A stretch of DNA of 64,000 nucleotides from the NCBI GenBank assembly GCA_963720675.1, contig CAVRGH010000007.1:64605-128604 (forward strand), in the 5' to 3' direction. The DNA is from an uncultured Acidimicrobiia bacterium. Lineage in GTDB: Bacteria; Actinomycetota; Acidimicrobiia; IMCC26256; PALSA-555. Shown here piece after piece: positions 1 to 64,000 of the stretch (within the stretch, counting starts at the first letter, position 1; every line of letters starts with the position of its first letter). The notes beneath the pieces are model-generated. The model did not search any database. It had not been told where the DNA came from and worked only from the letters and a program-made list of their open reading frames with translations. A program made the translations under genes and the position numbers.

Positions 1-1323
<1,323 letters not shown>

Positions 1324-1333
1324 GAGACGCGCA

Positions 1334-2095
1334 GTGAAGGTCACGCTCAAGGTGTGGCGTCAGGCCGGGCCCGACGCCAAGGGTGCGTTCCAGACCTACG
1401 AGGTCGACGACGTCAGCGAGGACATGTCGTTCCTCGAGCTGTTCGACGTGCTGAACGAGCGTCTGACGAAGGAAGGGACCGAAGCGGTCGCCTTCGACCA
1501 CGACTGCCGAGAGGGCATCTGCGGATCGTGCTCGATGATGATCAACGGACGGGCGCACGGTCCGGAGACCGGCACCGCGACCTGCCAGCTGTTCATGCGG
1601 AAGTTCGAGGACGGCGCCCACATCACGGTCGAGCCGTGGCGGGCGAAGGCGTTCCCGATCGTGAAGGACCTTTGCGTCGACCGATCGCCGTTCGACCGGA
1701 TCATCGAGGCAGGTGGCTACATCACCGTCCCGACCGGCACGGCTCCGGACGCGAACCTCATCCTGGTGCCCAAGGAGGTCTCGGACGCCGCGATGGACGC
1801 CGCGGCCTGCATCGGCTGCGGCGCCTGCGTCGCTGCGTGTCCGAACGGTGCCGCACAGCTCTTCACCGCCGCGAAGCTCCAGCACCTCAACCTCCTCCCG
1901 CAGGGACAGCCCGAGCGGTGGGCGCGCACCGTCGCCATGGTCGACGAGATGGAGGAGTGGTTCGGCTCGTGCACGAACCACGGAGAGTGCGAGGCCGCGT
2001 GCCCGAAGGAGATCTCGATCGACTTCATCGCACTGCTGAACCGCGACTACATCCGGGCGCAGTTCAAGCAGCGGCGCCTCGCCGGCCAGAAGTAG
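1334..2095 (+). CDS. sdhB: succinate dehydrogenase/fumarate reductase iron-sulfur subunit
   Basis: GTG 1334 is in frame inside track ORF 1085..2095. Three Cys clusters (CREGICGSC, CIGCGACVAAC, CTNHGECEAAC) match the 2Fe-2S/4Fe-4S/3Fe-4S ligand pattern. The upstream part of the track ORF overlaps sdhA and is Arg/Ser-rich junk. Confidence 0.9.
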   Translation: MKVTLKVWRQAGPDAKGAFQTYEVDDVSEDMSFLELFDVLNERLTKEGTEAVAFDHDCREGICGSCSMMINGRAHGPETGTATCQLFMRKFEDGAHITVEPWRAKAFPIVKDLCVDRSPFDRIIEAGGYITVPTGTAPDANLILVPKEVSDAAMDAAACIGCGACVAACPNGAAQLFTAAKLQHLNLLPQGQPERWARTVAMVDEMEEWFGSCTNHGECEAACPKEISIDFIALLNRDYIRAQFKQRRLAGQK

Positions 2096-2101
2096 GCGCG
2101 C

Positions 2102-2115
2102 TCCGCTTCGGCGGA
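2102..2115 (+). terminator. short stem-loop after sdhB (TCCGC-TTCG-GCGGA)
   Basis: A 5-bp inverted repeat with a tetraloop lies 7 nt after the sdhB stop. There is no U tract. Confidence 0.3.
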
Positions 2116-2196
2116 CAGCAAGACGAAAGACAGCCGTAACCTGCAGCAAGCGGCTCGGAAATCTTCGCGCCCGAACCCTGGGCTTGGCTCACGAGC

Positions 2197-4002
2197 GTGA
2201 TCCGATCTCCCGTCGCCGACTACCTCGAGACGGTCCACGACGAATGCCGGTCGATCCGATCCGGCGCTGTCGCCGACTACATCCCCGAGCTCGCGAAGGC
2301 TGATCCGGACTGGTTCGGCATCGTGCTGGCCACGGTCGACGGACAGATCTACGAGGTCGGCGACGCGTCACAGCAGTTCACGATCCAATCGGTGTCGAAA
2401 CCGTTTGCGTACGGGGCCATGCTCGACGCCCACGGCCACGCGATGGTCGAGAAGCGCGTCGGCGTCGAGCCGACCGGCAACGCGTTCAACGCGATCCTTG
2501 TCGACGAGGGCTCGCGCCGACCGTTCAACCCCATGGTCAACGCCGGCGCGATCGTGACCACGGGGCTCGCCCCGGGCTTCGACGACGACGAGCGCCGAAG
2601 CGGGCTGTTCGACGGACTCAGCCGCTTCGCCGGACGGCCACTGGAGATCGATCGGGTCGTCTATGAGTCCGAACACTCGACCGGACATCGGAACCGGGCG
2701 CTCGCGCACCTGATGCGCTCGTACGAGATGCTGGAAGACGTCGACGCCGCGCTCGATCTGTACTTCGAGCAATGCTCGCTGATCGTCAGCTGCCGCGACC
2801 TCGCGGTGATGGCGGCGACACTCGCGAACGCGGGTGTCAACCCGCTGACGCACGAGCGCGTCATCCACGATCGGAATGTCGAGCGAGTCCTCAGCGTGAT
2901 GAGCAGCTGCGGCATGTACGACTACGCCGGCGAGTGGGACTACACCGTCGGGCTCCCCGCCAAGAGCGGAGTGTCGGGCGGACTGATCGCGGTGCTGCCC
3001 GGTCAGCTCGCGATCGCCGTGTACTCACCGCCGCTCGACGAGCGGGGCAACACGGTGCGCGGCATCGCCGTGTGCGAGCGCCTCTCGCGTGATCTCGAGC
3101 TGCACGGCAAGCGCGCTCGCCGTCGCGGTGCCTCTGCGGTGCGGCGTACCTACTCCGGCGCAGACGTGCGCTCGAGTCGCGTGCGGCCCACCGAGGAGCA
3201 GATCCTCCTCGCCGAGCGCGGTCGGCAGGTCGCGGTCTTCGAGCTCCAGGGCGACCTGATGTTCTCGAATGTGGAACCCGTCCACCGGATCGTCGACGAC
3301 TCGCTCGAAGGCGTCCAATACGTGGTCCTCGACTTCCGTCGAGTGGGCGCGATCGACGCACCTGCTGCCACCGTCCTGCACGGCATCGTCGACGCGCTGA
3401 GCGAGGCGGGACGCGTGACGCTCCTCACCTACGTCTCGGAGACGGAGACCCGCTACGCCGATCACGTCGAGGCGATCGGTGCCCGGTCCTTCGACGTGAC
3501 CGACACGGCACTCCAGTGGTGCGAGGAGCAGCTCCTGGCCGGTGACTTGGTGACCGCCGGAGCCGAGCTGGCGGGACAGGAGCTGTTGCGAGGCCTCGAC
3601 GAAGCCGAGCTCGACGCGGTCGCCCGCGCGACGGTGCTCGAGAACTTGCAGCCCGGCGACCTCGTGATCCGCGAGGGCGAAGAAGCCGACACCGTCTACT
3701 TCCTGCTCGAGGGTGTCGTCAGCGTTCGCCTCGAGCTCGCCGGAACCGGCCGGTCCCGCACGATCGCGTCCTTCGGACCCGGCGTCGCATTCGGTGAAGC
3801 CGCGCTCCTCGACGAGCGGGAGCGGTCCGCCAATGTGCAGGCAGAGGAGCCGGCGGTCGTCGCCGGCTTGCCGCTGAGCGCGCTGGACGCGCTCGAGCAC
3901 GAGTTCCCCGACCTGAACGGGAAGATGCTCGCCAACGTCGCGCGCGTCCTCGCCGCCCGCCTACGGGCCGCCAACAGCCAGATCCGCGCCCTCGAGCACT
4001 GA
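2197..4002 (+). CDS. glsA: glutaminase A fused to STAS-like and cyclic-nucleotide-binding domains
   Basis: This is a 601-aa ORF. The N-terminal ~310 aa carry glutaminase blocks (FTIQSVSKPF, FNPMVNAGAI, GLPAKSGVSGG). The middle has a STAS-like segment (VFELQGDLMFSN...VVLDFRRV). The C-terminal part is cNMP-binding-like (LVIREGEEADTVYFLLEG...FGEAALLDERERSANV). Confidence 0.85.
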   Translation: MIRSPVADYLETVHDECRSIRSGAVADYIPELAKADPDWFGIVLATVDGQIYEVGDASQQFTIQSVSKPFAYGAMLDAHGHAMVEKRVGVEPTGNAFNAILVDEGSRRPFNPMVNAGAIVTTGLAPGFDDDERRSGLFDGLSRFAGRPLEIDRVVYESEHSTGHRNRALAHLMRSYEMLEDVDAALDLYFEQCSLIVSCRDLAVMAATLANAGVNPLTHERVIHDRNVERVLSVMSSCGMYDYAGEWDYTVGLPAKSGVSGGLIAVLPGQLAIAVYSPPLDERGNTVRGIAVCERLSRDLELHGKRARRRGASAVRRTYSGADVRSSRVRPTEEQILLAERGRQVAVFELQGDLMFSNVEPVHRIVDDSLEGVQYVVLDFRRVGAIDAPAATVLHGIVDALSEAGRVTLLTYVSETETRYADHVEAIGARSFDVTDTALQWCEEQLLAGDLVTAGAELAGQELLRGLDEAELDAVARATVLENLQPGDLVIREGEEADTVYFLLEGVVSVRLELAGTGRSRTIASFGPGVAFGEAALLDERERSANVQAEEPAVVAGLPLSALDALEHEFPDLNGKMLANVARVLAARLRAANSQIRALEH

Positions 4003-4011
4003 GCCGCGCGG

Positions 4012-5154
4012 CTAGGCCAGCGCGGCCTCGAGGTCCCCGATGAGGTCGTCGATCGACTCGAGGCCGACGGACAGCCGGACGAGCGCCGGATCGACCGCGA
4101 GCGGGGAGTCGGCAGCCGAGGCGTGGGTCATCTGCGCCGGGTGCTCGATGAGCGACTCGACCGCGCCGAGTGACTCGGCCAACGTGAACACGGTGGTCCG
4201 AGCGACGAGCGCGAGCGCGGCTTCCTCCCCGCCGGCGGCGAGGAAGCTCACCATGCCGCCGAAGTCTCGCATCTGACGCGACGCGACCTCGTGGCCCGCG
4301 TGCTCGGCGAGGCCCGGCCACAGCACCCGATCGACGGCGGGATGCGCGACGAGCATGGCGGCGACGGCGCGAGCGTTCGACGAGTGCCGGTCCATGCGGA
4401 CACCCAGCGTCTTGACGCCGCGCAGCACGAGGTAGCAGTCGAACGGCGACGGCACCGCGCCGACCGCGTTCTGGAGGTACGCGAGCTGATCGGCGATCCC
4501 GTCGTTGCTCGTCGCCACGAAGCCGCCGACGACGTCGGAGTGCCCGCCGAGGTACTTCGTGCTCGAGTGCACGACGACGTCGGCGCCGAGCGAGAGGGGC
4601 GTCTGGAGGTAGGGCGTGGCGAACGTGTTGTCGACGACGAGCCGAGCGTCGTGCGCGTGTGCGACGTCGGCGACCGCGGCGATGTCGACGACGGTGAGCA
4701 TCGGGTTCGTGGGCGTCTCGACCCAGACGACCTTCGTGCTCGGTCGGAACGCCGCCGCGAGCGCCGCGGGATCGGTGAGATCAACGGCCGTCCACTCGAC
4801 CCCCGCGCCGGCCAGCACGTTCGCGACGAGCCGGTAGGTCCCGCCGTAGGCGTCGTCCGGGATCACGATGTGGTCACCGGGTGTGAGCAGGGCGCGCAGG
4901 GTCGTGTCCTCCGCGGCCATGCCACTCGCGAAGGCGAGCCCGCGCGTTGCTCCCTCCAGCGAGGCGAGGCACTCCTCGAGTGCGCGCCGCGTCGGGTTTC
5001 CCGTACGGGCGTACTCGAAGCCCCCGTGCTTCCCGACCTCGTCCTGCCGGAACGTCGTGGCGAGGCTGATCGGTGTGACCACGGCACCGGTGATCGGATC
5101 GGGCTCCTGCCCGACGTGGATCGCGCGCGTCTCGAACCCGGCCGACTCGCTCAT
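4012..5154 (-). CDS. metB: cystathionine gamma-lyase/gamma-synthase family PLP enzyme
   Basis: This is a 380-aa ORF with FETRAIHVGQ at the N terminus and the PLP-lysine block HSSTKYLGGHSD. Its start lies 1 nt after the cbs stop, giving an operon layout. Confidence 0.85.
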   Translation of the reverse strand: MSESAGFETRAIHVGQEPDPITGAVVTPISLATTFRQDEVGKHGGFEYARTGNPTRRALEECLASLEGATRGLAFASGMAAEDTTLRALLTPGDHIVIPDDAYGGTYRLVANVLAGAGVEWTAVDLTDPAALAAAFRPSTKVVWVETPTNPMLTVVDIAAVADVAHAHDARLVVDNTFATPYLQTPLSLGADVVVHSSTKYLGGHSDVVGGFVATSNDGIADQLAYLQNAVGAVPSPFDCYLVLRGVKTLGVRMDRHSSNARAVAAMLVAHPAVDRVLWPGLAEHAGHEVASRQMRDFGGMVSFLAAGGEEAALALVARTTVFTLAESLGAVESLIEHPAQMTHASAADSPLAVDPALVRLSVGLESIDDLIGDLEAALA

Positions 5155-5155
5155 C

Positions 5156-6562
5156 TCAGCCGGGCGCGCGCGCCGCGAGGAAGCTCAGCACGTCGGAGCG
5201 GGTGAGCACGCCGATCGGGTGGCCACCGTCGAGCACGAGCACCGACGAGGCGGCGTCGAGCCGGTCGACGACGTCGCTCACGGTCTCACCGATCCCGACC
5301 ATCGGCATCGCCGGCTCCATCACCTCGCCTGCGGGTCGGTCGAGGACCGATGGGTCGCGGAACGCCTTGTCCATGAGCTCGAGCTCGGACAACGTGCCGC
5401 TGACCTCCTTGGCCGCGAGGGGCGGCTCCTTGCTCACGCTCACGATGAGCTGCGACACGCCGAGGTCGCGCATCAACGAGAACCCCCGCCGCGCCGGCTC
5501 GTCGGGTGAGAGGAGCACCAGGTCGGGGATCGGTCCGTCGCCGGCTGCGGTTCGCTTGGCCTGGAGCACGTCGCCGGCCGTGGGCGCCTCGGCGCGGAGG
5601 AACCCGAAGCGCATCATCCACTCGTCGTTGTAGATCTTCGAGAGGTACCCGCGGCCGGAGTCGGGCAGCAGCACCACGACCAGGTCGTCGGGCCCGAGGT
5701 CCTCGCCGACCGCCAACGCCGCGTGCACGGCGGTCCCGCACGAGCCACCGATGAGCAGACCTTCCTCCCGCGTGACGCGGCGCGCCGCCGCGAAGGACTC
5801 CGCGTCGGTCACCATCACTGTGCGGTCGATCAAGGCCGGGTCATACGTGGGCGGCCAGAAGTCCTCGCCGACGCCCTCGACGAGGTACGGGCGACCCGTC
5901 CCGCCGGAGAACACCGACCCCTCGGGGTCGGCCCCGATGATCTGGACGTTCGGGTTCTGCGCCTTCAGGTACCGCGCGACACCTGTGATCGTGCCGCCCG
6001 TGCCCACGCCGGCGACGAAGTGCGTGACCGTGCCCGCGGTCTGGGCCCAGATCTCCGGGCCGGTCGACCGCTCGTGCTCGGCCGGGTTCGCCTGGTTGTA
6101 GTACTGGTTCGGCCGGTACGCGTTGGGGATCTCGTTCGTGAGACGGTCGGCCACCGAGTAATAGGAGTCCGGGTGCTCGGGCGGTACCGCGGTCGGGCAC
6201 ACGACCACCTCGGCGCCGTAGGCGCGCAGCAGCGCGACCTTCTCGTCGCTCATCTTGTCGGACATCACGAAGACGCAGCGATAGCCCCGCTGCGCAGCGA
6301 CGATCGCGAGCCCGACCCCGGTGTTGCCCGAGGTCGGTTCGACGATCGTGCCGCCGGGCTGCAGGAGCCCCTGGCGCTCGGCCTCGTCGATCATCGCGAT
6401 CGCGGGCCGGTCCTTGACGCTGCCCCCGGGGTTGAACAGCTCGACCTTCGCGACGACGTCACACGTGAGGTGCGACGCCACCCGCTTCAGCCGCACCAAG
6501 GGAGTGTTGCCGACGAGATCGAGCAGCGAGTCGGCGATCTGGGGCTCGAGGGGCTCGGTCAC
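5156..6562 (-). CDS. cbs: cystathionine beta-synthase (PLP fold plus two CBS repeats)
   Basis: The gene lies inside track ORF 5156..6811. Conserved sequence begins at VTEPLEPQIADSLLDLVGNTPLV (GTG 6562; GTGs at 6568/6571 are also possible). Motifs GGSVKDR and EPTSGNTG are present, and the C-terminal tandem CBS region resembles a CBS pair. The 80 upstream codons are Arg/Pro-rich and look non-coding. Confidence 0.85.
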   Translation of the reverse strand: MTEPLEPQIADSLLDLVGNTPLVRLKRVASHLTCDVVAKVELFNPGGSVKDRPAIAMIDEAERQGLLQPGGTIVEPTSGNTGVGLAIVAAQRGYRCVFVMSDKMSDEKVALLRAYGAEVVVCPTAVPPEHPDSYYSVADRLTNEIPNAYRPNQYYNQANPAEHERSTGPEIWAQTAGTVTHFVAGVGTGGTITGVARYLKAQNPNVQIIGADPEGSVFSGGTGRPYLVEGVGEDFWPPTYDPALIDRTVMVTDAESFAAARRVTREEGLLIGGSCGTAVHAALAVGEDLGPDDLVVVLLPDSGRGYLSKIYNDEWMMRFGFLRAEAPTAGDVLQAKRTAAGDGPIPDLVLLSPDEPARRGFSLMRDLGVSQLIVSVSKEPPLAAKEVSGTLSELELMDKAFRDPSVLDRPAGEVMEPAMPMVGIGETVSDVVDRLDAASSVLVLDGGHPIGVLTRSDVLSFLAARAPG

Positions 6563-6621
6563 GAGCACCACGGTAGTGGCAGCCGGGAACCGCGGCCCCG
6601 CCCGCGTTCGTCGGAACCACC

Positions 6622-7134
6622 ATGAACCGGAGACTGCTCGTGACCATCTGCCTCCTCCTGCTCGCGAGCGCGGTCGGGGCCGGGCCCGCGAATGCGCGCT
6701 CCGCACCCCGGGTCCCCCACCCGACCGCGTCCGAGGTGGTCGTCTTCCACACCGCCACGACCCCGAACTCCTGGGGCGGCGAGTACCCCGACGCGGTCGA
6801 GGTGACCGCATTCGGTGACGGGCGGATCGTGTTCGGCGACGGTGAGGAGCTCCGCGTCACCGAACGCGGCCTCCAGCGGCTGCTCCGGGGCGCACGCGAC
6901 GCCGGACTCCTCGACGACACCGACTTCGGCGAGTCCGGCGTGACCGATCAGGGCACGACGGCGGTCGAGGTGACGACCGACGATGCGGCGAACCAGGTCG
7001 CCGTCTACGCGCTCGAGCTGCCCGAGGGCGACCGCGGTCTCCCGAAGGCAGCGCGCCGCGCCCGGCGCGAGCTCCGCCACTTCCTGCACTCGCTCGACGC
7101 CGCCTTCTGGGACGGCACGCTGGTCACACGCTGA
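6622..7134 (+). CDS. secreted hypothetical protein
   Basis: This is a 170-aa ORF with a signal-peptide-like N terminus (MNRRLLVTICLLLLASAVGAGPANA). The composition looks coding. I recognised no family. Confidence 0.6.
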   Translation: MNRRLLVTICLLLLASAVGAGPANARSAPRVPHPTASEVVVFHTATTPNSWGGEYPDAVEVTAFGDGRIVFGDGEELRVTERGLQRLLRGARDAGLLDDTDFGESGVTDQGTTAVEVTTDDAANQVAVYALELPEGDRGLPKAARRARRELRHFLHSLDAAFWDGTLVTR

Positions 7135-7170
7135 GTGAGCCCCCGCCGCGACGGGCCTAGCCTCCTCGCC

Positions 7171-7680
7171 ATGCAGGATCACTCGTACTCGGTCGACATC
7201 TCCGCACCCCCCGAGGAGGTGTGGGAGCTCTTCTGGTACCGCGGGCCCGACCGCCCGCAACCGCGTGACGGTGTGACGCGCATCGACATCCTCCACCCCG
7301 GCGACGAGGTGGGTGAAGGGCTCGTCCGCCACTGCTCCTTCAAGGTCCCGAAGGTGCTCGGCTCGGGTGGCGTCGCGCAGTCCTGGGAGTGGCTCACGCA
7401 GGTGCAGCGTCCGGTCTCCTGGCGCTACGACGCGATCGGGAAGCCGCTCTGGTCGCGCGCGACGGGCTTCACCCGGCTCGAGGACCTCGGCGACGGGCGG
7501 ACCCGCATCCACTTTCGTGAGACGTACGAGACGTTCAACCCGTGGATGCGGCGACTCGGCCTCGAACGGTGGGTGCACCGGAAGATCTCGCGCGACAACG
7601 ACGAGATGATCGCCGCGCTCGAGGGCGGGCTCGGCTGGCACCGCAAGCGCCGCGCCCGCGAAGCCGAAGCGAAGTCCTAG
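7171..7680 (+). CDS. SRPBCC (START/polyketide-cyclase-like) family protein
   Basis: The track ORF is 7135..7680. ATG 7171 is preceded by TAGCCT plus 7 nt, a leaderless-type layout. The sequence YSVDISAPPEEVWELFW... is typical of an SRPBCC N terminus. Confidence 0.7.
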   Translation: MQDHSYSVDISAPPEEVWELFWYRGPDRPQPRDGVTRIDILHPGDEVGEGLVRHCSFKVPKVLGSGGVAQSWEWLTQVQRPVSWRYDAIGKPLWSRATGFTRLEDLGDGRTRIHFRETYETFNPWMRRLGLERWVHRKISRDNDEMIAALEGGLGWHRKRRAREAEAKS

Positions 7681-7690
7681 CTCCCCGGGA

Positions 7691-7737
7691 TTCTTGGCAC
7701 GTTGACACGCGCCATGCGCGGATCAGCGTGCCAAGAA
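7691..7737. repeat. structured intergenic palindromic element, copy A (second copy at 48092-48158)
   Basis: Sequence is TTCTTGGCACG-ttgaCACGCGCcatGCGCGgatcag-CGTGCCAAGAA: a perfect 11-bp outer stem and a 5-bp inner stem. It sits between convergent stops at 7680 (+) and 7764 (-). Confidence 0.65.
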
Positions 7738-7763
7738 CGGAAGAGGGGTCGACGGCGGGCGGG

Positions 7764-9164
7764 TCAGATGCGTTCGCGGGCCGCGCGGTAGTGCTCGCGG
7801 ATCGCTTCGGCGTCCGTGTTCGCCGACGGTTCCACCTCGCGGGCATCGTGCAGCTGCCACGCGGCGGCGACCTCGGTCGGTGACACGCCCAGCAGCACTG
7901 CAGCGCCCTGGACACACGCGCCGGTCGCGACCCGATCGCCCTTCGGCACCGAGATCGGTCGTGCTCCCAGGTCGGCGAGCGCACCCTGGATCGCGTGCGA
8001 GCGGGCGCCCTGCCCCATGAGGTAGCACCGGCCGCCGACCGGTACGTCGGCGGCGCGCAGCGCGTCGATCGCGTCCAGGATCGCGCACGCCACGCCTTCC
8101 ACCACGGCGCGCGCGACCAGCTCAGCACTGAGATCCGCGCGGATACCGCTCAGCACGCCTCCCGCGTCGACGGGTCGACCCGACAGCCGCCCCTCGAGCG
8201 CCGGCACGAGCACGAGGCCACTCGCGCCGGGGGCCGCGCCGAGGGCGAGCTGGTCGAAGCGACCGCGGTCGACCCCGAGCACGCCCGCGAACGACTCGAT
8301 GATCGATGCGACGTCGAGCGAGTCGACGAGCGGGAGGAAGCGCCCGGTCGCGTCGGCCAGACCGATCACGGAGCCCGACGGGTCCTCGGTCGGCCGTTCA
8401 CGCACGCTGAAGACCTTGCCGCTCGGTCCGAGGTCGACGACGACGTCGTGCGGCTCGAGCGCCAGTCCCAGGGCCGCACCCATCGCGTCGCCGGTCCCGG
8501 CCGCGATGACGACCCCCTCACGGTCGCCCGCGGGCTCGGACGGACCCAACACCTTCGGGAGGCAGGCCGCCCAGTTCTTCTCCGGTTCGACGAGCTCGAG
8601 GAGGTCGGGACGCCAGCGCTCTTCGCGCGGCGACCAGTAGCCCGTCCCGGACGCGTCGCCGCGGTCGGTGACCGCCCGTCGGCTCAGTCGGTAGGTGAGC
8701 CAGTCGTGCGGCTGGAGCACGGCTGCGATGCGCGCGAACGCTTCCGGCTCGGTGCGTCGCAACCACGCGAGCTTCGAGATCGTGAACGAGGGCGCCGGGA
8801 CGGAGCCGCACGCGGCCGCCCACTCGTCGGGGCCGAGGGCCTCGACCAACCGCTCGGCGTCGCCTGCGGCGGCTTCGTCGCCACGCACGCGAGCGGGCCG
8901 GACCAGCCGACCGCCCTCGTCGAGCACCACCAGCCCCGGCTGCTGCGCCGCGACCGCGACCGCAGCCACACCGAGCGCGCCGCCGGCCTCGTGCCGAGCC
9001 TCGACCAGCGCCTGCCACCAGACGGCCGGGTCCTGGTCGACCGCCCCGATGGACTCGGTCGGGTGGGCGACGCGGCCGGAACCGTAGAGACGACCGTCGT
9101 CGGAGTCGCGCAGCTCCACGGTCGTCGCGTGCGGCGACGAGTCGACTCCCAAGACGAGCGGCAC
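7764..9164 (-). CDS. FGGY-family carbohydrate kinase (xylulokinase-like)
   Basis: The gene lies inside track ORF 7764..9251. A likely GTG start at 9164 gives VPLVLGVDSS (FGGY N-terminal motif). AAGTGDAMGAALG and GQGARS blocks are present downstream. Confidence 0.8.
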   Translation of the reverse strand: MPLVLGVDSSPHATTVELRDSDDGRLYGSGRVAHPTESIGAVDQDPAVWWQALVEARHEAGGALGVAAVAVAAQQPGLVVLDEGGRLVRPARVRGDEAAAGDAERLVEALGPDEWAAACGSVPAPSFTISKLAWLRRTEPEAFARIAAVLQPHDWLTYRLSRRAVTDRGDASGTGYWSPREERWRPDLLELVEPEKNWAACLPKVLGPSEPAGDREGVVIAAGTGDAMGAALGLALEPHDVVVDLGPSGKVFSVRERPTEDPSGSVIGLADATGRFLPLVDSLDVASIIESFAGVLGVDRGRFDQLALGAAPGASGLVLVPALEGRLSGRPVDAGGVLSGIRADLSAELVARAVVEGVACAILDAIDALRAADVPVGGRCYLMGQGARSHAIQGALADLGARPISVPKGDRVATGACVQGAAVLLGVSPTEVAAAWQLHDAREVEPSANTDAEAIREHYRAARERI

Positions 9165-9225
9165 GGGTGGTCCCTCCCCGCCGGAACCGTGCCGGACGGC
9201 CCGGGCTCCCGCACCACGATACGGC

Positions 9226-10035
9226 GTGGCCGTGCGTGTGGGAAGGAACACGCAGCAACGCGCAATACAGTCTGGCCATGACCGACGCCCCGCCCCCTCC
9301 CCGCCCCCTCCGCCACCCCCTCCGCCGGAAGGAGCACCGGGACCGGGCTGGAACGCCCTCCCGAGCTCGGCGGCCGAGCGCGTGCGCGTTGCCTACCAGG
9401 CACGGGCGCAGAGCGATTACGTGTTCACCGGGCCGGGGCTGAACATCGTTCTGACGATCATCACGTGCGGGATCTTCGGCCTCTATCTCTTCTACCAGCT
9501 CATGCGCCGGGACAAAGATCACCTGCTCCGCCGGTACCAGCTGCTCGACGCCGCCAACGCGTTCGCGTGGGAACGCGCGAACGCGGCCGGCCTCGCGACC
9601 GAGCTCACGCCGAGCTTCGAGCGCAGCGCGGTCCACCTCGAGACCATGCGCCGGCAGACGACCGAGTTCCGAGACCCGGCGATCTGGGTGCTCATCGCGC
9701 TGGTCGCCGGTGCGCTCGCGCAGATCGTCGGGTTCGTCCTCATCGACCAGGATCTCGATACGCACGACCGCGCGGAAGGCGCGCTGGAGACGGAGCTCGC
9801 CACGATCTACGCGCGACTCGGGCAACCCCTCCCGACGCCCGACCCTTCACGAGTCAAGGGCAAGCAGAACTACGCAGCGCGCATCGTGGTGACCATCGTG
9901 ACGTGCGGCGTGTACCAGCTCTGGTGGCTCTACGACATGCAGGTGGAGGGCAACCGTCACCTCGAGCAGAACTGGCCCTGGGACGACGCGCTCGCTGCTG
10001 GAGTCCAATCGATCGCCGCCACCGACGCGGCCTGA
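9226..10035 (+). CDS. DUF4234-like membrane protein with Pro-rich N terminus (start uncertain)
   Basis: Two TCG[IV][FY]xL[YW]W/F-type hydrophobic motifs are present (TCGIFGLYLFYQL, TCGVYQLWWLYDM). GTG 9226 is the first in-frame start. A leaderless-looking ATG at 9278 (TACAGT + 6 nt) lies in another frame ahead of a C-rich tract, so a 1-nt frame change there is possible. Confidence 0.65.
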   Translation: MAVRVGRNTQQRAIQSGHDRRPAPSPPPPPPPPPEGAPGPGWNALPSSAAERVRVAYQARAQSDYVFTGPGLNIVLTIITCGIFGLYLFYQLMRRDKDHLLRRYQLLDAANAFAWERANAAGLATELTPSFERSAVHLETMRRQTTEFRDPAIWVLIALVAGALAQIVGFVLIDQDLDTHDRAEGALETELATIYARLGQPLPTPDPSRVKGKQNYAARIVVTIVTCGVYQLWWLYDMQVEGNRHLEQNWPWDDALAAGVQSIAATDAA

Positions 10036-10058
10036 GCAGCAGCGGACGGTCGAGCGGT

Positions 10059-10307
10059 CTACTCCGCGAACAGCTCGTCGGGGTCCTCGTCCGAGTCCGC
10101 GCTCTCGAACTCCTCGAGGTCGGTGACGATCCGGTCGACATCGGCCTGCGCACGCGCGATACGAGTCCGACACGTCGTCAGGAGCTCACTCGCTCGCCGG
10201 ACGCGCTCCGCCAGCACATCGACGTCGAGGTCGTCGCCCTCGAGCTCCTCGAGGATCCCCTCCAGCTCCGCCATCGCGTCTGCGTACCCCAGCTCGTCCT
10301 CGCTCAT
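10059..10307 (-). CDS. xseB: exodeoxyribonuclease VII small subunit
   Basis: ATG 10307 is inside track ORF 10059..10592. The 82-aa acidic helical protein (MSEDELGYADAMAELEGILEELE...) lies directly downstream of xseA. Confidence 0.9.
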   Translation of the reverse strand: MSEDELGYADAMAELEGILEELEGDDLDVDVLAERVRRASELLTTCRTRIARAQADVDRIVTDLEEFESADSDEDPDELFAE

Positions 10308-10323
10308 CAGTGCTCCTCGGTGC

Positions 10324-11628
10324 TCACGTGCGCTCCTCGACGCGACTGTGCACGTCGCCACCCGCAGTCTCGGTGACGAGGGCATCGCCGACCCCCACGT
10401 CGTCGGCCCGGCGTAGGACGCGGCCTTCCGCCGTCCGCGTGATCGTGTAGCCACGCTCGAGCACCCGACGAGGGTCGAGGGCGCGGAGCCGGGCCTCAGC
10501 AGTGTCGAGGCGGGTCGTGGCACCTCGGAGACCCCGCGTCGCGGCGGCGTTGAGCGTGCGCTCGTGCGTGGCCGAGAGCCCACGCGCTTCACGCGCCCGC
10601 CGGCGACCTGCGTCGATGGCTCGGCGACGGTGCCCCTCCAGTGCGCGGCGCTCGCGCTCCAGCGCGATCGGCACCCCGCGGGAAAGGCGCGACGACGACC
10701 GGGCGAGCTCGCGGCCCGCGATCGTGCAAGCCGAGCGGGCGCGCAAGGACACCCGGTGCGAGATCCGCGCCAGCCGCTCGCAGTAGGCGTCGACTGCGTC
10801 GACCAACATCGCGGCGGCTGCCGTCGGGGTCTTCAGCGAGGTGTGTGCCACCTCGTCAGCCACCGTTCGGTCGACCTCGTGACCGATGCCCGTCACGACC
10901 GGCACCCCGGACTCGGCGATGACCCGGGCCACCGCTTCGCTGTCGAACGGCGCGAGGTCGCTCCGGGACCCGCCACCGCGCGCCAGGACGATGACGTCGA
11001 AGTCGAGACGAGACAGCGTCCGAAGGCCGTAGACGATGCGGCGGAACGCGCCCTGACCCTGCACGCGCACGTCGACGTGCGCGACGCGGAACGCATGGGG
11101 ACTCGCCTCGAGCTCCTGCACGAAGTCGTGGTACGCCGCACTCCCACCGCTCGTGACGAGGCCGACCCGCAACGGGACGAGCGCGAGCTCGAGCTCGGCC
11201 TGCCGACGGAGCAGCCCCTCGGCGGTGAGCAGCTGGAGCACACGCGTCCGCTCCGCAGCGAGCTTCCCGACGGTGAACAGCGGGTCGATGCCGTTCATGA
11301 TCAGCTGCAGCCGACCGGCAGGCGGCCAGAAGTCGACCCGCGCGCGGATCCGCACCTCGACGCCGTCACCGAGCGTGGCACCCGCGTCGCGCAGTGTTCG
11401 GTTGACCCCGGCGCGGTCCTGGCGGAACAACGCGACCGACAGCTTCGCCTTGACGTGGTCGCGCCGAGGTTCCTTCTCGACCAGATCGAAGTACGCGTGC
11501 CCTGCGCCCGTGACCCGGTACTGCGCGACCTCACCACGCACCCAGACCTGCCCGGGGAAGCCCTCGGACAGCGCCTCCGCAATGGCCTGGTTGAGCTCCC
11601 CGACGCCGAACGTCGGCGCCTCGGTCAA
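10324..11628 (-). CDS. xseA: exodeoxyribonuclease VII large subunit
   Basis: This is the C-terminal 434 codons of the 799-aa track ORF. TTG 11628 overlaps the stop of the upstream gene (cTTGA). The OB-fold N terminus (VWVRGEVAQY...YFDL) and the GGGS..DL / TGIGHE.D catalytic-core blocks are present. Confidence 0.9.
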   Translation of the reverse strand: MTEAPTFGVGELNQAIAEALSEGFPGQVWVRGEVAQYRVTGAGHAYFDLVEKEPRRDHVKAKLSVALFRQDRAGVNRTLRDAGATLGDGVEVRIRARVDFWPPAGRLQLIMNGIDPLFTVGKLAAERTRVLQLLTAEGLLRRQAELELALVPLRVGLVTSGGSAAYHDFVQELEASPHAFRVAHVDVRVQGQGAFRRIVYGLRTLSRLDFDVIVLARGGGSRSDLAPFDSEAVARVIAESGVPVVTGIGHEVDRTVADEVAHTSLKTPTAAAAMLVDAVDAYCERLARISHRVSLRARSACTIAGRELARSSSRLSRGVPIALERERRALEGHRRRAIDAGRRRAREARGLSATHERTLNAAATRGLRGATTRLDTAEARLRALDPRRVLERGYTITRTAEGRVLRRADDVGVGDALVTETAGGDVHSRVEERT

Positions 11629-12078
11629 GAACCGCAGTCCTTGAGCTTCAGCTTGTCGGCCGCGAGGATCGTGTCGGTGAAGGGGTTGCCCTCGAAACCC
11701 CGGTTCGGGTCGGCCACGAACGCGTCGAGCTCGCGCTGCGCGGTCTTGAGCATCTTCTTGACCTTGGCGCGCAGCTTCTTCGGCTCCTTGAGCGCATCGA
11801 TGGAGTCGATCCGCTGCTGGACGATCGGCTCCAGGGCCGTGACGTAGGCGGCCATCTGCTCGATGCTCGGTTGGCCATCGGGCGCGACGCCGGCGAACGC
11901 GGTGTCGCTGGCCTCGGCGAGCGAGCGTGTCGCTCTGCGCGCAGATGTTGTTGGTGGTCTTGCGCCACTGCTGCTCCGACAGGGGCTTGCGACCGACGGT
12001 GGCGCCCGCCACCGCGCCGAACGCGAGGCCGCCGGCGAGGGCCACCGCGGTGACCAGTGTGAGCGTGCGTCGCGCCAT
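11625..12078 (-). pseudogene. small secreted protein (~150 aa), apparent +1 frame change near 11916
   Basis: ATG 12078 has GGAGG 8 nt upstream and is followed by a signal peptide (MARRTLTLVTAVALAGGLAFGAVAG). Coding-looking sequence continues in the next frame (EASDTAFAGV...MAAYVTALEPIVQQRID...KLKDCGS, track ORF 11625..11855). Confidence 0.6.
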
Positions 12079-12146
12079 CGTTCGCCTCCGAGTCGTCAGC
12101 GTTCCGGAGCGCAAGTATCGCACCGGGGGACGCGGAGGCCGAACCC

Positions 12147-12723
12147 TCAGGTGACCCGCGCCAACCCGAGCTCGTACGCCGAGCGCGGTGAGCTCGGCCC
12201 GCCGCCGCCTTCCGGTCTTCTCCCGGATCCGGTCGAGGTGCGACTGCGCAGTTCGGATCGAGATGCCGAGCTGTTCGCCGATCTCCCGGTCGGTGCTCCC
12301 CGACGCGACGCACTCGAGCACCTCACGCTCGCGCGGGCTCAAGAGGTCGGGCGGGAAGGCGCTCTCGGGCAGGTAGGTACCACCGCCCGCGACCAGGGCG
12401 ATGACCTCGATGATCAGCTCCCGGTCGCTCGCGCCCGACATGAAGGAGGAGACGCCGGCGTCGACCGCGCCCTCGCGGTACTGCGGCCGCGCGAAGCAGA
12501 TCACCCGAGGGCACGCGTTCACGATCGCTCGCAGGTCACCCATGGAGATGTCCTCCCCGAACCCGACGATCGCGACGTCGGGCGGCGGCCCGTCGAGGAC
12601 GATCGACGGGTGGTTCCCGACCGCGGCGACCTCGAGGCCCGGCGCCTGGAGCACGACCTGCTCGAACCCCAGCCGCGCGACGTCGTTGCTGACGACGATC
12701 GCGACCCGGATGACGTCACTCAT
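12147..12723 (-). pseudogene. LuxR/NarL-type regulator with degenerate (pseudo) receiver domain; apparent +1 frame change near 12180
   Basis: It begins at ATG 12723. The HTH block is LSPREREVLECVASGSTDREIGEQLGISIRTAQSHLDRIREK. The canonical end AELTAL-AYELGLARVT-TGA (stop 12147-12149) is reached only by skipping one base. Without the skip, the frame runs 799 codons through two further genes. Confidence 0.7.
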
Positions 12724-12910
12724 GCTGGGTCACCAGCCCGAGCTCGTGCGCGAGTGCCGTGAGCTCGACGCGGCACCGCGATCCAGCCGGTCGGAGCAGC
12801 AGCAGCGTGGAGGAGCGGGACCGGGACACGACGGGGACGGTAGGAGGACCCTGGGACACGCGAAGCCCGCGGCGCAGACCCGCTCCGCCCCCGCCCTCGT
12901 CGCCCCGCAC
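12716..12910 (-). other. possible small LuxR-type HTH ORF or remnant of a LuxR 3' end
   Basis: This 64-aa track ORF ends RVELTALAHELGLVTQHE, resembling the C terminus of the downstream regulator. Its stop overlaps that gene's ATG (ATGAGTGA). The rest is Arg/Gly-rich and poorly coding-like. Confidence 0.3.
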
Positions 12911-13021
12911 GTGGTCCCCCTGAGCCCCCGCCAGGGCTGACGGCAGTGTGATGCTTCCGTGGCAGCGGAGAAAGAGGTACTTCGACCCACAGGGTTGGAC
13001 CGCCCTCGCTCGCCGCTCGCA

Positions 13022-13996
13022 TCACGGAACCCGGGGCAGCACCTGTTCGCAGTAGAGGCGGAGGCTCTCCCACGCCGCATCGATCGGCATCCCCCCGACG
13101 AGCGGGTGGAGGTTGACCGCGCCGGTGGCGGTGGCCTGGGCGACGCACTCGTCGGGGCTGAGCACCTGGTAGATGCCCTCGGCGCGCAGCGAGGCGACGT
13201 CGGTCGCGTAGCTGTGCACCGCCGATTTGATGTCGGGCGTCTGCCACGAGTGGTAGGTGGACGCCTCGTGGAAGAAGTGCTCGCCGAGCTCGGCCCACGC
13301 CTTCTCGGGGTCCTCGGCGACGTGGACCATGGTCGTGCTGGCCCCGGGCATCATGCAGAAGCCCTGCGTGCCCTGCTCCTTGCATTGCTCGTAGTAGTAG
13401 GCCTCGAGCTCGGGGAGGTGCGCAGCCGGGAACATCGGGAGGCCGAACCGCGCGGCGCGCCGCGCCGCGACCTTGCTCGTCCCGCCGATGAGCAGCATCG
13501 GGTGGGGCTGGGTGAGGGGCTTCGGCGTGACCCGCACCGTGGTGCCGCGGTACTCGAACGGCTCACCGGTCCACGCCTTCAGGATCGTGTCGATGCACTC
13601 GTCCATCAGCGCGCCGCGGCCGGCCCAGTCCTTGCCGTGCGCCGCGTACTCGGACGGGCGGTAGCCGAGCCCGGCGATGGTCGTCATGCGGCCACCGCTG
13701 GCGAGGTCGAGGACGGCGAGGTCCTCGGCGACTCGCAGCGGGTCGTGCAGCGGGACCAGCAGCGCCGAGAGCGAGATGCCGATGCTCTTCGTCGCACCGA
13801 ACACCAAGCCGGCCATCACGAAGGGGGACGGGCTCCAGCCGTTGTCGGCACCGTGGTGCTCCTCGAGCGTGACCATCGCGAAGCCCTGCTCGTCGGCGTA
13901 GCGCGCCATCTCGACGAAGGCCTGGTACCGAGCGGCCATCTCGACCGGCTCGAGACCGGGCTGCACGCAGTTGAACCGCGCGATCGACATCACCAT
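13022..13996 (-). CDS. LLM-class (luciferase-like) flavin-dependent oxidoreductase
   Basis: This is an intact 324-aa ORF with typical LLM blocks (FAMVTLEEHH, GGRMTTIAGLGY, MLLIGGTS). Confidence 0.8.
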   Translation of the reverse strand: MVMSIARFNCVQPGLEPVEMAARYQAFVEMARYADEQGFAMVTLEEHHGADNGWSPSPFVMAGLVFGATKSIGISLSALLVPLHDPLRVAEDLAVLDLASGGRMTTIAGLGYRPSEYAAHGKDWAGRGALMDECIDTILKAWTGEPFEYRGTTVRVTPKPLTQPHPMLLIGGTSKVAARRAARFGLPMFPAAHLPELEAYYYEQCKEQGTQGFCMMPGASTTMVHVAEDPEKAWAELGEHFFHEASTYHSWQTPDIKSAVHSYATDVASLRAEGIYQVLSPDECVAQATATGAVNLHPLVGGMPIDAAWESLRLYCEQVLPRVP

Positions 13997-14043
13997 GTCA
14001 GCGTCCTCGTGATCCTTCGTCGGTCCGGACGGCGAGCCGGAGC

Positions 14044-15492
14044 TCAGCCGGGCGGCAGGATGATCGTCTGCAGCTCCGTGTACGGCGCGATGCCCTCAGG
14101 CCCGAGCTCGCGTCCGATGCCCGACTGCTTGAAGCCACCGAACGGTGCGTTGAAGTCGAGGATCATCGACGAGTTGATCGCGACGACGCCCGTGCGCACC
14201 TGGGACGCGACCGCCGCGCCGTGTTCGGCGTCGGTGGTCCACACGGAACCGCAGAGGCCGTAGTCGGAGTCGTTCGCGATCTTGATCGCCTGAGCTTCGT
14301 CGTCGTAGGGGATCACCGACAGCACCGGTCCGAAGATCTCCTCCTGGGCGATCTTCATGTCGTTGGTGACGTCGGCGAACACCGTCGGCTCGACGTACCA
14401 CCCCTTCTCGAGGTGCTCGGGGAGCCCGCCGCCCACGACGGCTCGGGCCCCGGCCGACTTCCCGGCCTCCAGGTAGCCCGCGACGCGGTCGCGCTGGCGC
14501 TCCGCGACGAGCGGCCCGACCTGGACCTCGTCGTCCATCGGGTCGCCGACCTTCAGCGCGCCCACCGCGGCACCGAGCGCCTCGGTGACCTCGGCGTAGC
14601 GCTTCTTGCTCACGAGGATCCGGCTCTGCGCGCCACAGACCTGACCGTTGTTCATCAGGCCCGACATCACGAGGTTGCCCATCGTCGCCTCGTCGAGATC
14701 CGCGTCGTCGAGCACGATCGCGGCGGACTTGCCGCCGAGCTCGAGTGTGACGCGCTTCAGCAGCCCGCCACACACCTCGCCGATGTGCCGGCCGACCGCG
14801 CTCGACCCGGTGAAGCTCACCTTGTCGATGCCGGGGTGCCGCAGGATGTGCTCACCGGTCTCGCGACCGGCGGCGACGATGTTGATGACCCCCGGAGGGA
14901 GGTCGGCCTCGATGATCGCGTCCGCGAGCAGGTAGGAGTCGAGCGGCGTCTCCGGCGCGGGCTTCAGCACGATCGGGCAGCCGGCCGCCATCGCAGGCCC
15001 GAGCTTCAGGGCGCTGATGAAGAGCGGCACGTTCCACGGGATGATCCCCGCGGCGACTCCGACGGGCGCGCGCAGGACGCGGACCGGAGATCCGAGCGCA
15101 CCGGTGCGGTCGTCAACCCAGTCGTAGCCGGACGCGAGCCCGGCGTACATGTCGAGGACCATCGTGGCCGAGAACACCTGGCCCATGACCGACCACGACT
15201 TGGGCGACCCGTTCTCGTTCGAGATGACGTCCGCGATGTCCTGCGCGCGCGACTGCAACGCACCCGACAGGCGCTTGATGCCCTCGGCGCGCTCCTCGGG
15301 CGTCATGCGGGGCCACGGACCCTCGTCGAACGCGTGACGGGCTGCGGCGATCGCCTTGTCGAGATCTGCGGGCGACGCGTCGGGGACGGTGCCGATGACC
15401 TCTTCGGTGTGGGGCGAGATGACCTCGATGACGCCCTTGCCCTCGGGTGCCACCCACTCGCCGCCGATGAACAGCCTGTCGCGCACGTCCAC
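14044..15492 (-). CDS. NAD(P)-dependent aldehyde dehydrogenase
   Basis: This is an intact 482-aa ORF with ALDH signatures (FTGSSAVG, ELGGKSA, QVCGAQSR catalytic Cys, EEIFGPV). Confidence 0.9.
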   Translation of the reverse strand: MDVRDRLFIGGEWVAPEGKGVIEVISPHTEEVIGTVPDASPADLDKAIAAARHAFDEGPWPRMTPEERAEGIKRLSGALQSRAQDIADVISNENGSPKSWSVMGQVFSATMVLDMYAGLASGYDWVDDRTGALGSPVRVLRAPVGVAAGIIPWNVPLFISALKLGPAMAAGCPIVLKPAPETPLDSYLLADAIIEADLPPGVINIVAAGRETGEHILRHPGIDKVSFTGSSAVGRHIGEVCGGLLKRVTLELGGKSAAIVLDDADLDEATMGNLVMSGLMNNGQVCGAQSRILVSKKRYAEVTEALGAAVGALKVGDPMDDEVQVGPLVAERQRDRVAGYLEAGKSAGARAVVGGGLPEHLEKGWYVEPTVFADVTNDMKIAQEEIFGPVLSVIPYDDEAQAIKIANDSDYGLCGSVWTTDAEHGAAVASQVRTGVVAINSSMILDFNAPFGGFKQSGIGRELGPEGIAPYTELQTIILPPG

Positions 15493-15547
15493 GATCGTTC
15501 TCCCTGCGTCGGATTCGGCTCGACGCTACCGCAGACCTGACGACCCG

Positions 15548-16499
15548 TCAGGCGGCGGAGGTGGCGCCGACGCCGAGGTGCTGATCGAGGAACAGGACCG
15601 TCTCGCCCCAAGCAAGGGCGGCGAGCTGCTCCGCGTGGCCGGACCCGCCGACCACGACGAGCTGGTGGTCGACGCCCGCCGCTGCGAGGACCGACTCCAT
15701 CTCCTCGGCCTGTGCCCTCGGGACGATCGGGTCGTCTTCGGAGGTGACGAGGAGGGTCGGCGAGTCGGTCGGGTCGACGTGGCTCACCGGAGACGCATCT
15801 GCGGCGACCTCGGGGCAGTCGGTCGTCTCGCAGCCGAGGACGCCGACGTCGAGGTCGACCGTGGTGAGATCGGCGATCCCGGACCAGCTCACGACGGCCG
15901 CCACCCGGCTCCCGGAGTCGAGCGCCCCGGTGCCCAGCGTGCCGAGCAGCTCGGCCAGGTGGCCGCCTGCGGACGCACCCAGCACGCCGATCCGGTCGGG
16001 ATCGATGCGATAGTGCTCGACCTGGCTGCCGGCGCGGAGCCAGCCGACCGCGGCCTGCACGTCCTCCACGGCCGCGGGGTACGGGTGCTCCGGGGCGAGG
16101 CGGTAGTCGATCGTGACCGCCACGTAGCCCAGCTCGGCGAGCGCGCGGGCCTGGTCCGCGAGGTTCGTCTTGTCGCCGCCGGACCACCCGCCACCGTGGA
16201 CGAGCACGACGGCCGCGCGCGCCGAGGTGGTGTCGTCGGACGGGAAGTACGCGTCGAGGGCGAGGACCTCGCCGTCGACGGTGCGCCACACCACGCCTTG
16301 CTCGATCGTGACCGACGCGCTCGTCGTGGTGTTCGCGCTCAGTGGTCGCCACCACCCCACCGGCGCTCGCGGCGTCGCGCGTCGGGGCGGTCAACGCGGC
16401 CGCGACCGCGCCGGTGGTGATGGCGACCACCACCGCGACGAGCATGACCAGCACCGCGATGCGGGTTCGGATGCCGGTGCGACTCGTGCGGTGGCTCAT
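15548..16499 (-). pseudogene. alpha/beta hydrolase (HGGG-type esterase) with N-terminal membrane anchor; apparent +1 frame change near 16340
   Basis: The catalytic part is track ORF 15548..16360 (VLVHGGGW, GASAGGH). ATG 16499 in the adjacent frame encodes MSHRTSRTGIRTRIAVLVMLVAVVVAITTGAVAAAL. This anchor joins the esterase frame if one base is skipped. GTG 16360 is the alternative unshifted start. Confidence 0.65.
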
Positions 16500-16599
16500 G
16501 CCCCGCACCCTCACCGGTGAACCTCAGGGAACCCTGTGCTGCGCGTGTTGATCTGCCCAACATCTGCTGAGCGACCTCACAGGTTCGGTACTCGTCAGA

Positions 16600-17130
16600 T
16601 CACTTCTTCTTCGCACGCGTGGTGGACGTCGTCGTCGACGCCACCGGCAACGTGCTCACGATGGTCGGCGGAGGGATCGTGAGCACCTGGCCGACGAACA
16701 CGTGGTTCGCGTTCGTGATCCCGTTCGCCGCCGCGAGCTCGTCGAGCGTCACGCCGTAGCGACTCGCGATCGCGAGGAGGCTCTCCCCTGCAGCGACGGT
16801 ATGGGTCTGGGTCCGGGTCGACGTGGTCGTGCCGACGGCCTTCGTCGGGGTGGCGCTCACCTCGCTCCCGCCGTCGCCCGCGGTCATCCGGCCCGCGACG
16901 AACGCGAGCACGACGACGATCGCCGCCCCGACGAGCGCCGGCACCAACGGGACCACCGGCTTCGCCCGTGAGGGGGTACGGCGGGCCCGTGCCTGCGGTT
17001 GCGTGGCATCGGCACCCCGACGCGGCGGTTCGCCACGCGACGCGGGCCTGCGCCCCGCTCCGCGCGGCATCGGACGCCCCGTCGGTCGGGCGGACGGGCG
17101 GTCGGACGGCTCCCACGAGCCGGTTCCCAT
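16600..17130 (-). CDS. LysM domain membrane protein
   Basis: The C-terminal LysM block is HTVAAGESLLAIASRYGVTLDELAAANGITNANHVFVGQVLTIP. It is preceded by one TM helix (PVVPLVPALVGAAIVVVLAFVAG) and an Arg/Pro-rich N-terminal region. The start is not fixed (ATG 17130 chosen). Confidence 0.7.
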   Translation of the reverse strand: MGTGSWEPSDRPSARPTGRPMPRGAGRRPASRGEPPRRGADATQPQARARRTPSRAKPVVPLVPALVGAAIVVVLAFVAGRMTAGDGGSEVSATPTKAVGTTTSTRTQTHTVAAGESLLAIASRYGVTLDELAAANGITNANHVFVGQVLTIPPPTIVSTLPVASTTTSTTRAKKK

Positions 17131-17201
17131 CCTGCAATTGTGCGGCCCACCGCCGCGAACGACAAGGGCTCGGCCCGACGGCGCCCGATATCGTCTCGAC
17201 G

Positions 17202-17872
17202 ATGGTCGCCCCCGACACCCCGCGCTCCGGCCTGGTGGACTCCGGAACGCTCCCACCCGGTCTCGTGAAGAAGTCGATCTTCACGTTCATCGGTCTGGCG
17301 GGGACGGTGGCGGCGCTGACGGCCGTCTTCTACTGCATGCGCGCGGTGATGGAGGTCGGCGGCGTCTGCGCCAGCGGCAACACGGCCGTACGACATCCGC
17401 ACGCCCTGCCCCACCGGTGTCCCCGGCCTCATGGTCGGTTCCATCTTCCTGGGCCTCGGCTTCCTGTTCCTCTACGCGGTCAGCGCCGTCGGCCCGAACC
17501 TCACGCTGCTCGCGTGGCCGGCGCTCTTCCTCTCGCTCGGCTGGAACTTCCTCGAGTACGGGGTCGACCCGCCGGGTACGCAGAGCGTCGCGGTCGGCTG
17601 GCTCGTGTGCGGGGTGGTGTTCGTCCTGATGGGCGGCATCCCGCTCGTCATCGGCGTCGAGCGCGCTCGTCATGGGACGCGACACCCGGGTGCCGGGGAC
17701 GGTCACCGACCGGGTCGGCAAGGTCGGCCCCGGGACCGGCATCACGGTGCAGGGCAACCTGCGGATCTACGCGTGGGTGCTGCAGCTCGTCGCGATCGGC
17801 GTCGGCATCTGGATCGGCATCGAGATCTTCGAGTGGGCCACGGGCTCGACCGTCACCATCGGCTTCAGCTGA
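17202..17872 (+). pseudogene. multi-pass membrane protein of unknown function; two apparent +1 frame changes (near 17388 and 17671)
   Basis: Hydrophobic, coding-like segments run through three successive frames. These are MVAPDTPRSG...FTFIGLAGTVAALTAVFYCM, then YDIRTPCPTGVPGLMVGSIFLGLGFLFLY...GIPLVIGVERAR, then MGRDTRVPG...WVLQLVAIGVGIWIGIEIFEW. Confidence 0.55.
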
Positions 17873-17968
17873 TCGACGCGCAGGCGCCACCCGCGCGTTC
17901 CTGACACCGGCGTCACCTCCGTGCCAGGATGCGCCCGCACCGGGACCGACGGACGAGCAGGGGGAAAC

Positions 17969-20387
17969 GTGGCGGGAGCGCTGGACGGGGTTCGCATCCT
18001 CGACCTCACCTGGGGATCGGCGGGACCGTTGGGTGTGCTGCTGCTCGCCGAGCAGGGCGCCGACGTCATCAAGGTCGAGCCGCCCGCGGGTGACCCGTTC
18101 CGCGCTGCGCAGGACGAGGGCTACGCGGGGTACAAGGTGTGGACCCGGTCGCGCCGCTCCGTGCGCTGCAACCTGCAGTCCGACGCCGGACGCGCCGCGT
18201 TCCTCGAGCTCGCGAAGACCGCCGACGTGGTCGTCGAGTCGTACCGCCCCGGGGTTCTGGACCGGCTCGGCATCGGGTGGGACGTGCTCCACGCCACGAA
18301 CCCGCGGCTCGTCCTCGTGTCCGTGCCGGGCTACCCCGCCGGCCACCGCAATGCGCACCGGCCCGGGTACGACGCGCTGGTCCAGGCCGCGTCGGGCGCG
18401 CAGTGGGAGCAGCCCGGGTGGCGCCCCGGCCCGATCTTCCTGTCGATGCCGTTGCCCAGCGTCGGAGCGATCTTCCTCGTCGCCAGCGGTGCGTGCGCAG
18501 GCCTGCTCGCCCGGGAGGAGACCGGACGCGGCCAGCACGTGCAGACCTCTCTCTTGCAGGGCGTCTGGCTGTACTCGACACAGATCTGGCAGTGGGCCGA
18601 GCACGCGGACGCTGCGGTGTACGGCCTGATGGCCAAGAGCCACCCGCCCGGGGTGCACCAGGGGATGATCTTCGAGTGCGCGAACCGTGTGTTCGTCCAC
18701 GTCTCGGTGATGAGCGGGAAGACCCCCACCAAGACGCTCGACGAGATCCTCGGCACCCAGCCGCCGCCCGCCGAGGACCTCGAGGGCCTGCTCCCCCTCC
18801 AGCAGCAGAACCTGATGAACGAGGCCCGGCGCGAGGCGTTCCGCCGCTGGGACTGCGACGAGCTGGTCGCCGAGCTGATCGCGTGCAACCAGGTCGCCGA
18901 GAAGATCGTGGAACCCGAAGACCAGTTCGCCCACCCGCAGCTGCAGGCGAATGGGATGGTCGCGACCGTCGAGGACCCGGACCTCGGCGCCACCACCCAG
19001 ATCGGTGTGCCCATCCACCTCCTGGGGACGCCCGGTGCGATCCAGGGCGGCCAGCCCCGCGTCGGCGAGCACGACGAAGAGGTGTGGGGCGAGGTCGGGA
19101 TCTCGGGCGACGCGCTCGCCGCGGTGACCGGCCCGGTGGGCGAGTCGACCACGACACGTCCCGCGACCACTGCACCGCGGCTCGACCTGCCGGATGCGGG
19201 GCCCGACGCCACACCGCCGCGATTCGCGCTCGGGAAGTACCGGCTCATCGACTTCGGCCAGTACCTCGCCGGGCCGTTCGGTCCGATGATCCTCGGCGAC
19301 CTCGGCATGGACGTCGTCAAGGTCGAGCCCGTCACGGGCGACGGCATGCGCATGGCTGCGACCCCGTTCTTCGGGTGTCGAGCGCGGCAAGCGCGACCTC
19401 GCGCTCGACCTGAAGTCGGCCGAGGGGCTCGAGATCGCGCGCAAGCTCGTGGGCACCGCCGACGTCGTCCACCACAACATGACGAAGGGGACGGCGAGTC
19501 GCCTGCAGCTCGACTACGCCGCGTGCAAGGCCGTGCGCGACGACATCATCTACTGCAACACGTACACGTACGGGCTGGAAGGACCGCTCTCCCACTTCGG
19601 TGGGCTCGACCCGCTGTACCAGGCCAGCTCGGGCATCGAGCACGAGCTCGGCGCGACGAGCCACGGGCACGATCCTCTCTATTACCGCTACGGGATGTGC
19701 GACGCGGCCAACGCACTGCTGTCGATCGTCGGCGTGCTCGAGGCGCTCGTGCACCGCGAGCGCACCGGTGAAGGCCAGGAGCTGTGGACCAGCCTGATGG
19801 ACGGCGGTGCGGTGTTCGCGTCCGACACGCTGCTGCTCCCGGACGGGACCGCGGCGATGCGACCGAAGCTCGACGCCGGCCAGCACGGGTTCGGGTGGGC
19901 GTACCGGGTCTACGAGACCGACGACAACTGGGTGTGCGTCGCCGCGCTCACGGCCGAGCAACGCGACGCGTTCCTGGCCGCGGTGGGCGTCGACCCGCAG
20001 GTGGAGGCGGACCCGACACCGGCCATCGAGGCAGCCATGCGCACCAAGAACGCAGTCATGTGGTCGCACACGCTCGACGACGCGGGGGTACCGAACGAGA
20101 TCACGCTCGACATCCAGAACGGCATGATCGGGCTGTTCGACTCGGACCTCGTCGGCCTGGGGATGGTGGCGGAGTACGAGCACCCCACGATGGGGCGCAT
20201 GCGCCAGTTCGGCGAGCTCGTCCACTTCTCGGAGACGCCGGGCGTCATCCGCGGCCCGGCACCTCGGGTCGGGGAACATTCCCGCGAGATCCTCGAGGAT
20301 CTCGGCTTCTCGGGCAGGGAGCAGGACGCGCTCAAGGACCGGGGCGTCGTGACCTGGCCGGGCGAGGACGACACCGCCCCCTGGTAG
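17969..20387 (+). pseudogene. tandem double CaiB/BaiF-type (family III) CoA-transferase; apparent +1 frame change near 19377
   Basis: GTG 17969 follows a GGGGGA RBS. The first module starts LDGVRILDLTWGSAGPLG. The second starts LGKYRLIDFGQYLAGPFGP and continues only in the next frame (ERGKRDLALDLK..., track ORF 19449..20387). No stop separates the modules. Confidence 0.7.
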
Positions 20388-20454
20388 CCCGGCGCCGCGC
20401 CGAAGCGTCGGGATCAGGCAGGTTCGGCGACCTCCCACTACCGTCGCGCGCTCC

Positions 20455-23400
20455 ATGCGCCTCGACCGTCCCCTCGTCCGCCTGCCGCTGCGCGTCGACG
20501 CCGCCCGGCTCGCGGCCGAGCTCTCGGCGATCGACGAGCGAGCGTGGCGCGACCATCCCGAGGGCGCCCCGGGCAACACCGCGCTGCCGCTCGTCGCGGC
20601 CGGGGGCGACCCGGACGACGACGCGACCAAGGGCCCGATGGCGCCGACGCCGCACCTCGCGAGCCTGCCGTACACGCGTCAGGTGCTCGCGGGGCTGCAC
20701 ACGACGATCGGGCGCACCCGCTTCATGCGGATCGCGACCGAGACCGAGCTCCACCGCCACGTCGACACCAACTACTACTGGTGGCATCACCTGCGCGTGC
20801 ACGCGCCGATCGTCACGACACCCGACGTCGTGTTCGATGTCGACGGCGAGACGACGCACATGGCGACCGACGAGGTCTGGGTGTTCGACACCTGGCGCCC
20901 CCACCGGGTCGACAACCCCGCGTCCGCGCCCCGGGTGCACCTCGTGGTCGACACCGTGGGCAGCGCCGAGCTGTGGGACCTCATCGACCGACCCGACCGC
21001 GAACCGCGCACCATCGAGTTCGCGCCCGACGTCACCCCGCTGCTGCCCATCGAGACCGTGAACCACCCCGTGGTGATGGCGGCGGCCGAGATCGACGACA
21101 CGCTCGAGGCACTCCTCGCCGAGATCGCGACGCTCGACCCCGAGGGCACCGAACGGGTACGGGCCGCGCTCACCCCGTTCCGCCACGGCTGGCACGACCT
21201 CTCGGCCCGGTTCGGTGTCGCGGCGCCCGGCTGGACCCACTTCCGAGAGCTGCTGCGACGCGGCGACGCCGCCATGGCCGAAGCCGCCGGCGACCTCGTG
21301 CTGCCGAACAACATCTCGTTCGTCCAGGCCGGCGCGTCAGCTGGTGTTCCTCGTCGCGCTCAACCCCGACCTCGCCGTGGTCGGGGCACCGGCCACCGAG
21401 CCTGCGCCGAGCGCCGCCGGGCCGGCTGCGACCCCGACCGCGCCGGCTCGTCCGGCACGGCCCGATCCCCTCCGCGCCCGCCTCGCCGGCCCACCCCGCA
21501 TCTCCGATCCGGTGTTCGTCGTCTCCTCGCCGCGTTCGGGATCGACCTTCCTGTTCGAGACGCTGGCGCGCACGCCCGAGCTCTACTCCATCGGCGGCGA
21601 GAGCCACACCATCTTCGAGAACATCGCCGCGCTCGCTCCCGCCGCCCACGAGTGGGCGTCCAACCGCCTCGACGCGACCGACGCGACCGAGGGGGTCGTC
21701 GCCCACCTCAAGGACGCGTTCGCCACGCGCCTGCGCGACCGCGAGGGCCGGCGCCCGCCCGGGGGCCCGACCCGCCTCCTCGAGAAGACCCCCAAGAACG
21801 CGTTGCGCGTCCCGTTCCTCGCCGCGGCCTTCCCCGACGCCCGGTTCGTCTACCTCTACCGGGACCCACGCGAGACGATCAGCAGCATGCTCGACGCCTG
21901 GCGCTCGGGCCGCTTCGTCACGTATCCCGATCTCCCGGGCTGGGGTGGCAGCCCCTGGTCCCTCCTCCTCACGCCCGGGTGGCGCGAGCTCGACGGGCTG
22001 CCGCTGGCCGAGGTCGTCGCCGACCAGTGGGCCACGACGACGAACGTGCTGCTCGACGACCTCGAGTGCGCTCGAGCCCGACCGGTGGTGCGTGGCGAGC
22101 TATGACCGACTCGTCGCCGATCCGCGCGCCGAGATCGGGCAGCTGTGCGCGTTCCTCGAGCTCGCCTGGGACGACGACCTCGCCGATCCCCTCCCGAACT
22201 CCCGGCACACACTCGACTCGCCGCACCCCGACAAGTGGCAGCGCAACGCCGACGAGCTCGCGCCGGTCCTCCCCCAGATCGCCGCCACCGCCGAACGCGC
22301 GCGCCAGGTCTTCGCCGATCCACCACGGGTCGCGGCGGTCAAGATCGCGCCGTCGGCCAACCGCGCTCCCAAGAACACGCCGCCGGTGATCCAGGAACCG
22401 GTGGTCCAGGAGCCGGCGATGCACGTGGAGGACGCGAACGCCGGTCTGTCGACCGCGCCGAGCGTCGAAGAGCTGTTCCACTCGAACCACACCGGTTCGT
22501 TCGCCACACTGCTGCGCACGCTCGGGGCGTCGCTGCTCATCACGACCTACCAGGCCGGCCGCGTCATCCTGGTGCGCCACACGGAGGACAGCCTCAACAC
22601 GCACTTCCGCTCCCTCGCCACCCCCATGGGCGTCGCCTATGACGGACGCCGCCTCGCGATCGGCACCAAGTCCGAGATCGCGGTGTTCCAGAACCAGCCG
22701 GAGCTCGGCCGGCGACTCGATCCACCCGGTCGGCACGACGGATGCTTCGTGATCCGGAACCGCCACGCGACCGGCGACATCAGGGTCCACGACCTCGCGT
22801 GGGCCGAGGACGGCCTCTGGATCGTGAACACGCGCTTCTCGTGCCTCGCGACACTCGACGGCGAGCACTCCTTCGTCCCACGCTGGCGACCGCCGTTCGT
22901 CCGCGCGCTCGCACCCGAGGACCGCTGCCACCTGAACGGGCTGGCGGTCGTCGACGGCGTGCCGCGGTTCGCGTCGGTGCTCGGCATCAGCGACGAACCG
23001 AACGGGTGGCGCGAGAACAAGGCGACCGGCGGCGCGATCTTCGACGTCCCGTCGAGCGAGGTGGTGGCCGTCGGACTCTCGATGCCGCACTCACCCCGAT
23101 GGCACGACGACAAGCTCTGGGTGCTGGAGTCCGGGCTGGGCGTGCTCAGCACCGTCGACATCGACACCGGCGAGATCCACCAGGTGGCGCAGGTGCCCGG
23201 CTTCGCCCGCGGGCTCGCCTTCGCGGGCCAGTACGCGCTGATCGGCCTCTCGAAGGTGCGGGAGCACGTGTTCGACGGGCTGCCGCTCACCCGGAACCGC
23301 ACCGAGGATCTCCGTTGCGGCGTGTGGGTCGTCGACACGACCAACGGGGAGACCGTCGGCTACCTCTCCTTCGAAGGGCTCGTCCAGGAGATCTTCGAGG

Positions 23401-23519
23401 TCACACTCCTCCCGAACATGCGCTACCCCGAGCTGGTCGAGCCCGGGGCGGCCCTCGCCGACTCCGCCTACGTGCTCCCGCCCGCCGCGCTGGCCGAGGT
23501 GCCCGCCGCCGGACGCTGA
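20455..23519 (+). pseudogene. three-domain protein (Asp/Asn beta-hydroxylase-like cupin, sulfotransferase, TIGR03032/DUF4915-like); two apparent +1 frame changes (near 21338 and 22067)
   Basis: Frame 1 carries ELHRHVDTNYYWWHHLRVHAPI (AspH/LpxO-type His motif). Frame 2 carries PVFVVSSPRSGSTFLFE plus RLLEKTPKN (sulfotransferase PAPS motifs). Frame 0 carries WCVASYDRLVADP... followed by FHSNHTGSFATLL...HSPRWHDDKLWVLESG, which resembles the TIGR03032 family. No stop codons lie at either junction. Confidence 0.65.
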
Positions 23520-23557
23520 GCGCCCGCCCGGACCGCCCCCCGACCCGGCGGGCCCGC

Positions 23558-23563
23558 TAGGGT
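23558..23563 (+). promoter_or_regulatory. putative -10 box TAGGGT, 54 nt before the beta-helix-1 ATG
   Basis: This is a TAnnnT hexamer in the context gcTAGGGTtcccGGATCG. Very similar boxes lie at the same distance before three other FTG-tail genes. Confidence 0.3.
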
Positions 23564-23616
23564 TCCCGGATCGACCCGGAGCGGAGCCGGGCCACAACAC
23601 CGGGAGCGCCACCCCG

Positions 23617-25160
23617 ATGAGCTCATTCGACGACGTCGCCACGCCTGCAGGACCCCTGCCGAACCGCGCCGCCCGCCGGGCCGCAGGGCGCCGGGGCCGC
23701 AAGCTGGGCGCACTGGGCTCGGGCGCCGTGCTGGCCACCGGCGCGACCGCCGCGGTGCTCGGCCTCACCGCCGGGCCCGCCGTGGGCGCCGCAACGCTCG
23801 TCGTCGACACCACCGACGACGGTCCGGCGACGCCGGCGGACTGCACGACCCCGGTCGCCGGCTCGTGCTCGCTGCGCGACGCGATCGCCGCCGCCGCGGA
23901 CGGCGACACCGTCGACGCGACGGGTATCAGCGGCATCGATCTCGCTGACCGACGACCAGCTCTACACCTGCAGCAACATCACGATCACCGGTCCGGGCGC
24001 GGCGAACCTCACCGTCGACGCCCATCGATGACTCGCGCGTCCTCTACTCCGACTTCGGCGGCAACGGCACGACCACGATCACCGGCATCACCTTCACGAA
24101 CGGCTACGCGACGGGCGACGGCGGCGCGATGCTCTTCTACTGCGACGGCGGCAGCGGCTCGCTCATCCTGAACGACGTCGCCATGACGAACAGCTACGCC
24201 GAGCTCTACGGCGGCGGCCTCGCGGTGATGGCCTGCGAGGACACGTCGATCTCGGGTTCCACCTTCTCCGGCAACCACTCCGGCTCCGGCGAGGGTGGCG
24301 GCATCGTCTTCTACGACTCCAACGACCTGACGGTCACCACCACGTCGGTCGTCGACAACCACGCCGAGCAGGACGACGGCGGTGGGATCGCCTTCTACGG
24401 CTCCAACAACATGACCGTCCGCAACAGCACGATCGCGAACAACACCGCGGGCGAGTTCGGCGGCGGCCTCTACGTCAACGCCTACGGCGACGTCACTATC
24501 GATCAGTCCACGATCTCAGGGAACCAGGCAACCGACAGCGGCGGCGGGATCGGCGTGAACTACGCCGACGGTGACGTGAACATCGTCCAGACCACGATCT
24601 CGGGCAACACCGCGGGCGACCTCGGCGACGGCCTCTACTTCTACCAAAACCTGGAGAACCAGGGCGCGCAGTCCGCCGAGAAGGCCGACCAGAAGCGAAC
24701 CCGCGTCGGCCACAACAAGGAGGGTGCGCCCCAGGAGGCACCCAAGGCCCACGGTCACGCCGGCGCGCAGGACGTCGGTGGCTCGGCCACGCTGACCGGC
24801 ACCATCGTCTCCGGCAACCCCGGGACGGACATCGACACGAACGGCACCCAGGCCGTCACGTCGGTCGCCTCCCTCATCGGCACGACCGGCGCGGGCATCA
24901 ACCTCACCGACGGCGGCGGCACGGTCACCTCGACCACACCGGGCCTCGGCGCCCTGGCGAACAACGGCGGCCCGACCCAGACCCTCGCGCTGCTCCCGGG
25001 CAGCCCGGCGCTCGACGCCGGCCCCGACCCCGTGCCCAGCTACCCCGACAACGGGTTCGACCAGCGCGGTCCCGGCTACCTCCGGGTCGTCAACGGTCGG
25101 GTCGACATCGGGGCGTACGAGGCGCAGGCCGTCGCGATCGTCCCCCGCTTCACCGGCTGA
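23617..25160 (+). pseudogene. secreted parallel beta-helix repeat protein 1 (CSLRDAI / choice-of-anchor-Q-like) ending VPRFTG; two apparent +1 frame changes (near 23950 and 24029)
   Basis: The signal-like N terminus contains RR (NRAARRAAGRRGRKLGALGSGAVLATGATAAVLGL). It carries a CSLRDAI motif, many N-[ST]-x-x-x-N-x-A-x-x-GGG[IL] repeats and the block ALANNGGPTQTLALLPGSPALDAG. Shifts were placed by alignment to the downstream paralogue (ITITGPGAANLTVDAH). Confidence 0.75.
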
Positions 25161-25232
25161 CCCGGGAGCGTTTCGGGCACCCGCACCGGGCGCCCGAGCT
25201 CCCATTCCGACGACAAAACCCGGTCCGGCGGC

Positions 25233-25238
25233 TAGGTT
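25233..25238 (+). promoter_or_regulatory. putative -10 box TAGGTT, 55 nt before the beta-helix-2 ATG
   Basis: The context is gcTAGGTTctgcGGATCG. ACCCG lies 10 nt upstream, as it does in front of beta-helix 1. Confidence 0.3.
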
Positions 25239-25292
25239 CTGCGGATCGTCCCTGGTGCAGAACCGGGGCAGTCCAGCGGGAGCATTACTGCG

Positions 25293-26834
25293 ATGACCGC
25301 GAGCGACTCCTCGGCCCGCCCGAAGGCCCGACCCCCAACCGTGCCGCCCGGCGCGCGGCCGGACACCGCGGCCGCAAGCTCGGAGCGCTGGGCTCGGGCG
25401 CGGTGCTCGCCAGCAGCGCCACCGCCGCGGTGCTCGCGCTCGGCGCGGGTCCGGCCGTCGGCGCGACCACGCTCGTCGTCGACTCGAACGGCGACGGCGG
25501 TGCCACGCCGGCGAACTGCACGACGCCGGTCGCCGGTGCCTGCACGATCCGCGACGCGCTCGCCGCGGCTGCCGACGGCGACACGATCACCTTCGCGCCC
25601 AGCGTCACCGGCGACATCCAGCTCAACGGCGGCGAGCTCGAGATCGACAGTGCGGTCACCATCACCGGACCGGGCGCCGGCGCGCTGGCGATCCACGCCG
25701 ACACCGGGTCACGAGTCTTCAACGAGAACAACGACTTCTCCTCCGGTGACCTGACGATCAGCGGCCTCACCATCACCGACGGTGACAACGGCAACGGTGG
25801 CGGCGGGATGGAGATCGACTGCTACGGAGACCCCGTCAACGTCGTCCTCGACAGCGTCGTGATCACGGGCAACTCGACCAGCAGCAACGGCGGCGGTTTC
25901 TACATGTACGCCTGCGGCGATCTCACCATCCGCAACTCGACCGTCTCGTACAACTACGCGGAGCGTGGCGGCGGCGGCGTGCGCGTGGAGAACTCGCAGA
26001 ACCTCACGATCGAGAATTCGACGTTCGCTCACAACACCAGCGCCTCGGACGGCGGTGCGCTGTACCTCACCGGCGCCGAAGGTGTCGTGACGATCACGAA
26101 CTCGACCTTCAACAACAACGAGGCGGACGACGGTGCGGGGCTCGAGATCTACGAGAACCAGGACGCCCAGAGCATCACGATCGCGAACTCCACGGTCACC
26201 GGGAACGTCGGGGGCGGTGACGGTGGGGGGCTCTACCTCTACGGGAGCGACGCAGCGATCCTCAGCTCGACGATCGTGGGCAACTCGTCCGACGACAACA
26301 CCGGCGGGGTCCTCGTCACCAGCGCGGACGTGACCGTCACCGCTTCGCTCCTCGGTGGCAACACCGACGTCGGCGGGAGCGGCGCCGCCGCGACCGACAT
26401 CGGCACCGGCATCCGCGAAATGTCGCTCGGAGCGAGCAAGCACACCGGACGGGGCGGTGGCGGGGGCAAGGACAGCGGCCCGGTCGCCAAGGCCGGCGGC
26501 GTCGGCGCCCAAGCCGCCGGCTCCGTCACGATCACGTCCAATGTCATCAACGGCATCGTCGACCCGAACCTCACCACCACCGACGGCGGCGGGAACCACC
26601 TCGGCGTCGCTCCGGGCGTCGGCGCACTCGCGAACAACGGCGGCGCCGACGCAGACCCTGGCGCTCCTGCCCGGCTCGGGCGCGATCGACGCCGCCGGTG
26701 CAGCCGTGCCGAGCTTCCCGGGGAACGACTTCGACCAACGCGGGGCCGGGTACGCCCGCCTCGTCAACGGCGCACTCGACGCCGGTGCGTTCGAGGTCCA
26801 GGCGGTCGCACTGGTTCCCCGCTTCACCGGCTGA
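25293..26834 (+). pseudogene. secreted parallel beta-helix repeat protein 2 ending VPRFTG; apparent -1 change near 25323 and +1 change near 26645
   Basis: ATG 25293 gives MTASDSSARP. The next frame gives GPTPNRAARRAAGHRGRKLGALGSGAVLASSATAAVLAL, collinear with paralogue 1. A long GGG repeat body follows. The tail PTQTLALLPGSGAIDAAG...VQAVALVPRFTG lies in track ORF 26355..26834. Confidence 0.75.
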
Positions 26835-26848
26835 CGCGCGCACACGCC

Positions 26849-27096
26849 ATGGCGTCCGACCCGCGACCCGGACGGCAAGATCGTCCAGCTCGCGGTGTTC
26901 GAGGGCTTCATCGAGGCCGAAGCCGCAGTCGCACAGCTCGACGGCGGCAGGCATCAAGGCCATGCGCGGCGCCGACGACGGGAACTCGCTCCCGAACCTC
27001 GCGTCGTCCGGTGGGTTCCCGGTGCTGGTGTTCGAGGACGACCTCGATGCCGCACGCGCGGTGCTCGCGACGGAAAGCTCAGAGCCCGCTGACTGA
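26849..27096 (+). pseudogene. DUF2007-like small protein; two apparent +1 frame changes (near 26866 and 26943)
   Basis: The segments MASDPR / PDGKIVQLAVFEGFIEAEAAVAQLD / AAGIKAMRGADDGNSLPNLASSGGFPVLVFEDDLDAARAVL read as one DUF2007-type fold only across three frames. The 3' end overlaps convergent ccdA by 18 nt. Confidence 0.5.
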
Positions 27097-27784
27097 GGGC
27101 GTGAACCGGGCGAGGTACGAGGTCAGGTGCCCGTACGTCCCGGTCGCGAGCAGCAGACCGAGGATCACGAGCAGCACGCCCGCAACCCGTTCGATGACGG
27201 GCCCCGCCCGGCGCAGCCAGGACGCGAAGCCCGGGGAACGACGCGAGCCCGAGCGCGGCGAGCAGGAACGGCACCCCGATCCCGAAGGCGTAGGCGAGCA
27301 GCAGCAGCGCCCCCCGCCACGCCTGGCCCTGCTGCGCGGCGACGGTGAGCGCCGCGGCGAGGAGCGGCCCGACGCACGGGCTCCACGCCGCGCCGAACGC
27401 GACGCCGACGACGAACGGGCGCGCCCGCCCCCCGCCCGACGGCAGGCGCTGGACGAGGCGCCGCTCACGTGAGAACGGACCGCGCAGCACACCGAGCAGC
27501 GCGAGCCCCATCACGAAGATGATCACTCCGCCGACCCGCTCGATCACGTCCTGGACGTCGCGCAAGGACGAGCCGACGAACCCCGCGGCCGCGCCGAGCC
27601 CGGCGAACACGGCCGCGAAGCCGAGGATGAAGACGATCGTCGCGGGCACCGCGCGCGCCGGATCGCGCGCGTCCGCCGCCTCGCCGGCGATGATCCCCAG
27701 GTACGCGGGCAAGAGGGGCACGATGCACGGCGCCAGGAACGACGCCACGCCGGCACCGAACAGCGCCAGCAGCTCCGGGAGCAC
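27079..27784 (-). pseudogene. ccdA: cytochrome c biogenesis / thiol-disulfide transporter CcdA family; apparent +1 frame change near 27229
   Basis: It starts at GTG 27784. Both conserved Cys motifs are present (FLAPCIVPLLPAYL, AAWSPCVGPLL). The last two TM helices (FASWLRRAGPVIERVAGVLLVILGLLLATG...) are in the adjacent frame (track ORF 27079..27492). Confidence 0.75.
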
Positions 27785-27793
27785 GGGGAGGCC

Positions 27794-28861
27794 TCAGCCG
27801 CCGAAGGTGAACGCGAACGCCCGGAGATCGGGCGCGCGCGCGGTGAGCGTCACCACGTGCGTCTCGATCCCCGGCGCGAGCACCAGGCGGTACAGGTCGG
27901 ACGCGGTCACGCGCACGAAGGTGCTGCCGTCGGCGTCGACCATCGTGTCGGCCGTCCGGTACTCCGGCGGGAGTGGCGCACCGTCGAGCGCCACCGTCAC
28001 GTCGACGGCCGGAGCGCCCCGCTCGCCCGGTGCCAGCACGAGGTTGACCTCTCGGGCGAAGTACTGGAGATCGATCGCCGCATCCGCGGCGTCGGCTCGC
28101 ACGAATTGGGGCGCCGGAGTCCAGGCGCCGCGCAGCCGCGCCTCACCGCTGCCGCGCTCCTGGCCGAGATAGGTCTCGGGCGAGATCCGCTGGGTCGGCT
28201 CGGGCTCGGTCGCACCGGCGTCCCCAACGTGCGGGGCCGACTTCGGGACCTGGAGCAACGTGCGCACGACGGCCTCGATCTCCTCGTCCCCGCCTTCACC
28301 GATGTGCCCGTAGCGGAGCCGCCCCTTGCGATCCGCCATGAACGACTGCGGCCAGTACTGGGCGCCGAACGCGTTCCAGATGTCCATGTCGTCGTCGAGC
28401 GCGACCGGGTAGTCCACCTTCAGGCGCGCCACGGCGTCGCTGACGTTGCCGTGGTCCCGCTCGAAGTCGAACTCGGGCGAGTGCACGCCCACGACGACGA
28501 GCCCGTCGGGCGCGTACCGGTCGTACAGCGCGCGGAGGTGCGGGAGAGTTCGGACGCAGTTCACACACGAGTACGTCCAGAAGTCGTAGAGGACGACCTT
28601 GCCGCGCAGATCGCTCGGCCGGAGCGGCCCGGAGTTGAGCCAACCCTTGGCGTCGCCGAGATCGGGCGCCGCCGGGCCAACGGGCAGGTGGGCGACGTCG
28701 GCCTTGCCGGCCACCGTCTGCGGATCCGAGCCGCTCGCGAAGACGACGGCCGCGGTGGCGAACACGACCAGCGCGAGGGCGACGACCCCGTACTTCCAGC
28801 GCCCGGACCCCTGGTTCCCGGATGATCCGTTCCCGGCGGCGCGCTCCTCGGCGATCGTCAT
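27794..28861 (-). CDS. membrane-anchored thioredoxin-like protein (DipZ C-terminal-type)
   Basis: ATG 28861 lies inside track ORF 27794..29191. A TM anchor (WKYGVVALALVVFATAAVVFA) is followed by a redoxin fold with CxxC (FWTYSCVNCVRTLPHL) and an extra C-terminal beta-rich domain. It lies 9 nt upstream of ccdA. Confidence 0.8.
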   Translation of the reverse strand: MTIAEERAAGNGSSGNQGSGRWKYGVVALALVVFATAAVVFASGSDPQTVAGKADVAHLPVGPAAPDLGDAKGWLNSGPLRPSDLRGKVVLYDFWTYSCVNCVRTLPHLRALYDRYAPDGLVVVGVHSPEFDFERDHGNVSDAVARLKVDYPVALDDDMDIWNAFGAQYWPQSFMADRKGRLRYGHIGEGGDEEIEAVVRTLLQVPKSAPHVGDAGATEPEPTQRISPETYLGQERGSGEARLRGAWTPAPQFVRADAADAAIDLQYFAREVNLVLAPGERGAPAVDVTVALDGAPLPPEYRTADTMVDADGSTFVRVTASDLYRLVLAPGIETHVVTLTARAPDLRAFAFTFGG

Positions 28862-28985
28862 GCGGGGATGTTCGGTACGACGGGCCGGTCCGGATGGGGC
28901 CAACACCCGATCGCAGGCCGGACCCGACGTCCAGACCCGGCGTCCTGACCCGGAATCCGCCACTGCGGCCGGTACCGTCGATGCG

Positions 28986-30399
28986 ATGCCCCGACCGCGC
29001 TCTGGCTTCGCCATGTTCCGAGGCCGATTCCTGCTCGCGCTCGGGCTGACCTTCAGCATCGTCGTCGTCACGGTCGTCGGGACGAACCTGCTCGTCGAGG
29101 CGAAGCTCGCGTCGGTCGACCGCGTCGATCTGCAGCTCGCACCGACGCCCGACGGCGGCGGCGGCAACTTCCTGCTCGTCGGCTCCGACACCCGGTCGTT
29201 CGTCTCGACCGACTACGACCAGAAGGCGTTCGGCGGCACCGGCGCCGCCGATGGGCAGCGCTCCGACACGATCATGGTCCTCCACGTCGACCCGGACTCG
29301 CAGCGAAGCCTCCTCGTCTCGTTCCCGCGCGACCTGTGGGTCGACGTCCCCGGTCGCGGGAAGTCGAAGATCAACGCCGCGTTCAACGACGGTCCACAGG
29401 CGATCATCGACACGCTGTCGAACGACTTCGGCGTTCCCATCCAGCACTACGTCGAGGTCAACTTCGAGTCGTTCCGCGGCATCGTCGACGCGATCGGCAC
29501 CGTGCCCGTCTACTTCCCGGCTGCCGCGCGCGACACCTTGTCGCTCCTCGACATCCCGTTCCCCGGCTGCAACCAGCTCGACGGCGCCCAAGCGCTCTCG
29601 TTCGTCCGGTCCCGCCACCTCCAGCTGCTCGACCCGGCGACCGGCCGATGGAAGGACGCCGACGCGATCCCCGACATCGGGCGCATCGCCCGCCAGCAGG
29701 CCTTCCTGCGCGAGCTCGGGCGGCAGGCGATGAACGCCGCCGTCTCGAACCCGATCAAGGGCAACCAGGTCATCGACCGAGCGCTGGGTCGGCTCACGCT
29801 CGATCAGGACTTCGGTCGCACCGACGTGTTCGCGCTCGTCGACGCGTTCGCCGCCGACGACGACGCGAGTGGGCCCGAGAGCCTCACCGTGCCGAACACC
29901 CCCGGTACCGAGGGAGGCCAGTCGGTGCTCCTCGTGCAGCAACCGGAGGCCGACGCGCTCATCGCCGAGACTCAAGGACTTCACCACCGTCGTCCCCGAC
30001 GCACCTGCCGCCGCGAGCGACGCGTCGGTCGGTGACACGAAGGTGAAGATCCTCAACGCATCCGGCGCCGACGGCGCGGCGGCGAAGGCACTCACTGCGC
30101 TCACGGACGCCGGCTTCCAGGGCGGCAGCACCGGGAACGCCAACTCCTCGCTGCAGACGACCGAGGTGCGCTACCAGCCGGGTTCGGACGCCGAGGCAGC
30201 ACTGGTCGCGAGCTACCTCAGCGGGCCGGTCAAGCTGGTCGAGGACTCGTCGGTGTCGGGTGCCGACGTCACGGTCGTCCTCGGGCGCGGCTTCGGCGGA
30301 GTCACGACACCATCGACCTCGGCGGCACCGGCCGAGGCCGGCGGCGGACCGACCCTCGCCCAGCCCGGCTCGCTCGCGCCCGTGCCCGGCGACTGCTGA
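28986..30399 (+). pseudogene. LytR-CpsA-Psr (LCP) family protein with LytR_C domain; apparent +1 frame change near 29970
   Basis: ATG 28986 is followed by a TM anchor (FRGRFLLALGLTFSIVVVTVVG). LCP blocks are present (NFLLVGSD, RSDTIMVLHVDP, SFPRDLWV, KINAAF). The C-terminal LytR_C part (VKILNASGADGAAAKA...VTVVLG) is in track ORF 29869..30399. Confidence 0.8.
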
Positions 30400-30464
30400 G
30401 GTGCGGGACCGGTAGCGTCACGCCACGGCGCCCCCGAGCCGGCACCCGACCACGAGGACGACGC

Positions 30465-30882
30465 ATGGCCGACATGAACGACTTCAACGCCCAGATCATC
30501 GACGAGTTCCGCCAGAACGGCGGGAAGCTCGGCGGCGGCTTCGCGGGTGCACCGATGCTCCTGCTCACGACGACCGGCGCGAAGAGCGGCAAGGAGCGGA
30601 CGGCCCCGCTCGCGTACCTGCGCGACGGTGACCGCGCCGTGATCTTCGGTTCCAAGGCCGGGGCCGACACCCACCCCGACTGGTTCCACAACCTGCGGGC
30701 GAACCCCCGCGTGCGGGTCGAACTCGGCACCGAGACCTTCGACGCCGATGCGGTCATCGCGGAACGGCGCGGAGCGCGATCGTCTCTTCGAGCTGCAGAA
30801 GCAGGCCATGCCACCGTTCGCGGAGTACGAGGCGAAGACCGACCGGGTCATCCCGGTGATCGTGCTCGAGCGCGTCGGCTGA
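30465..30882 (+). pseudogene. deazaflavin (F420)-dependent nitroreductase-family protein (Ddn-like); apparent +1 frame change near 30765
   Basis: The body carries NAQIIDEFRQNGGKLGG...TTTGAKSGKERTAPLAY...HPDWFHNLRANP. The conserved end GAERDRLFELQKQAMPPFAEYEAKTDRVIPVIVLERVG-TGA (stop 30880-30882) is in the next frame. Confidence 0.75.
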
Positions 30883-30984
30883 GCCCCGGCGAGCGGCGAT
30901 CTCGCCGGTCCGCCGATCTCGGAACAACCAGTCGGCCACGGTGTTGGACCCTGCGACCCTTTCACCAAGCAGAGAGTCGTCGCC

Positions 30985-31428
30985 ATGCCCAGATACGTCA
31001 CCCGCGTCCGAACCCCATGGGATCCGTCGCGCGCCTTCACCTACATGTCGGACCTCGAGAACTTCGACGAGTGGGACCCGGGCACGAAGCAGGCGACGAG
31101 GGTGCTCGGCAACGCTCCGGGGTTGGGCACCGCGTACGACCTCGTGGTCGAGACCGCGGGGCGCAAGATCACGATGCGTTACGAGACGATCGAGTTCGAC
31201 GCGCCCCGCCGGGTCGTGGCGCAGGCCGAGACGAAGTCCCTCCGCTCGCTCGACATCATCACGGTCGAGGACGGAGAGGACGGCGGCAGCATCGTGACGT
31301 ATGACGCCAACCTCTCGCTGCGGGGGTTGGCAAAGCTCGCCACTCCGCTGCTCGCCCTCGCCTTCGGTCGCATCGGCGATCAGGCCGCCGCGGGGCTGCG
31401 CGAGGCCCTCGAGGGCACGGAAGCCTGA
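30985..31428 (+). CDS. SRPBCC family protein
   Basis: This is an intact 147-aa ORF. The sequence RVRTPWDPSRAFTYMSDLENFDEWDP is typical of the polyketide-cyclase/SRPBCC fold. Confidence 0.7.
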   Translation: MPRYVTRVRTPWDPSRAFTYMSDLENFDEWDPGTKQATRVLGNAPGLGTAYDLVVETAGRKITMRYETIEFDAPRRVVAQAETKSLRSLDIITVEDGEDGGSIVTYDANLSLRGLAKLATPLLALAFGRIGDQAAAGLREALEGTEA

Positions 31429-31451
31429 GCCTCCTCCCCTGCGACCGCTCG

Positions 31452-31823
31452 CTACTCGGTGATCGGACGGGCGAAGCTGAGCTCGTGACCGTCGGGGTCG
31501 CGGACGTGGAAGTAGCGCTCGCCCCACGGCGCGTCCCATGGATCGGTGAGCGGACGGACCCCTGCGGCCACGGCACGCTCGTACATCGCGTCGACGTCGT
31601 CCACGTAGAGGATCACCCGGCCCCAGATGCCCGGCAGCGGCGCGTGCTCGAGATCGAGCTGGAGGTTGAGGTACCCGGTCCCGACCCGGAACGTCGCGAA
31701 CCCCGACTCGATGCTGCCGGAAGCCGGGTCGAAGCCGAGGGCCTCGTAGAACGCCACCGCGGTGGCGAGGTCGGCGGTCGCCAGGGTCACGGCGCTGATC
31801 GACTCGATCGGGCTCCTCTCCAT
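31452..31823 (-). CDS. VOC (glyoxalase/bleomycin-resistance) family protein
   Basis: ATG 31823 lies inside track ORF 31452..31919. The sequence ISAVTLATADLATAVAFYEALGF...FHVRDPDGHELSF is a typical VOC fold. Confidence 0.75.
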   Translation of the reverse strand: MERSPIESISAVTLATADLATAVAFYEALGFDPASGSIESGFATFRVGTGYLNLQLDLEHAPLPGIWGRVILYVDDVDAMYERAVAAGVRPLTDPWDAPWGERYFHVRDPDGHELSFARPITE

Positions 31824-31871
31824 CCGCACCAGCCTGCCACCCGGGTCGGGCACCACCGAGGGTCCATCGCC

Positions 31872-31877
31872 TAGGTT
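31872..31877 (+). promoter_or_regulatory. putative -10 box TAGGTT, 62 nt before the P1 ATG
   Basis: The context is gcCTAGGTTctcc. GGAGGA RBS lies 7 nt before ATG 31939. Confidence 0.3.
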
Positions 31878-31938
31878 CTCCTGCACGCAGTCGGTGGTAG
31901 GGACCGGCTCGTGACCCATCGTGGCGGAGGATCAGGCA

Positions 31939-32914
31939 ATGCGCGTTCGCAGGCTGCTGGCCGTACTGGCCGTGACCACCCTGACCGCCGGCGCTGGCGT
32001 CGTCGCCATGGGCGGCGCCCCCACCGGGGCCGCCGCGACCACCGGTTACACCGTCGTGTGGTCCGACGGTGGATGCCAGCTGTCCACCATCGACCTCGCG
32101 ACGGCTGCCGTCGTCCCGATCGGCGCCACGTCGCAGACCAGCTGCGTGCGCGACCTCGCGGTCTCACCCGAGGGCGTCGTCTACGGGCTCCTCTCCCCGC
32201 TGACCAACGCCACCGAGGTCGACCTCGTGCGCTTCGACACGACGACTGGCGCCGCCACCAACCTGGGCCCGATCACCGGATCGTTCGACACCACGATCGG
32301 CAACAACGGCGGCATCGCCTTCGCGCCGGACGGGACGCTCCTGGCGACCTTCGCCGCCAACGAGTCCGGCTGCGTGCCGTCCGCGAGCGTGTGCCTGTAT
32401 CGGGTCGACCCCGCGACCCTGGTGGCCACGCTGATCGGTCCGGCCGGACAGGCGGACAACCCGTTCTTCTACCTGACGGCCTCGTGCGCGGGCTCGACCC
32501 TGTCGACCGAGTTCGTCGAGCGGGGGTTCACGTCGGAGTCCGACGGAGCGGTCGGGGCGGCGAACGGCTTGTCCAACCAGCAGCTCGCCTCGTGGAACGG
32601 TTCACCGGCGCGGCGACACCGCGGTGCCGCGCTGCCCAGCAACTTCGACGTCGGGGGCCTCGAGTACGACCGGGTGCCCGGCACGCTGTACGCGTTGGGT
32701 CTCGAGCTCGACGGCCAGTCGACCACGAGCCCCGACAGCGCCGAACCCGCAGCTGTTCGCCGGCGCGTCGCTCTACACGGTCGACCCCGCGACGGGCGCG
32801 GTGGCCATCGTCTCCAGCGTCCCGAACACCGAGCTCGTCGTCGACAGCCTGGCGATCCCCGGCACCTGCGCCGCACCGGCAGCCGTCGAGCTCCAGCCCC
32901 GCTTCACCGGCTGA
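31939..32914 (+). pseudogene. secreted Cys-rich D-x-x-T-G repeat protein P1 (DUF4394/beta-propeller-like) ending QPRFTG; apparent +1 frame change near 32749
   Basis: The signal peptide is MRVRRLLAVLAVTTLTAGAGVVAMGGAPTGAAA. Repeats include LVRFDTTTGAATNLGP, LYRVDPATLVATLIGP and LYTVDPATGAVAIVSS. The last 55 aa lie in track ORF 32624..32914. Confidence 0.7.
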
Positions 32915-32975
32915 CGTTCCGGGCTTCTGCTGCCCTGCGAAGGGGCGGGTCGGGCACGTGGACCCGTCGAGCGCC

Positions 32976-32981
32976 TAGGGT
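32976..32981 (+). promoter_or_regulatory. putative -10 box TAGGGT, 54 nt before the P2 ATG
   Basis: The context is ACCCG-N9-cCTAGGGTgtccCGATCG. GGAGGA RBS lies 7 nt before ATG 33035. Confidence 0.3.
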
Positions 32982-33034
32982 GTCCCGATCGTGCGACTGG
33001 CGGTAGGGGCCGGTCCCGGGCGGAGGATCTCTTG

Positions 33035-34025
33035 ATGCGCGTTCGCAAGCTGCTGGCCATGCTGGCCGCCACGACCCTCACTGCCGGTGTCGGTGTCGTC
33101 GCGATGGGGGGAGCGCCGACCGGCGCGGCCGAGACGAGCGGCTACACCATCGTCGCGATCGGCGAAGAGGGCTGTCAGCTCTCCACGATCGACCTCACGA
33201 CCGGCGCGGTGGCGCCGATCGGCGCCACCGCGCAGGACAGCTGCGTGAGCGATCTCGCGGTGGCGCCCGACGCCACGGTCTACGGCTTGGACGGACCCAC
33301 GGCCGTGGCGCTCACCGTGGACCTCATCCGCTTCGACACCACCACGGGTGCCCCCACGAACCTCGGACCACTCACCGGAAGCTTCACCGACTCGTTCGTC
33401 GCAAACGGAGGCATCACCTTCGCGGCCGACGGCACCATGTACGTGCACATGGTCACCGACGAAGCGGGGTGTGACGGCGCCGAGGTCTGCCTGTACCGGG
33501 TCGATCCGGCGACGCGCAACGCCACGCTCGTCGGCCCCTCCACCCAGGTGAAAGCGAGCTTCTTCTACCTGACCGCCGCGTGCAGCGGCACGACCCTCTC
33601 GACGCAGTACCAGGTCGGCGAGAGCTCGGTCGAGCAGAGTGCCCCGTTCGGTGACGGCGTGCAGGCCGCGGACTTCGACCAGCGGCTCACCTCCTGGAAC
33701 ACGACCACCGGCGCATCGACCCCGGGCGCCGACCTCTTCGCCGGCCTCAACGTGACCGGCCTCGAGTTCGACCGGGTCACCGGCACGCTGTACCTGCTCG
33801 CGCGCGAGCGTGCAGCCCCCCCAGGCGGTCCCCGACGAGGCGACGACGGATCCGACGGTCGAACCGCAATACGCGGACGGAGTCTCGCTCTACACCCTCG
33901 ACGCGGCCACCGGGGCGACGACCTTCGTCGCCGACCTGGACTCCGAGCTCGTCGTGGACTCGCTCGGCATCGCCGGAACCTGCGCCGCGCCCGCCGTCGA
34001 GCTCGTCCCGACCTTCACCGGTTGA
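33035..34025 (+). pseudogene. secreted Cys-rich D-x-x-T-G repeat protein P2 ending VPTFTG; apparent +1 frame change near 33809
   Basis: This is a tandem paralogue of P1 (MRVRKLLAMLAATTLTAGVGVVAMGG..., LIRFDTTTGAPTNLGP, LYRVDPATRNATLVGP). The tail VQPPQAV...LYTLDAATGATTFVADL...CAAPAVELVPTFTG lies in track ORF 33810..34025. Confidence 0.7.
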
Positions 34026-34048
34026 TCCCGAAAGAGCGCGAGTAGCGT

Positions 34049-34070
34049 CCCCCGCACATTCGGACGGGGG
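34049..34070 (+). terminator. stem-loop CCCCCG-N10-CGGGGG after P2
   Basis: This 6-bp GC stem lies 24 nt after the P2 stop and just before the next start. There is no U tract. Confidence 0.4.
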
Positions 34071-34077
34071 AGCCGCG

Positions 34078-35040
34078 ATGCGCTTGTGGAGCGACGAGTT
34101 CGAGGCGCTGCGTCCGCAGCTGCGCGAGGAGTCGGCGGCGTTCCTCGCGACCTGGGACATCCCGCCCGACGACCCGAACCTCTCGCAGGCCGAGATGGTC
34201 GCGCGGGCGCGCGTCGAGCGGGAAGGGTCGGTGCACCGCTCCGACAAGGCAGTCGATCGCACCATCGAGGGGGCCGGCGGTCCGATCCGGCTGCGCACGT
34301 TCGTGCCCGAGCAGGGCGGCACCGTCGACGCGGTCTTCCTGCACCTCCATGGCGGCGGCTGGTTCGTCGGGTCGCCGGAGATGACCGACCTGCTCAACGA
34401 GATGGTCGCCGACACACTGAACGTCGCGGTCGTGAGCGTCGACTACCGCCTCGCACCCGAGCACCCCTTCCCCGCCGGGCCCGACGACTGCGAGACGGCG
34501 GCGGTGTGGCTGCTCGAGCACGCCGAGCGCGAGTTCGGCTCGTCCCGCCTGCTCATCGGCGGCGAGTCCGCCGGCGGGCACCTGTCCGCGCTGACGCTGC
34601 TCCGCATGCGCGACCGTCACCAGGCCGCCGACCGGTTCATCGGCGCGAACCTCGTCTTCGGCGTCTACGACCTCGGGCACACACCGAGCCAGCGCGGGAT
34701 CGAGATCCCACCGGGTACCGACATCCTCACCGTCGACGGCACCGCGCGGTTCACCGAGCTCTTCACCCCGGGCATGACGCGTGAGGAGCGGCGCGATCCG
34801 GAGATCTCGCCGCTGTACGCGTCGCTGCACGACCTGCCACCCGCGCTGTTCACCGTCGGCACCCATGACCACCTCCGCGACGACACCCTCTTCCTCGCGT
34901 CGCGTTGGGAAGCATCCGGCAACCGGACCGAGCTCCTCGTCTACCCGGACGCACCGCACGGCTGCATCGCACTGCCGTCGGTCGCTGCGCACTGGTTCCC
35001 GCGGATGCTCGACTTCCTCCGCGGCTGCCTCGCGGCCTGA
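34078..35040 (+). CDS. alpha/beta hydrolase (HGGG-type esterase/lipase)
   Basis: This is an intact 320-aa ORF with LHLHGGGW, GESAGGH (nucleophile elbow), and DPLRDD-like and H motifs near the C terminus. Confidence 0.85.
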   Translation: MRLWSDEFEALRPQLREESAAFLATWDIPPDDPNLSQAEMVARARVEREGSVHRSDKAVDRTIEGAGGPIRLRTFVPEQGGTVDAVFLHLHGGGWFVGSPEMTDLLNEMVADTLNVAVVSVDYRLAPEHPFPAGPDDCETAAVWLLEHAEREFGSSRLLIGGESAGGHLSALTLLRMRDRHQAADRFIGANLVFGVYDLGHTPSQRGIEIPPGTDILTVDGTARFTELFTPGMTREERRDPEISPLYASLHDLPPALFTVGTHDHLRDDTLFLASRWEASGNRTELLVYPDAPHGCIALPSVAAHWFPRMLDFLRGCLAA

Positions 35041-35047
35041 GCGCCAG

Positions 35048-36127
35048 TTGGCACCCGACCCCGCGATCGTCACCGACCCGGCGGACATCACCCCCGGCTG
35101 GATCACGGACGTGCTTCGCGCGTCGGGGCACGACGTGACGGTGGCTGCCGTCGTCGCCGAACCCGTCGGCACCGGGCAGATGGCGCACAACGAGCGATTC
35201 ACCCTCACCTACGACGGCGAACCCGGCGACGCGCCCTGCACGCTGGTCGGCAAGTTCCCGTCACCCAGCGAGGAGAGCCGGGCCGCGGGCGCCGCCGGCG
35301 GCTATCGGAACGAGGTGCGCTTCTACACCGACCTCGCCACCGGCCTCGCGGTGCGCACCCCACGGTGCTGGCACGGCGCGGTGAACGACGAGAGCACCGA
35401 GTTCACCCTGATGCTCGAGGACCTCGCCCCGGCCCGGCAGGGCGACCAGCTCGCCGGATGCTCCGGAGCGCAGCTCGTGGTCGCGGCGCGGAACCTGGCC
35501 GGCCTGCATGCACCGCGGTGGTGCGACCCGTCGCTCCGCGAGCTCGCGTGGATGCAGAACAGCCTCGGCGACCAGGCCGTCGTCATCGTCGAGCTCGTCA
35601 CGCCCATGTTCGTAGAGCGGTACGCCGATCGGTTGACGCCCGCGACCGTGCAGGTGCTGGAGACGTTCGGCGCACGGATCGAGCAGTGGTTCGCGTCGGA
35701 ACCCGCCCGCTTCACCGTCACCCACGGCGACTACCGCCTCGACAACCTCATGTTCCACGATGCGCTCGACGGCACCCATCCCGAGCCGGTCGCCGCGGTC
35801 GACTGGCAGACGGTCAGCATCGCCAGCGGCGGCCGCGACCTCGCCTACCTGCTGGGCAACAGCGTCGAGCCCGACCTGCGGCGGGAGGTGGAGGGCGACG
35901 TGCGCGCCGCATACCTCGACCGACTCGTCGAGCTCGGCGTCGACGACGCGACCCTCGACGTCGTCGCGGCCGACGAGCGACACGGCGCGTTCCAGGGACC
36001 GTTCATCACGATGCTCGGTGCGATCGCCGTCGGCCGCACCCCTCGCGGCGACGACATGTTCGTCGCGATGGCCGAACGCAGTGCCACCCAGATCCGGGAC
36101 CTCGACGCCCTGGATCTGCTCGTCTGA
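35048..36127 (+). CDS. phosphotransferase (APH/choline-kinase-like) family protein
   Basis: TTG 35048 is the first start after the upstream stop, inside track ORF 34781..36127. It carries the Brenner-type motif THGDYRLDNLMF and a downstream VDWQ. Confidence 0.75.
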   Translation: MAPDPAIVTDPADITPGWITDVLRASGHDVTVAAVVAEPVGTGQMAHNERFTLTYDGEPGDAPCTLVGKFPSPSEESRAAGAAGGYRNEVRFYTDLATGLAVRTPRCWHGAVNDESTEFTLMLEDLAPARQGDQLAGCSGAQLVVAARNLAGLHAPRWCDPSLRELAWMQNSLGDQAVVIVELVTPMFVERYADRLTPATVQVLETFGARIEQWFASEPARFTVTHGDYRLDNLMFHDALDGTHPEPVAAVDWQTVSIASGGRDLAYLLGNSVEPDLRREVEGDVRAAYLDRLVELGVDDATLDVVAADERHGAFQGPFITMLGAIAVGRTPRGDDMFVAMAERSATQIRDLDALDLLV

Positions 36128-36150
36128 CGCGCACGCGTGCCGTCGCGGTC

Positions 36151-37203
36151 TCAGTCGCGCGCTCGGTAGGCCTCGACGATGGGTGCGAGCTCGGTGGGGG
36201 TGGCGCCGTGGAGGATCACGCCGTCACAGCCGAGGGCGAGCTGATTGCGGATCGCGTCGACGCACTGGTCGGGGGTCCCCGTCGCGGCCGGGGCCAGCCA
36301 GTCGTCGGGGATGAGCGTGGCGACGTGCTCGAGCTGCTCGGTGGTCGCGGTCTGGTCGAAGCCGCCCGCGAAGCTCGACACCATCTCGTCGGCCCGGAAA
36401 CGCTCCAGCACGGCAGGGTCCCAGTCGTTGGTGCGGACGAGCAGGTCGCCGTAGCCCTGGAGGTAGGTCGCGAGGCGGCCGACCGTCTTCTTCATCCGGA
36501 GGTCGTGGTCGAGGTGGTCGCCGATCGTGGCGAAGCACGACCAGACGCGCACCGACGCCGGGTCGCGGCCGGCGGCAACGGCTGCGGCCTTCACGGTCGC
36601 CACGCAGCGCGCCGTCGTCTCGTCGGTGAAGAAGGTGTGCAGCACGACGTCGTCGAAGCACCGGCCGCCGAGGGCGAGCGAGTTCGGACCGAACGCAACG
36701 AGGAGCAGCGGGATGTCCTCGTCGAACGTCGGGTCGAGACGCAGGACGGGCCAGGAGCCGGCCGGGCCGTCGTGCCCGATGATCGTCTCCCCGTGCCAGA
36801 GGCGGCGCATCAAGCCCGCGAAGTCCTCCAGCTGCGCGGTGGTGATGCGCGGGATGCCGAACGCGTCCTGCATCATCGTGATCCCGCGCCCGAGGCCGAG
36901 GGTGAAGCGGCCGCGCCCGTCGGCGGTCTGGGTGAGCCGGTGCATGGTCGTCGCGTACGACGCGGTCACCAGCGGGTGGCGCGTGTTGTGGTTCGTCGCT
37001 GCCGTAGCGATGTCGATCCGCTCGGTGACGGCGCCGGCCGCGCCCGAGAGCGTCGCGGCCTCCTTGATGTTGTAGCGCTCGGAGAGGAACGCGGTCCCCA
37101 GCCCCATCGTCTCGCCCGTGCGCACCTCGTCGATCAGGTCGCGGGGCGACCGGGGTTGGCCGGCCAGCGCGTAGAAGCCGAGCTCGTGCAGGACTCGATC
37201 CAT
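36151..37203 (-). CDS. LLM-class, probably F420-dependent, oxidoreductase
   Basis: ATG 37203 lies inside track ORF 36151..37482. The sequence MDRVLHELGFYALAG...AFLSERYN...RFTLGLGRG fits LLM/F420-dependent families. Confidence 0.75.
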   Translation of the reverse strand: MDRVLHELGFYALAGQPRSPRDLIDEVRTGETMGLGTAFLSERYNIKEAATLSGAAGAVTERIDIATAATNHNTRHPLVTASYATTMHRLTQTADGRGRFTLGLGRGITMMQDAFGIPRITTAQLEDFAGLMRRLWHGETIIGHDGPAGSWPVLRLDPTFDEDIPLLLVAFGPNSLALGGRCFDDVVLHTFFTDETTARCVATVKAAAVAAGRDPASVRVWSCFATIGDHLDHDLRMKKTVGRLATYLQGYGDLLVRTNDWDPAVLERFRADEMVSSFAGGFDQTATTEQLEHVATLIPDDWLAPAATGTPDQCVDAIRNQLALGCDGVILHGATPTELAPIVEAYRARD

Positions 37204-37285
37204 CCCGGCAGCCTCGCAGGTCGGGCCCCCAACGTGCGCAGCCGGTTCCGCCGTGCACGCGCGTCCCGGCGCTACCGTGCGCCCC

Positions 37286-37828
37286 ATGCGCATCTCCCGG
37301 GTCTTCACCGCCCTCGTCCTCGCCGGCACGCTCGCCGCCACGACCGTCGGCACCGCGACGGCCGGTACCGGAACGCAGAGCGGGAGCAGCTCCAAGAGCA
37401 CCACGCAGACCACGAAGTTCACGGTCATCCTCACCTCGCAGCAGACCGTGCTCGAGCAGGTCGGCGCCGGCGGCGACACCACCTACGGGTGGAACCAGCT
37501 CACCGGCACCGCGTCGAGCGCCTCGGGCGACATCGGCGTGACGCTGCTCGGCAACGTCGTCTACACGAACGGGGAAGGGCCGTTCTTCGGCTTCCTGACG
37601 CTGGAGTTCGCGTCGCTCTCGACGGTCGGCCTCCGCATCGACGGGCGGGCGACCAAGGGCTCCGACGGCGTCACCGAGCTCGCCGCGAAGATGAAGGTCA
37701 TCGGCGGGAACGCCGCGCTCACCGGCGCCAAAGGCACGGGCTCCTTCTCCGGCAGCCGCCGGGACGATCTCGGTGGGGCCGTCGAGCTCCAGGTGACGGT
37801 CAAGCTCCGGGGCATCGACATCGGGTAG
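37286..37828 (+). CDS. secreted hypothetical protein
   Basis: ATG 37286 lies inside track ORF 37253..37828. A signal peptide (MRISRVFTALVLAGTLAATTVGTATA) is followed by a Thr/Ser/Gly-rich beta-type sequence. I recognised no family. Confidence 0.6.
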   Translation: MRISRVFTALVLAGTLAATTVGTATAGTGTQSGSSSKSTTQTTKFTVILTSQQTVLEQVGAGGDTTYGWNQLTGTASSASGDIGVTLLGNVVYTNGEGPFFGFLTLEFASLSTVGLRIDGRATKGSDGVTELAAKMKVIGGNAALTGAKGTGSFSGSRRDDLGGAVELQVTVKLRGIDIG

Positions 37829-37829
37829 T

Positions 37830-37845
37830 CCCCCGTTCTTGGGGG
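37830..37845 (+). terminator. stem-loop CCCCC-gttctt-GGGGG right after the stop
   Basis: This 5-bp GC stem starts 2 nt after TAG 37826-37828. Confidence 0.4.
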
Positions 37846-37865
37846 TCGGAATCGGCCCTTGCGTC

Positions 37866-37900
37866 GGACTTAAAAACAGTATTTACTTGTTCTTAAGTCC
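37866..37900 (+). promoter_or_regulatory. AT-rich palindrome GGACTTAA-N19-TTAAGTCC with embedded promoter-like TTAAAA-N17-TTAAGT
   Basis: This is a perfect 8-bp inverted repeat. The 35-nt tract is about 25% GC in a roughly 70% GC window. It ends 16 nt before ATG 37917 (RBS AGGAGG). Confidence 0.5.
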
Positions 37901-37916
37901 AGCGCAGGAGGTCACC

Positions 37917-38660
37917 ATGACCGACCGGAGCACCACCCCCACGAACCCCCAGCGGCCGGTGGCCGTGATCACGGGAGCGTCGCAGGGCCTCGGCCTCGCG
38001 CTGGCCTCCCGGCTCGCCGACGACGGCTGGGCCCTCGTGCTCGACGCCCGCCGCGCGGACCGCCTCGAGGCCGCCGCCCGCAGCCTCGCCGAGCGCACCA
38101 CCGTCGTGGCACTCGCGGGCGACGTCGCCGACGCCGACCACCGCCGTGCGATCGCCTCCGCTGCCAGGTCACTCGGGTCGGTGCGACTGCTCGTGAACAA
38201 CGCGAGCACGCTGGGCGCGAGCCCGCTGCCGTCGCTCAGCAGCATCGATGCCGACACGCTTCGCCGCGTCTTCGACGTGAACCTGGTCGCGCCGATCGCA
38301 CTCGCGCAGGCCCTCGACGACGACCTCGCGCCGGACGCCACGATCGTGAACATCACCTCGGACGCCGGGGTCGAGGCGTACGAGGGATGGGGCGGGTACG
38401 GCGCCTCGAAGGCCGCGCTCGAGCACGCCAGCCGCGTGCTCGCCGCGGAGCGACCCGACCGACGGGTCCTCGTCGTCGATCCCGGTGACATGCGCACCGA
38501 GATGCACCAGGACGCGTTCCCGGGCGAGGACATCTCCGATCGCCCGGAGCCCGACTCGAGCGTGCCCGGGCTGGTGGCGTTGATCGACGGCACCCAACCC
38601 AGCGGCCGGTACGAGGCGCGCGCCCTCGTCGGCACCTCGCCCGGGGGCGGGCAGCCGTGA
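37917..38660 (+). CDS. short-chain dehydrogenase/reductase (SDR)
   Basis: ATG 37917 lies inside track ORF 37839..38660. Motifs VITGASQGLG, NNAS and YGASKAA are present. Confidence 0.85.
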   Translation: MTDRSTTPTNPQRPVAVITGASQGLGLALASRLADDGWALVLDARRADRLEAAARSLAERTTVVALAGDVADADHRRAIASAARSLGSVRLLVNNASTLGASPLPSLSSIDADTLRRVFDVNLVAPIALAQALDDDLAPDATIVNITSDAGVEAYEGWGGYGASKAALEHASRVLAAERPDRRVLVVDPGDMRTEMHQDAFPGEDISDRPEPDSSVPGLVALIDGTQPSGRYEARALVGTSPGGGQP

Positions 38661-39743
38661 CCGCGCTCACCGACCCGCCGAACCCCACCTCGATCGGGCT
38701 CGACTTCGCGCTCGGTCCGCGCAACGAGGCCCAGGAGCCGGCCGAGGCGCGCGGGACCGCGCGCGACGCGGTCCGCCTGCTGGTCAGCGACGGCGACGCA
38801 CCACCCGTCGACACCCGCTTCGACCGGATCGGCGAGTTCCTGCACGCTGGTGACCTCCTCGTGGTCAACACATCCGCGACCGTCGCCGCTGCGCTCGACG
38901 GGCGTCTCCCCGACGGTGAGCCGGCGATCGTGCACCTGTCCGGCGCGCTCCCGGGCGGGGTCTGGCTCGTCGAGGTCCGCCGCCCGCACGACGGCAGCAC
39001 CGCCGCATGGGCACTCGAGGAAGCGGTCGAGGTCGCGCTCGTCGAGGGTGGACGCGTCCAGCTGCTCACTCCGTTCGAGCACTCACAGCGCCTCTGGATC
39101 GCCGCGCTCGACCTGCCGGCCGAGGATCCGCTCGCCTACCTGGCGTGGCACGGCCGACCGATCCGGTACCGGCATGTGCCCCGCGAGTGGCCCCTCTCGG
39201 CGTACCAGACCGTGTTCGGCACCGAGCCGGGGAGTGCGGAGATGCCGAGTGCGAGCCGACCGTTCACCCCCCAGCTGGTGACCGAACTGGTGACGCGAGG
39301 CGTCGGCATCGCCCCGCTCGTGTTGCACACCGGCGTGTCGTCGCTCGAGGGCGGCGAGCGCCCGTACCCCGAGCGCTACCGCGTGGTGGAGACGACCGCC
39401 ACCGCCATCGACGACACCCGCCGCAACGGCGGGCGCGTGATCGCCGCCGGCACCACGGTCGTGCGGGCGCTCGCCACGGTCACCGACCGACACGGCCAGG
39501 TGCATCCCGGTCAGGGCTGGACCGATGTCGTCGTGACCGGCGGCGACCGAGCTCCGTTCGGTCGACGGGTTGCTCACCGGTTGGCACGAGCCCGAGTCCA
39601 CCCACCTGTGGATGCTCCAGGCGTTCGCGACCCCCTGCGTCCTCGAGGCCGCCTATCGCCGAGCCCTGGAGCTGGGATACCTGTGGCACGAGTTCGGCGA
39701 TACTCACCTCATCATGCGATCGCCTCGGAGCGTGACCCCGTGA
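38657..39743 (+). pseudogene. QueA-like S-adenosylmethionine:tRNA ribosyltransferase-isomerase family protein; apparent +1 frame change near 39548
   Basis: GTG 38657 overlaps the SDR stop (GTGA). QueA-like blocks HTGVSSLE and GGRVIAAGTTVVRALA are present. The conserved end VDGLLTGWHEPESTHLWMLQAF...LWHEFGDTHLIM-...TGA (39741-39743) is in the next frame. Confidence 0.7.
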
Positions 39744-40411
39744 GCCGCACGGGTCCGGAGACCCCGCCCACACTGCCCTCGGGTCGCCGGTCGGTCCTGT
39801 ACGCCGTCCGTCGGCGCGGTGAGGCGACCGCCGACCAGGTCGCCGACCAGCTCGGCATGACCGTCAGCGGCGCCCGGCAGCACCTCAGCGCGCTCGCCGA
39901 CGACGGCCTCGTGGAGGTCGACGAGCTCGCGCCCGAGGGAGCCAAACGGGGTCGCCGCACGCTCCTCTACTCGGCGACGCCGGCCGCCGACGACTTCTTC
40001 CCGAAGGCCTACGGCGAGCTCACCAACGAGCTCCTCGGCTACGTCGCCGACACCGACACCGCACTGCTCGACGGGCTGTTCTCGAAGCGCCGCGAGCAAC
40101 GGATCGCCGGCGCCCAGGCGCGCCTCGGCTCGAAGCGAAGCCTGAAGGCAAAGGTTGCGGAGCTCACCAAGATCCTCGACGAAGACGGCTACTTCGCGTC
40201 GTTCGAGGAGGCGTCACCGGGCGTGTTCGTGATCGTGGAGCACAACTGCGCGATCTGGGCCGTCGCCCAGCGCTACGGCCAGGCGTGCGCGAGCGAGCTC
40301 GACTTCATCCGCGCGGTGCTCCCCGACGCCGAGGTCGAGCGCGTCCAACACATGGTGGCCGGGGCCCGGCGGTGCGCCTATGAGGTCAAGGCCTTCGCGG
40401 ACGCGGCCTGA
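39740..40411 (+). CDS. winged-helix (ArsR/SufR-like) transcriptional regulator with Cys-containing C-terminal domain
   Basis: GTG 39740 overlaps the queA-like stop (GTGA) and is in frame in track ORF 38657..40411. The HTH region is RRSVLYAVRRRGEATADQVADQLGMTVSGARQHLSALADDGLV. The C-terminal part carries C-X12-C and a third Cys. Confidence 0.7.
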   Translation: MSRTGPETPPTLPSGRRSVLYAVRRRGEATADQVADQLGMTVSGARQHLSALADDGLVEVDELAPEGAKRGRRTLLYSATPAADDFFPKAYGELTNELLGYVADTDTALLDGLFSKRREQRIAGAQARLGSKRSLKAKVAELTKILDEDGYFASFEEASPGVFVIVEHNCAIWAVAQRYGQACASELDFIRAVLPDAEVERVQHMVAGARRCAYEVKAFADAA

Positions 40412-40584
40412 GCGCCCGACCGAGCCGCCTGACCGAGCCGGGCGTTCTCCGAATCGTCACTCGCTGTTCCCTCTGCGGCCAGACGTTCGTCGCGATCGCC
40501 TGGCAGAGTGCGCCTCGGAACGTCCACCGGCTTCCCCCCGGTCGCGGTGGACGGATCCAGGTCGCCGTCCCCGGCGCCAGCACC

Positions 40585-40615
40585 GACCCCGTCCGCGGCC
40601 ACCCGGGACGGGGTC
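40585..40615. terminator. 10-bp stem hairpin GACCCCGTCC-N11-GGACGGGGTC between convergent genes
   Basis: This perfect inverted repeat ends 5 nt before the gluconokinase stop codon. Confidence 0.45.
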
Positions 40616-40619
40616 GGTC

Positions 40620-41102
40620 TCATTCCCGGCCGAGCACCGCCAGCGCAGCCGTGACGACGTCGTCGACCGGCCGATTCCCGTCGAGTCGCACGACACCGTC
40701 GAGCTCGAGGGCTTCGAGCTGCGACGCGAGCAGCGACGGGCCGGCGTAGTGGCCGGTCCGGGACGCGAGGCGGTCGGCCAGCACCTCGGGCGGGACCACG
40801 AGCGCGAGGACGACCACGTCCGCGAGGTCGCCCACCAGTCGGGTGCGGTACCCAGCCCGGAGCGCGGAGCACGCGAGCACGATCCCTGGATCACGGTGCT
40901 CCACGAGGACGTCGTGGAGCCGGTCGAGCCAGGGACCCCGGGCCGCGTCGTCGAGGGGGTGGCCGGCACGCATGCGGGCCACGGCCTCGGCGGAGTGGTA
41001 GTCGTCGGCGTCGACGAACGGCACCCCGAGCCGGTGCGCGAGCGCCCGGCCCACCGTCGTCTTGCCCGCACCGGCGGGCCCCATGATCACGACGTTCCTC
41101 AC
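40620..41102 (-). CDS. gntK: gluconokinase (GntK-type P-loop kinase)
   Basis: GTG 41102 lies inside track ORF 40620..41183. It has the P-loop MGPAGAGKTTVG followed by FVDADDYHS, as in thermoresistant gluconokinases. Length is about 160 aa. Confidence 0.7.
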   Translation of the reverse strand: MRNVVIMGPAGAGKTTVGRALAHRLGVPFVDADDYHSAEAVARMRAGHPLDDAARGPWLDRLHDVLVEHRDPGIVLACSALRAGYRTRLVGDLADVVVLALVVPPEVLADRLASRTGHYAGPSLLASQLEALELDGVVRLDGNRPVDDVVTAALAVLGRE

Positions 41103-41197
41103 GGGTTCACTCCAACGCCATGCATCGCCTGACAGTCTGGTGCGAAGCACCGCGCGGCTCGACGCGCGCACCCGACAACCCATCCGACGGGAGCAGC

Positions 41198-42250
41198 ATG
41201 CAGGCGATCACGGTCATCCCCCACCAGGCCGGGAGCGCGCAGCTCGGCGACGTCGACGACCCGGACCCGATCCTCGGCTCGGTGCTGGTCGAGGCGATCG
41301 CCGTCGGGGTCTGCGGCACCGATCTCGAGATCACCTCCGGGGCCTACGGGTGGAGCCCACCGGGCGCCGAGCGGCTGGTCCTCGGCCACGAGTCGCTCGG
41401 CCGCGTCCTCGACCCCGGGCCGGCGAGCGGCCTGTCGGCCGGCGACCTCGTCGTCGGCATCGTCCGGCGACCCGATGCGGTCCCGTGCCCGAGCTGCGCC
41501 GTGGGCGAGTGGGACATGTGCCGGAACGGCCAGTACACCGAGCGCGGCATCAAAGCTGTCGACGGGTACATGTCCGAGCGTTGGCGGATCGAGCCCGAGT
41601 ACGCCGTCCAGGTCGATCCGACCCTCGGTGTGCTCGGTGTCTTGCTCGAGCCGACGACCGTCGTGGCGAAGGCCTGGGAGGTCGTCGGATCCTCCGGGCT
41701 CCGCGCCTTCTGGGAGCCGAGCACCGTGCTCGTCACCGGCGCGGGGCCGATCGGCCTCCTCGCCGCGATGCTCGGCGCGCAACGGGGCCTGGACGTGCAC
41801 GTCCTCGACCGGGCGGACTCCGGACCGAAGCCCGACCTCGTGCGTGCGCTGGGCGCGACGTACCACACCGGGTCGGTTGCCGATCTCGGCTTCGAGCCGG
41901 ACATCGTGATCGAGTGCACCGGTGTTCGATCGCTCATCCTCGACAGCGTCGAGCGCCTCGCATCGGGCGGGGTGGTGTGCCTCACAGGCATCGCCAGCGC
42001 CGACCCCAACCCGGTGCCGGCACCGGCGACCCCGCTCGGGAACGAGATCGTGCTCCAGAACAAGGTCATCGTCGGCTCCGTGAACGCGAACCGGCGGCAC
42101 TACTACAAGGCGGCCCAGGCGCTGCAGCGCGCCGATCGCGATTGGCTGGCCCGCCTGATCACCCGCAGGGTCGAGCCGGCCCGGTTCGCCGACGCCTTGC
42201 AACGCGATCCCGACGACATCAAGGCCGTGATCCAGTTCGCGGAGCTCTGA
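41198..42250 (+). CDS. zinc-type medium-chain dehydrogenase, glucose 1-dehydrogenase-like
   Basis: ATG 41198 lies inside track ORF 41120..42250. Motifs GVCGTDLE, GHESLG, a Cys-rich structural-zinc loop (CPSCAVGEWDMC) and the GAGPIG NAD fold are present. It is divergent from gntK. Confidence 0.7.
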   Translation: MQAITVIPHQAGSAQLGDVDDPDPILGSVLVEAIAVGVCGTDLEITSGAYGWSPPGAERLVLGHESLGRVLDPGPASGLSAGDLVVGIVRRPDAVPCPSCAVGEWDMCRNGQYTERGIKAVDGYMSERWRIEPEYAVQVDPTLGVLGVLLEPTTVVAKAWEVVGSSGLRAFWEPSTVLVTGAGPIGLLAAMLGAQRGLDVHVLDRADSGPKPDLVRALGATYHTGSVADLGFEPDIVIECTGVRSLILDSVERLASGGVVCLTGIASADPNPVPAPATPLGNEIVLQNKVIVGSVNANRRHYYKAAQALQRADRDWLARLITRRVEPARFADALQRDPDDIKAVIQFAEL

Positions 42251-42338
42251 GCGCTATGCGTTTCGAAGCCGTCGGTCCGGGGTAGCGCTCCCGCAGAGGT
42301 CCCGGTTCACGGGATCTCACGCACTGAGGGGGAATGCG

Positions 42339-42764
42339 ATGGAGCTCACCGCAGCGAAGGACCGCGCCGAACAGAGCCTGCTGCACCTGGCGGAACAGGC
42401 CGGCTCTTCACGACGGGCGCGTGTGCTCCAGGACCAGGCCCAGCGCCTCGAGCACAAGTACGGGCGCAAGCTCGAGCGGCTCGCGAAGCAGCTGCCCCTC
42501 GACACACCGCTCGACAAGCGCCGCCGCCACCGGACCCGTCGTCGCGCCCTCGAGGTCGGGATGGTCATCGTCGTCGTGGCCGGCGTAGCCGGCGCGTACC
42601 TGGCGCTGCGCCACCGGGACTCCGACGTCCGATACTCGGACCCCGAGGTTCCGGACCCTGAAGTGCCGGACCCTGCGCCGCGGACCGACGAACGGGTACC
42701 CGCGGACAGCGCCGACGACGTCCCGTCCCGCAACGGGAGCACGAAGTCGGACGTACCGTCCTGA
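42339..42764 (+). CDS. hypothetical single-pass membrane protein
   Basis: This 141-aa ORF has a GAGGGGG RBS. A helical charged N-terminal part is followed by a TM segment (VGMVIVVVAGVAGAYLAL) and an acidic Pro-rich tail with DPEVP repeats. Confidence 0.55.
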   Translation: MELTAAKDRAEQSLLHLAEQAGSSRRARVLQDQAQRLEHKYGRKLERLAKQLPLDTPLDKRRRHRTRRRALEVGMVIVVVAGVAGAYLALRHRDSDVRYSDPEVPDPEVPDPAPRTDERVPADSADDVPSRNGSTKSDVPS

Positions 42765-42774
42765 CGCCGTCGCC

Positions 42775-43206
42775 TCAGCGGCGGTCGAGCACGATCACCG
42801 GGATCTTCCGGTCGGTGCGCGCCTGGTAGTCGGCGTACCCGCCCTTGTTGACCGCGTTCGCCTCGTCCCAGAGCCGCTGGCGCTCGTCGCCGTCGGCGAC
42901 GCGCGCCCGCACCGGGATCCGCTCCCGCCCGATCTGGACCTCGACGTCGGGGTCGGCCATGAGGTTGTGGTACCAGCCGGGGTGCTTCGGGTCGCCGCCT
43001 TTCGACGCGATCACCGCGAAGCCGTCGCCCGCGGGCACGTAGAGGAGCGCGGAGGTGCGCGGCTCCTTCGTCTTCCGACCGACGGTCCGCAGCAGGAGCA
43101 TCGGCCGACCGCCGATGCTCCGGCCGATCCGACCGTCGGTCGTCTCGTAGACCCACTGATGGACCGTGAGGCCCTTGGCCAGGAAACGCATGACCCGCTC
43201 GTCCAT
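42775..43206 (-). CDS. deazaflavin (F420)-dependent nitroreductase-family protein (Ddn-like)
   Basis: This is an intact 143-aa ORF with LLLRTVGRKTKEPRTSALLY, HPGWYHNLMADP and RKIPVIVLDR. Confidence 0.8.
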   Translation of the reverse strand: MDERVMRFLAKGLTVHQWVYETTDGRIGRSIGGRPMLLLRTVGRKTKEPRTSALLYVPAGDGFAVIASKGGDPKHPGWYHNLMADPDVEVQIGRERIPVRARVADGDERQRLWDEANAVNKGGYADYQARTDRKIPVIVLDRR

Positions 43207-43244
43207 CCCCGGACCCTAGGCCGCCTCCGCAATACGCTGCCCCG

Positions 43245-44261
43245 ATGGCGCTTCCCACCGAACCCACTCCGATCGAGCCCACCCCGCCCGAAGGCGGCGG
43301 CACCGACACCACGAAGTGGTGGTGGATCATCGGCGGGATCTTCGCCGGTGCGCTGCTGATCGGCGCGCTCATCGTCCTCCTCAGCAGCGGGAGCGGCGAC
43401 GACAGCGTGACGACGCCCACGAACCCGCCCTCGTCGTCCACGTCGAGCAGCAGCACGCCGAGCTCGACGACCACGACGGCGCCGGTCACACCCGGGCAGC
43501 CCGTCATCGGGCAGTTCACCGCTGCGCCGTCACCCGTCACCTGCAACGGCGGGAACCCCTCGCTCAGCCTCCAGTGGTCCACGCAGCACGCGAACAACGT
43601 GACGATCGAGACCGACGGGGTGCCCCAGCCGAACACGTACCCGCCGACCGGCAGCACCACGCTGCTGTTCAACTGCGCCAACGCGCAGCACAACTACACG
43701 CTCGTGGCCAACGGCTCCGACAACCTCACCGCGCGCCAGCAGCTGACGGTGCAGGGCGTGGCCGCGCCCACCTCGCCGCCGACCCAGCCGCCGACGACCA
43801 CCACAACAAAGCCGCCGGCCACCACGACGTCGACCGAGCCCGACACCACCACCACCACGACCAACCCGGTCGAGATCCCGGTCGCGGTGACGATCGACGA
43901 CCAGGGCAACGAGCACGACCCGATGACCCTCGTCGCCGATCCCACACAGACGACGGCCGGCTCGATCCAGTTCACGGTGAAGAACGCCGGCCAGCAGAAC
44001 CACTCGTTCTTCGTCGTGCAGACCGACCTGCCCTTCGACGAGCTCCCGGTCGATCCCGACACCAACAAGGTCGACTTCAACGACCAGGTGGTGAAGGTCG
44101 GGAAGATCGGGAAGTTCGGCCCGGGGAAGACCAAGCAGCTCACGCTCACCCTCGAGCCGGGCACCTACGTGCTGATCGACAACCTGCCCGGGAACTACGA
44201 GCTCGGCGCCCGCGCCGCGTTCACCGTCGTCCTCGGCCCGCCCGCCCCACCCGGCCCCTAG
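43245..44261 (+). CDS. membrane-anchored protein with Ser/Thr/Pro linkers and C-terminal cupredoxin-like domain
   Basis: This is a 338-aa ORF. A TM anchor (WWWIIGGIFAGALLIGALIVLL) is followed by two low-complexity S/T/P linkers. The C-terminal segment is GSIQFTVKNAGQQNHSFFVV...LEPGTYVLIDNLPGNYELGARAAFTV. Confidence 0.65.
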   Translation: MALPTEPTPIEPTPPEGGGTDTTKWWWIIGGIFAGALLIGALIVLLSSGSGDDSVTTPTNPPSSSTSSSSTPSSTTTTAPVTPGQPVIGQFTAAPSPVTCNGGNPSLSLQWSTQHANNVTIETDGVPQPNTYPPTGSTTLLFNCANAQHNYTLVANGSDNLTARQQLTVQGVAAPTSPPTQPPTTTTTKPPATTTSTEPDTTTTTTNPVEIPVAVTIDDQGNEHDPMTLVADPTQTTAGSIQFTVKNAGQQNHSFFVVQTDLPFDELPVDPDTNKVDFNDQVVKVGKIGKFGPGKTKQLTLTLEPGTYVLIDNLPGNYELGARAAFTVVLGPPAPPGP

Positions 44262-44267
44262 CGAAGG

Positions 44268-45062
44268 GTGCCGCCCCTCGTCGTCCTCCTGCCACCGTCG
44301 GAGGGCAAGGCCCCGGGTGGGCGCGGTCGGTTCGGCCTGCGCTCGGGTTCGTTCCGCACCCTCGGCACCGAACGCGCGCAGGTCGCAGCAGCTCTCGGTC
44401 GCGCGGCCCGTGGGCGTGGCGCGGCGAAGCTCTTCGGGGTCGGCGGTGACGCGCTGGTTCGGGCCGTCGCCGCGAGCCGCGACGTCGTCGGTTCGCCCAC
44501 CCTCCCGGCGCACGAGCGGTACACGGGGGTGGTCTGGCAGCACCTGGATCCCGCCACACTGACGCGCGCGGCCCGGGCGCGCGCCGAGTCCGGGGTCGTT
44601 GCGGTGTCGGGCCTCCTCGGACTCGTCGGCTTCGACGATCCGGTGCCCGACTACCGCTGCAAGATGGGGGCGAGCCTCCCGCCGCTCGGCAAGCTGTCGC
44701 GGTGGTGGCGACCGCGGCTGACCGAAGCGCTGGCCGCCCGGATCGGGACCGCGACCGTCGTCGACCTGCTCCCCGAGGAGCACGCCGCGGCCCTCGACCG
44801 AGCACTGCTCGCCGAGGCGGCCCGCCACTATCTGCGGGTGGAGTTCACCGACGGGGGCGGGCGCGCCGCAGGCCACGGCGCCAAGGCTGCGAAGGGCCTG
44901 GCGGCCCGGGCCGTGCTCGGGGCAACGGCGGCGAAGGTGGAGCAGACGCTGGCGGCCTTCCGCGTCGAGCCCGGGACCCCGATCGGGGCCTGGCGCTTCG
45001 CCGGCTCCGAGGTCGCCGGGGCGCTCACCACGGTGCGGATCGAGGCCCGCAAAGGCCCTTGA
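44268..45062 (+). CDS. yaaA: YaaA/DUF328 peroxide-stress family protein
   Basis: This is a 264-aa ORF starting at GTG. The N-terminal LLPPSEGK and AHERYTGVVW motifs are typical of the family. Confidence 0.7.
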   Translation: MPPLVVLLPPSEGKAPGGRGRFGLRSGSFRTLGTERAQVAAALGRAARGRGAAKLFGVGGDALVRAVAASRDVVGSPTLPAHERYTGVVWQHLDPATLTRAARARAESGVVAVSGLLGLVGFDDPVPDYRCKMGASLPPLGKLSRWWRPRLTEALAARIGTATVVDLLPEEHAAALDRALLAEAARHYLRVEFTDGGGRAAGHGAKAAKGLAARAVLGATAAKVEQTLAAFRVEPGTPIGAWRFAGSEVAGALTTVRIEARKGP

Positions 45063-45092
45063 GTCGGGCCTTCGGGCGTCCGATGAGGACGT

Positions 45093-45905
45093 ATGCAGGC
45101 AGTCTGGGTCTGGGTTCGCTGGACCCGTTGGCACCTCACGCTCCTGATCGTCGCGGTCGCCGCGCTCGTGATCGCGCTCGACGTGATGACGGCCTGGCAG
45201 GACGTGAACCTGGGCCACCTCGGGCGGGTCGGGATGTCCCCGGCGCTGCCGGTCGGCATCGTGCTGGCGTGCATGGTCGGGCTGCGCCGCCTCGGCCTGG
45301 ACCGCGCCAACCTCATGGCGTGGCGGGAGTTCCTCGGCATCGGCGGCGCGGTGCTCATCTACGGGATCTTCCAGTACAGCGAGCACATCGGCGGCTTCCA
45401 GGAGGCCATCGGGCTCGTGCTCGGCGCGCTCGACGAGGAGCTCGTGTACCGGCTCGCGGTGCTGATCGTCGTCGGGGCCGGGTGTGCGGCGCTGCTGGGA
45501 AGGAACTGGCGCAACCCGGAGAACTGGGGGCTCGGGCCCGGACTCATCGCGATGCTCGCGTCGGGCTTCGTGTTCATGCTCCTGCCCGGACACGTCGCGC
45601 AGATGAGCAGCACGACGCGCGCGCTGCCGTTCGTCGCGCTCGGCATCATCCTCGCCTACGCGGTGCTGCGGACGGGCGCGCTGCTCCCGGCGGTCGTCGT
45701 GCACGCGCTCCTGAACCTCGCGACCATCGCCGCGCTCACCGACAACGTCGCGAACGTGTGGCGCGTCCTGTTCGCCGCGATGGTGCTCGTCACGCTCGTG
45801 CTCGCCACCATCGTGGCCGGGGTGCGGCTCGGCATCCTCAAGCGGGTCGAGGTGGAATCGGTCTGGCGTTACCGACCGTATGCGGAGTACAAGTCTGGGC
45901 TGTGA
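45093..45905 (+). CDS. CPBP-family intramembrane glutamic endopeptidase (CAAX protease-like)
   Basis: This 270-aa polytopic ORF carries the CPBP motifs ALDEELVYR and VVVHALLNL. Confidence 0.75.
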   Translation: MQAVWVWVRWTRWHLTLLIVAVAALVIALDVMTAWQDVNLGHLGRVGMSPALPVGIVLACMVGLRRLGLDRANLMAWREFLGIGGAVLIYGIFQYSEHIGGFQEAIGLVLGALDEELVYRLAVLIVVGAGCAALLGRNWRNPENWGLGPGLIAMLASGFVFMLLPGHVAQMSSTTRALPFVALGIILAYAVLRTGALLPAVVVHALLNLATIAALTDNVANVWRVLFAAMVLVTLVLATIVAGVRLGILKRVEVESVWRYRPYAEYKSGL

Positions 45906-47119
45906 CCAGCATCCTCAGCGGTACCCGTGTGCTCGAAGTCGCAGCCTGGACGTTCGTCCCCTCCGCCGGCGCCATCCTCGCCGACTGGGGCGCCGACGTC
46001 CTGAAGATCGAGCACCCGGCCACGGGTGACCCGCAGCGGGGCCTGTCCACCATGGGGGTGTCGCTCGGCGACCCCACCGCGGTGAACTTCATGATCGAGA
46101 TCCCGAACCGCGGGAAGCGCAGCGTCGCGATCGACCTCAAGACCGACGACGGACGCGAGCTGCTGTATCGACTCGCGGAGACCGCCGACGTCTTCCTCAC
46201 GAACTCGCTGCCCGACATGCGCGAGTCGTTGCAGTTCGACGTCGAGCACATCCGGGCCCGGAACCCGAACATCATCTACGCGCGGGGGCACGGGCAGGGC
46301 GCGAAGGGGCCCGACGCTCGCAAAGGGGGGTACGACGGTGCGTCCTACTGGTCGCGCGGTGGCGTCGGCGACACGCTGCGGGCCCCCGACACCGACGAAC
46401 CGGCGGGGATGCGCCCGGCGATCGGCGACGTCATGGGCGGGCTCACCCTCGCCGGTGGGATCGCGGCCGCACTGTTCCACCGCGAGAAGACCGGGGAGGC
46501 GACCGTCGTCGACACGTCGCTGATGGGCACCGCGATGTGGCAGCTCCAGCCCGACATCGTCATGACCCGGCTCAACGGGCTCGACGAGATCGTGCGCTTC
46601 AAGAACAACGCGATCGCGAACCCACTCGTCGGCAACTACCGCACCCAGGACGGGCGCTGGGTCTTCCTGAACATGATGCAGGCCGACAAGTTCTGGGCCG
46701 ACTTCTGCACCCACCTCGGGCGCACCGACCTCATCGACGACGAGCGCTTCCGCGATGCCACGGTGCGCGCCGAGCACCGCGACGCGTGTGTCGAGGAGAT
46801 CCGGAGCACGTTCGCGTCGCGACCACTCGCCGAGTGGCGCGAGGCGCTCGCGACGATGCAGGGCGTGTGGGCGCCGGTGCAGCGCGTCCCGGAGCTGGCG
46901 ACCGACGAGCAGGTCGTCGCCAACGGGTACCTCCGGCCCGTCACCGACACCGACGGCAACGAGTTCGAGCTCGTCGGCGCCCCGGTGCAGTTCGACGAGC
47001 AACCCCACGACCTGCGGGGCGCGCCGGCCCACGGCGAGCACACCGACGAGGTGCTCGCCGAGCTCGGGTACACGTGGGACGAGATCGTGGCGTTCAAGGT
47101 CTCCGGCGCCGTCCTCTAG
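45902..47119 (+). CDS. CaiB/BaiF-type (family III) CoA-transferase
   Basis: GTG 45902 overlaps the upstream stop (GTGA) and is in frame in track ORF 44702..47119. Motifs LSGTRVLEVAAWTFVPSAG, NRGKRSVAIDLK and a mid-domain Asp region are present. Confidence 0.85.
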   Translation: MTSILSGTRVLEVAAWTFVPSAGAILADWGADVLKIEHPATGDPQRGLSTMGVSLGDPTAVNFMIEIPNRGKRSVAIDLKTDDGRELLYRLAETADVFLTNSLPDMRESLQFDVEHIRARNPNIIYARGHGQGAKGPDARKGGYDGASYWSRGGVGDTLRAPDTDEPAGMRPAIGDVMGGLTLAGGIAAALFHREKTGEATVVDTSLMGTAMWQLQPDIVMTRLNGLDEIVRFKNNAIANPLVGNYRTQDGRWVFLNMMQADKFWADFCTHLGRTDLIDDERFRDATVRAEHRDACVEEIRSTFASRPLAEWREALATMQGVWAPVQRVPELATDEQVVANGYLRPVTDTDGNEFELVGAPVQFDEQPHDLRGAPAHGEHTDEVLAELGYTWDEIVAFKVSGAVL

Positions 47120-47120
47120 A

Positions 47121-47165
47121 ACAGGAACCGGGAGGACAGGAAGAGGGAGGACAGGAACTCGTTCC
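47121..47165 (+). repeat. purine-rich 15-nt periodic repeat (ACAGGAA x3, GGAGGACAGGAA x2) ending in palindrome GGAAC-tc-GTTCC
   Basis: This is read directly in the 116-nt spacer between the CoA-transferase stop and the tauD-like start. A GTGCC-tct-GGCAC hairpin follows at about 47189-47203. Confidence 0.5.
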
Positions 47166-47235
47166 AGCCCGTCTGGTTGTGCGCTTGCCGTGCCTCTGGC
47201 ACCGTGGTGCGCACACGGGATCAAGGGGGAAGCCG

Positions 47236-48079
47236 GTGAAGGTCCGCCCGCTCGCACCGGCGCTCGGCGTCGAGGTCACCGAGCTTCGATGCCGGGACGC
47301 GGCTCGATCCGGCGGACGTCGATGCGCTCCTCCGCGCGTACGACGAGCACCACCTGCTGGTCTTCCGAGACCAGGACCTCACCGACGACGAGCAGGAGCG
47401 CTTCGCGGCCTGGTTCGGCCCGCCGATCGACGAGATGGGCAATGGTGAGACGTCCGGCTTCATCTCGAACGTGCAGCCCGATGCGGCAGGTGACGGTCCG
47501 CTTCCGTTCCACTCCGATCTCACGTTCACCCCGCAACCGGTGATGGGGATCACCCTGTACGCGATGGAGCTGCCACCCGGCGGCACGTCGACCTGGTTCG
47601 CGAACGCGACCGCCGCCGCCGCGGACCTCCCCACCGACCTGCGGGCACGCGTCGAGGGGCGCGAGGTGACGCACTCGCTCGCCACCTTCGTGACCGGGCG
47701 GGACGACAGCAAGTCGCGCGAGCACGACCTCGGCCCGACGGTGCCTCGCGCGACGCATCCGGTGCTGCGACCCAACCCGCGTACCGGCATGGAGATCCTG
47801 TTCGTCACCGACCTCCACGCCGAGCGGATCCATCAGCCTTCGGGTGCCGACCTCCCCGACGACGACGCCGCCGCGCTCCTCGAAGAGCTGCTCGCGCATC
47901 TCTACCGGCCCGAGCACCTCTACGAGCACCAGTGGAAGCTGCACGACCTGCTCATCTGGGACAACCAGGCGATCCAACACAAGCGCGAGGACGTGAGCGA
48001 CGCGAAGCCACGCACCTTCCGCCGCAACTCGCTGAACACCGCCCGCTGGATCGAGCTCGTCCCCATGCCCGGCGCCTAG
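47236..48079 (+). pseudogene. TauD/TfdA-family Fe(II)/2-oxoglutarate dioxygenase; apparent +1 frame change near 47287
   Basis: GTG 47236 (GGGGGA RBS) gives MKVRPLAPALGVEVTEL. The next frame gives DAGTRLDPADVDALLRAYDEHHLLVFRDQDL...PFHSDLTF (HxD iron motif) and runs to TAG 48077-48079. Confidence 0.75.
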
Positions 48080-48091
48080 CAGCTAGCCGCG

Positions 48092-48158
48092 CCTGCCCTC
48101 ATGTTCTTGGCACGCTGACACGCGCTCTGCGCGTACGAACGTGCCAAGAACGGGCAGG
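48092..48158. repeat. structured intergenic palindromic element, copy B
   Basis: Sequence is CCTGCCC-tcat-GTTCTTGGCACG-ctgac-ACGCGC-tct-GCGCGT-acgaa-CGTGCCAAGAAC-GGGCAGG. It lies between convergent stops at 48079 (+) and 48166 (-). The outer arms are identical to copy A, and the inner stem is conserved with a different loop. Confidence 0.65.
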
Positions 48159-48165
48159 GGCGGAG

Positions 48166-49125
48166 TCAGTAGGCGTCGAGGATGTCGACGACGAAGACGA
48201 GGGTGTCGGTGCCCTTGATCTTCGGGGGCGAGCCCGCAGTGCCGTAGCCCTTGTCGGGCGGCACGACCAGCAACACCTGCGACCCGACGGTCTGGCCGAC
48301 GAGGCCCTCGTCCCACCCGGCGATGACTTGTTGGGTCCCGATCCCGAAGTCGATCGGCTGCCCGCGGTCCCACGACGAGTCGAACTTCTTCCCCGTGTCC
48401 CAGATCACGCCGGTGTACTGGACGGTGACGGTCTGCCCGGCCTCCACCACCGCACCGGTGCCGGTGATCAGCGGCTGCACGACGAGCTGCGTCGGCGCGT
48501 CGGTCTTCGGCACCTTGATGGCGGGCTTCCCGTTCTTGGCGAGCGTGACCGTCGGGAGACCCGCGACGGGCGGGACCGCAGTACCGGTCGCCTTGGCGAT
48601 CGGGACCCGCACGCCGGTCACATCGACGACGAAGAGGATCGTGTCGCCCTTCTTCGCGGGGCCACCTTGCTGCTCGAGCTTCGCTGCGATCCCCTCGCTC
48701 GGAGCGATCGCGACCAACGTGCGGCTACCGACGGTCGCACCGATGAGTCCCTGGACCAGCCCGGTGACGGCCTTGCTCTTGTCGAGGGTGATCGTCGCCG
48801 GCGCTTTGTCGAACGACGTCTCGATCTGCTCCCCCGTGCGCCCGTCGACGGCGAGGTAGTTGAAGGTGATCTTGTCGCCCTTGCCGAGCTTGTCACCCGT
48901 TCCCTCGAGGACCTGCTTGCTGGTGCTCTTCTTCACCTTGAACGGCTGGTCGAACTCGAGCGTCGGCGGCTGACCGACCACTCCGGTGACGGTGACCTTC
49001 GACAACGGATCGGGCGCGGCGCCCGCCGGCACCATCGTTCCGACCGACACGATCGAGATCGCGATCATCACCAGGACGGCACCGAGACGCTTCACGCTGA
49101 GCCTTTCGAACGGGGAAGTGCGCAC
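48166..49125 (-). CDS. secreted FKBP-type peptidyl-prolyl isomerase (two FKBP-like modules)
   Basis: This is a 319-aa ORF with a signal or anchor (VKRLGAVLVMIAISIVSVGTMVPAGAA). The C-terminal canonical FKBP block is VQYTGVIWDTGKKFDSSWDRGQPIDFGIGTQQVIAGWDEGLVG. Confidence 0.85.
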   Translation of the reverse strand: MRTSPFERLSVKRLGAVLVMIAISIVSVGTMVPAGAAPDPLSKVTVTGVVGQPPTLEFDQPFKVKKSTSKQVLEGTGDKLGKGDKITFNYLAVDGRTGEQIETSFDKAPATITLDKSKAVTGLVQGLIGATVGSRTLVAIAPSEGIAAKLEQQGGPAKKGDTILFVVDVTGVRVPIAKATGTAVPPVAGLPTVTLAKNGKPAIKVPKTDAPTQLVVQPLITGTGAVVEAGQTVTVQYTGVIWDTGKKFDSSWDRGQPIDFGIGTQQVIAGWDEGLVGQTVGSQVLLVVPPDKGYGTAGSPPKIKGTDTLVFVVDILDAY

Positions 49126-49232
49126 CCGCGAGGGCGCGGAGAGCAGCAGGACGGGCTCGTCAGGCTACCGACACGGGCCACGAATGCGACCGCGGGTCCC
49201 CAGCGTCCACCCAGGCACCGCTCGGGCGTTGC

Positions 49233-50021
49233 TCAGTCTTCGAGCGGCAACCCGGGAGCGCGCAGCCCACCCCCGGCATAGACCGTCTCCCCCGAGATGT
49301 AGCTCGACGCCCCGGACGCGAAGAAGACGATGGGCCACGCGATCTCCTCGGGGTCGCCGGCGCGTCCGGTCGCGCTCGCGGCACCACCGACGGCATCGGG
49401 ATCCCGACCGATCTTCGCCATGGCGCGCACGAAGCCCTCGCTCTTGATCGCGCCCACACGTACACAGTTCACGCGGATCCCGCTCGGGGTCAGCGCGGCA
49501 GCGAAGCTCTTCGTGAGGTTCTCGACGCCCGCCTTCGCTGCGCCGTAGGGCGCAACGTCGGGGAGACCCTGCGCAGCTGCACCCGACGACACGTTCACGA
49601 TCGCACCCGAGCCCCGCTCCTGCATGTGCGGCGCCACCCGGTGCGACAAGACGAAGACGCTGCGCAGGTTCAGATCGAGCATGTTCTGGTAGTAGTCGGG
49701 TGTCCACGCCTCGAAGGGGTGGTTGTGGCTCCCACCGGCGTTGTTCACGAGCACATCGATGCGGCCCATCTCGGCGAGTGCCGCGTCGATCAGCGCCTCG
49801 CACTCCTCGACGACGCGCACGTCGGTCTGCGCCACCATCGCCTTCCGGCCGAACCCTTGCACCTCAGCCGCGACCGACTCGAGGTTCTCGACCTTGCGAC
49901 TCGCGAGGACGACGTCGGCACCGAGCTCGGCGAAGAGCAGGGCCGTCGCCCGCCCGATGCCGGTCCCCCCGCCGGTGATCACCGCGACCCGTCCGGTCTG
50001 GTCGAAGACGTCTGCCAGCAT
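49233..50021 (-). CDS. short-chain dehydrogenase/reductase (SDR)
   Basis: This is an intact 262-aa ORF with ITGGGTGIG, NNAG and YGAAKAG motifs. It lies 57 nt downstream of, and co-oriented with, the heliorhodopsin gene. Confidence 0.85.
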   Translation of the reverse strand: MLADVFDQTGRVAVITGGGTGIGRATALLFAELGADVVLASRKVENLESVAAEVQGFGRKAMVAQTDVRVVEECEALIDAALAEMGRIDVLVNNAGGSHNHPFEAWTPDYYQNMLDLNLRSVFVLSHRVAPHMQERGSGAIVNVSSGAAAQGLPDVAPYGAAKAGVENLTKSFAAALTPSGIRVNCVRVGAIKSEGFVRAMAKIGRDPDAVGGAASATGRAGDPEEIAWPIVFFASGASSYISGETVYAGGGLRAPGLPLED

Positions 50022-50078
50022 CGTGCTCCCCCTCGGCTCGTGCCGGATCCTGGCACGGCGAGCAGCCAGCGCGCCCGC

Positions 50079-50843
50079 TCAGGTCCGCAACACGTTTGCG
50101 AAGATCAGCCAGGCGAGCAGGGACTTCGCGGTGAGGCTCAACAGGATGTAGGTGGTCTCACCGGCGACGTAGTCACGCCAACGTCCGACCTGGCGATACT
50201 GCAACACCATGTTCACCGCGAAGCTGAAGAAGAGGACGAGCTCGACGATCGTGATCGCGTAGACGAACCCGGGTGGTGCAGCGGGTCCCGCGAGGAGGTA
50301 GATCGAGATCGCGATCCACGGGACGACCCCAGCGAACGAGCCGAACCAGAACGCGCTCCAGTCGGTGTTCCCCGGCTCCTGCTGCCGTTCCATGAGCAGG
50401 CCGAACAGGATCATCGCGGTGTTCACGCCGAAGATGGCAATCAGCGCGGCGATGTCGCGGATCCCGACGAACATCGCGATGAGCACGATCATGATCGACG
50501 CACTCACGGAGTACTCGATCCACCGTGCGTAGTTGGTGCGCCGGTCGAGGCACGACTCGTACCAACGATGGACGCGCGGTGCGGCGACGACGAGGTGGTC
50601 GATCGCGGCGAGGGCGAGGAAGAGCGCCACGGCCGGGCCGATGGCGATCGTGAAGAGCTCCTCGGCCGGCGCCGCACCCAACGCCTTCACCGGGTCGTTG
50701 CGCAGGTACGAAGCGAAGACCGGCAGCGCGAGTCCGTTGCTGAGCGCCAACATCGCGAGCGCTTCGACGCCCAGGATCGCCCCGACCACCAGGTTGAACA
50801 CGCGGAGCTTTCGGTAGGTCGCGACACGGTCGGTGTCCGGCAT
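50079..50843 (-). CDS. heliorhodopsin
   Basis: ATG 50843 (AGGAGG RBS) lies inside track ORF 50079..50978. The 254-aa 7-TM protein has blocks matching heliorhodopsin 48C12 as I recall it. These include RWIEYSVSASIMIVLIA (counter-ion Glu), FWFGSFAGVVPWI and PGFVYAI...FFSFAVNMVLQY. The block ILLSLTAKSLLAW carries the retinal Schiff-base Lys. Confidence 0.85.
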   Translation of the reverse strand: MPDTDRVATYRKLRVFNLVVGAILGVEALAMLALSNGLALPVFASYLRNDPVKALGAAPAEELFTIAIGPAVALFLALAAIDHLVVAAPRVHRWYESCLDRRTNYARWIEYSVSASIMIVLIAMFVGIRDIAALIAIFGVNTAMILFGLLMERQQEPGNTDWSAFWFGSFAGVVPWIAISIYLLAGPAAPPGFVYAITIVELVLFFSFAVNMVLQYRQVGRWRDYVAGETTYILLSLTAKSLLAWLIFANVLRT

Positions 50844-50916
50844 GGTGCCTCCTGGGTCAGGAACCGCTCCTGACGGTCTACCCCGCCCTCCCCCGCCCGA
50901 CCCGGCCCCGCCCCGC

Positions 50917-50953
50917 TCGGAAATGGTCGGAAATGGTCGGGAATGGTCGGGAC
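50917..50953. promoter_or_regulatory. 10-bp direct repeat x3.5 (TCGGAAATGG TCGGAAATGG TCGGGAATGG TCGGGAC) in the heliorhodopsin/pirin divergent region
   Basis: This is read directly in the sequence. The period is one helical turn. It lies 74-110 nt upstream of the heliorhodopsin ATG and 56-92 nt upstream of the pirin ATG. Confidence 0.5.
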
Positions 50954-50961
50954 ACCCACGC

Positions 50962-50980
50962 AGTTGTTGCAGGTACAACT
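50962..50980. promoter_or_regulatory. palindrome AGTTGT-N7-ACAACT in the same divergent region
   Basis: This is a perfect 6-bp inverted repeat, relatively AT-rich, 29 nt upstream of pirin ATG 51009. Confidence 0.4.
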
Positions 50981-51008
50981 ACTGTGCGAACGTCCGAGGA
51001 GCACCGCC

Positions 51009-51965
51009 ATGCCTGCGATCACGGTCGACGACCCCACCACCCTGCCCCGGATCGGTCCCGCCGACGGGGTGATCCGCCCCGTCACCTCGATCACCCACGC
51101 CGTGCGCGAGCTCGAAGGCGCAGGCTTCCCCGTGTGGCGCGGCTTCCACGGGCTCGGCTTCGCCGACATCGACCCCTTCCTCCTCCTCGACGAGATGGGG
51201 CCGCTCGAGTGGGCACCCGACACCGCGAAGGGCGCGCCGTGGCATCCGCACCGCGGGTTCGAGACGGTCACGTACGTGCTCGACGGCGCAGTCGAGCACC
51301 ACGACACCGAAGGTGGCGGCGGCACCATCGGCGAGGGCGACACCCAGTGGATGACTGCCGGCCGAGGCCTGCTCCACGACGAGCTGCCGACGCAGGAGCT
51401 GTTCCGCAACGGCGGCCGCTCCCATGGTGTGCAGCTGTGGGTGAACCTCCCTGCCGCGGACAAGATGACCGAGCCGCGCTACCAGGCGATCGAGGGTGGC
51501 GACCTCACGCTGCTCGCGACCGACGACGGCGACGGCCTCGTCCGTCTGATCGCGGGACGACTCGGTGCCCACACCGGCCCGGGCGACACCCACACCCCCA
51601 TCACGCTCGCCCACGCGACGCTGCCCCCGGGCACCGAGCTCCGGACACCGTGGGATCCCGCCTACTCGGCGATGGCATACGTGCTGAGCGGGACCGGCAC
51701 CGTCGGCGTCGAGGCCCGCGAGATCCGTGAGCACCAGCTCGCCGCCTTCGGGACGGGCGACACCGTCGTCGTGCGCGCCACGCCCGACGCATCCGAACCC
51801 CTCGACGTCCTGCTCCTCGGCGGACAACCGCTGCGCGAGCCGGTCGCGCAGTACGGCCCGTTCGTCATGAACACCGAGGCCGAGATCCACGAGGCGATCC
51901 GGGACTTCCAGGAGGGGAAGATGGGCCGGCTCCCCGCGGACGACGGCGACGTGCGACGGGGCTGA
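51009..51965 (+). CDS. pirin family protein
   Basis: ATG 51009 (GAGGAG RBS) lies inside track ORF 50943..51965. It carries the bicupin metal motif HPHRGFETVTYVLDG plus the typical C-terminal YGPFVMNT. Confidence 0.9.
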   Translation: MPAITVDDPTTLPRIGPADGVIRPVTSITHAVRELEGAGFPVWRGFHGLGFADIDPFLLLDEMGPLEWAPDTAKGAPWHPHRGFETVTYVLDGAVEHHDTEGGGGTIGEGDTQWMTAGRGLLHDELPTQELFRNGGRSHGVQLWVNLPAADKMTEPRYQAIEGGDLTLLATDDGDGLVRLIAGRLGAHTGPGDTHTPITLAHATLPPGTELRTPWDPAYSAMAYVLSGTGTVGVEAREIREHQLAAFGTGDTVVVRATPDASEPLDVLLLGGQPLREPVAQYGPFVMNTEAEIHEAIRDFQEGKMGRLPADDGDVRRG

Positions 51966-52032
51966 CGAACGTGTGAGCGTCCACATCTTCGTCACACGTT
52001 CCTCGCGACCGCACGGTCGTACGGTCCGCCGC

Positions 52033-52802
52033 ATGACGAATCGCATCCGTTCCCAGAAGCCTACGAAGCTCCTCACCGCGCTCCTCGTGGCCGCGGCCGC
52101 GGCTCGCGGTCGACACCCGCAGTCGCGCCCGGCGCAGCCGGGGCGACCGCGGCCGGGCGCTACGACCCCGTCATCCGCCCCGCCGACTTCGGCGGGCCGA
52201 TCGACAATCCCTATCTGCCGCTGCTCCCCGGCACCCGCAGCGTCTACGCGGAGGACGGCCCGGACGGGACCCAGCAGATCGTCGTCGAGGTCACGCCGGT
52301 CACGAAGCAGATCCTCGGCATCACGTGTGTCGTGGTGCGCGACACCGCCACGCTCGACGGTGTGGTCGTCGAGGACACCGCCGACTGGTACGCGCAGGAC
52401 CGTCACGGCAACGTCTGGTACTTCGGTGAAGCCACGACGGAGTACGAGGACGGGCAACCGGCGAGCACGGTCGGATCCTGGGAGGCCGGGGTCGACGGTG
52501 CGAAGGCCGGGATCGTGATGCTGGCGAAGCCGGCGGTCGGGCGGGGCTACCGACAGGAGTTCCTCCGGGGCGTCGCCGAAGACCGGGCGCGCGTCCTGCA
52601 GGTCGACGCGACGGCCACCGTCCCGGTCGGTCGGTTCGACCAGGTGGTGCGCACGCGAGACTTCACCGCGCTCGACCCGAAGCGCGTCGAGGAGAAGTAC
52701 TACGCCCGCGGCATCGGATCGGTGCTCGAGGTCCTGGTCAAGGGAGGGAGCGAGCGCGCGGAGCTCGTCGAGTTCACTGCACCCCCACCAACGCAGCCTT
52801 GA
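52033..52802 (+). pseudogene. secreted conserved hypothetical protein; apparent -1 frame change near 52100
   Basis: ATG 52033 gives the signal-like MTNRIRSQKPTKLLTALLVAAAAA. Coding-like sequence (AAGRYDPVIRPADFGGPIDNPYLPLLPGTRSVYAEDGPDGTQQIVVEV...) runs in another frame. That frame has no start codon before 52332. Confidence 0.55.
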
Positions 52803-52812
52803 CGGTCGACGC

Positions 52813-54090
52813 CTACTCCTGGGCGCCCGACGCCACCTGAGTCCCGCAGCCGGAGATCTCGATGCCGGGCTCCGCGCTCGGGGTGACCGACCCGACGTCG
52901 TCGCCGGCGAAGCGAGCAGCCATCCAGTCGATCATGTCGGGCGAGGACACCGAGATCACACCGGCGTGGGACGCGCCGGGGTAGATCCACCGCTCGAGCC
53001 CCTGGCCGATGCCACACAGGTGGTCGGCGAGGAGCTTCGTCGAGGCCACCGGGATCTGCTCGTCCTCCCCACCCTGGATGATGAGCAGTGGCGTGGCGGT
53101 CGGTTGGCTGAACGACTGCGGGTCGTTCTCGGTGAACAGCTTCGCCCAGGCCGGCGACGCGAACGGGTCGCCGGTCGTGAGGGTCGCGATGTCGGCGGTC
53201 CCGTACTTGTCGGACAGATCGCCCGAGCAGCCCTTGTCGAGATCCGCGGTCGCGGTGATCCCCGCCGGCGTGAGCACCTGGTCGAGGGGTGCGACGGTGT
53301 CGCCGTAGGCCTCGTTGAGCCCTCCGGCGGCCATCAAGAGGTAGTAGCGGAACGGACTCGTCTTCAAGAAGTTGTACAAGAGGTTGAACTGCGACGGCGG
53401 CGCGCCCGCGACCACGCCCTGGATCTTCAGGTCGGGTGCGTAGTCCTCGGCGAAGTGGTGCGCGAACATCGCGGAGTGCCCACCTTGTGAGTGACCCCAG
53501 ACCAGGTACTGCTCGCTCGCGTGTGCCGACTTCAGCTCACGCGCCGCTCGGACGCTGTCGATCGTGTCGCGCGCGGCCGACTCTCCGGCGATGTACGGGA
53601 GGATGCCGGGCGTGCCCTCACCCCGGTAGTCCGTCGACGTGATGATCCAGCCCTGGTCCAGGAGGAGGTTCGCCAGCTTCGCGTTGCCGGCGGGCTTCAG
53701 GGAGGGCGCGCACTGGTCCGCCATGCCGTTCGTGCCGTGGGCCCACGCGACCACCGGGAACCCGCCCTTGGGTGCCGAGCCGTCGGGCACGGCGATCGTG
53801 CCGGTCACCGCGACCGGCTTGTCGCCGACGAGGGTGCTCGAGAGGTACATGACGCGGTACACGGTCCCGTGCACCGCGGGGGCCTTCACCTTCTGCGACT
53901 TCAGCAGTGTGCCGGGCTCGCCCTGCAGCGGCTGGGGCACCGAGTAGAACGCGGGGAGCCCGTCGGGGGCGGGCAGCACCTTGGCTGCACTCGTGCTCGC
54001 GCCGGCCCCGGCGGCCAGGCCGCTCACGACGAGTCCCAGGGCGCCAAGGAGCGCGATCGCACTCCGACGACGGTACGGACGCTGGTGCAT
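52813..54090 (-). CDS. secretory lipase (LIP-family alpha/beta hydrolase)
   Basis: ATG 54090 lies inside track ORF 52813..54594. A signal peptide (MHQRPYRRRSAIALLGALGLVVSGLAAGAGA), the nucleophile elbow WGHSQGG and the overall LIP-like layout are present. Confidence 0.75.
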   Translation of the reverse strand: MHQRPYRRRSAIALLGALGLVVSGLAAGAGASTSAAKVLPAPDGLPAFYSVPQPLQGEPGTLLKSQKVKAPAVHGTVYRVMYLSSTLVGDKPVAVTGTIAVPDGSAPKGGFPVVAWAHGTNGMADQCAPSLKPAGNAKLANLLLDQGWIITSTDYRGEGTPGILPYIAGESAARDTIDSVRAARELKSAHASEQYLVWGHSQGGHSAMFAHHFAEDYAPDLKIQGVVAGAPPSQFNLLYNFLKTSPFRYYLLMAAGGLNEAYGDTVAPLDQVLTPAGITATADLDKGCSGDLSDKYGTADIATLTTGDPFASPAWAKLFTENDPQSFSQPTATPLLIIQGGEDEQIPVASTKLLADHLCGIGQGLERWIYPGASHAGVISVSSPDMIDWMAARFAGDDVGSVTPSAEPGIEISGCGTQVASGAQE

Positions 54091-54292
54091 GCGGACTCCC
54101 CCCGGCCGCAGGACGGGAGCTCCCGGCCTGCCGGCGCCCAGCGTAGGCCCCAGCGTCGCACCCCCGTCCGCGCCGGAGCCCTTGTTATCCTCGGCCGGAA
54201 TCCGAGCGGTGCGGAGCCACTCGACGAGGCGGAGGGGTCGAGCGGTCTTGGGTCGAGGGTTGGGTCGATGGTCGAGCCGTCCGATTCGAGGG

Positions 54293-55270
54293 GTGCGGAT
54301 CGCCGCTGCCGCGTTCGCCGCGATCGCGCTCGTCGCGCTGACCGCGGGCGTCGGCCTCGCGGCACCGGGTGACCCCTCGTCCGAGCCGACCGAGCCCCCC
54401 ACCGGCGCGGCGCCGGCTTCCGAGCCGGCTCCGAGCGCCACGGACGTCACGGCGCAGGCCGGCCCGGTGGCGTACACCATCATCTTCAGCGACGGCTGCA
54501 AGCTCGCGACCGTCGGCCTCACCGACGGCGTCGTCACCGCGGTGGGCGCGAACTTCGAGTCGCTCGCGTGCGTCGCCGATCTGACCTTCGGCAACGACGG
54601 CAGCCTCTACGGGATCATCGGTGGCGACCCGCCCCTGCGTGCGCATCTCGTGCGCTTCGACCTCACGACCGGTGCACCGAGCGACCTGGGTCCGATCACC
54701 GGGAGCTTCACCACCAGCCAGACGTTCGGCACGAGCGACGTCGGCATCGCGACCGGGAACGGTGGGCGCATCCTCGTGACGATGGCCACCGACGAGACCC
54801 CCGCGTGCGGGTCGGTGCTGTGTGTCTACGACGTCGACCCGGCATCACTCGCCGGCACCCTCGTCGGGCCGCTCGGCCCGCCGGCGGGCCCGTTCGACGA
54901 CAAGCCGACGCTCACGCTCACCGCCGACTGCGGCACGACCGCGTGGACCGTCGTCTCGCGCAACGAGACCGTGCAACAGCTGTTCCTCACGACGATCAGC
55001 CAGTCGAGCGGCACCGCCGCCGACGGGCCGGAGATCGGGCTGACGTCGGGCGCGAACCCCTACGGCGTCGAGCTCGACCGGGGCACGCGCATCCTCTATC
55101 TCCTCGCCAGCGACGTGCAGAGCCCCGAAGCCCTGTACACGCTGGACCCGGCCAGCGGCGCGACCACGCCGATCGCCCCGATCTCCGGCGACTCGCAGAC
55201 GATCGAGCGCCTCGCGATCCCCGGCTCCTGCCCGGTGGCCATCGCCGCCGAACCCACCTTCACCGGCTGA
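54293..55270 (+). CDS. secreted Cys-rich D-x-x-T-G repeat protein P3 ending EPTFTG (intact)
   Basis: GTG 54293 lies inside track ORF 53981..55270 and gives (M)RIAAAAFAAIALVALTAGVGLAAPG. Repeats include LVRFDLTTGAPSDLGP, VYDVDPASLAGTLVGP and LYTLDPASGATTPIAP. It is a paralogue of P1/P2. Confidence 0.75.
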   Translation: MRIAAAAFAAIALVALTAGVGLAAPGDPSSEPTEPPTGAAPASEPAPSATDVTAQAGPVAYTIIFSDGCKLATVGLTDGVVTAVGANFESLACVADLTFGNDGSLYGIIGGDPPLRAHLVRFDLTTGAPSDLGPITGSFTTSQTFGTSDVGIATGNGGRILVTMATDETPACGSVLCVYDVDPASLAGTLVGPLGPPAGPFDDKPTLTLTADCGTTAWTVVSRNETVQQLFLTTISQSSGTAADGPEIGLTSGANPYGVELDRGTRILYLLASDVQSPEALYTLDPASGATTPIAPISGDSQTIERLAIPGSCPVAIAAEPTFTG

Positions 55271-55282
55271 GCGGCCCTCCGA

Positions 55283-55340
55283 GGCGTTTTTTGGCGTCGG
55301 CATTGGGTGCCTGAGACACCGCTGCCGACGCCAAAACGCC
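55283..55340 (+). terminator. long imperfect hairpin (GGCGTTTTTTGGCGTCGGCA ... TGCCGACGCCAAAACGCC) after P3
   Basis: An 18-bp stem with a 2-nt T bulge flanks a 20-nt loop that itself contains GGTG-N7-CACC. It starts 13 nt after the P3 stop. Confidence 0.5.
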
Positions 55341-55439
55341 GGAAGGGGTTCAACCCGGGGCATCGTCCGGTCGATATCCCCCTCGTGGGCTTCACCGGAC
55401 TCGGCACCTGGGCATGGCGCGCGCTCGGCCTCGCGCTCG

Positions 55440-56528
55440 GTGCTGGCCCTGGCGACGGGAGGGACCCTCGCCGCCCCGGCCGGCGCCCAGGGCACACCGG
55501 CCGACGCCAACGCCCGGGCAGTCCAAGTGGCGATCGCGCTCACCCAGGCCAACGCCCGGCTCGCCGAGATCGACCGGGAAGCCGTCGATGCCGCCGCCCG
55601 CCTGGCCGCCGCCGACGCGGCGCTCCAGACCGCTACCGAGGCCTTCACCACCGCACAGGCCGACCTCCAGGTCGCCCTCGACCGGCTGCTCGGCCGGGCC
55701 GCGCGCTCGTACCAGCTCGGCGGCGCGCCGATGGACCCGATCCTGAACATCGACCACCTCGCGGCGCTCGCCACGGTCACCCAGTACTCCGAGGCCGCGG
55801 CCCGGGTCGGCAACGAGGAGGTCGCCCGGCTCCGGAGCGACGTCCTCAAGCGCAGCGCCGAGCGCGACGTCGCCGCGACGGAACAGCAAGCCGCTTCGGC
55901 CCACGCCACGGAGCTGGCCGACGAGCGTGCCGCCCTCGCCGCGCGCGCCCAGGACCTCGGTGCCACGCTCGCGGACCTCGGCGGCGTCCCGATCTCCGGC
56001 GAGTCGGCACTCACACCGGAGCAGATGACCGCGTTCTACCTGCAGAGCGGCCAGCACGCGAACCTTCCGCCCGGCACTGCGATCGGCGATCTGACGCGCA
56101 TGTACGTCGAAGAGGGCGCGGCCGAGCGCGTGCGCGGCGACCTCGCGTTCGCGCAGTCGATGCTCGAGACCGGTTCGTTCGGCGAGACGCGGGGCAACAA
56201 CTACTCCGGGATCGGCAACTGCGACTCCTGCGGCGGGCAGGGCCTGGTCTTCGCGTCGCCGCAAGAGGGCATCCGTGCGCAGATCCAGCTCCTGCGCAGC
56301 TATGCGGACCCCGACAGCCGCGCGGCGAACCTGGCGAACCCGCCGGTGCCCGCGCTCTTCGGCCTGGACCCGGCGTCGGCCGCGGCGAGCTATGACGGGT
56401 TCTTCCTGAAGGGGAAGGTCCCGCTGTGGAACGACATGGGGAACGGGAACTGGGCCACCAGCCCCACCTACGCCGCGAACGTGCTGGGCGTGTACGCCAA
56501 GATGCTCGACTTCGCGCATACGCACTGA
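55440..56528 (+). CDS. secreted peptidoglycan hydrolase (coiled-coil N-terminal part plus glucosaminidase-like domain); start uncertain
   Basis: This is a 362-aa track ORF starting at GTG. The Ala/Gln-rich region looks coiled-coil-like. The C-terminal blocks are AFAQSMLETGSFG and NNYSGIG. An ATG at 55414 encoding MARARPRAR lies in another frame, so a -1 frame change supplying a basic n-region is possible. Confidence 0.7.
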   Translation: MLALATGGTLAAPAGAQGTPADANARAVQVAIALTQANARLAEIDREAVDAAARLAAADAALQTATEAFTTAQADLQVALDRLLGRAARSYQLGGAPMDPILNIDHLAALATVTQYSEAAARVGNEEVARLRSDVLKRSAERDVAATEQQAASAHATELADERAALAARAQDLGATLADLGGVPISGESALTPEQMTAFYLQSGQHANLPPGTAIGDLTRMYVEEGAAERVRGDLAFAQSMLETGSFGETRGNNYSGIGNCDSCGGQGLVFASPQEGIRAQIQLLRSYADPDSRAANLANPPVPALFGLDPASAAASYDGFFLKGKVPLWNDMGNGNWATSPTYAANVLGVYAKMLDFAHTH

Positions 56529-56575
56529 GGCCCCCGAGCCTGCGGAGCAACGGTCCCGGTGGTGGTCGACCCCGA

Positions 56576-56618
56576 GCCCGGCTGCACCGGCTGAGGGGCC
56601 GGTCGGTGCGAGCCGGGC
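56576..56618 (+). terminator. 14-bp stem hairpin (GCCCGGCTGCACCG ... CGGTGCgAGCCGGGC) after the hydrolase gene
   Basis: This inverted repeat has one bulged base and lies 48 nt after the stop at 56526-56528. Confidence 0.4.
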
Positions 56619-56800
56619 CGAGGCCGGAAACCCCCGAAAAACCGGCTACACTGGGGCTTCGACGCCGCTCTGATCGAACCCTCCCCGAACGGGGACGCGA
56701 GGACGATCCCCCGGCTGCGAACGTCCCTCTCGGAGCCGGCATGCCTGGGCTCCGTGCTCCACTCGGCCGACGCGCCGGCCGTCCCAGCGAAGGACCCCTC

Positions 56801-57745
56801 ATGGCAGCTCCGAACCGCAAGGCCAACAACGAAGATCCCGACCTGATCCGGCTGTACCTCGACGACGCCGGGCGCTACGAGCTGCTCACCAAGGACGACG
56901 AGGCCCGCCTCGCCCAGGCGATCGAGGACGGCAACACCGCCCGCGCCCAGCTCGAGGACGCCGACGCCCACCTGAGCCCCACCGAGCGTCGCGCGGTGCG
57001 CCGGCGCATCCGGCGCGGCGACGAGGCGCACCTCACGTTCGTCCAGTCGAACCTGCGACTCGTGGTCTCGATCGCCAAGCGGTACCAGGCGTCGGGCGTG
57101 CCCCTGCTCGACCTCATCCAGGAGGGCAACCTCGGCCTGATCCACGCGGTCGACAAGTTCGACTGGAAGAAGGGCTTCAAGTTCTCCACGTACGCGACGT
57201 GGTGGATCCGTCAGGCGATCTCGCGCGGCATCGCGAACACCGGGCGCACGATCCGCCTGCCCGTCCACGCCGGCGACAACCTGGTGCGCCTCCAGCGCGC
57301 CCGCTCGGTGCTCGAGCTGCGGTTCGGCCGTCAGGCCACGCACGCGGAGCTGGCCGAGGAGCTCGGCATCACCGAGGAGAAGGTGCGCGAGACCTCACTG
57401 ATCGCCGCCCCGCCGCTGTCCCTCTCCCAGCCCCTGGGTGAGGAGGGTGACGCGGTGCTCGGCGACATCGTCGAGGACCGTGGTGCGGAGTCGCCCTTCG
57501 AGGCGGCTGCCATCGCCATGCTCCCGGCCGAGGTGGAGAAGCTGCTCGCGGGGCTCGCCCCGCGCGAGGCCCGCATCCTCACGCTCCGCTTCGGGCTCGA
57601 TCGCGGTGAGCCGCGCACGTTGGAGGAGGTCGGCGAGCACTTCGACCTCACCCGCGAGCGCATCCGCCAGATCGAGGCCCGCGCGATGTCGAAGCTGCGC
57701 CACCCCTCGAACGAAGTCGACGTCACGAGCCTGCTCGCCGTCTGA
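56801..57745 (+). CDS. sigma-70 family RNA polymerase sigma factor (group-2-like, regions 1.2-4)
   Basis: ATG 56801 lies inside track ORF 56426..57745. Blocks DLIRLYL, NLRLVVSIAKRY, DLIQEGNLGLIHAVDKFD, STYATWWIRQAI, and LEEVGEHFDLTRERIRQIE are present. Confidence 0.9.
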   Translation: MAAPNRKANNEDPDLIRLYLDDAGRYELLTKDDEARLAQAIEDGNTARAQLEDADAHLSPTERRAVRRRIRRGDEAHLTFVQSNLRLVVSIAKRYQASGVPLLDLIQEGNLGLIHAVDKFDWKKGFKFSTYATWWIRQAISRGIANTGRTIRLPVHAGDNLVRLQRARSVLELRFGRQATHAELAEELGITEEKVRETSLIAAPPLSLSQPLGEEGDAVLGDIVEDRGAESPFEAAAIAMLPAEVEKLLAGLAPREARILTLRFGLDRGEPRTLEEVGEHFDLTRERIRQIEARAMSKLRHPSNEVDVTSLLAV

Positions 57746-57803
57746 ACCCGAACCGGCGGCGTCCGCCCCGGCGAGGAGCAACGACGCAGGATTCGCGCAG
57801 CCT

Positions 57804-59276
57804 TCAGCGCGTCCCGCCCATCCGGTGGTCGTCGTACTTGTCGGCCGGCCACTGGCCCGAGTCCTCGGCGTCGTAGGTCCAGTCGGGCTGTTTCGCTCGT
57901 GCGTGCTCGTCGACGACGGCCTCGCCGCCGGCAACGCTGACGAGCGGCGCGATGAACTCGGGCTCTGCGGCGGCAGCGCCGTGGTGCAGGTGAGCCTCGA
58001 CGAGGTCCGGCGCGAGCTCGAGCACGCTGCCGACGACGGTCTGGATCTGGTAGGGCAGGTTGCAGCGCGCCCCTTCGACGACGCCTGCGGTCAGCTCGTC
58101 GATGCGACCACGGATCGACGGTTCGGCCATCGATCGGCTGAGGTCGGCGAGATGTCCTGCGAGCTCGAGTCCGTCCTGCTTGCAATGGCGGCACTGGCCG
58201 CACGACTCGACCGCGAGGAAATGCGTCACGCCCGCCGCCACCGCGGTGAGGTCCACGGTGTCGTCGAACACGATGAAGCCGGCGGTGCCGAGCCCGCTCC
58301 CGATCTTCGCGAGGTCCTCGTACGTTGCGGGCGTGTCGAGCGCGGCCGCGGGAATGAGCGCGTTCGAGACACCCGACATCACCGCAGTGATCTGCCGGCC
58401 TGCCTCGGCGCCGCCGCTGATCGAGGTGATGATGTCGCGCAGCGTCGTGCCGAGCGCGAACTCGGCGACGCCGGCACGTTGGACCCGGCCGGTCACCGTC
58501 GCGACGATCGTCCCCGGCGAAGCGCTCGTGCCCACACTCCGGAACCAGTCGGCACCGCGATCGATGATCGCGGCGACGTTCATGAGGGTCTCGACGTTCT
58601 CGGCGAGGGTCGGCGCCGCGACCGTCTCGTCACCGGGGCCGGCCATCTCCACGTGCGCCGGGGACGAGCTCGCGTCGGTGACGTCCCCGGGCCCCTCGAC
58701 GATCTCGTCGACGCCGCGACGAAACGGTGGCGCAACCCGCGGGAACGGGTACCGGCCGTCGATCGACTCGAGCAGCGCGGTCTCCTCCCCGTAGAGGTAC
58801 TCGGTCGGCCCCTCGAACAGGTCGATCTCGACCCCGTCGCTCCAGCCCGCCCGGGCGAGCTCGGTGATCGCCCCGTCGAGCAGCTGCACCTCGGTCGTGA
58901 ACGTCCGCTTCAGCCCGATGATCACCTGGGGGGCGGCGACCGCGTGCGCCGCGACGAGCGCGCCCTCGAGCAGGGCGTACGGGTTGGCGCGGATCATGGC
59001 CCGGTCCTTGAAGCACCCGGGCTCCCCCTCCGCGCCGTTCACGACGACCGTCGTCGGAAGGTCGGCGACCTCGTAGTCGTGGACCGTGCGCCACTTGCGG
59101 CCCGTCGGGAACCCCCCGCCGCCGCGCCCACGCAACCCGGACGCCTCGATGCGCTCGATCACCTCGCCGGGCGTGAGCGCCCGAGCGGCCCGCAACCCGG
59201 CGCCGCCGCCACCCTCCTCGTAGGCGTGCAGCGAGGTGACCGGTGTGCTTGCGAGGACGCGCTCGAACTGACCCAT
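57804..59276 (-). CDS. NuoF-like NADH dehydrogenase flavoprotein homologue (stand-alone)
   Basis: ATG 59276 lies inside track ORF 57804..59450. The FMN/NADH blocks GLRGRGGGGFPTGRKW and NGAEGEPG, and the 4Fe-4S motif ESCGQCRHC, are present. It has an extra ~100-aa C-terminal extension, and no other nuo genes are nearby. Confidence 0.75.
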   Translation of the reverse strand: MGQFERVLASTPVTSLHAYEEGGGGAGLRAARALTPGEVIERIEASGLRGRGGGGFPTGRKWRTVHDYEVADLPTTVVVNGAEGEPGCFKDRAMIRANPYALLEGALVAAHAVAAPQVIIGLKRTFTTEVQLLDGAITELARAGWSDGVEIDLFEGPTEYLYGEETALLESIDGRYPFPRVAPPFRRGVDEIVEGPGDVTDASSSPAHVEMAGPGDETVAAPTLAENVETLMNVAAIIDRGADWFRSVGTSASPGTIVATVTGRVQRAGVAEFALGTTLRDIITSISGGAEAGRQITAVMSGVSNALIPAAALDTPATYEDLAKIGSGLGTAGFIVFDDTVDLTAVAAGVTHFLAVESCGQCRHCKQDGLELAGHLADLSRSMAEPSIRGRIDELTAGVVEGARCNLPYQIQTVVGSVLELAPDLVEAHLHHGAAAAEPEFIAPLVSVAGGEAVVDEHARAKQPDWTYDAEDSGQWPADKYDDHRMGGTR

Positions 59277-59337
59277 GGACCAAGTCTGCCCGCTCCTCCA
59301 CAGCGGTGAAACGCCGTGCCGAAGCCCCTGCCGTGGA

Positions 59338-60624
59338 TCAGTCGCCCGCGCCCGACATCCTCGCGAGGTCGGCCGCGCCAGTGGCGCTCGCCTTGATGCC
59401 GCGGGACTGGATGCTGACATCCCAGTCCGCGGCCCGCTTCCTGAGCGCACCCGCGGTGCACTCTTCGCGCGGCATCACCGAGAACGGGTCGTAGTCGAAG
59501 ATCCGCATCGCGTTCTCGTGGGTGATCTTGTTGATGGTCGCGTCGTCGAGGTTCGCGGGCTCGACCTCCTTGAGGAAGGTCTCGGGTGACATCGGCCAGG
59601 TCGAGTCGGCGTGCGGGTAGTCGCACTCCCAGCACACCATGTCGACGTTCATGTCCGTCAGGTTCTTCACGCCGGTCGGGTCCTCGATGAAGCAGAGGAC
59701 GACCTGCTCGTCGAACACCTGGCTCGGGGTGCGGTCGCCGAGATCGGCCCCCGTCCAGTAGCGGTGCTTGGTGTAGGTGGAGTCGACGCGCTCACGGAAG
59801 TACGGCACCCAGCCGATGCCGCCCTCGGAGAGCGCGAACTTCAGGTTGGGGAACTTCGTGGTCGCGGGTGACCACACGATGTCGCCCGCGGCCTGGACGA
59901 TGTTCATCGGCGACAGCGTGATGAGCACGTCCATCGGTGCATCGTCGGCGGTGAGCACGATGCGCGACGACGAGCCGATGTGGGCGCACAGGACCGTTCC
60001 GAGCCCCTCGGCCGTCCGGAAGGCCGGGTCCCAGTAGTCGCTGTGGATGCTCGGGTGCCCGAGGTACGAGACGTTCTCGGACCACGTCATCGCGTGGCAG
60101 CCCTTCGCCGCGACGCGCTCGAGCTCGGCGGCGATGAGGTTCGGGTCCCACAGCGGCGGGATCGCGAGGGGGATGAAGCGCCCGGGGTACGCGCCGCACC
60201 AGGCATCGATGTGCCAGTCGTTGTAGGCCTGGACGAGCGCGAGGGCGAGCTCGGCGTCGACCTCGGCGGTGCGTGCGAAGAGCTGACCGGTGAACTGCGG
60301 GAACGACGGGAAGCACATGGACCCGAGCATCCCGTTGGCGTCCATCTCCTTGATGCGCGCGTCGATGTCGTACGCACCCGGGCGCATGTCGTCGAAAGAC
60401 TGCGGGTCCATCGCGTACTCCTCGCGCGGCCGACCGGCCACCGCGTTGAGCCCGATGTTGGGCAGCTCCTGGCCCAGGAAGGACCACACGTCGGTCCCGT
60501 TGTCCTTGCGGATCAGCTTCGGCGCCCGGTCCGCGTGCTTCTTGGCGAGACGGCCTTCGAAGAGGTCCGGCGGCTCGACTGCGTGGTCGTCCACGCTCAC
60601 CAGGATCAGATCGTCGACGTTCAT
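59338..60624 (-). CDS. amidohydrolase-2 (ACMSD-like metal-dependent hydrolase/decarboxylase) family protein
   Basis: This is an intact 428-aa ORF with an N-terminal VSVDDH metal motif, internal HIGS, and WECDYPHADSTWP near the C terminus. Confidence 0.75.
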   Translation of the reverse strand: MNVDDLILVSVDDHAVEPPDLFEGRLAKKHADRAPKLIRKDNGTDVWSFLGQELPNIGLNAVAGRPREEYAMDPQSFDDMRPGAYDIDARIKEMDANGMLGSMCFPSFPQFTGQLFARTAEVDAELALALVQAYNDWHIDAWCGAYPGRFIPLAIPPLWDPNLIAAELERVAAKGCHAMTWSENVSYLGHPSIHSDYWDPAFRTAEGLGTVLCAHIGSSSRIVLTADDAPMDVLITLSPMNIVQAAGDIVWSPATTKFPNLKFALSEGGIGWVPYFRERVDSTYTKHRYWTGADLGDRTPSQVFDEQVVLCFIEDPTGVKNLTDMNVDMVCWECDYPHADSTWPMSPETFLKEVEPANLDDATINKITHENAMRIFDYDPFSVMPREECTAGALRKRAADWDVSIQSRGIKASATGAADLARMSGAGD

Positions 60625-60838
60625 CGTGTCTCCCCCTCTGGACCCGGCGGTGGGATCCGTGCGTCATCTCCAACATAGGTCCCGACACCTCGATGATCCC
60701 GCCCTCCGGCGCTGGGCTCGGATCCGGGGTGGGGCCGCCTTCAGCCGATGGCACCACACCGCCCTTCCCGCCCGCGGCAGAGGGCGGAATCGCTCCGGTC
60801 GCTAGGGTCACGCGCCGTGCCTCCGACTCCGCGCGCCG

Positions 60839-61441
60839 GTGATCGCCAACCTCGAACGCACGCAGCGCCGCGCCGCGGCCGACGTGCTCGGCCGGGCGTT
60901 CGACGACTCGCCCATCATGCGCTACCTGCTGCCCAGTGAACGACTGCGCGTGCGCGGCCTGCACGCGTTCTTCGGGGCCGCGGTCACCGACGCGCTGCCG
61001 TTCGGCGAGGTGTGGGCGGCGACCGTCGACGGAGCGCTTGCGGGCAGCGCAGTGTGGCTGCCGCCCGGCCGGTACCCGGCGACCGGCATGCGCGCGGTCC
61101 GGCAGCTCGCCGCGCTCGCGCCGATCGCGCCGCGAGCGCCGCGGCGACTCTCGCGCTCGCTCCGCTATCTGAGCGTGGTGGAGCGCGCGCACCCGAAGGA
61201 GCCGCACTGGTACCTCGGATTCCTCGGCGTCGATCCGCCGCTCCAGGGTCAGGGGATCGGGACCCGGCTGCTCGAGGCGGTACTCCCCCGAATCGACGAA
61301 TCGGGCGAGCCCGCGTACCTCGAGACCGACAAAGAGCGGAACATCCCGTACTACGCGCGTCAGCGATTCGAGCTCGTCGACACGCTGCACCCCGCGGCGG
61401 ACGGGCCACCGACCTGGACCATGTGGCGCGCGCCCCGCTGA
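60839..61441 (+). CDS. GNAT-family N-acetyltransferase
   Basis: This is a 200-aa ORF starting at GTG. TAGGGT lies about 30 nt upstream. The acetyl-CoA motif is LGVDPPLQGQGIGTRLLE. Confidence 0.75.
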   Translation: MIANLERTQRRAAADVLGRAFDDSPIMRYLLPSERLRVRGLHAFFGAAVTDALPFGEVWAATVDGALAGSAVWLPPGRYPATGMRAVRQLAALAPIAPRAPRRLSRSLRYLSVVERAHPKEPHWYLGFLGVDPPLQGQGIGTRLLEAVLPRIDESGEPAYLETDKERNIPYYARQRFELVDTLHPAADGPPTWTMWRAPR

Positions 61442-61484
61442 GCCTCCGCCGCCCCCGGCCCTGCCCGGCGGAGCGGCCTCCGGA

Positions 61485-63143
61485 TCAGGACGCGCTGATC
61501 CCGAGCACCGGGATGCGGCCGTAGACGAAGAGCGGCGATCCCCCACCGTCGGGCAACGGCGGCAGCGTGAGCTTCACCTTGGGTTGGTAGCCGATCGTCC
61601 AGTTCACGAACCAGAGCGGGACGATGTAGTTGTTCTTCGCCATCACCTGGTTGAACTTCGTGTACGTCTTGTCGATGTCGGCGATCGCCGACTGGCCGCG
61701 ACCCTGGTCGAGCAGCGCCTGGGTCTCGGGGTTCGAGAAATGGCTGAAGTTGATGAAGTTCCCGGTGTCGTAGTTGGACCACCACGGGTACTCGTCGGAG
61801 TCGTTCTCGTTCGAGTAGCCGCCGTGCAGGTTGCGCCACTGCAGCACGTCGATGTCGCCGGCCAGCGCCTTGTTGATGAGCGTGGCCTCGTCGAAGAGCG
61901 TGATCGTCGCGTTGATGCCGGCCTTCTGCAGCTGCTCCTGCACGAGCTGGAGCTGGGCGGAGTTCTCGGGCTCCGGGGTGTCGCCGAGGGTGATGTCGAA
62001 GCTGCCCTCCTCGGCCTTCACCTTCGCGACGAGCTTCTTGGCCTGCGTGAGGTTGTGCTTCGGGTAGCCGGCGTTCTTCAGGTAACCCGGTGCCTTGACG
62101 TCCATGAGGCTGTTCGCGACCGGGAACAGGCCCTGGGTGCGGATCTGCTGGATCTCGTTCTTGTCGATCGCGAGGGCCACGGCCTTGCGGGCGTCGGGGT
62201 TGCTCAGCGGCTTCGTGTCCGACAGCAGCGCGTAGTAGTTGAGCTCGCGGAACCCGGGCTGCTGCACCAGGGTCTTCGCGGTGCCCGGGTCGAGGTCCTG
62301 CAGGGCCTTGGACTGGTTGCCGCTCGAGGCGGCCACGATGTCGAGCTGCCCACCGGTGAGCTGGTTCACGCGGGCCTGCGCGTCGACCACCGGCTCGAAC
62401 GTGATCTGGTCGAGCTTCGGGAACCCCCGCTGCCAGTAGTCGGGGTTCTTCGTGACGACCGTCTTCTCGTTCTGCGCGTAGCTCTCGAGCTCGAAGGGCC
62501 CGGTCCCGATCATCTTGGTGGCGCAGTCCTCACCCGCGTTGATCTGCGCCGGCGCCATGATCCCGACGCGTCCGTCACTGAAGAGGTAGCTCGGGAAGGC
62601 GGGAACGGGCGTGTTCAGCGTGACCTGCACGGTCGCGGGGTCGACGACGGTCACGTCGGAGATGAAGTCGAAGATCTTGGCGAAGAGCGGTCCGCTGTTC
62701 GGCGCGTCGTTCGCGCCACGGTACGCGTCGAGGTTGAGCTTGACCGCGGCAGCGTCGAGCGCGGTGCCGTCGTGGAACTGCACGCCGTCGCGCAAGGTGA
62801 TCGTCCACTGGGTGAAGTCCGCGTTGGGCTCGACCGACTTGGCGAGGTACGGGACCGAGACGCCCTTGCTGTTCGGTACGGTCAGCGTGTCGTAGACCGC
62901 GGCCGCGACCTCGATGCCCGACGCCGCCATCTGGGCGCGGCTCAGGCAGTAGTCCGTGTTCTCGGCCTCCAGGCCGAAGGTGACCTCGCCCCCACTCTTG
63001 GCGCGGGACGCGCCCGAGTGGGCGGACGCGCCGGCGACCTGCCCGCCAGTGGTGAAGAAGCCGGCGAGCAGGCAGGTGGTCGCCAGCGTGGCGACGGCGA
63101 GCGGCGAGCGGCGACGGGTCCGGGACGTTCGAGAGGTGAGCAC
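61485..63143 (-). CDS. ABC transporter substrate-binding protein, family 5 (peptide/nickel type)
   Basis: This is an intact 552-aa ORF with a signal peptide or lipobox-like N terminus (LATTCLLAGFF). Typical SBP_bac_5 blocks (YDTLTVPN, WTITLRDGVQFHDG) are present. Confidence 0.85.
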   Translation of the reverse strand: MLTSRTSRTRRRSPLAVATLATTCLLAGFFTTGGQVAGASAHSGASRAKSGGEVTFGLEAENTDYCLSRAQMAASGIEVAAAVYDTLTVPNSKGVSVPYLAKSVEPNADFTQWTITLRDGVQFHDGTALDAAAVKLNLDAYRGANDAPNSGPLFAKIFDFISDVTVVDPATVQVTLNTPVPAFPSYLFSDGRVGIMAPAQINAGEDCATKMIGTGPFELESYAQNEKTVVTKNPDYWQRGFPKLDQITFEPVVDAQARVNQLTGGQLDIVAASSGNQSKALQDLDPGTAKTLVQQPGFRELNYYALLSDTKPLSNPDARKAVALAIDKNEIQQIRTQGLFPVANSLMDVKAPGYLKNAGYPKHNLTQAKKLVAKVKAEEGSFDITLGDTPEPENSAQLQLVQEQLQKAGINATITLFDEATLINKALAGDIDVLQWRNLHGGYSNENDSDEYPWWSNYDTGNFINFSHFSNPETQALLDQGRGQSAIADIDKTYTKFNQVMAKNNYIVPLWFVNWTIGYQPKVKLTLPPLPDGGGSPLFVYGRIPVLGISAS

Positions 63144-63197
63144 GGAGCGAATGCTACGGCCCCGACGCCGGCCGGTCCCGGCGCGTCGGGCGCGCGG

Positions 63198-63632
63198 TCA
63201 GCGGGGGTCGAAGACCACGACCGGGATCTCACGCTCGGTCGACGCCTGGTACTTCTCGTAGTCGGGCCAGGCTTCCACCGCACGCGGCCACCACTGCGCC
63301 TTCTCCTCGGGCGTCGCGGTGCGGGCACGCAGGTCCATGACCTTCGCGCCGTCCTGCAGCGTGACGTCGGGGTCGGCGAGCAGGTTGAGGTACCAGACCG
63401 GGTGCTTCGGCGCACCGCCGAGCGAGGCCACGACGGCATACTCGCCGTCGTGCTCGACCGTCATGAGCGGCGTCTTGCGGAGCTTGCCCGACTTGCGGCC
63501 GCGGGTCGTCAGGATGACGACGGGCTTCCCTTCGTTCTCGCCGCCTTCCTTCCCGTCGGTCGCCTCGTAGAGGCGCACCTGGTCGGCGGCGCGGTCCCAT
63601 GGGCTCGGCTCGTAGTCACCTTCGAGGGGCAT
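63198..63632 (-). CDS. deazaflavin (F420)-dependent nitroreductase-family protein (Ddn-like)
   Basis: ATG 63632 lies inside track ORF 63198..63980. Blocks VVILTTRGRKSGKLRKTPLM, HPVWYLNLLADP and REIPVVVFDPR are present. Confidence 0.8.
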   Translation of the reverse strand: MPLEGDYEPSPWDRAADQVRLYEATDGKEGGENEGKPVVILTTRGRKSGKLRKTPLMTVEHDGEYAVVASLGGAPKHPVWYLNLLADPDVTLQDGAKVMDLRARTATPEEKAQWWPRAVEAWPDYEKYQASTEREIPVVVFDPR

Positions 63633-63714
63633 GACCTGGCTCCTTGTCCGTCGTTCCGGGGTGCAACCCCGCCGCCGCACCGGCCCTTCCCGGGGTTTGC
63701 CTATTCTCGGCCGC

Positions 63715-64000
63715 ATGCAGATCCCGGCCGCGGCCAAGCAGCTGCTCACCTCGGGGCAGCTCGCCCACCTGGTGACCACGAACGCCGACGGCTCGCCCCA
63801 GATCTCGATCGTGTGGGTGGGCGTCGACGGCGACGAGATCGTGGTCGCGCACCTCGGATCGGGCCAGAAGGTTCGCAACGTCCACCGCGACCCGCGCGTC
63901 GCGCTCTCGATGGAGGGTACGGGGCTCGAGCCGAGTGGCCTCAAGCAGTACCTCGTCGTGCACGGCACCGCGCGCGTCACCGAGGGCGGTGGGCCCGCGC
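63715..64000 (+). CDS. PPOX-class (pyridoxamine-5'-phosphate-oxidase-like), probably F420-dependent, protein; 3' end outside window
   Basis: This is my own translation from ATG 63715 (TATTCT + 7 nt upstream, leaderless layout). It reads MQIPAAAKQLLTSGQLAHLVTTNADGSPQISIVWVGVDGDEIVVAHLGSGQKVRNVHRDPRVALS. It is not in the track because no stop is reached. Confidence 0.65.
   Translation, partial: MQIPAAAKQLLTSGQLAHLVTTNADGSPQISIVWVGVDGDEIVVAHLGSGQKVRNVHRDPRVALSMEGTGLEPSGLKQYLVVHGTARVTEGGGPA

Follow-up and report, generated by a model that had tools for sequence, protein, structure and literature searches.

Positions 20455–23519 (+ strand) of the window, the 64,000-nucleotide stretch of DNA from an uncultured Acidimicrobiia bacterium that was analysed here, hold a unit of 1020 codons that can be read only by passing through three frames, and that encodes a 2-oxoglutarate (2OG)/Fe oxygenase, a PAPS sulfotransferase, and a six-bladed propeller of the DUF4915/TIGR03032 type. 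Is this one gene, and if so, why is it broken twice and what might its product do? The region is a single gene of an uncultured Acidimicrobiia-like actinobacterium, a member of the catalogued, uncharacterised 'TIGR03032 family', with an intact orthologue elsewhere and a pair of beta-helix genes beside it. The reading favoured here as a whole – one gene, frame breaks that are assembly errors, and a functional tie to the beta-helix genes with the mechanism set out below – is given a probability of about 0.7.

The path 20455–21330 (frame 1), 21332–22066 (frame 2) and 22068–23519 (frame 3) is free of stops, and a GC3 frame plot, with a succession of +1, +2, +0, agrees with it. The first of these segments (codons 1–292) encodes the putative Fe(II)/2OG oxygenase, a double-stranded beta-helix (DSBH) core with a bundle of three helices C-terminal to it; Pfam Asp_Arg_Hydrox matches its residues 65–167 (nt 20647–20955). 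The second (codons 293–537) begins with a Pro/Ala-rich linker and continues, from near nt 21509, with the N-terminal two thirds of the sulfotransferase. The third (codons 538–1020 and the stop) completes the sulfotransferase with its C-terminal third (ending at about nt 22175), and then has a linker and the propeller (residues 681–993, nt 22497–23435). The stop codon at 23517–23519 is 97 nt upstream of the first beta-helix ATG, at 23617. The gene calls of the source record mirror the frame breaks, with one protein of 253 aa (P0293) and one of 475 aa (P0173), the latter being the third segment as a protein of its own.

Skipping one base at each junction restores a single polypeptide, as the earlier note on this DNA had proposed, and all the peptides quoted in that note were found in the frames it gave. 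The repaired 1020-aa product scores 399.5 bits against Pfam DUF4915 (PF16261, cut-off 35), 386.2 bits against NCBIfam TIGR03032 (cut-off 251.5), 103.2 bits against Sulfotransfer_3 (PF13469, cut-off 27), and 53.9 bits against Asp_Arg_Hydrox (PF05118, cut-off 22.6). The Sulfotransfer_3 alignment (residues 352–573) spans profile positions 1–216 of 216 and crosses junction 2. The TIGR03032/DUF4915 match (residues 676–996) lies entirely in frame 3, so membership in that family is independent of the frame repair. The three-module protein of about 1020 aa is predicted to be cytoplasmic.

More than 120 full-length homologues were found, with 52–82% identity and, in all but one, 98–100% coverage; nearly all list the same three Pfam domains. 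They come from Actinomycetota, Acidobacteriota, Verrucomicrobiota and Proteobacteria, and carry the pipeline name "TIGR03032 family protein". The order of Asp_Arg_Hydrox, Sulfotransfer_3 and DUF4915 in these NCBI and JGI proteins is that of the window, and their length is about 960–1096 aa. They are encoded by uninterrupted ORFs of about 1000 aa, whereas the window copy as deposited has two 1-bp breaks. The earlier note had asked whether homologues are ever fused in this way; they are, and since the architecture is already catalogued, the fusion is not novel. The repaired product aligns collinearly with 17 intact homologues across both junctions, and this, along with the profile scores, bears out one polypeptide with three modules. 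The motifs TYQ, NxHxR, TRFSCL, DRCHLNG, MPHSPR and VRE are invariant in alignments of 18 and of 63 sequences, the window copy included. The family is large and strongly conserved (more than 1600 database clusters from several phyla at E <= 1e-10), and a literature search for TIGR03032, DUF4915, PF16261, NF041518, TIGR04214 and choice-of-anchor Q found nothing relevant. This uncharacterised family may matter more than the single gene studied here.

The frame breaks can be compared with an independent JGI contig (L096), reached through the cluster membership of the source record's own ORF, which matches 5.6 kb of the window at 97.6% identity and carries the same gene intact, at 1020 aa. A cluster-mate protein (P0292) is intact at 1020 aa, and 98.0% identical to the repaired window gene. 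The alignment of L096 with the window contains exactly five gaps in all, every one of them a single surplus window base inside a coding sequence: two 1-bp insertions are within the fusion gene, and three more are in its two flanking genes. At junction 1, where frame 1 passes to frame 2, the extra base is a G at 21331 (equivalently 21332), the sole gap there in the blastn alignment (CAGGCC-GCGCGC in L096, CAGGCCGGCGCGT in the window), and tblastn with the L082 orthologue places the frame switch between residues 291 and 292. At junction 2, where frame 2 passes to frame 3 inside the sulfotransferase domain, it is T22067 or G22068 (CTCGGGT-CGCTCCAG in L096, CTCGAGTGCGCTCGAG in the window, also by blastn). 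The earlier note had placed both junctions near these sites, with the first extra base at 21337/8 and not where it is found; the protein there reads FVQAARQLVF in the 98%-identical intact orthologue, not FVQAGAQLVF.

Another contig (L086), 99.06% identical over 7.6 kb, reveals two further window insertions, in genes that are intact in L086. In total, eight frame breaks emerge from tblastn with intact orthologues and from the L096 alignment; they affect six of the seven genes that follow one another from 19.4 to 27.2 kb, and the broken neighbours include a cytochrome-c-biogenesis gene of the DsbD/CcdA type. After repair, pN/pS is 0.25, 0.21 and 0.26 in the three segments of the fusion gene, and about 0.24 throughout. 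Because six of seven consecutive genes are frameshifted and pN/pS is uniformly low after repair, the breaks are most likely assembly errors; with high confidence, the insertions at 21331 and 22067/8 are errors of consensus or assembly and part of a contig-wide pattern of 1-bp insertions. A view of the breaks as a biological feature loses its ground here, as they are absent from the 97.6%-identical contig and are two of many such insertions. Annotation or mining of this assembly should allow for split genes, given that 1-bp insertions pervade the contig, while for the three-frame unit itself, an ordinary catalogued gene, the result is mainly one of clean-up.

Five of the eight inserted bases fit 4-bp palindromes, where 25% would be expected, a bias too weak to be of use. 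A metagenome scan with the repaired protein gave a best match of 70% identity, because the peptide patterns chosen for it missed the near-identical contig. In a genome collection the best match was 54% identical (69% for a fragment).

If both insertions were real, this would be a very recent pseudogene, its enzyme lost along with several neighbouring genes. The frameshifts do stand in the deposited public record and in its gene calls (P0293 and P0173), and none of the insertions falls within a long homopolymer, unlike the classic signature of homopolymer error. However, the same type of lesion is found in six of seven adjacent genes, the DsbD/CcdA-type gene among them, and every gene covered by L096 or L086 is intact there, at 97.6% and 99.06% identity. 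Downstream of the breaks there are no stops and no deletions, the GC3 coding signal is kept, and pN/pS is equally low on both sides of each break. That 8 kb should gather eight inactivating insertions independently and show no further decay would be very unlikely in biological terms, and a recent pseudogene is an improbable account of the locus. There is next to no chance that the frames are three separate or overlapping genes, or that programmed +1 ribosomal frameshifting yields alternative products from them: each frame is open over hundreds of codons, and start codons occur inside frames 2 and 3, but junction 2 splits the sulfotransferase domain, and frame 1, though stop-free until 22389, reads as Arg/Pro-rich off-frame sequence. 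All orthologues examined, including the 98%-identical one, have a single in-frame ORF, so the conserved shift site that marks programmed frameshifting is not seen in them, and unrelated neighbour genes carry the same shifts. An old pseudogene was also considered, and was ruled out by the intact GC3 signal, the equal pN/pS of the three segments and the lack of stops.

Judged by its sequence, the first module of the repaired protein is an Fe(II)/2OG oxygenase that resembles proline hydroxylases. L-proline cis-4-hydroxylase (4p7w, 4p7x) and proline 3-hydroxylase (1e5r) are its best matches in sequence (profile E = 1.4e-13) and in fold. Residues H102, D104, H150 and R160 are invariant in 63 sequences, and the motifs H102-x-D104, H150 and R160 align with HRD, PH and PRLHLVVD of 4p7w; R160 is presumably the 2OG-binding Arg, by analogy with the proline hydroxylase (P4H) structure. 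The AF2 model (pLDDT 94.2) confidently predicts a DSBH fold, and the top Foldseek matches to it are 4p7x, 4p7w and 1e5r. The fold match takes in almost all of the module (about 300 alignment columns), but with a high rmsd, and identity is only about 20%; the proline hydroxylases are stand-alone enzymes that act on free proline or pipecolate, whereas the window module shares its polypeptide with a sulfotransferase and a propeller. There is also a weak match to TIGR04531, a 'nonproteinogenic amino acid hydroxylase' model.

The earlier note had likened this module to AspH and LpxO. These belong to the same Pfam family (PF05118) and have the DSBH fold in common with it, but at Foldseek ranks 10–20 AspH comes after the proline hydroxylases and also after a nucleoside-antibiotic hydroxylase. 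The window oxygenase has the canonical HxD...H triad, unlike AspH with its atypical site of two His. A Pfam search found no TPR domain in the window protein, and no membrane or hydrophobic segment was seen by eye. The comparison with AspH and LpxO therefore gives way to the free L-proline cis-4- and 3-hydroxylases as nearest relatives.

The second module is assigned to the PAPS-dependent sulfotransferases by its HMM match together with its PSB and PB motifs. Across the family there is little or no variation in the 5'-PSB loop (SSPRSGSTF), the motif EKTPKN or the 3'-PB motif (YRDPRETISS), and PRSGS[ST] and RDPRETxSS, both invariant, were aligned to the sulfotransferase (ST) of CurM. The best solved matches (E about 1e-9 to 1e-11) are the 'activating' sulfotransferases of CurM and OLS (4gbm, 4gox) and TPST1/2; the PSB loop, the EK/DK-xP motif, the 3'-PB motif and a C-terminal block all align between CurM ST, the TPSTs and the window module. 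CurM ST is a PKS domain that sulfates an ACP-bound beta-hydroxyacyl group, while the TPSTs are Golgi enzymes acting on tyrosine, and TPST-type protein sulfotransferases score nearly as high as CurM ST. The Stf0-type sulfolipid sulfotransferase model (PF09037) gives 16.2 bits, under its cut-off of 22; the module is not of this actinobacterial type, and its nearest kin are CurM ST and TPST.

The propeller is all-beta in its AF2 model (pLDDT 92.6, pTM 0.90) and has many invariant His, Arg, Asp and Cys residues. Foldseek returned only generic six-bladed propellers for it, with TM about 0.5 and no enzyme-specific relative. No signal peptide would fit into the stand-alone DUF4915 ORFs.

Directly downstream are two beta-helix genes on the + strand. 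The first (23617–25160) encodes a secreted protein of the right-handed beta-helix type, which has the N-cap motif CSLRDAI, carries a choice-of-anchor Q domain in its C-terminal part and finishes with VPRFTG (Beta_helix 68 bits, NF041518 68.7 bits). This gene is itself broken by extra bases at 23936 and 24026 (L096 indels, with a tblastn frame switch). The second (25271–26834, start approximate) encodes a paralogous beta-helix/choice-of-anchor Q protein with the same VPRFTG end (Beta_helix 56.7 bits, NF041518 43.7 bits); it has a frame break near 26644 (tblastn switch at 26644–26646), and the NF041518 profile begins at position 11 in the other frame. NF041518 scores for six partners at other loci are 58–78 bits, and all eight proteins tested, the two in the window and these six, are above the cut-off of 25 bits. 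The CSLREA N-terminal model gives 18 bits on the window partners, below its cut-off of 25, and their N-termini are Arg-rich (NRAARRAAGRRGRK), without the S/T-RRxFLK Tat consensus. All nine actinobacterial partners finish with [RK]F[TA]G or [RK]F[TA]A; in eight the last residue is Gly. Partners often occur as tandem copies.

The pairing is not peculiar to the window. In close relatives a beta-helix gene immediately adjoins the fusion gene despite differing upstream context. By tblastn, about 50 of 85 loci have a beta-helix homologue no more than 3 kb away, and a custom HMM found the choice-of-anchor Q domain within 3 kb in 31 of 52 well-flanked loci (about 60%), the other 40% or so having no such neighbour. 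Close to the gene this domain occurs at 0.12–0.16 per kb; farther than 4 kb away the figure is about 0.01 per kb. The DUF4915 genes that adjoin choice-of-anchor Q genes come from many phyla and include both fused and stand-alone forms. Co-location with CSLREA-like/choice-of-anchor Q beta-helix genes, which the earlier note had left to be checked, is thus seen in homologues. Single-linkage clustering of flank ORFs, a method disturbed in high-GC DNA by shadow ORFs, both off-frame and antisense, found no conserved neighbours other than these, and a scan for promoters and terminators between the genes gave nothing.

The adjacency to beta-helix genes across phyla may be new, and it suggests a dedicated cytoplasmic enzyme of tailoring or maturation. 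The DUF4915 propeller and the choice-of-anchor Q beta-helix protein are probably coupled in function. Two genes would make up a cassette, with the propeller as its core module and the secreted beta-helix surface protein as its second member, and the enzyme would act in the cytoplasm on the adjacent beta-helix proteins before their export. The propeller may recognise or process these proteins; in this lineage the oxygenase would install a hydroxyl, and the sulfotransferase would O-sulfate a hydroxyl, perhaps the newly installed one. This scheme of cytoplasmic beta-helix tailoring is the most likely single mechanism, and is put forward tentatively, with the substrate, the order of the reactions and any catalytic role of the propeller being what we infer. 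The earlier note's idea of an envelope component that is first hydroxylated and then sulfated is likewise a conjecture. Hydroxylation and sulfation are not the core function of the cassette, as stand-alone DUF4915 genes keep the beta-helix neighbour with neither a hydroxylase nor a sulfotransferase.

It is possible, if doubtful, that the intact enzyme instead tailors a small molecule, lipid or glycan – for instance a free amino acid that is hydroxylated and sulfated – and that the beta-helix neighbours are surface binders or processors rather than substrates. The oxygenase is nearest to the free L-proline cis-4- and 3-hydroxylases, C-terminal helical domain included, and has the weak TIGR04531 match; CurM ST, the best sulfotransferase match, sulfates a beta-hydroxyacyl group. 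Oxygenase kin that act on free amino acids and sulfotransferase kin that act on acyl-ACP would fit a small molecule at least as well as a protein. Beta-helix (PbH1/CASH) proteins are, moreover, often carbohydrate-active. However, the conserved surroundings of the cassette include no gene for a transporter, a glycosyltransferase, an NRPS/PKS or any other pathway member, the sole conserved neighbour is the surface protein itself, often as several tandem paralogues, and the TPST-type scores nearly equal that of CurM ST.

There is a precedent for the genetic logic of protein tailoring. HMW1C with HMW1, and Aah/TibC with AIDA-I/TibA, are dedicated cytoplasmic modifiers encoded beside beta-helix adhesins, and as in the window a gene for an enzyme with no signal peptide adjoins the gene or genes of a secreted beta-helix surface protein. 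Those enzymes glycosylate, and have unrelated folds and chemistry, whereas the window system would presumably hydroxylate and sulfate.

On a bolder reading, which is unlikely in all its parts together, this is a previously unrecognised two-gene system of many phyla in which a propeller enzyme matures or modifies beta-helix proteins, with the oxygenase and sulfotransferase recruited in Acidimicrobiia and several other lineages. The cargo would be hydroxylated and O-sulfated, or sulfate would serve as the leaving group for a propeller-catalysed elimination or cross-link, and in actinobacteria the cargo would bear a new tag, [RK]F[TA]G, at its C-terminus. Peptidylglycine alpha-amidating monooxygenase (PAM), which consists of the PHM hydroxylase and the six-bladed-propeller lyase PAL, offers a speculative analogy, a hydroxylase fused to a six-bladed propeller with several invariant His residues; the Gly at the C-terminus of eight of the nine actinobacterial partners belongs to the same comparison. 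The PAM hydroxylase is copper-dependent, whereas that of the window would depend on Fe and 2OG; no sequence similarity or specific fold similarity of the window propeller to PAL was detected; and the analogy leaves the sulfotransferase unexplained, while the partners of other phyla end in PEP-CTERM-like or other tails. Hydroxylation or sulfation of a protein, if confirmed, would be a rare case of bacterial protein O-sulfation and would give DUF4915 a function. The analysis ties the core propeller of DUF4915 to one class of surface protein.

Between 20455 and 23519 on the forward strand, three reading frames in succession encode recognisable protein sequence: frame 1 from the ATG at 20455 to ca. 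21330, frame 2 over ca. 21332–22066, and frame 3 from 22068 to the stop at 23517–23519. All of the peptides that an earlier note had cited for the three frames were found here, and a GC3 frame plot of the region gave the same succession, +1, +2, +0 (the window is ca. 71% G+C). Frame 1 stays open until a stop at 22389, its sequence past ca. 21336 being Arg/Pro-rich and off-frame. Joined, the three segments make 1020 codons, and the product matches Pfam Asp_Arg_Hydrox (2.4e-14), Sulfotransfer_3 (3.2e-29, residues 352–573, spanning junction 2, the switch from frame 2 to frame 3) and DUF4915 (1.4e-119), as well as NCBIfam TIGR03032 (386 bits, cut-off 251.5). It is collinear through both junctions with 17 homologues in an alignment. 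The single three-module polypeptide proposed in the earlier note therefore stands, as one gene with catalytic motifs that, read from the sequence, are intact. In the source record, frames 2 and 3 each have an annotated protein of their own, P0293 (253 aa) for the former and P0173 (475 aa) for the latter. The earlier note had placed single-base skips at ca. 21338 and ca. 22067. Each junction does hold one extra base, but that at junction 1 is G21331/2, reading FVQAARQLVF, six bases upstream of the guess.

A search of a 5.8-billion-protein collection (E ≤ 1e-10) returned 1633 clusters. Among the best 120 of these, nearly all were full-length (914–1096 aa, with one 762-aa partial), identity was 52–82% with coverage of 98–100% in almost all, and the name, where present, was "TIGR03032 family protein". 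The same three Pfam domains were given for nearly all of the 120, so the fusion for which a database search had been proposed is a common one. The hydroxylase-sulfotransferase-propeller fusion is real, and the window gene is a new member of an already catalogued family, sharing 98% identity with a JGI protein already on record. A genome scan found family members in Actinomycetota (Acidimicrobiia, Microthrix, Ilumatobacteraceae), Acidobacteriota (Thermoanaerobaculia and others), Verrucomicrobiota (Chthoniobacteraceae and others) and several Proteobacteria. Variants consist of sulfotransferase and propeller (Solirubrobacterales), oxygenase and propeller (Wenzhouxiangella), or the propeller only (cyanobacteria, Planctomycetota, Gammaproteobacteria); because of them, DUF4915 is regarded as the core module, with the oxygenase and sulfotransferase accessory.

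The 90%-identity cluster of P0173 includes P0292, an intact JGI protein of 1020 aa. Its contig, L096 (5,620 bp), aligns with 18566–24190 at 97.6% identity and with exactly five gaps, each owing to a single additional base in the window: at 19380 in a CoA-transferase gene, at 21331 and 22068 at the two junctions, and at 23936 and 24026 in the first of two beta-helix genes. Deleting 21331 and 22068 gives a 3063-nt ORF, equal in length to that of L096, whose product and P0292 share 98.0% of their amino acids. The pN/pS ratio is 0.25 before, 0.21 between and 0.26 after the breaks. Another JGI contig, L086, aligns with 6858–14486 at 99.06% identity, and relative to it the window has two more extra bases, at 12181 and 11922, within genes intact in L086. 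The L096 alignment, combined with tblastn searches by intact orthologues from the syntenic Logan contig L082/L083, reveals that the frame changes from one residue to the next in six of seven neighbouring genes. Eight such breaks fall in the interval 19.4–27.2 kb, and those beyond the L096 gaps lie at ca. 26644, ca. 26944 and ca. 27233. Neighbouring genes with insertions or breaks are the CoA-transferase, both beta-helix genes, DUF2007, DsbD/CcdA, a GerE-type regulator and a 150-aa ORF, and the Pfam and NCBIfam profile coordinates split in line with the breaks.

The broken genes are intact wherever L096, L086 or the syntenic orthologues cover them, and stops, deletions and coding-signal decay are all absent around the breaks. 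Since lesions this dense lack such decay and near-identical contigs carry the genes whole, the breaks are attributed to consensus or assembly errors, at a probability of roughly 0.85. The same observations weigh against recent, real inactivation in this organism, which is improbable. Programmed frameshifting and separate genes are ruled out for practical purposes. Work with this contig should allow for many split genes. All five insertions seen against L096 fall inside 4-bp CG-containing palindromes – TCGA, CCGG (in GCCGGC), GCGC, and twice TCGA in ATCGAT. When all eight insertions are considered, 5 of 8 lie in such palindromes, against ca. 25% expected at random; on these weak statistics, the bias could reflect a systematic base-calling error, possibly linked to a methylation motif.

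The N-terminal module (residues 1–292) was modelled by AF2 with a pLDDT of 94.2 as a DSBH core with a three-helix bundle. The top Foldseek matches are L-proline cis-4-hydroxylase (4p7x, 4p7w), proline 3-hydroxylase (1e5r) and a nucleoside-antibiotic hydroxylase, with AspH behind them, and sequence search agrees (profile E = 1.4e-13 to 4p7w). H102, D104, H150 and R160 are invariant in 63 sequences, in motifs that align with HRD, PH and PRLHLVVD of proline hydroxylase; we read the first three as iron ligands and R160 as the 2OG-binding Arg. The module thus looks like a competent Fe(II)/2OG oxygenase of the PF05118 family, not the specifically AspH- or LpxO-like enzyme first suggested. The central module has a 5'-phosphosulfate loop (SSPRSGST), EKTPKN and a 3'-phosphate motif (YRDPRETISS), all invariant or nearly so in the family. 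CurM sulfotransferase aligns along the length of the module, including the C-terminal block past junction 2, with TPST1/2 scoring close to it; the model for Stf0, the actinobacterial sulfolipid type, fell under its cut-off.

The AF2 model of the C-terminal module is a six-bladed beta-propeller (pLDDT 92.6, pTM 0.90). Foldseek matched it only to generic propellers (YWTD, Kelch, NHL, TolB; TM ca. 0.5, at most 15% identity), and a sequence search found no related solved structure. Many polar residues are invariant, four His among them, a pattern that suggests a catalytic or metal site. The family is probably cytoplasmic, because inspection of the whole protein revealed no N-terminal signal peptide and at most ca. 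20–30 codons precede the domain in stand-alone DUF4915 ORFs.

A pair of paralogous secreted beta-helix genes follows 97 nt past the three-domain gene; both products carry CS/TxRDAx as the N-cap motif and choice-of-anchor Q as the C-terminal domain (NF041518, 68.7 and 43.7 bits). The gene order recurs in L082, the nearest relative with synteny, where every gene is intact (CoA-transferase, three-domain gene, beta-helix, DUF2007, DsbD/CcdA, thioredoxin), and in two other relatives (L080, L081) the upstream genes are unrelated, yet a beta-helix gene still lies immediately downstream. The neighbourhood check raised in the earlier note bore out the pairing: beta-helix homologues adjoin a DUF4915 gene in ca. 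50 of 85 loci across many phyla (tblastn), stand-alone propellers among them, and all six sampled partners, from Actinomycetota to Gammaproteobacteria, passed the NF041518 cut-off. With our own choice-of-anchor Q HMM, made from the partners and run on all flank ORFs, the domain was found within 3 kb of the DUF4915 gene at 41 of 83 loci (31 of 52 where each side has 3 kb of flank or more), at 0.12–0.16 per kb in the first 2 kb versus ca. 0.01 per kb past 4 kb. No other conserved neighbour family was found among the flank ORFs. Partners are often tandem paralogues, up to seven at one locus.

This conserved pairing probably marks a functional link. Stand-alone propellers keep the beta-helix neighbour, and therefore hydroxylation and sulfation are not the core function of the cassette. 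HMW1C and Aah/TibC are cytoplasmic modifiers of adhesins, encoded beside beta-helix adhesins, and the DUF4915 pairing may follow a parallel logic. Our preferred mechanism, put forward tentatively, is that the three-domain enzyme modifies the adjacent beta-helix proteins ahead of their export. The propeller would form the core, specific to the partner, and in this lineage a hydroxyl would come from the oxygenase and a sulfate from the sulfotransferase. The main rival, put at about the same odds, is tailoring of a small molecule, which fits the kinship of the oxygenase to proline hydroxylases and of the sulfotransferase to CurM-ST; against it speaks that no other pathway or transport gene is conserved beside the cassette. 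A bolder and less likely reading is a system, shared across phyla, that matures beta-helix surface proteins and involves protein hydroxylation and sulfation. The part worth following up is the DUF4915/choice-of-anchor Q association, which may be new to the literature, since no paper that names TIGR03032, DUF4915, PF16261, NF041518 or choice-of-anchor Q came up in a literature search.

Partner C-termini vary by lineage (PEP-CTERM-/IPTL-like, Lys-rich, ...NGFD or ...NGFE). All nine actinobacterial partners (window 25140–25160 and 26814–26834; L080, L081, L082, L087, L089, L090, L069) close with the short sequence [PVL][RK]F[TA][GA], next to the stop codon, seen as VPRFTG, IPRFTG, LRFTG, PKFAG, VRFTG, PKFTG, PRFTG and VRFTA. 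It resembles a truncated LPxTG motif but lacks a hydrophobic anchor behind it, and is a candidate for a new tag that directs sorting or processing. Some loci, namely L026 (a Solirubrobacterales MAG), L041, L053, L078 and L011, have 3–7 tandem partners per single DUF4915 gene; the Solirubrobacterales ones have unusual Lys-rich, Cys-containing tails (e.g. KKKKKCKKKK). At the N-terminus (window 23617–23800 and ca. 25290–25480; L080, L082), a conserved Arg-rich leader, PNRAARRAAGxRGRKLGALGSGAVLA..., precedes a Gly/Ala-rich hydrophobic stretch and AxA; it has twin arginines, yet does not match the canonical Tat consensus.

The product of the upstream gene (17921–20387) is one polypeptide with two CoA-transferase family III domains in tandem. 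The 19380 insertion splits the second of them, putting profile positions 84–366 in the second ORF; the L096 call is one gene, at least 606 aa long and cut by the contig end. After the beta-helix pair, 26868–28861 encodes DUF2007, a DsbD/CcdA-type protein and a thioredoxin-like protein (Redoxin and Thioredoxin_10), the last two on the reverse strand. The position of such a reductant-export pair next to secreted beta-helix proteins that contain Cys may matter or may be a coincidence; the order of the three genes is the same in L082, a 77%-identity relative.

Follow-up and report, generated by a model that had tools for sequence, protein, structure and literature searches.

RESULTS

A C-terminal tail shared by five exported proteins

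Many secreted proteins with no relation to one another, from two actinobacterial classes, were found to carry a C-terminal tail of the form P-x-F-T-G in which the stop codon directly follows the Gly. The interpretation of this tail as a widespread tag is well supported by sequence comparison. Genetic linkage of the tail to a YkuD L,D-transpeptidase was found in Thermoleophilia-type genomes only. This linkage to an enzyme that cross-links the cell wall points to a new means of attaching proteins to it.

Throughout the window (the whole 64,000-nucleotide stretch of Acidimicrobiia DNA that was analyzed), F-T-G followed by a stop occurred only five times among the 553 six-frame open stretches that were 60 amino acids or longer, compared to a chance expectation of about 0.1 calculated from amino acid frequencies. 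Each of the five occurrences terminated an exported protein. The tails were located where the initial annotation had placed them, with stops ending at positions 25160, 26834, 32914, 34025, and 55270. They share the consensus A-V-x-[LI]-x-P-[RT]-F-T-G, although the claim that they are identical does not hold, and the near-identical codons that had been offered as additional evidence add nothing since they are already expected from the 71% GC codon bias. No hydrophobic or basic segment was present 3' of the five tails in any frame, in agreement with the earlier view that they are not tripartite signals of the LPXTG, PEP-CTERM, or GlyGly-CTERM type, and the DNA 3' of the tails was not conserved.

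The bearers in the window were assigned to two choice-of-anchor Q beta-helices and three six-bladed beta-propellers, all encoded on the + strand. BH1 (positions 23617 to 25160) is an exported right-handed beta-helix with a CSLRDAI motif and a choice-of-anchor Q domain, as deduced from ORFs, frames, the Pfam models Beta_helix/NosD, and the NCBIfam model NF041518; its C terminus is AQAVAIVPRFTG, and the tail comprises the last 12 codons and TGA (25122 to 25160). Its paralogue BH2 (25293 to 26834), identified by ORFs, frames, and NF041518, ends in VQAVALVPRFTG, with the tail and TGA at 26796 to 26834. Both exceeded the NF041518 cutoff of 25 bits (68.4 bits for BH1 and 43.6 bits for BH2) and are therefore choice-of-anchor Q members, which bears out the suspected kinship with choice-of-anchor proteins. 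The domain stops just before the tail, in BH1 10 residues short of the C terminus.

The second family had been described as a Cys-rich D-x-x-T-G repeat protein, and this description is replaced here by a six-bladed beta-propeller. P1 (31939 to 32914; C terminus PAAVELQPRFTG; tail and TGA at 32876 to 32914) and its paralogue P2 (33032 to 34025; C terminus APAVELVPTFTG; tail and TGA at 33987 to 34025) are exported proteins recognized from ORFs and frames. P3 (54293 to 55270; C terminus PVAIAAEPTFTG; tail and TGA at 55232 to 55270) is an intact ORF of 325 aa, identical to P0001. The AF2 model of P3 was a six-bladed propeller (pLDDT 78.8) in which residues 309 to 325, the tail region, were coil, and its top Foldseek matches were kelch and TolB propellers. 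The modeled structure supports the propeller fold for P1 to P3, which scored below the Pfam gathering threshold for DUF6923/DUF4394 (best score, 26.0 versus 27 bits for P2; P1 and P3 were lower).

Anatomy and breadth of the tail

The tail is laid out as a Pro/Ala/Thr-rich spacer followed by hhh-x-P-x-F-T-G-COOH. The detailed consensus is [VIL]-V-[IVL]-x-P-[TRKANS]-F-T-G with a free carboxylate, preceded by a spacer of variable length and a folded domain that is often Cys-closed. It was always located at the extreme C terminus behind this low-complexity spacer, which in the beta-helix family was 9 to 41 aa long and 33% Pro. The last five residues were nearly fixed among 131 homologues: with the terminal Gly (131/131) taken as position 0, Thr was found at −1 in 125, Phe at −2 in 126, and Pro at −4 in 111. 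Occasionally Ala replaced Thr at −1, and Lys occurred in the tails only at −3 (28/131), the terminal residue always being Gly. In Acidimicrobiia tails, hydrophobic residues alternate before the Pro.

The tail extends well beyond the five genes of the window. A terminus of [FL][TA]G was found in 9/9 propeller homologues, down to 31% identity, and in 119 of the 120 best beta-helix homologues, and all 128 of these proteins terminate at Gly. A family-blind DNA scan for the tail in 185,579 species genomes yielded at least 120 loci. Among the matches listed, the match closed a long coding-like ORF at no fewer than 46 loci, labeled Acidimicrobiia, Thermoleophilia, or unresolved Actinomycetota, and most of those ORFs whose N terminus lay inside the locus had a signal peptide. 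These listed matches placed the tail on at least about 20 unrelated secreted families. They included a beta-lactamase fold, GH5 (cellulase), a lipase, Vgb_lyase/NHL/PD40 propellers, Ferritin_2, Ice_binding, TED+DUF5979, SpaA_4+DUF11, DUF7507, Glug, DUF4397, and Gly-rich proteins. Several of the bearers thus have domains of stalks or adhesins, which elsewhere are followed by LPXTG (PMC12617251). The host genomes belonged to Acidimicrobiia and Thermoleophilia. No NCBIfam CTERM model matched the tail bearers, and neither a published description nor a curated model of the PxFTG tail was found.

The initial reading, in which the tail is a tag recognized during sorting, attachment, or processing, was examined on three points and withstood each of them on comparative grounds. 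The tail is not confined to the five paralogues, as described above; it is confined to exported proteins, the bearers having N-terminal Sec or Tat signals; and the ORFs do not run past the stop into an anchor, since hundreds of independent assemblies show them terminating with the Gly and all three stop codons (TGA, TAG, and TAA) are used.

Linkage to a YkuD L,D-transpeptidase

In nine Solirubrobacterales loci, a YkuD gene was located immediately 3' of the tail gene. For the converse test, 80 independent metagenome loci were fetched by the transpeptidase alone, and 66 of them had upstream DNA. The co-oriented gene 5' of the transpeptidase terminated in [FYL][TA]G in 24/66 loci compared to 7/586 ORF-like stretches of background, an enrichment of about 30-fold beside this transpeptidase subfamily. 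The enrichment was retained when only complete ORFs were counted (4/13 versus 1/256; p = 1.6e-5) or only signal-peptide-like ORFs (3/9 versus 1/91; p = 0.002). Seven further transpeptidase loci had the tail variants PRFIG, PRFVG, PRYIG, PKATG, PRVTG, and PTTTG, and the genes 5' of the transpeptidase spanned at least six unrelated families. The arrangement is also present in the cultured Patulibacter defluvii DM4, where a 637-aa signal-peptide protein ends in VVTPKFTG and the transpeptidase start lies 17 nt downstream.

The linked enzyme passed Pfam PF03734 with 72.6 to 76.3 bits (cutoff, 23.4) and was assigned to the YkuD fold as a divergent member with the catalytic His and an SHGC[IV]R motif. 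H215, C231, and the surrounding residues were invariant in 44 sequences. Its AF2 model matched Bacillus subtilis YkuD (1y7m; E = 1.3e-8) and contained an additional N-terminal all-beta domain at residues 45 to 124. The initial annotation had no candidate for a dedicated partner enzyme, and this transpeptidase, encoded beside tail genes, is now proposed for that role. No YkuD gene was found in the window or near the tail genes of loci with Acidimicrobiia or unresolved labels (about 300 kb in total), and the named top homologues of the enzyme were all from Solirubrobacteraceae or Patulibacter; the link to the lineage of the window is therefore an extrapolation. Furthermore, the tails beside the transpeptidase had basic rather than hydrophobic residues upstream and kept only P-x-F-T-G; the motif may accordingly be put to different use in the two lineages.

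DISCUSSION

The explanation that best accounts for these data, and to which we assign roughly an even chance, is that the tail is an envelope sorting tag without a membrane segment, carried by Sec- or Tat-exported proteins that a transpeptidase links to peptidoglycan. After export, the tag would be recognized through its terminal L-Thr–Gly-COOH, which is proposed to mimic the L-centre–D-Ala-COOH end of the peptidoglycan tetrapeptide stem because Gly is the sole ribosomal residue able to fill a D-amino-acid site. The catalytic Cys of the divergent, dedicated YkuD L,D-transpeptidase would attack the Thr carbonyl and release the single Gly. The enzyme would then pass the protein to a peptidoglycan amine, a sortase-like reaction performed by a different enzyme family. 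The one-residue leaving group is deduced from the fact that nothing follows the motif. To our knowledge, where transpeptidases tether proteins, the protein serves as the amine acceptor (the Lys of Lpp or the N termini of outer-membrane proteins) and never as the acyl donor. Two known activities make the proposed specificity chemically plausible: YkuD enzymes replace D-Ala4 with Gly, and one YkuD paralogue, DpaA, is specific for cleaving the bond between an L-centre and Gly-COOH (PMC8263019).

The data show the anatomy of the tail, its breadth, its restriction to exported proteins, and its tight gene linkage to the transpeptidase subfamily; we infer that the enzyme takes the tail as its substrate and cuts it between T and G, that the protein thereby becomes joined to peptidoglycan, and that the Acidimicrobiia lineage of the window relies on the same enzyme. 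Covalent attachment had originally been suggested to occur through the terminal Gly; the idea of attachment is retained, but linkage is considered more likely to involve the carbonyl of the Thr once the Gly has been lost. The wider generalization, in which P-x-F-T-G-COOH is a ribosomally made stem mimic and a YkuD enzyme uses proteins as acyl donors, as a sortase analogue for dozens of families in both classes, is offered tentatively and is more doubtful. Against the proposed explanation, gene adjacency does not prove that the tail is the substrate, a protein acting as acyl donor departs from the known cases of tethering, and the peptidoglycan stem contains nothing equivalent to the Phe at −2 or the Pro at −4. 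The absence of YkuD genes from the window and from the loci with Acidimicrobiia or unresolved labels, and the basic residues upstream of the motif in tails beside the transpeptidase, also speak against it.

Instead of being cleaved, the tail could be retained as a noncovalent docking tag, its Gly carboxylate and short beta-strand engaging a receptor anchored in the wall or membrane, either through strand addition or through recognition of the carboxylate. The transpeptidase encoded beside the tail gene might serve as this receptor by means of its N-terminal beta domain, or it might be unrelated. The alternating hydrophobic residues of the Acidimicrobiia tails, their exposure behind a flexible spacer, the Acidimicrobiia loci without a linked enzyme, and the extra all-beta domain are all in keeping with docking. 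It was nevertheless judged rather unlikely since the tails beside the transpeptidase lack the hydrophobic strand and an invariant terminal Gly preceded by T or A better suits a scissile bond than a binding epitope; moreover, receptors for free C termini usually favor a hydrophobic final residue. Less probable still is that the tail is only a processing or maturation signal, trimmed in carboxypeptidase fashion for activation, turnover, or release without attachment, by a YkuD L,D-carboxypeptidase or a CPBP/Rce1-like protease. The Rce1-like/CPBP family clips extreme C-terminal CAAX motifs, and a gene for such an intramembrane protease is present in the window (45132 to 45863). CAAX processing resembles the present case in a motif confined to the extreme C terminus and a very short leaving peptide, but it is cytosolic, depends on prenylation, and needs a Cys, whereas PxFTG is extracytoplasmic and contains no Cys; furthermore, no CPBP homologue was found near other tail genes, so the window gene shows no recurrent linkage. 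A pure hydrolase acting on L-centre–Gly bonds does exist among YkuD paralogues (DpaA; PMC8263019). However, it is not obvious what some 20 unrelated families would gain from trimming alone, many of the bearers need to be anchored because they are adhesin-stalk proteins, and the tail occupies the exact position of the anchor in choice-of-anchor Q homologues.

The LPXTG/sortase system of Gram-positive bacteria is similar to the PxFTG tail in that a C-terminal signal on exported surface proteins ends in T–G with an upstream Pro and accompanies the same adhesin-stalk domain types and, if the proposed chemistry holds, in that a Cys transpeptidase cuts T–G and transfers the protein to a peptidoglycan amine. 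The tail could accordingly be a degenerate sortase signal that has dispensed with the membrane-retention segment, as the conserved T–G, the occasional A in place of T, and the typical sortase-substrate domains TED, SpaA, and DUF11 would allow. This was considered very improbable because the Pro is at −4 rather than −3, Phe replaces the free x, the stop directly follows the Gly where LPXTG has a hydrophobic segment and a basic tail, the sortase active-site motif TLxTC was absent from the window and about 200 fetched loci, no sortase was found near PxFTG genes, and the linked enzyme has the YkuD fold. The reading of the tail as the last strand of a shuffled shared module or as a truncated-ORF artifact of poor assembly starts from the indel-rich assembly of the window and the origin of its five genes from two paralogous groups. 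It is effectively refuted by the spread of the tail over about 20 folds that are unrelated to one another, its recurrence in a cultured isolate as well as in hundreds of independent assemblies, its constant position behind a variable spacer, its modeling as coil, the use of all three stop codons, and its enrichment beside one enzyme subfamily.

The proposed transpeptidase-linked tag has partial parallels in other systems. Tethering of Lpp by LdtA-C in Escherichia coli likewise involves a very short signal at the extreme C terminus and no membrane segment; its YkuD-family enzyme and covalent protein–peptidoglycan bond have counterparts here in the gene-linked transpeptidase and the proposed bond, and OutB of Dickeya is also tethered by an L,D-transpeptidase (PMC12274547). 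In Lpp, however, the terminal Lys provides the amine acceptor with its side chain; the PxFTG tail has no terminal Lys, which would leave its protein only the role of acyl donor. The Lpp and OutB cases also involve only one or two proteins of Proteobacteria, whereas the tail is found on about 20 to dozens of families in Actinomycetota, which are presumably monoderm. DpaA (LdtF), a YkuD-family amidase and meso-Dpm–Gly carboxypeptidase, shares the fold of the linked enzyme and specifically recognizes and cleaves L-centre–Gly-COOH, as is proposed here, but it hydrolyzes peptidoglycan stems and Lpp–peptidoglycan bonds without transfer (PMC8263019), whereas PxFTG is a protein C terminus. The pairs PEP-CTERM/exosortase, GlyGly-CTERM/rhombosortase, and MYXO-CTERM/myxosortase are similar as lineage-restricted, family-independent C-terminal tags of many unrelated exported proteins, each paired with a dedicated processing enzyme as is proposed for PxFTG, and as alternative partners of choice-of-anchor domains. 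They differ in being tripartite (motif, membrane helix, and basic Arg/Lys cluster) and processed by intramembrane enzymes, whereas PxFTG stops at the motif.

Water and soil harbor abundant Acidimicrobiia and Thermoleophilia, most of which have not been cultured and whose cell envelopes have received hardly any study. The pattern P.[FYL][TAIV]G at the C terminus, combined with a signal peptide, would pick out the surface proteome of both classes, with glycoside hydrolases, lipases, and adhesins among its members. Should the proposed chemistry prove correct, L,D-transpeptidases would gain general protein anchoring as a second major role and the catalogue of sorting signals a one-residue leaving group. 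The occupant of the "anchor" position in thousands of choice-of-anchor Q proteins of both lineages would also be explained, and a five-residue tag with its enzyme might become a protein-ligation tool beside sortase and butelase.

Frameshifts in the window assembly

Frameshifts of +/−1 were present in four of the five tail genes of the window assembly, P3 alone being intact. They were located near 23932 and 24025 in BH1, near 25310 to 25340 and 26645 in BH2, near 32740 in P1, and near 33820, inside a C7 run, in P2. Intact counterparts were found for BH1 (homologue P0011; 506 aa; C terminus IAIVPRFTG), for P1 (orthologue in L002, positions 2530 to 3504; C terminus AAVEIVPTFTG), and for P2 (orthologue P0006; 87 to 90% identity; C terminus APAIELVPTFTG). 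Since such intact genes exist and other genes of the window are also split, the frameshifts were attributed to assembly indels rather than gene decay. The further split genes are those for LCP and CcdA and the one at 20443 to 23501.

Tails of the five window proteins

Six-frame translation confirmed all five proposed tails at their stops. Of the 553 open stretches of 60 aa or more, none but these five ends in FTG-stop. The bearers are the beta-helix proteins BH1 (23617 to 25160, +) and BH2 (25293 to 26834, +) and the propeller proteins P1 (31939 to 32914, +), P2 (33032 to 34025, +), and P3 (54293 to 55270, +; intact, 325 aa). The initial annotation had also stated that no hydrophobic or basic segment follows the tail, and indeed none was encoded in any frame 3′ of each stop. 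The DNA beyond the five stops was mutually unrelated, and the near-identity of the tail codons was attributed to GC bias (GC content of the window, 71%); a DNA-level repeat or mobile-element boundary was therefore ruled out. The relatives of the window were Acidimicrobiia MAGs.

Four of the five tail genes are interrupted in the assembly by at least six ±1 frameshifts. These lie near 23932 and 24025 in BH1, near 25310-25340 and 26645 in BH2, near 32740 in P1, and near 33820, in a C7 homopolymer run, in P2. They were read as assembly indels, since intact orthologues are known (database proteins P0006 and P0011 and locus L002) and genes unrelated to the tails are split too (LCP, CcdA, and 20443-23501). 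The assembly is indel-rich (23617-34025, 27218, and 29969-29971). A further database protein, P0010, stands in the public record as a truncated 343-aa ORF.

N-terminal signal sequences were present on all five proteins. BH1 and BH2 were assigned to right-handed beta-helix proteins (Pfam Beta_helix/NosD) with a C-terminal choice-of-anchor Q domain (NF041518; 68.4 and 43.6 bits, respectively, against a cutoff of 25), which stops about 10 residues short of the C terminus, so that only the tail remains. The family of P1 to P3 shares six invariant Cys residues. The AlphaFold2 model of P3 (pLDDT 78.8) was a six-bladed beta-propeller resembling the kelch and TolB propellers, with the tail (residues 309 to 325) modelled as coil.

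A Cys was commonly seen 10 to 25 residues before the C terminus, just ahead of the spacer, in bearers of several families, namely, P3 (C313, about 55229-55231), those of loci L031, L038, L055, L081, and L105, and the DUF7507 proteins; it may form a domain-closing disulfide. Separately, the N-terminal signal region of the beta-helix family (23617-23800 and 25293-25460; loci L203, L205, and L206) was conserved beyond what is usual for signal peptides, reading P-N-R-A-A-R-R-A-A-G-x-R-x-R-K-L-G-A-L-G-S-G-A-V-L-A or NRAARRAAG...KLGALGSGAVLA.

Conservation and breadth of the tail

The xFTG ending was shared by every one of the nine P3 homologues in the database, the most distant of them 31% identical. 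Among the best 120 of 4,940 beta-helix homologues, 112 end in FTG, four in LAG, two in FAG, and one in LTG, and one is truncated. The spacer of this family, from the domain end DIGAFE to the C terminus, varies from 9 to 41 residues and has a Pro content of 33%, whereas the five terminal positions do not vary. The resulting logo was [VIL](-8) V(-7) [IVL](-6) x P(-4) [TRKAN](-3) F(-2) T(-1) G(0). The tail was also seen on a third type of protein, unrelated to the first two: a secreted, Gly-rich protein that ends AVPSIIRFTG and is encoded on a contig sharing synteny with the P3 region. As TGA, TAG, and TAA were all found after tails, stop-codon recoding was ruled out.

A family-blind scan was made with a DNA pattern encoding h-x-P-x-F-T-G-TGA over one genome per GTDB species, giving at least 120 loci. 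Among the matches listed, 67 were labelled Acidimicrobiia, Thermoleophilia, or unresolved Actinomycetota, and in 46 of these 67 the match ended a long, high-GC3 ORF. Among those of the 46 ORFs whose N terminus falls inside the locus, most had a signal peptide. Several loci held two or three tail genes, some of them missed by the DNA pattern itself. Matches listed from other phyla were mostly short or out-of-frame hits, and those from Streptomyces belonged mostly to a few conserved, apparently cytosolic families, e.g., a LuxR C terminus. In Streptomyces, the endings ...LAPAFTG and ...MEPVFTG were seen on two conserved families of membrane-anchored proteins (L016, L019, and L024; L027 and L073); these may be genuine tails from beyond the two main classes or may match by chance.

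Pfam analysis of 20 bearers identified enzymes (beta-lactamase fold, GH5 cellulase, and lipase), propellers (Vgb_lyase, NHL, and PD40), TED thioester domains with DUF5979, SpaA_4 with DUF11, DUF7507, and further Glug, DUF4397, and Gly-rich domains. The DUF11 ("CLIPPER") and SpaA-type domains form isopeptide-bonded surface-adhesin stalks that are elsewhere paired with LPXTG or other anchors (PMC12617251). Given this breadth of bearers and the use of all three stops, the tail behaves, as judged from sequence, like a C-terminal tag of general use among exported proteins. The earlier claim of such a tag was thus supported, none of the contrary results named in the initial annotation having been found, and readings of the tail as an artefact or as lacking function are effectively excluded.

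A linked L,D-transpeptidase

Clustering of all ORFs around tail genes yielded a single recurrent non-housekeeping neighbour, a divergent YkuD-family L,D-transpeptidase. In nine Solirubrobacterales loci its gene immediately follows that of a DUF7507/DUF11 tail protein. Dependence on that family was removed by using the transpeptidase itself as the query, which gave 80 independent metagenome loci. ORF-like stretches ending in [FYL][TA]G were found upstream of the transpeptidase in 24 of 66 loci, compared to 7 of 586 in the background. The enrichment held for complete ORFs only (4/13 versus 1/256; p = 1.6e-5) and for signal-peptide-like ORFs only (3/9 versus 1/91; p = 0.002). Seven more transpeptidase loci carried the tail variants PRFIG, PRFVG, PRYIG, PKATG, PRVTG, and PTTTG, and in other loci the tail genes were convergent or downstream. 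Six or more unrelated families are represented among the upstream bearers: DUF7507/DUF11, Tat-exported Ferritin_2, Ice_binding with Big_7, SpaA_2 with DUF4397, small basic membrane-anchored proteins, and unknowns. A cultured example is Patulibacter defluvii DM4, where the transpeptidase gene begins 17 nt after the gene for a 637-aa signal-peptide protein whose C terminus reads RCRPIVVTPKFTG.

The enzyme combines an N-terminal all-beta domain with a YkuD catalytic domain bearing the invariant His/Cys (SHGC[IV]R). It also has a low-confidence loop, TLSDWPGGG, that is specific to the subfamily. The nearest solved structure is that of Bacillus subtilis YkuD, which is only distantly related (E = 1.7e-7), and no specific NCBIfam model for the linked enzyme was found. 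All named organisms among its best 120 homologues were Solirubrobacteraceae or Patulibacter (Thermoleophilia). Neither a motif scan nor three long contigs revealed a YkuD gene in the window or near the Acidimicrobiia tail genes examined. The tails of the two groups also differ, in that a hydrophobic strand precedes the Pro in Acidimicrobiia and basic residues are found there instead beside the transpeptidase.

In the P. defluvii DM4 locus (L204, 10001-19022), YkuD genes occur three times in the space of 20 kb, every one of them close to a PucR-like regulator (GGDEF_2 with HTH_30); only the first comes after a tail-bearing gene.

Proposed mechanism and alternatives

Any mechanism has to account for three features: the terminal Gly is invariant and has a free carboxylate, the residue preceding it is a small one (T or A), and the tail sits strictly at the extreme C terminus. 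L,D-Transpeptidases attack the L-centre carbonyl ahead of a terminal D-Ala-COOH, and among genetically encoded residues only Gly fits a D-site. YkuD enzymes are able to swap D-Ala4 for Gly, and one YkuD paralogue, DpaA, is specific in cleaving an L-centre–Gly-COOH bond (PMC8263019). On these grounds, transpeptidation at the Thr–Gly bond is proposed. The catalytic Cys would form a thioester at the tail Thr carbonyl, the single Gly residue would be released as the leaving group, and the protein would be passed on to a peptidoglycan amine, which would amount to sortase-like anchoring without a membrane segment. The comparative data establish the build of the tag, how widely it occurs, its confinement to exported proteins, and its gene linkage to the enzyme. 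The same enzyme may also be used in Acidimicrobiia. The tail system was classed as a variant among the C-terminal sorting signals paired with a dedicated transpeptidase, and its reading as a new anchoring chemistry is put forward tentatively.

The tail might alternatively be a non-covalent docking tag, which is considered unlikely, or be trimmed without subsequent anchoring, which is less likely still. Members of the Rce1-like/CPBP family are known clippers of extreme C-terminal motifs, and an intramembrane protease of this family is encoded in the window (45132-45863, +); it was rejected as the partner because no homologue was found near other tail genes in the loci clustered for neighbours. 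A signal for a sortase acting without a membrane segment is highly improbable, as the TLxTC motif was found nowhere in the window or the fetched loci.

The tail also differs from LPXTG signals in its Pro spacing, its absence of a hydrophobic/basic segment, and the absence of a nearby sortase, and from the PEP-CTERM and GlyGly-CTERM class in having no membrane helix. There is a likeness to Braun lipoprotein tethering, where a tiny extreme C-terminal signal is tied to YkuD enzymes, although the tail has no terminal Lys and the donor and acceptor roles would be reversed. No curated model was found to cover the PxFTG tail, and a full-text literature search gave no description of an FTG-type motif or of YkuD-based sorting in Acidimicrobiia or Thermoleophilia.

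Other genes of the window

The CcdA and thioredoxin-like genes (26954-28816), LCP (about 29028-30294), and the glucosaminidase adjoining P3 (55521-56525; conserved in L001) were each rejected as partners, since they did not recur near tail genes elsewhere. The ClpC and acyl-CoA dehydrogenase neighbours were ascribed to housekeeping synteny. The CcdA (DsbD_TM), thioredoxin-like/Redoxin, and LCP (LytR_cpsA_psr with LytR_C) genes lie between the beta-helix and propeller genes (26954-30399), a context conserved in L002 and not recurring elsewhere; such a thiol-redox and wall-polymer ligase context of the envelope fits the Cys-rich exported neighbours. A heliorhodopsin gene was identified at 50088-50843 (−; Pfam PF18761, E = 1.5e-90).

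Directly upstream of the beta-helix tail gene in both the window (20443-23501, +) and L205 (1556-4846) is a conserved hydroxylase-sulfotransferase-DUF4915 gene. It is split into three frames in the window and in L205 is a single 1096-aa fusion of Asp/Arg beta-hydroxylase, sulfotransferase, and DUF4915. The beta-helix proteins encoded beside it are only 46% identical between the two, and its product may modify the beta-helix protein.

Follow-up and report, generated by a model that had tools for sequence, protein, structure and literature searches.

An intact heliorhodopsin (HeR) gene, under purifying selection and of the actinobacterial 48C12-like kind, lies on a 64-kb stretch of DNA (referred to here as the window) from a high-GC (70% GC) soil-type Acidimicrobiia bacterium. 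We consider it highly probable that the product, which we call window HeR, is a 48C12-like, non-transporting light sensor with no partner fixed by gene order. The protein is already known: the exact sequence is present in public collections, where its cluster-mates are labelled "Heliorhodopsin". More than 5,000 HeR homologues exist, and those closest to window HeR come from soil Acidimicrobiia metagenome-assembled genomes. The main reference for comparison is 48C12, a freshwater actinobacterial fosmid HeR (PDB 6su3, 6su4, and 6uh3) belonging to Kovalev subfamily 1, or Chazan group A.

An intact gene of the 48C12-like kind

A first-pass annotation of the window had recognised the 254-amino-acid, seven-transmembrane product as a heliorhodopsin, and profile, sequence, and structure searches all placed HeRs on top. 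Pfam family PF18761 (Heliorhodopsin) matched with 303.2 bits against a cut-off of 26.7 (E 1.5e-90) over profile positions 1 to 242 of 242, and the NCBIfam HeR equivalog NF038020 scored 291.5 bits (cut-off, 100). A sequence search of the PDB matched 48C12 (E 8e-62). An AlphaFold model (pLDDT 82, pTM 0.80) had seven helices and the HeR-typical A-B beta-hairpin (strands 39 to 44 and 61 to 67). When this model was searched with Foldseek, the ten best structures were all HeRs (TM score, 0.87 to 0.90; rmsd, 2.0 to 2.7 Å; E about 1e-18). Hence, the top matches were heliorhodopsins rather than type-1 rhodopsins or unrelated seven-transmembrane proteins.

The open reading frame is uninterrupted (Table 1). 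Its longest possible form reaches a TTG at position 50978 (299 amino acids). However, the ATG at 50843 is preceded, at a distance of 4 nt, by an AGGAGG sequence, homologues start at the same MPD/MPE residues as this ATG, and public assemblies call exactly the same 254-amino-acid protein. These observations support the ATG as the start, and we rejected the N-terminal extension. The dN/dS ratio relative to close relatives was 0.08 to 0.12.

Most of the family motifs quoted in the first-pass annotation were found as described: RWIEYS at residues 107 to 112, FWFGSFAGVVPWI at 165 to 177, PGFVY at 191 to 195, and SLTAKSLLAW at 236 to 245. The N-terminal pattern was only approximate; three residues, not two, separate FN from the G in window HeR and in 48C12 alike. 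Multiple alignment placed the lysine and the glutamate as anticipated, with K240 (the predicted retinal Schiff-base lysine, on helix G) and E110 of RWIEYS (the predicted counter-ion, on helix C) each invariant in 121 of 121 close homologues. H83, N104, R107, W108, Y111, S236, and W245 were, together with these two, conserved and nearly invariant in the 121 sequences, and N17, S114, Y95, and E229 were invariant in a 20-sequence alignment.

Window HeR and 48C12 share 49.8% identity over 239 aligned residues, their length class, seven transmembrane helices, and the A-B beta-hairpin, and the model superimposes on 6su3 with a TM score of 0.89 and an rmsd of 2.0 Å. The 48C12 residues that are kept include K241 (K240 in window HeR), E107 (E110), H80 (H83), N16, N101, R104, W105, Y108, S111, E149, S237, and W246, as well as the lateral fenestration. 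The differences are H23 to L24, Q26 to E27, S76 to A79, F79 to D82, S112 to A115, and Q213 to M212, an E-F loop that is 4 residues shorter, and the host, as window HeR comes from a soil-type, high-GC member of the Acidimicrobiia and 48C12 from a freshwater actinobacterium.

Segmentation by hydropathy alone gave six transmembrane segments, with helices C and D overlapping and helix G missed, and helix boundaries were therefore taken from the AlphaFold model. With these boundaries, 11 lysine and arginine residues fall on the side of the N terminus and 4 on the other, a bias also described for 48C12 (PMC7049168). Inverted topology, with a cytoplasmic N terminus, is a prediction from this model.

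Window HeR has three extra carboxylates, E27, D82, and E201, in helices A, B, and F, respectively. They would suit an ion transporter, either a proton transporter like the viral V2HeR3, a HeR scaffold able to conduct protons (PMC9448325), or a type-1 pump that had been misassigned. However, E27 and E201 correspond to positions in known polar clusters on the surface of 48C12 (Q26/S242/W246 and Q247/S201, respectively; PMC7049168) and not in a pore. Type-1 rhodopsin structures matched the model with TM scores of at best 0.55 to 0.58 and 12 to 13% identity (Foldseek E about 1e-4), and the Pfam scan of window HeR gave no match to Bac_rhodopsin (PF01036) at an E value of 0.01 or lower. None of the HeRs from bacteria and archaea that have been assayed to date transports ions, and the actinomycete protein BagHR, which does not pump, is among them (preprint 10.1101/2024.05.16.594530; PMC7049168). 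Ion transport by window HeR is thus extremely improbable.

Table 1. Features of the heliorhodopsin locus (positions are those of the window)
Feature	Position	Strand	Remarks
Short-chain dehydrogenase/reductase (SDR), 262 aa	49233..50021	minus	adh_short E 8e-56; co-oriented with and downstream of HeR
HeR-SDR spacer, 57 nt	50022..50078	minus	Without recognisable terminator
Heliorhodopsin (HeR) CDS	50079..50843	minus	254 aa including start; stop codon 50079-50081; profiles, PDB match, model, dN/dS
AAG codon, K240	50124..50126	minus	Predicted retinal Schiff-base lysine; K241 of 48C12 by alignment
GAG codon, E110	50514..50516	minus	Predicted Schiff-base counter-ion; E107 of 48C12 by alignment
HeR/pirin divergent intergenic region, 165 bp	50844..51008		Repeats read in sequence
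Shine-Dalgarno-like AGGAGG	50848..50853	minus	Upstream of ATG 50843; read directly in sequence
CCCCG run	50881-50916		HeR/pirin intergenic region
10-bp tandem repeat, 3.4 copies	50917-50950		HeR/pirin intergenic region; expansion unique to window
Inverted repeat GTTGT-N7-ACAAC	50963-50979		HeR/pirin intergenic region; also in L003
Pirin-family bicupin, 318 aa	51009..51965	plus	Pirin and Pirin_C domains; divergent from HeR
Strain-variable segment with ORF, between pirin and lipase gene	52036..52800	plus	ORF without Pfam/NCBIfam match
Secretory-lipase-type alpha/beta hydrolase	52813..54594	minus	PF03583 (LIP); maximal ORF, true start probably later

Gene order around the heliorhodopsin gene

The neighbours had been placed correctly in the first-pass annotation: a co-oriented SDR gene begins exactly 57 nt downstream of HeR, and a pirin gene is divergent. 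The starts of HeR and the pirin gene are 165 nt apart, and one source names the pirin quercetin 2,3-dioxygenase. The SDR scored under every NCBIfam equivalog cut-off, and we therefore regard it as a generic SDR. Its best PDB relatives were 7-alpha-HSDH and FabG-like enzymes. The mammalian retinal reductase DHRS4 was also among its PDB matches (E 1.6e-36), but classical SDRs in general show such likeness, and 7-alpha-HSDH and FabG are more similar to the SDR than DHRS4 is; we rejected assignment of the SDR as a retinal reductase on this basis.

The HeR-SDR layout, with both genes on one strand and no terminator in the gap, fits the operon-group architecture of Cho et al. A scan for sigma-70 promoters and intrinsic terminators between 47.9 and 52.9 kb returned nothing, a result that carries little weight for promoters because the host is a 70% GC actinobacterium and that argues only weakly against a terminator in the spacer. 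The fold energy of the spacer did not differ from that of shuffled sequence (z = -0.05), and the spacer has no U-tract. To judge from the sequence, co-transcription of HeR and the SDR is possible. Cho et al. 2024 (PMC11109279) list "SDR family oxidoreductase" among ten groups of genes that often neighbour HeR in operons. Hence, the earlier statement that neither gene had been proposed as a partner holds for pirin, which is not mentioned in that paper or in Bulzu et al. 2021, but not for the SDR.

The pair was retained in the related loci L001/L002, L003, and L082. Since no terminator was found between the genes and the pair is kept in these four close contigs, there may be a lineage-specific link between HeR and the SDR. 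The two genes might then form a functional operon in which light-activated HeR binds the SDR and modulates its activity, by analogy with HeR modulation of glutamine synthetase, photolyase, and OmrDE, or in which the SDR interconverts retinol and retinal. However, the four contigs are so closely related that plain synteny suffices to explain the pair. The SDR was kept next to HeR only where HeR identity was at least 88%, and it was already lost in L004, whose HeR is 87% identical. No homologue of the window SDR adjoined HeR in 77 loci with HeRs at most 78% identical, the few matches being 32 to 38% identical and 2 to 9 kb away. Moreover, SDRs, which are among the commonest gene families, were not enriched near HeR (2.0% of genes within three genes of HeR versus 1.4% farther away in 76 gene-called loci; p = 0.61). 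Given also the generic character of the SDR, we assign the operon reading a low probability. It is very unlikely that, in this Acidimicrobiia lineage, HeR is co-transcribed with the SDR and controls it by light, or that the SDR supplies or recycles retinal. If true, this would give the HeR-SDR class, which was proposed from bioinformatics, its first experimental example, in a soil L23/E26 subclade whose Schiff-base cavity chemistry would be unlike that of 48C12.

The pirin gene was not constant either. It was present in L003, L004, and L082 but absent from L001/L002, whose HeR is 94% identical, and it was found in none of the loci with HeRs at most 78% identical. In L001, the closest relative, the gene directly upstream of HeR and on its strand is a 429-amino-acid LIP gene, whose end is about 112 nt from the HeR start (116 nt if the distance is taken from where the tblastn match ends). 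L082 carries a different gene, 3Beta_HSD/epimerase-like, at the equivalent of 52036 to 52800, although its HeR is identical and the flanks are 98 to 99.5% identical. We concluded that pirin belongs to a variable insertion, a strain-variable islet.

These observations bear on whether HeR acts in a light-triggered oxidative-stress response, within the framework of Bulzu et al. 2021, with the divergent pirin and nearby redox genes as outputs. Pirin shares with HeR a 165-bp control region that contains repeats, the window also encodes a YaaA peroxide-stress protein, an F420H2-dependent quinone reductase, and a glyoxalase, and both Bulzu et al. 2021 and Chazan et al. (preprint 10.1101/2021.02.16.431466) report enrichment of redox and oxidative-stress genes around HeRs. 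However, the same stress families are also found near type-1 pumps (Chazan et al.), so the association is not specific to HeRs, and Pfam searches found no two-component system genes near HeR in the window. Together with the inconstancy of pirin, this makes the stress reading doubtful, and we think it improbable.

Beyond near-identical relatives, the HeR-SDR-pirin arrangement, whose conservation the first-pass annotation had proposed as a check, was not conserved, and it therefore gives no support for a functional link. None of the window's neighbours was found near HeR in the 77 loci with HeRs at most 78% identical. The neighbours of HeR were different in nearly all of 76 related loci. A search of these loci for a conserved HeR partner yielded only clade-local blocks (DUF6512 with SOUL, an SDR and SRPBCC, and, in Micromonospora, a pentapeptide-repeat gene), all of them absent from the window. 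The HeRs of Geodermatophilaceae likewise have diverse neighbourhoods with no consistent pattern and no fixed partner (preprint 10.1101/2024.05.16.594530). We concluded that HeR-SDR-pirin is local synteny, that the SDR and pirin are not conserved partners, and that the three genes should not be taken as a functional module.

Partners have been proven for other HeRs, namely, glutamine synthetase for AbHeR, photolyase for TfHeR, and the OmrDE ABC transporter for OcHeR. The 64-kb window contains none of these partner genes; Pfam searches found no glutamine synthetase, NAD+ synthetase, photolyase, MDR-type/OmrDE ABC exporter, DegV, DUF2177, or DUF2238. Scans for Rfam families and tRNA genes, run over the full window, gave no matches.

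Retinal supply and the lateral fenestration

As stated in the first-pass annotation, the window contains no crt or blh genes. Pfam scans of its approximately 60 open reading frames found no SQS_PSY, phytoene desaturase, lycopene cyclase, BCD/Blh, RPE65, or type-1 rhodopsin. A blh gene hidden among the open reading frames that lack a Pfam match was also rejected; each has at most 2 transmembrane-like segments, and so none encodes a blh-like polytopic membrane protein. The lack of retinal-synthesis genes nearby follows the published norm for the family; according to Chazan et al. (preprint 10.1101/2021.02.16.431466), HeRs seldom have blh in their vicinity.

Window HeR retains F165, S169, G172, and A209, together with an aromatic residue at F205/F206, and the proposed carotenoid-binding fenestration motif is thus intact. 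Because this motif is retained, the retinal presumably comes from scavenging or from synthesis encoded elsewhere in the genome. Almost all HeRs carry the motif, which therefore does not discriminate between functions; we know of no energy-conserving output of bacterial HeRs. Both points count against window HeR being mainly a two-chromophore light harvester that takes an exogenous xanthophyll through the lateral fenestration, in line with a 2025 preprint (Kornilov et al.) that describes HeRs as carotenoid-assisted light harvesters rather than pure sensors. That proposal comes from one preprint and draws on docking and structures. As defined in preprint 10.1101/2025.11.27.691015, the motif comprises aromatics at 162 and 206, small residues at 166 and 210, and Gly169, and 91% of HeRs carry it. 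Hence, despite the intact motif, we regard a harvesting role as unlikely and retain a light sensor as the preferred reading.

Proposed mechanism and the H23L/Q26E variant

What is proposed here for chromophore, colour, photocycle, and output comes from homologues whose identity to window HeR does not exceed about 50%. By homology, window HeR would be a seven-helix membrane protein with a cytoplasmic N terminus. It would carry all-trans retinal in a protonated Schiff-base linkage to K240, and E110 would be the only counter-ion. As in 48C12, TaHeR, BagHR, and others, light would isomerise the retinal. The Schiff-base proton would then pass transiently to a cytoplasmic polar cavity formed by H83, N17, N104, Y111, R107, and E229 before returning, in a photocycle that should last seconds and involve no net ion transport. 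The long-lived state would most likely be the light signal. Its relay would be through direct contact between cytoplasmic loops rich in arginine (R217, R221, and R223 in the F-G loop) and one or more soluble or membrane partners. The F-G loop is positively charged both in window HeR and in AbHeR, where the residues are K216, K217, and K220 (PMC9529153). HeRs bind and regulate glutamine synthetase through positive residues of the third intracellular loop (PMC9529153), and they regulate an ABC transporter (PMC11109279). In effect, window HeR would stand alone as a sensor; at most, it would share a transcript with the generic SDR, which is unrelated.

L24 and E27 of window HeR stand where 48C12 has H23 and Q26, and this pair of substitutions is clade-wide. 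Of the two conserved histidines that line the Schiff-base cavity, only the second is kept, H80 of 48C12 being H83 in window HeR. We aligned 97 full-length family representatives with MAFFT at fast settings; columns near a one-residue indel at F206/N207 of 48C12 were unreliable and were not used. Position 23 was histidine in 64 of the 97 sequences, with tyrosine in 8, leucine in 7, and phenylalanine in 6. HULAa30F3, a proven HeR from Chloroflexi, lacks both histidines (preprint 10.1101/2021.02.16.431466). The histidine pair is thus not universal, and the leucine at position 23 marks window HeR as a variant; it is not a ground for exclusion from the HeRs.

Because H23 is missing, the photochemistry of window HeR may differ from that of 48C12. 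Replacement of the conserved histidines of HeRs lowers accumulation of the M intermediate, and in HULAa30F3, which is red-shifted (562 nm), low M accumulation has been linked to the leucine that it, like window HeR, has at the first conserved histidine (preprint 10.1101/2021.02.16.431466). By analogy, the L24/E27 pair probably lowers M accumulation relative to 48C12. Compared with HULAa30F3 as described, however, window HeR keeps H83 and adds E27. The HeRs of Geodermatophilaceae, such as BagHR, resemble window HeR in coming from terrestrial high-GC actinomycetes and in the S76A substitution but differ in that they keep both H23 and H80 (preprint 10.1101/2024.05.16.594530).

The window gene adds one uncharacterised soil-Acidimicrobiia HeR to a family of thousands, and its import lies mostly in correct annotation. 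The H23L/Q26E pair is the only specialist lead. Because the pair is also found in cultured Micromonospora species, the role of the histidine pair could be tested in a natural variant.

Identity of the heliorhodopsin gene

The sole Pfam match of the 254-amino-acid product was Heliorhodopsin (PF18761; 303 bits versus a gathering score of 26.7, with the whole profile covered); Bac_rhodopsin gave no Pfam match. The product scored 291.5 bits against the NCBIfam equivalog "heliorhodopsin HeR" (cutoff, 100), and the NCBI pipeline would therefore name the gene automatically. The best matches among PDB sequences were 48C12, an actinobacterial heliorhodopsin (HeR) (E = 8e-62; 49.8% identity over 239 aligned positions), and a Thermoplasmatales HeR (E = 1.7e-56). 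Modeling with AlphaFold2 from 20 homologues (pLDDT, 82; pTM, 0.80) gave seven helices and the A-B beta-hairpin typical of HeRs. With Foldseek, the best ten PDB matches were all HeRs (TM, 0.87 to 0.90; rmsd, 2.0 to 2.7 Å); type-1 rhodopsins, which the first-pass annotation had set against its own heliorhodopsin call, ranked after them (TM, ~0.55; 12 to 13% identity). All of these comparisons point to HeR, as that annotation had proposed.

The longest form of the open reading frame (ORF) begins at TTG 50978 and the 254-amino-acid form at ATG 50843; both end at 50079. We conclude that ATG 50843 is the real start and rule out the TTG, because AGGAGG lies 4 nt upstream of the ATG, homologues start at the same MPD/MPE residues, and gene callers produced exactly this form in public assemblies. 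The start and length first proposed therefore stand. Most of the motifs quoted for the protein were also found, with the N-terminal pattern matching only approximately. G+C content is ~70% from end to end of the window, and that of the three codon positions of the HeR ORF (0.61/0.44/0.90) is as in a genuine gene of this genome. The dN/dS ratio was 0.08 to 0.24 against the four to five closest orthologues, which indicates purifying selection on the gene.

More than 5,381 proteins in a 90%-clustered collection matched HeR at an E value of ≤1e-10 (a lower bound, from 8,000 candidates scored), as did 3,083 clusters at ≤1e-3 with 50% clustering. NCBI/ENA already contains the identical protein, on a 282.5-kb contig, and JGI labels members of its 90% cluster "Heliorhodopsin." The nearest genomes are metagenome-assembled genomes (MAGs) of uncultured Acidimicrobiia (94, 88, and 87% identity), followed by other Actinomycetota, including many cultured Micromonospora (65 to 69%). 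Acidimicrobiia HeRs appear in earlier reports. We concluded that this HeR is an uncharacterized addition to a well-known, automatically annotated family, and that the finding is correct and ordinary.

No conserved genomic partner of HeR

Pfam and NCBIfam annotation covered ~60 ORFs of the window.

Features of the window, with coordinates as window positions
Feature	Position	Strand	Annotation source
Glutaminase fused to STAS and cyclic-nucleotide-binding domains	2197-4002		
CoA-transferase family III ORF	17921-19771		
CoA-transferase family III ORF, overlapping, different frame	19449-20387		
Poorly characterized cluster	20455-27472		
CoA-transferase	45929-47119	+	Pfam/NCBIfam
TauD dioxygenase	47240-48079	+	Pfam/NCBIfam
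FKBP isomerase	48166-49125	-	Pfam/NCBIfam
Short-chain dehydrogenase/reductase (SDR)	49233-50021	-	Pfam/NCBIfam
HeR	50079-50843	-	Pfam/NCBIfam
CCCCG run	50881-50916		
10-bp repeat	50917-50950		
Inverted repeat	50963-50979		
Pirin	51009-51965	+	Pfam/NCBIfam
ORF without family match	about 52036-52802	+	Pfam/NCBIfam
LIP-type alpha/beta hydrolase	52813-54594	-	Pfam/NCBIfam

Among these ORFs, the 64-kb window held no carotenoid- or retinal-synthesis gene, no type-1 rhodopsin gene, and, SDR and hydrolase classes aside, no known or proposed HeR partner: it lacked glutamine synthetase, NAD+ synthetase, photolyase, MDR ABC exporter, MerR, TerC, DegV, DUF2177, and DUF2238. Window ORFs without a family match are not polytopic membrane proteins, making a hidden blh unlikely, and the initial statement that crt/blh genes are missing from the window was borne out. 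Chazan et al. (10.1101/2021.02.16.431466) found blh to be rare among HeR neighbors and to co-occur with HeR mainly where another rhodopsin is present; the lack of blh near HeR is the published norm. Rfam and tRNA scans of the window gave no matches. The glutaminase fusion lies ~46 kb from HeR, and nothing suggested a connection between them.

HeRs have been shown to bind and regulate, in a light-dependent manner, glutamine synthetase (PMC9529153), photolyase (PMC9769723), and an ABC exporter (PMC11109279). Cho et al. 2024 (PMC11109279) split HeRs into ten groups by operon neighbor, an SDR oxidoreductase group among them; the claim that SDR is not a proposed partner was therefore incorrect. Neither Cho et al. 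2024 nor Bulzu et al. 2021 mentions pirin. A functional link between HeR and the window SDR is conceivable but improbable. The spacer has no terminator-like feature and folds no more stably than shuffled sequence, so, as far as the sequence goes, cotranscription is possible. However, the SDR is a generic classical one (below every NCBIfam equivalog cutoff; nearest solved relatives, 7-alpha-HSDH and FabG-type enzymes), SDRs are not enriched near HeR (2.0% of genes within three genes versus 1.4% farther away; Fisher P = 0.61), and the SDR is missing from a close relative, L004.

The order HeR-SDR-pirin, suggested as worth checking for conservation, is not conserved. The closest MAG (HeR 94% identical) has LIP-HeR-SDR-FKBP on one strand without pirin, and both 94% loci, L001 and L002, lack pirin and the gene between pirin and the lipase. 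The order at L003 (88%) is LIP-pirin-HeR-SDR. At L004 (87%), pirin is present, an Rce1-like gene directly follows HeR, and the SDR-FKBP-TauD-CoA-transferase block is absent. None of the window neighbors was kept near HeR at the 77 loci with HeRs ≤78% identical. When all called neighbors were clustered, almost every related locus had its own gene context, with recurring blocks only clade-local: several MAGs had DUF6512 together with SOUL, an SDR, and SRPBCC, and Micromonospora had a pentapeptide-repeat protein. [quoted passage not shown] (10.1101/2024.05.16.594530). We concluded that the neighborhood angle fails on comparison with relatives.

The metagenome yielded one more contig, L082, that carries an identical HeR with flanks 98 to 99.5% identical to the window and has a 3-beta-HSD/epimerase-like gene (970-1801) exactly where window 52036-52800 has the ORF without a family match. 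The lipase-HeR stretch is therefore a small strain-variable islet, pirin included, and the pirin-lipase interval is a hot spot of strain-level gene content. HeR may be linked to pirin and oxidative stress, and redox and oxidative-stress genes do occur near HeRs (Bulzu et al. 2021; Chazan et al.). However, pirin sits in this islet and is absent beside a 94%-identical HeR, and the same redox/stress families flank type-1 pumps as well (Chazan et al.).

The most recurrent neighbor seen in this HeR clade was the membrane protein DUF6512, directly beside HeR in 7 of 76 related loci (L021, L054, L032, L037, L039, L048, and L049) in two orientations, often accompanied by SOUL (heme-binding), SDR, and SRPBCC proteins. 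It had no Pfam match among the window ORFs scanned.

Intergenic repeats and other features of the window

The divergent HeR/pirin intergenic region contains 3.4 copies of a 10-bp unit, TCGGAAATGG (plus strand), directly beside ~7 copies of CCCCG. The relatives L002 and L003 have just one copy, a degenerate CATTCCCG-like motif; hence, only this strain has the expansion, which might alter a shared HeR/pirin promoter or operator. An inverted repeat, GTTGT-N7-ACAAC, lies 30 to 46 nt upstream of the pirin start and is conserved and slightly longer in the same place at L003 (GGTTGT-N7-ACAACC), a candidate operator of the pirin gene.

The second CoA-transferase family III ORF matches profile positions 84-366 only, and the codon-position G+C signal changes frame near 19150-19300. 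Possible readings of window 17921-20387 are a gene with a frameshift, an indel in the assembly, and tandem paralogues whose ORF overhang is long. The poorly characterized cluster encodes an Asp/Arg beta-hydroxylase-like protein, a sulfotransferase, and DUF4915 (402 bits), followed by two right-handed beta-helix proteins; it may act at the cell surface or in peptide modification.

Retinal-site residues and a clade signature

K240 and E110 of the window HeR align with K241 and E107 of 48C12, as first proposed, and neither residue varies among 121 close sequences. By homology, retinal would be bound at K240 with E110 as the counter-ion. By the model helices, the N-terminal side carries 11 Lys and Arg residues and the opposite side 4, a bias that fits the N-in topology of 48C12, which homologues suggest here too. 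Homologues would also predict a slow photocycle without transport, with the proton parked in the cytoplasmic cavity, and signaling through contact of Arg-rich cytoplasmic loops with some partner. HeR may instead transport ions, as one viral HeR does with protons (PMC9448325), but terrestrial actinomycete HeRs showed no pumping (Tarlachkov et al.). It may also carry a carotenoid antenna: a 2025 preprint (10.1101/2025.11.27.691015) suggests such an antenna, of exogenous origin, for most HeRs, and the proposed fenestration/carotenoid-site residues are present (aromatic ones at 162 and 206, small ones at 166 and 210, plus G169). Each of these readings, like the SDR and pirin/stress links, faces specific contrary evidence.

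Two related HeRs are altered at these sites. The match at L039 (10001-10705) stops at residue 240, with N replacing the Schiff-base lysine, and L014 has G in place of R107 and S in place of E110. Both genes may be decaying; Geodermatophilaceae are known to include frameshifted HeRs (10.1101/2024.05.16.594530).

The structurally important residues listed by Kovalev et al. (PMC7049168) are S237, E107, S111, S76, H23, H80, N101, Y108, N16, E230, R104, Y92, E149, Q216, Y226, W105, and Q213. All are kept except S76 (A79), H23 (L24), and Q213 (M212). Red-shifted Geodermatophilaceae HeRs share S76A (10.1101/2024.05.16.594530), and Met at 213 is a frequent variant (PMC7049168). Positions 213 and A240 of 48C12 are known color-tuning sites (PMC7807009); the A240 counterpart is Ala. 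Loss of H23 is accompanied by Q26 to E. Position 23 is L in 115, and position 26 is E in 114, of the 121 closest sequences; nearly all genome loci above ~67% HeR identity are L/E, and those further off are H/Q, with a few L/Q intermediates. Across the wider family (97 full-length representatives), position 23 was H in 64 sequences, Y in 8, L in 7, and F in 6; on these counts, L is a minority state, yet not unique. [quoted passage not shown] The H23L/Q26E clade signature is a modest lead for photochemists.
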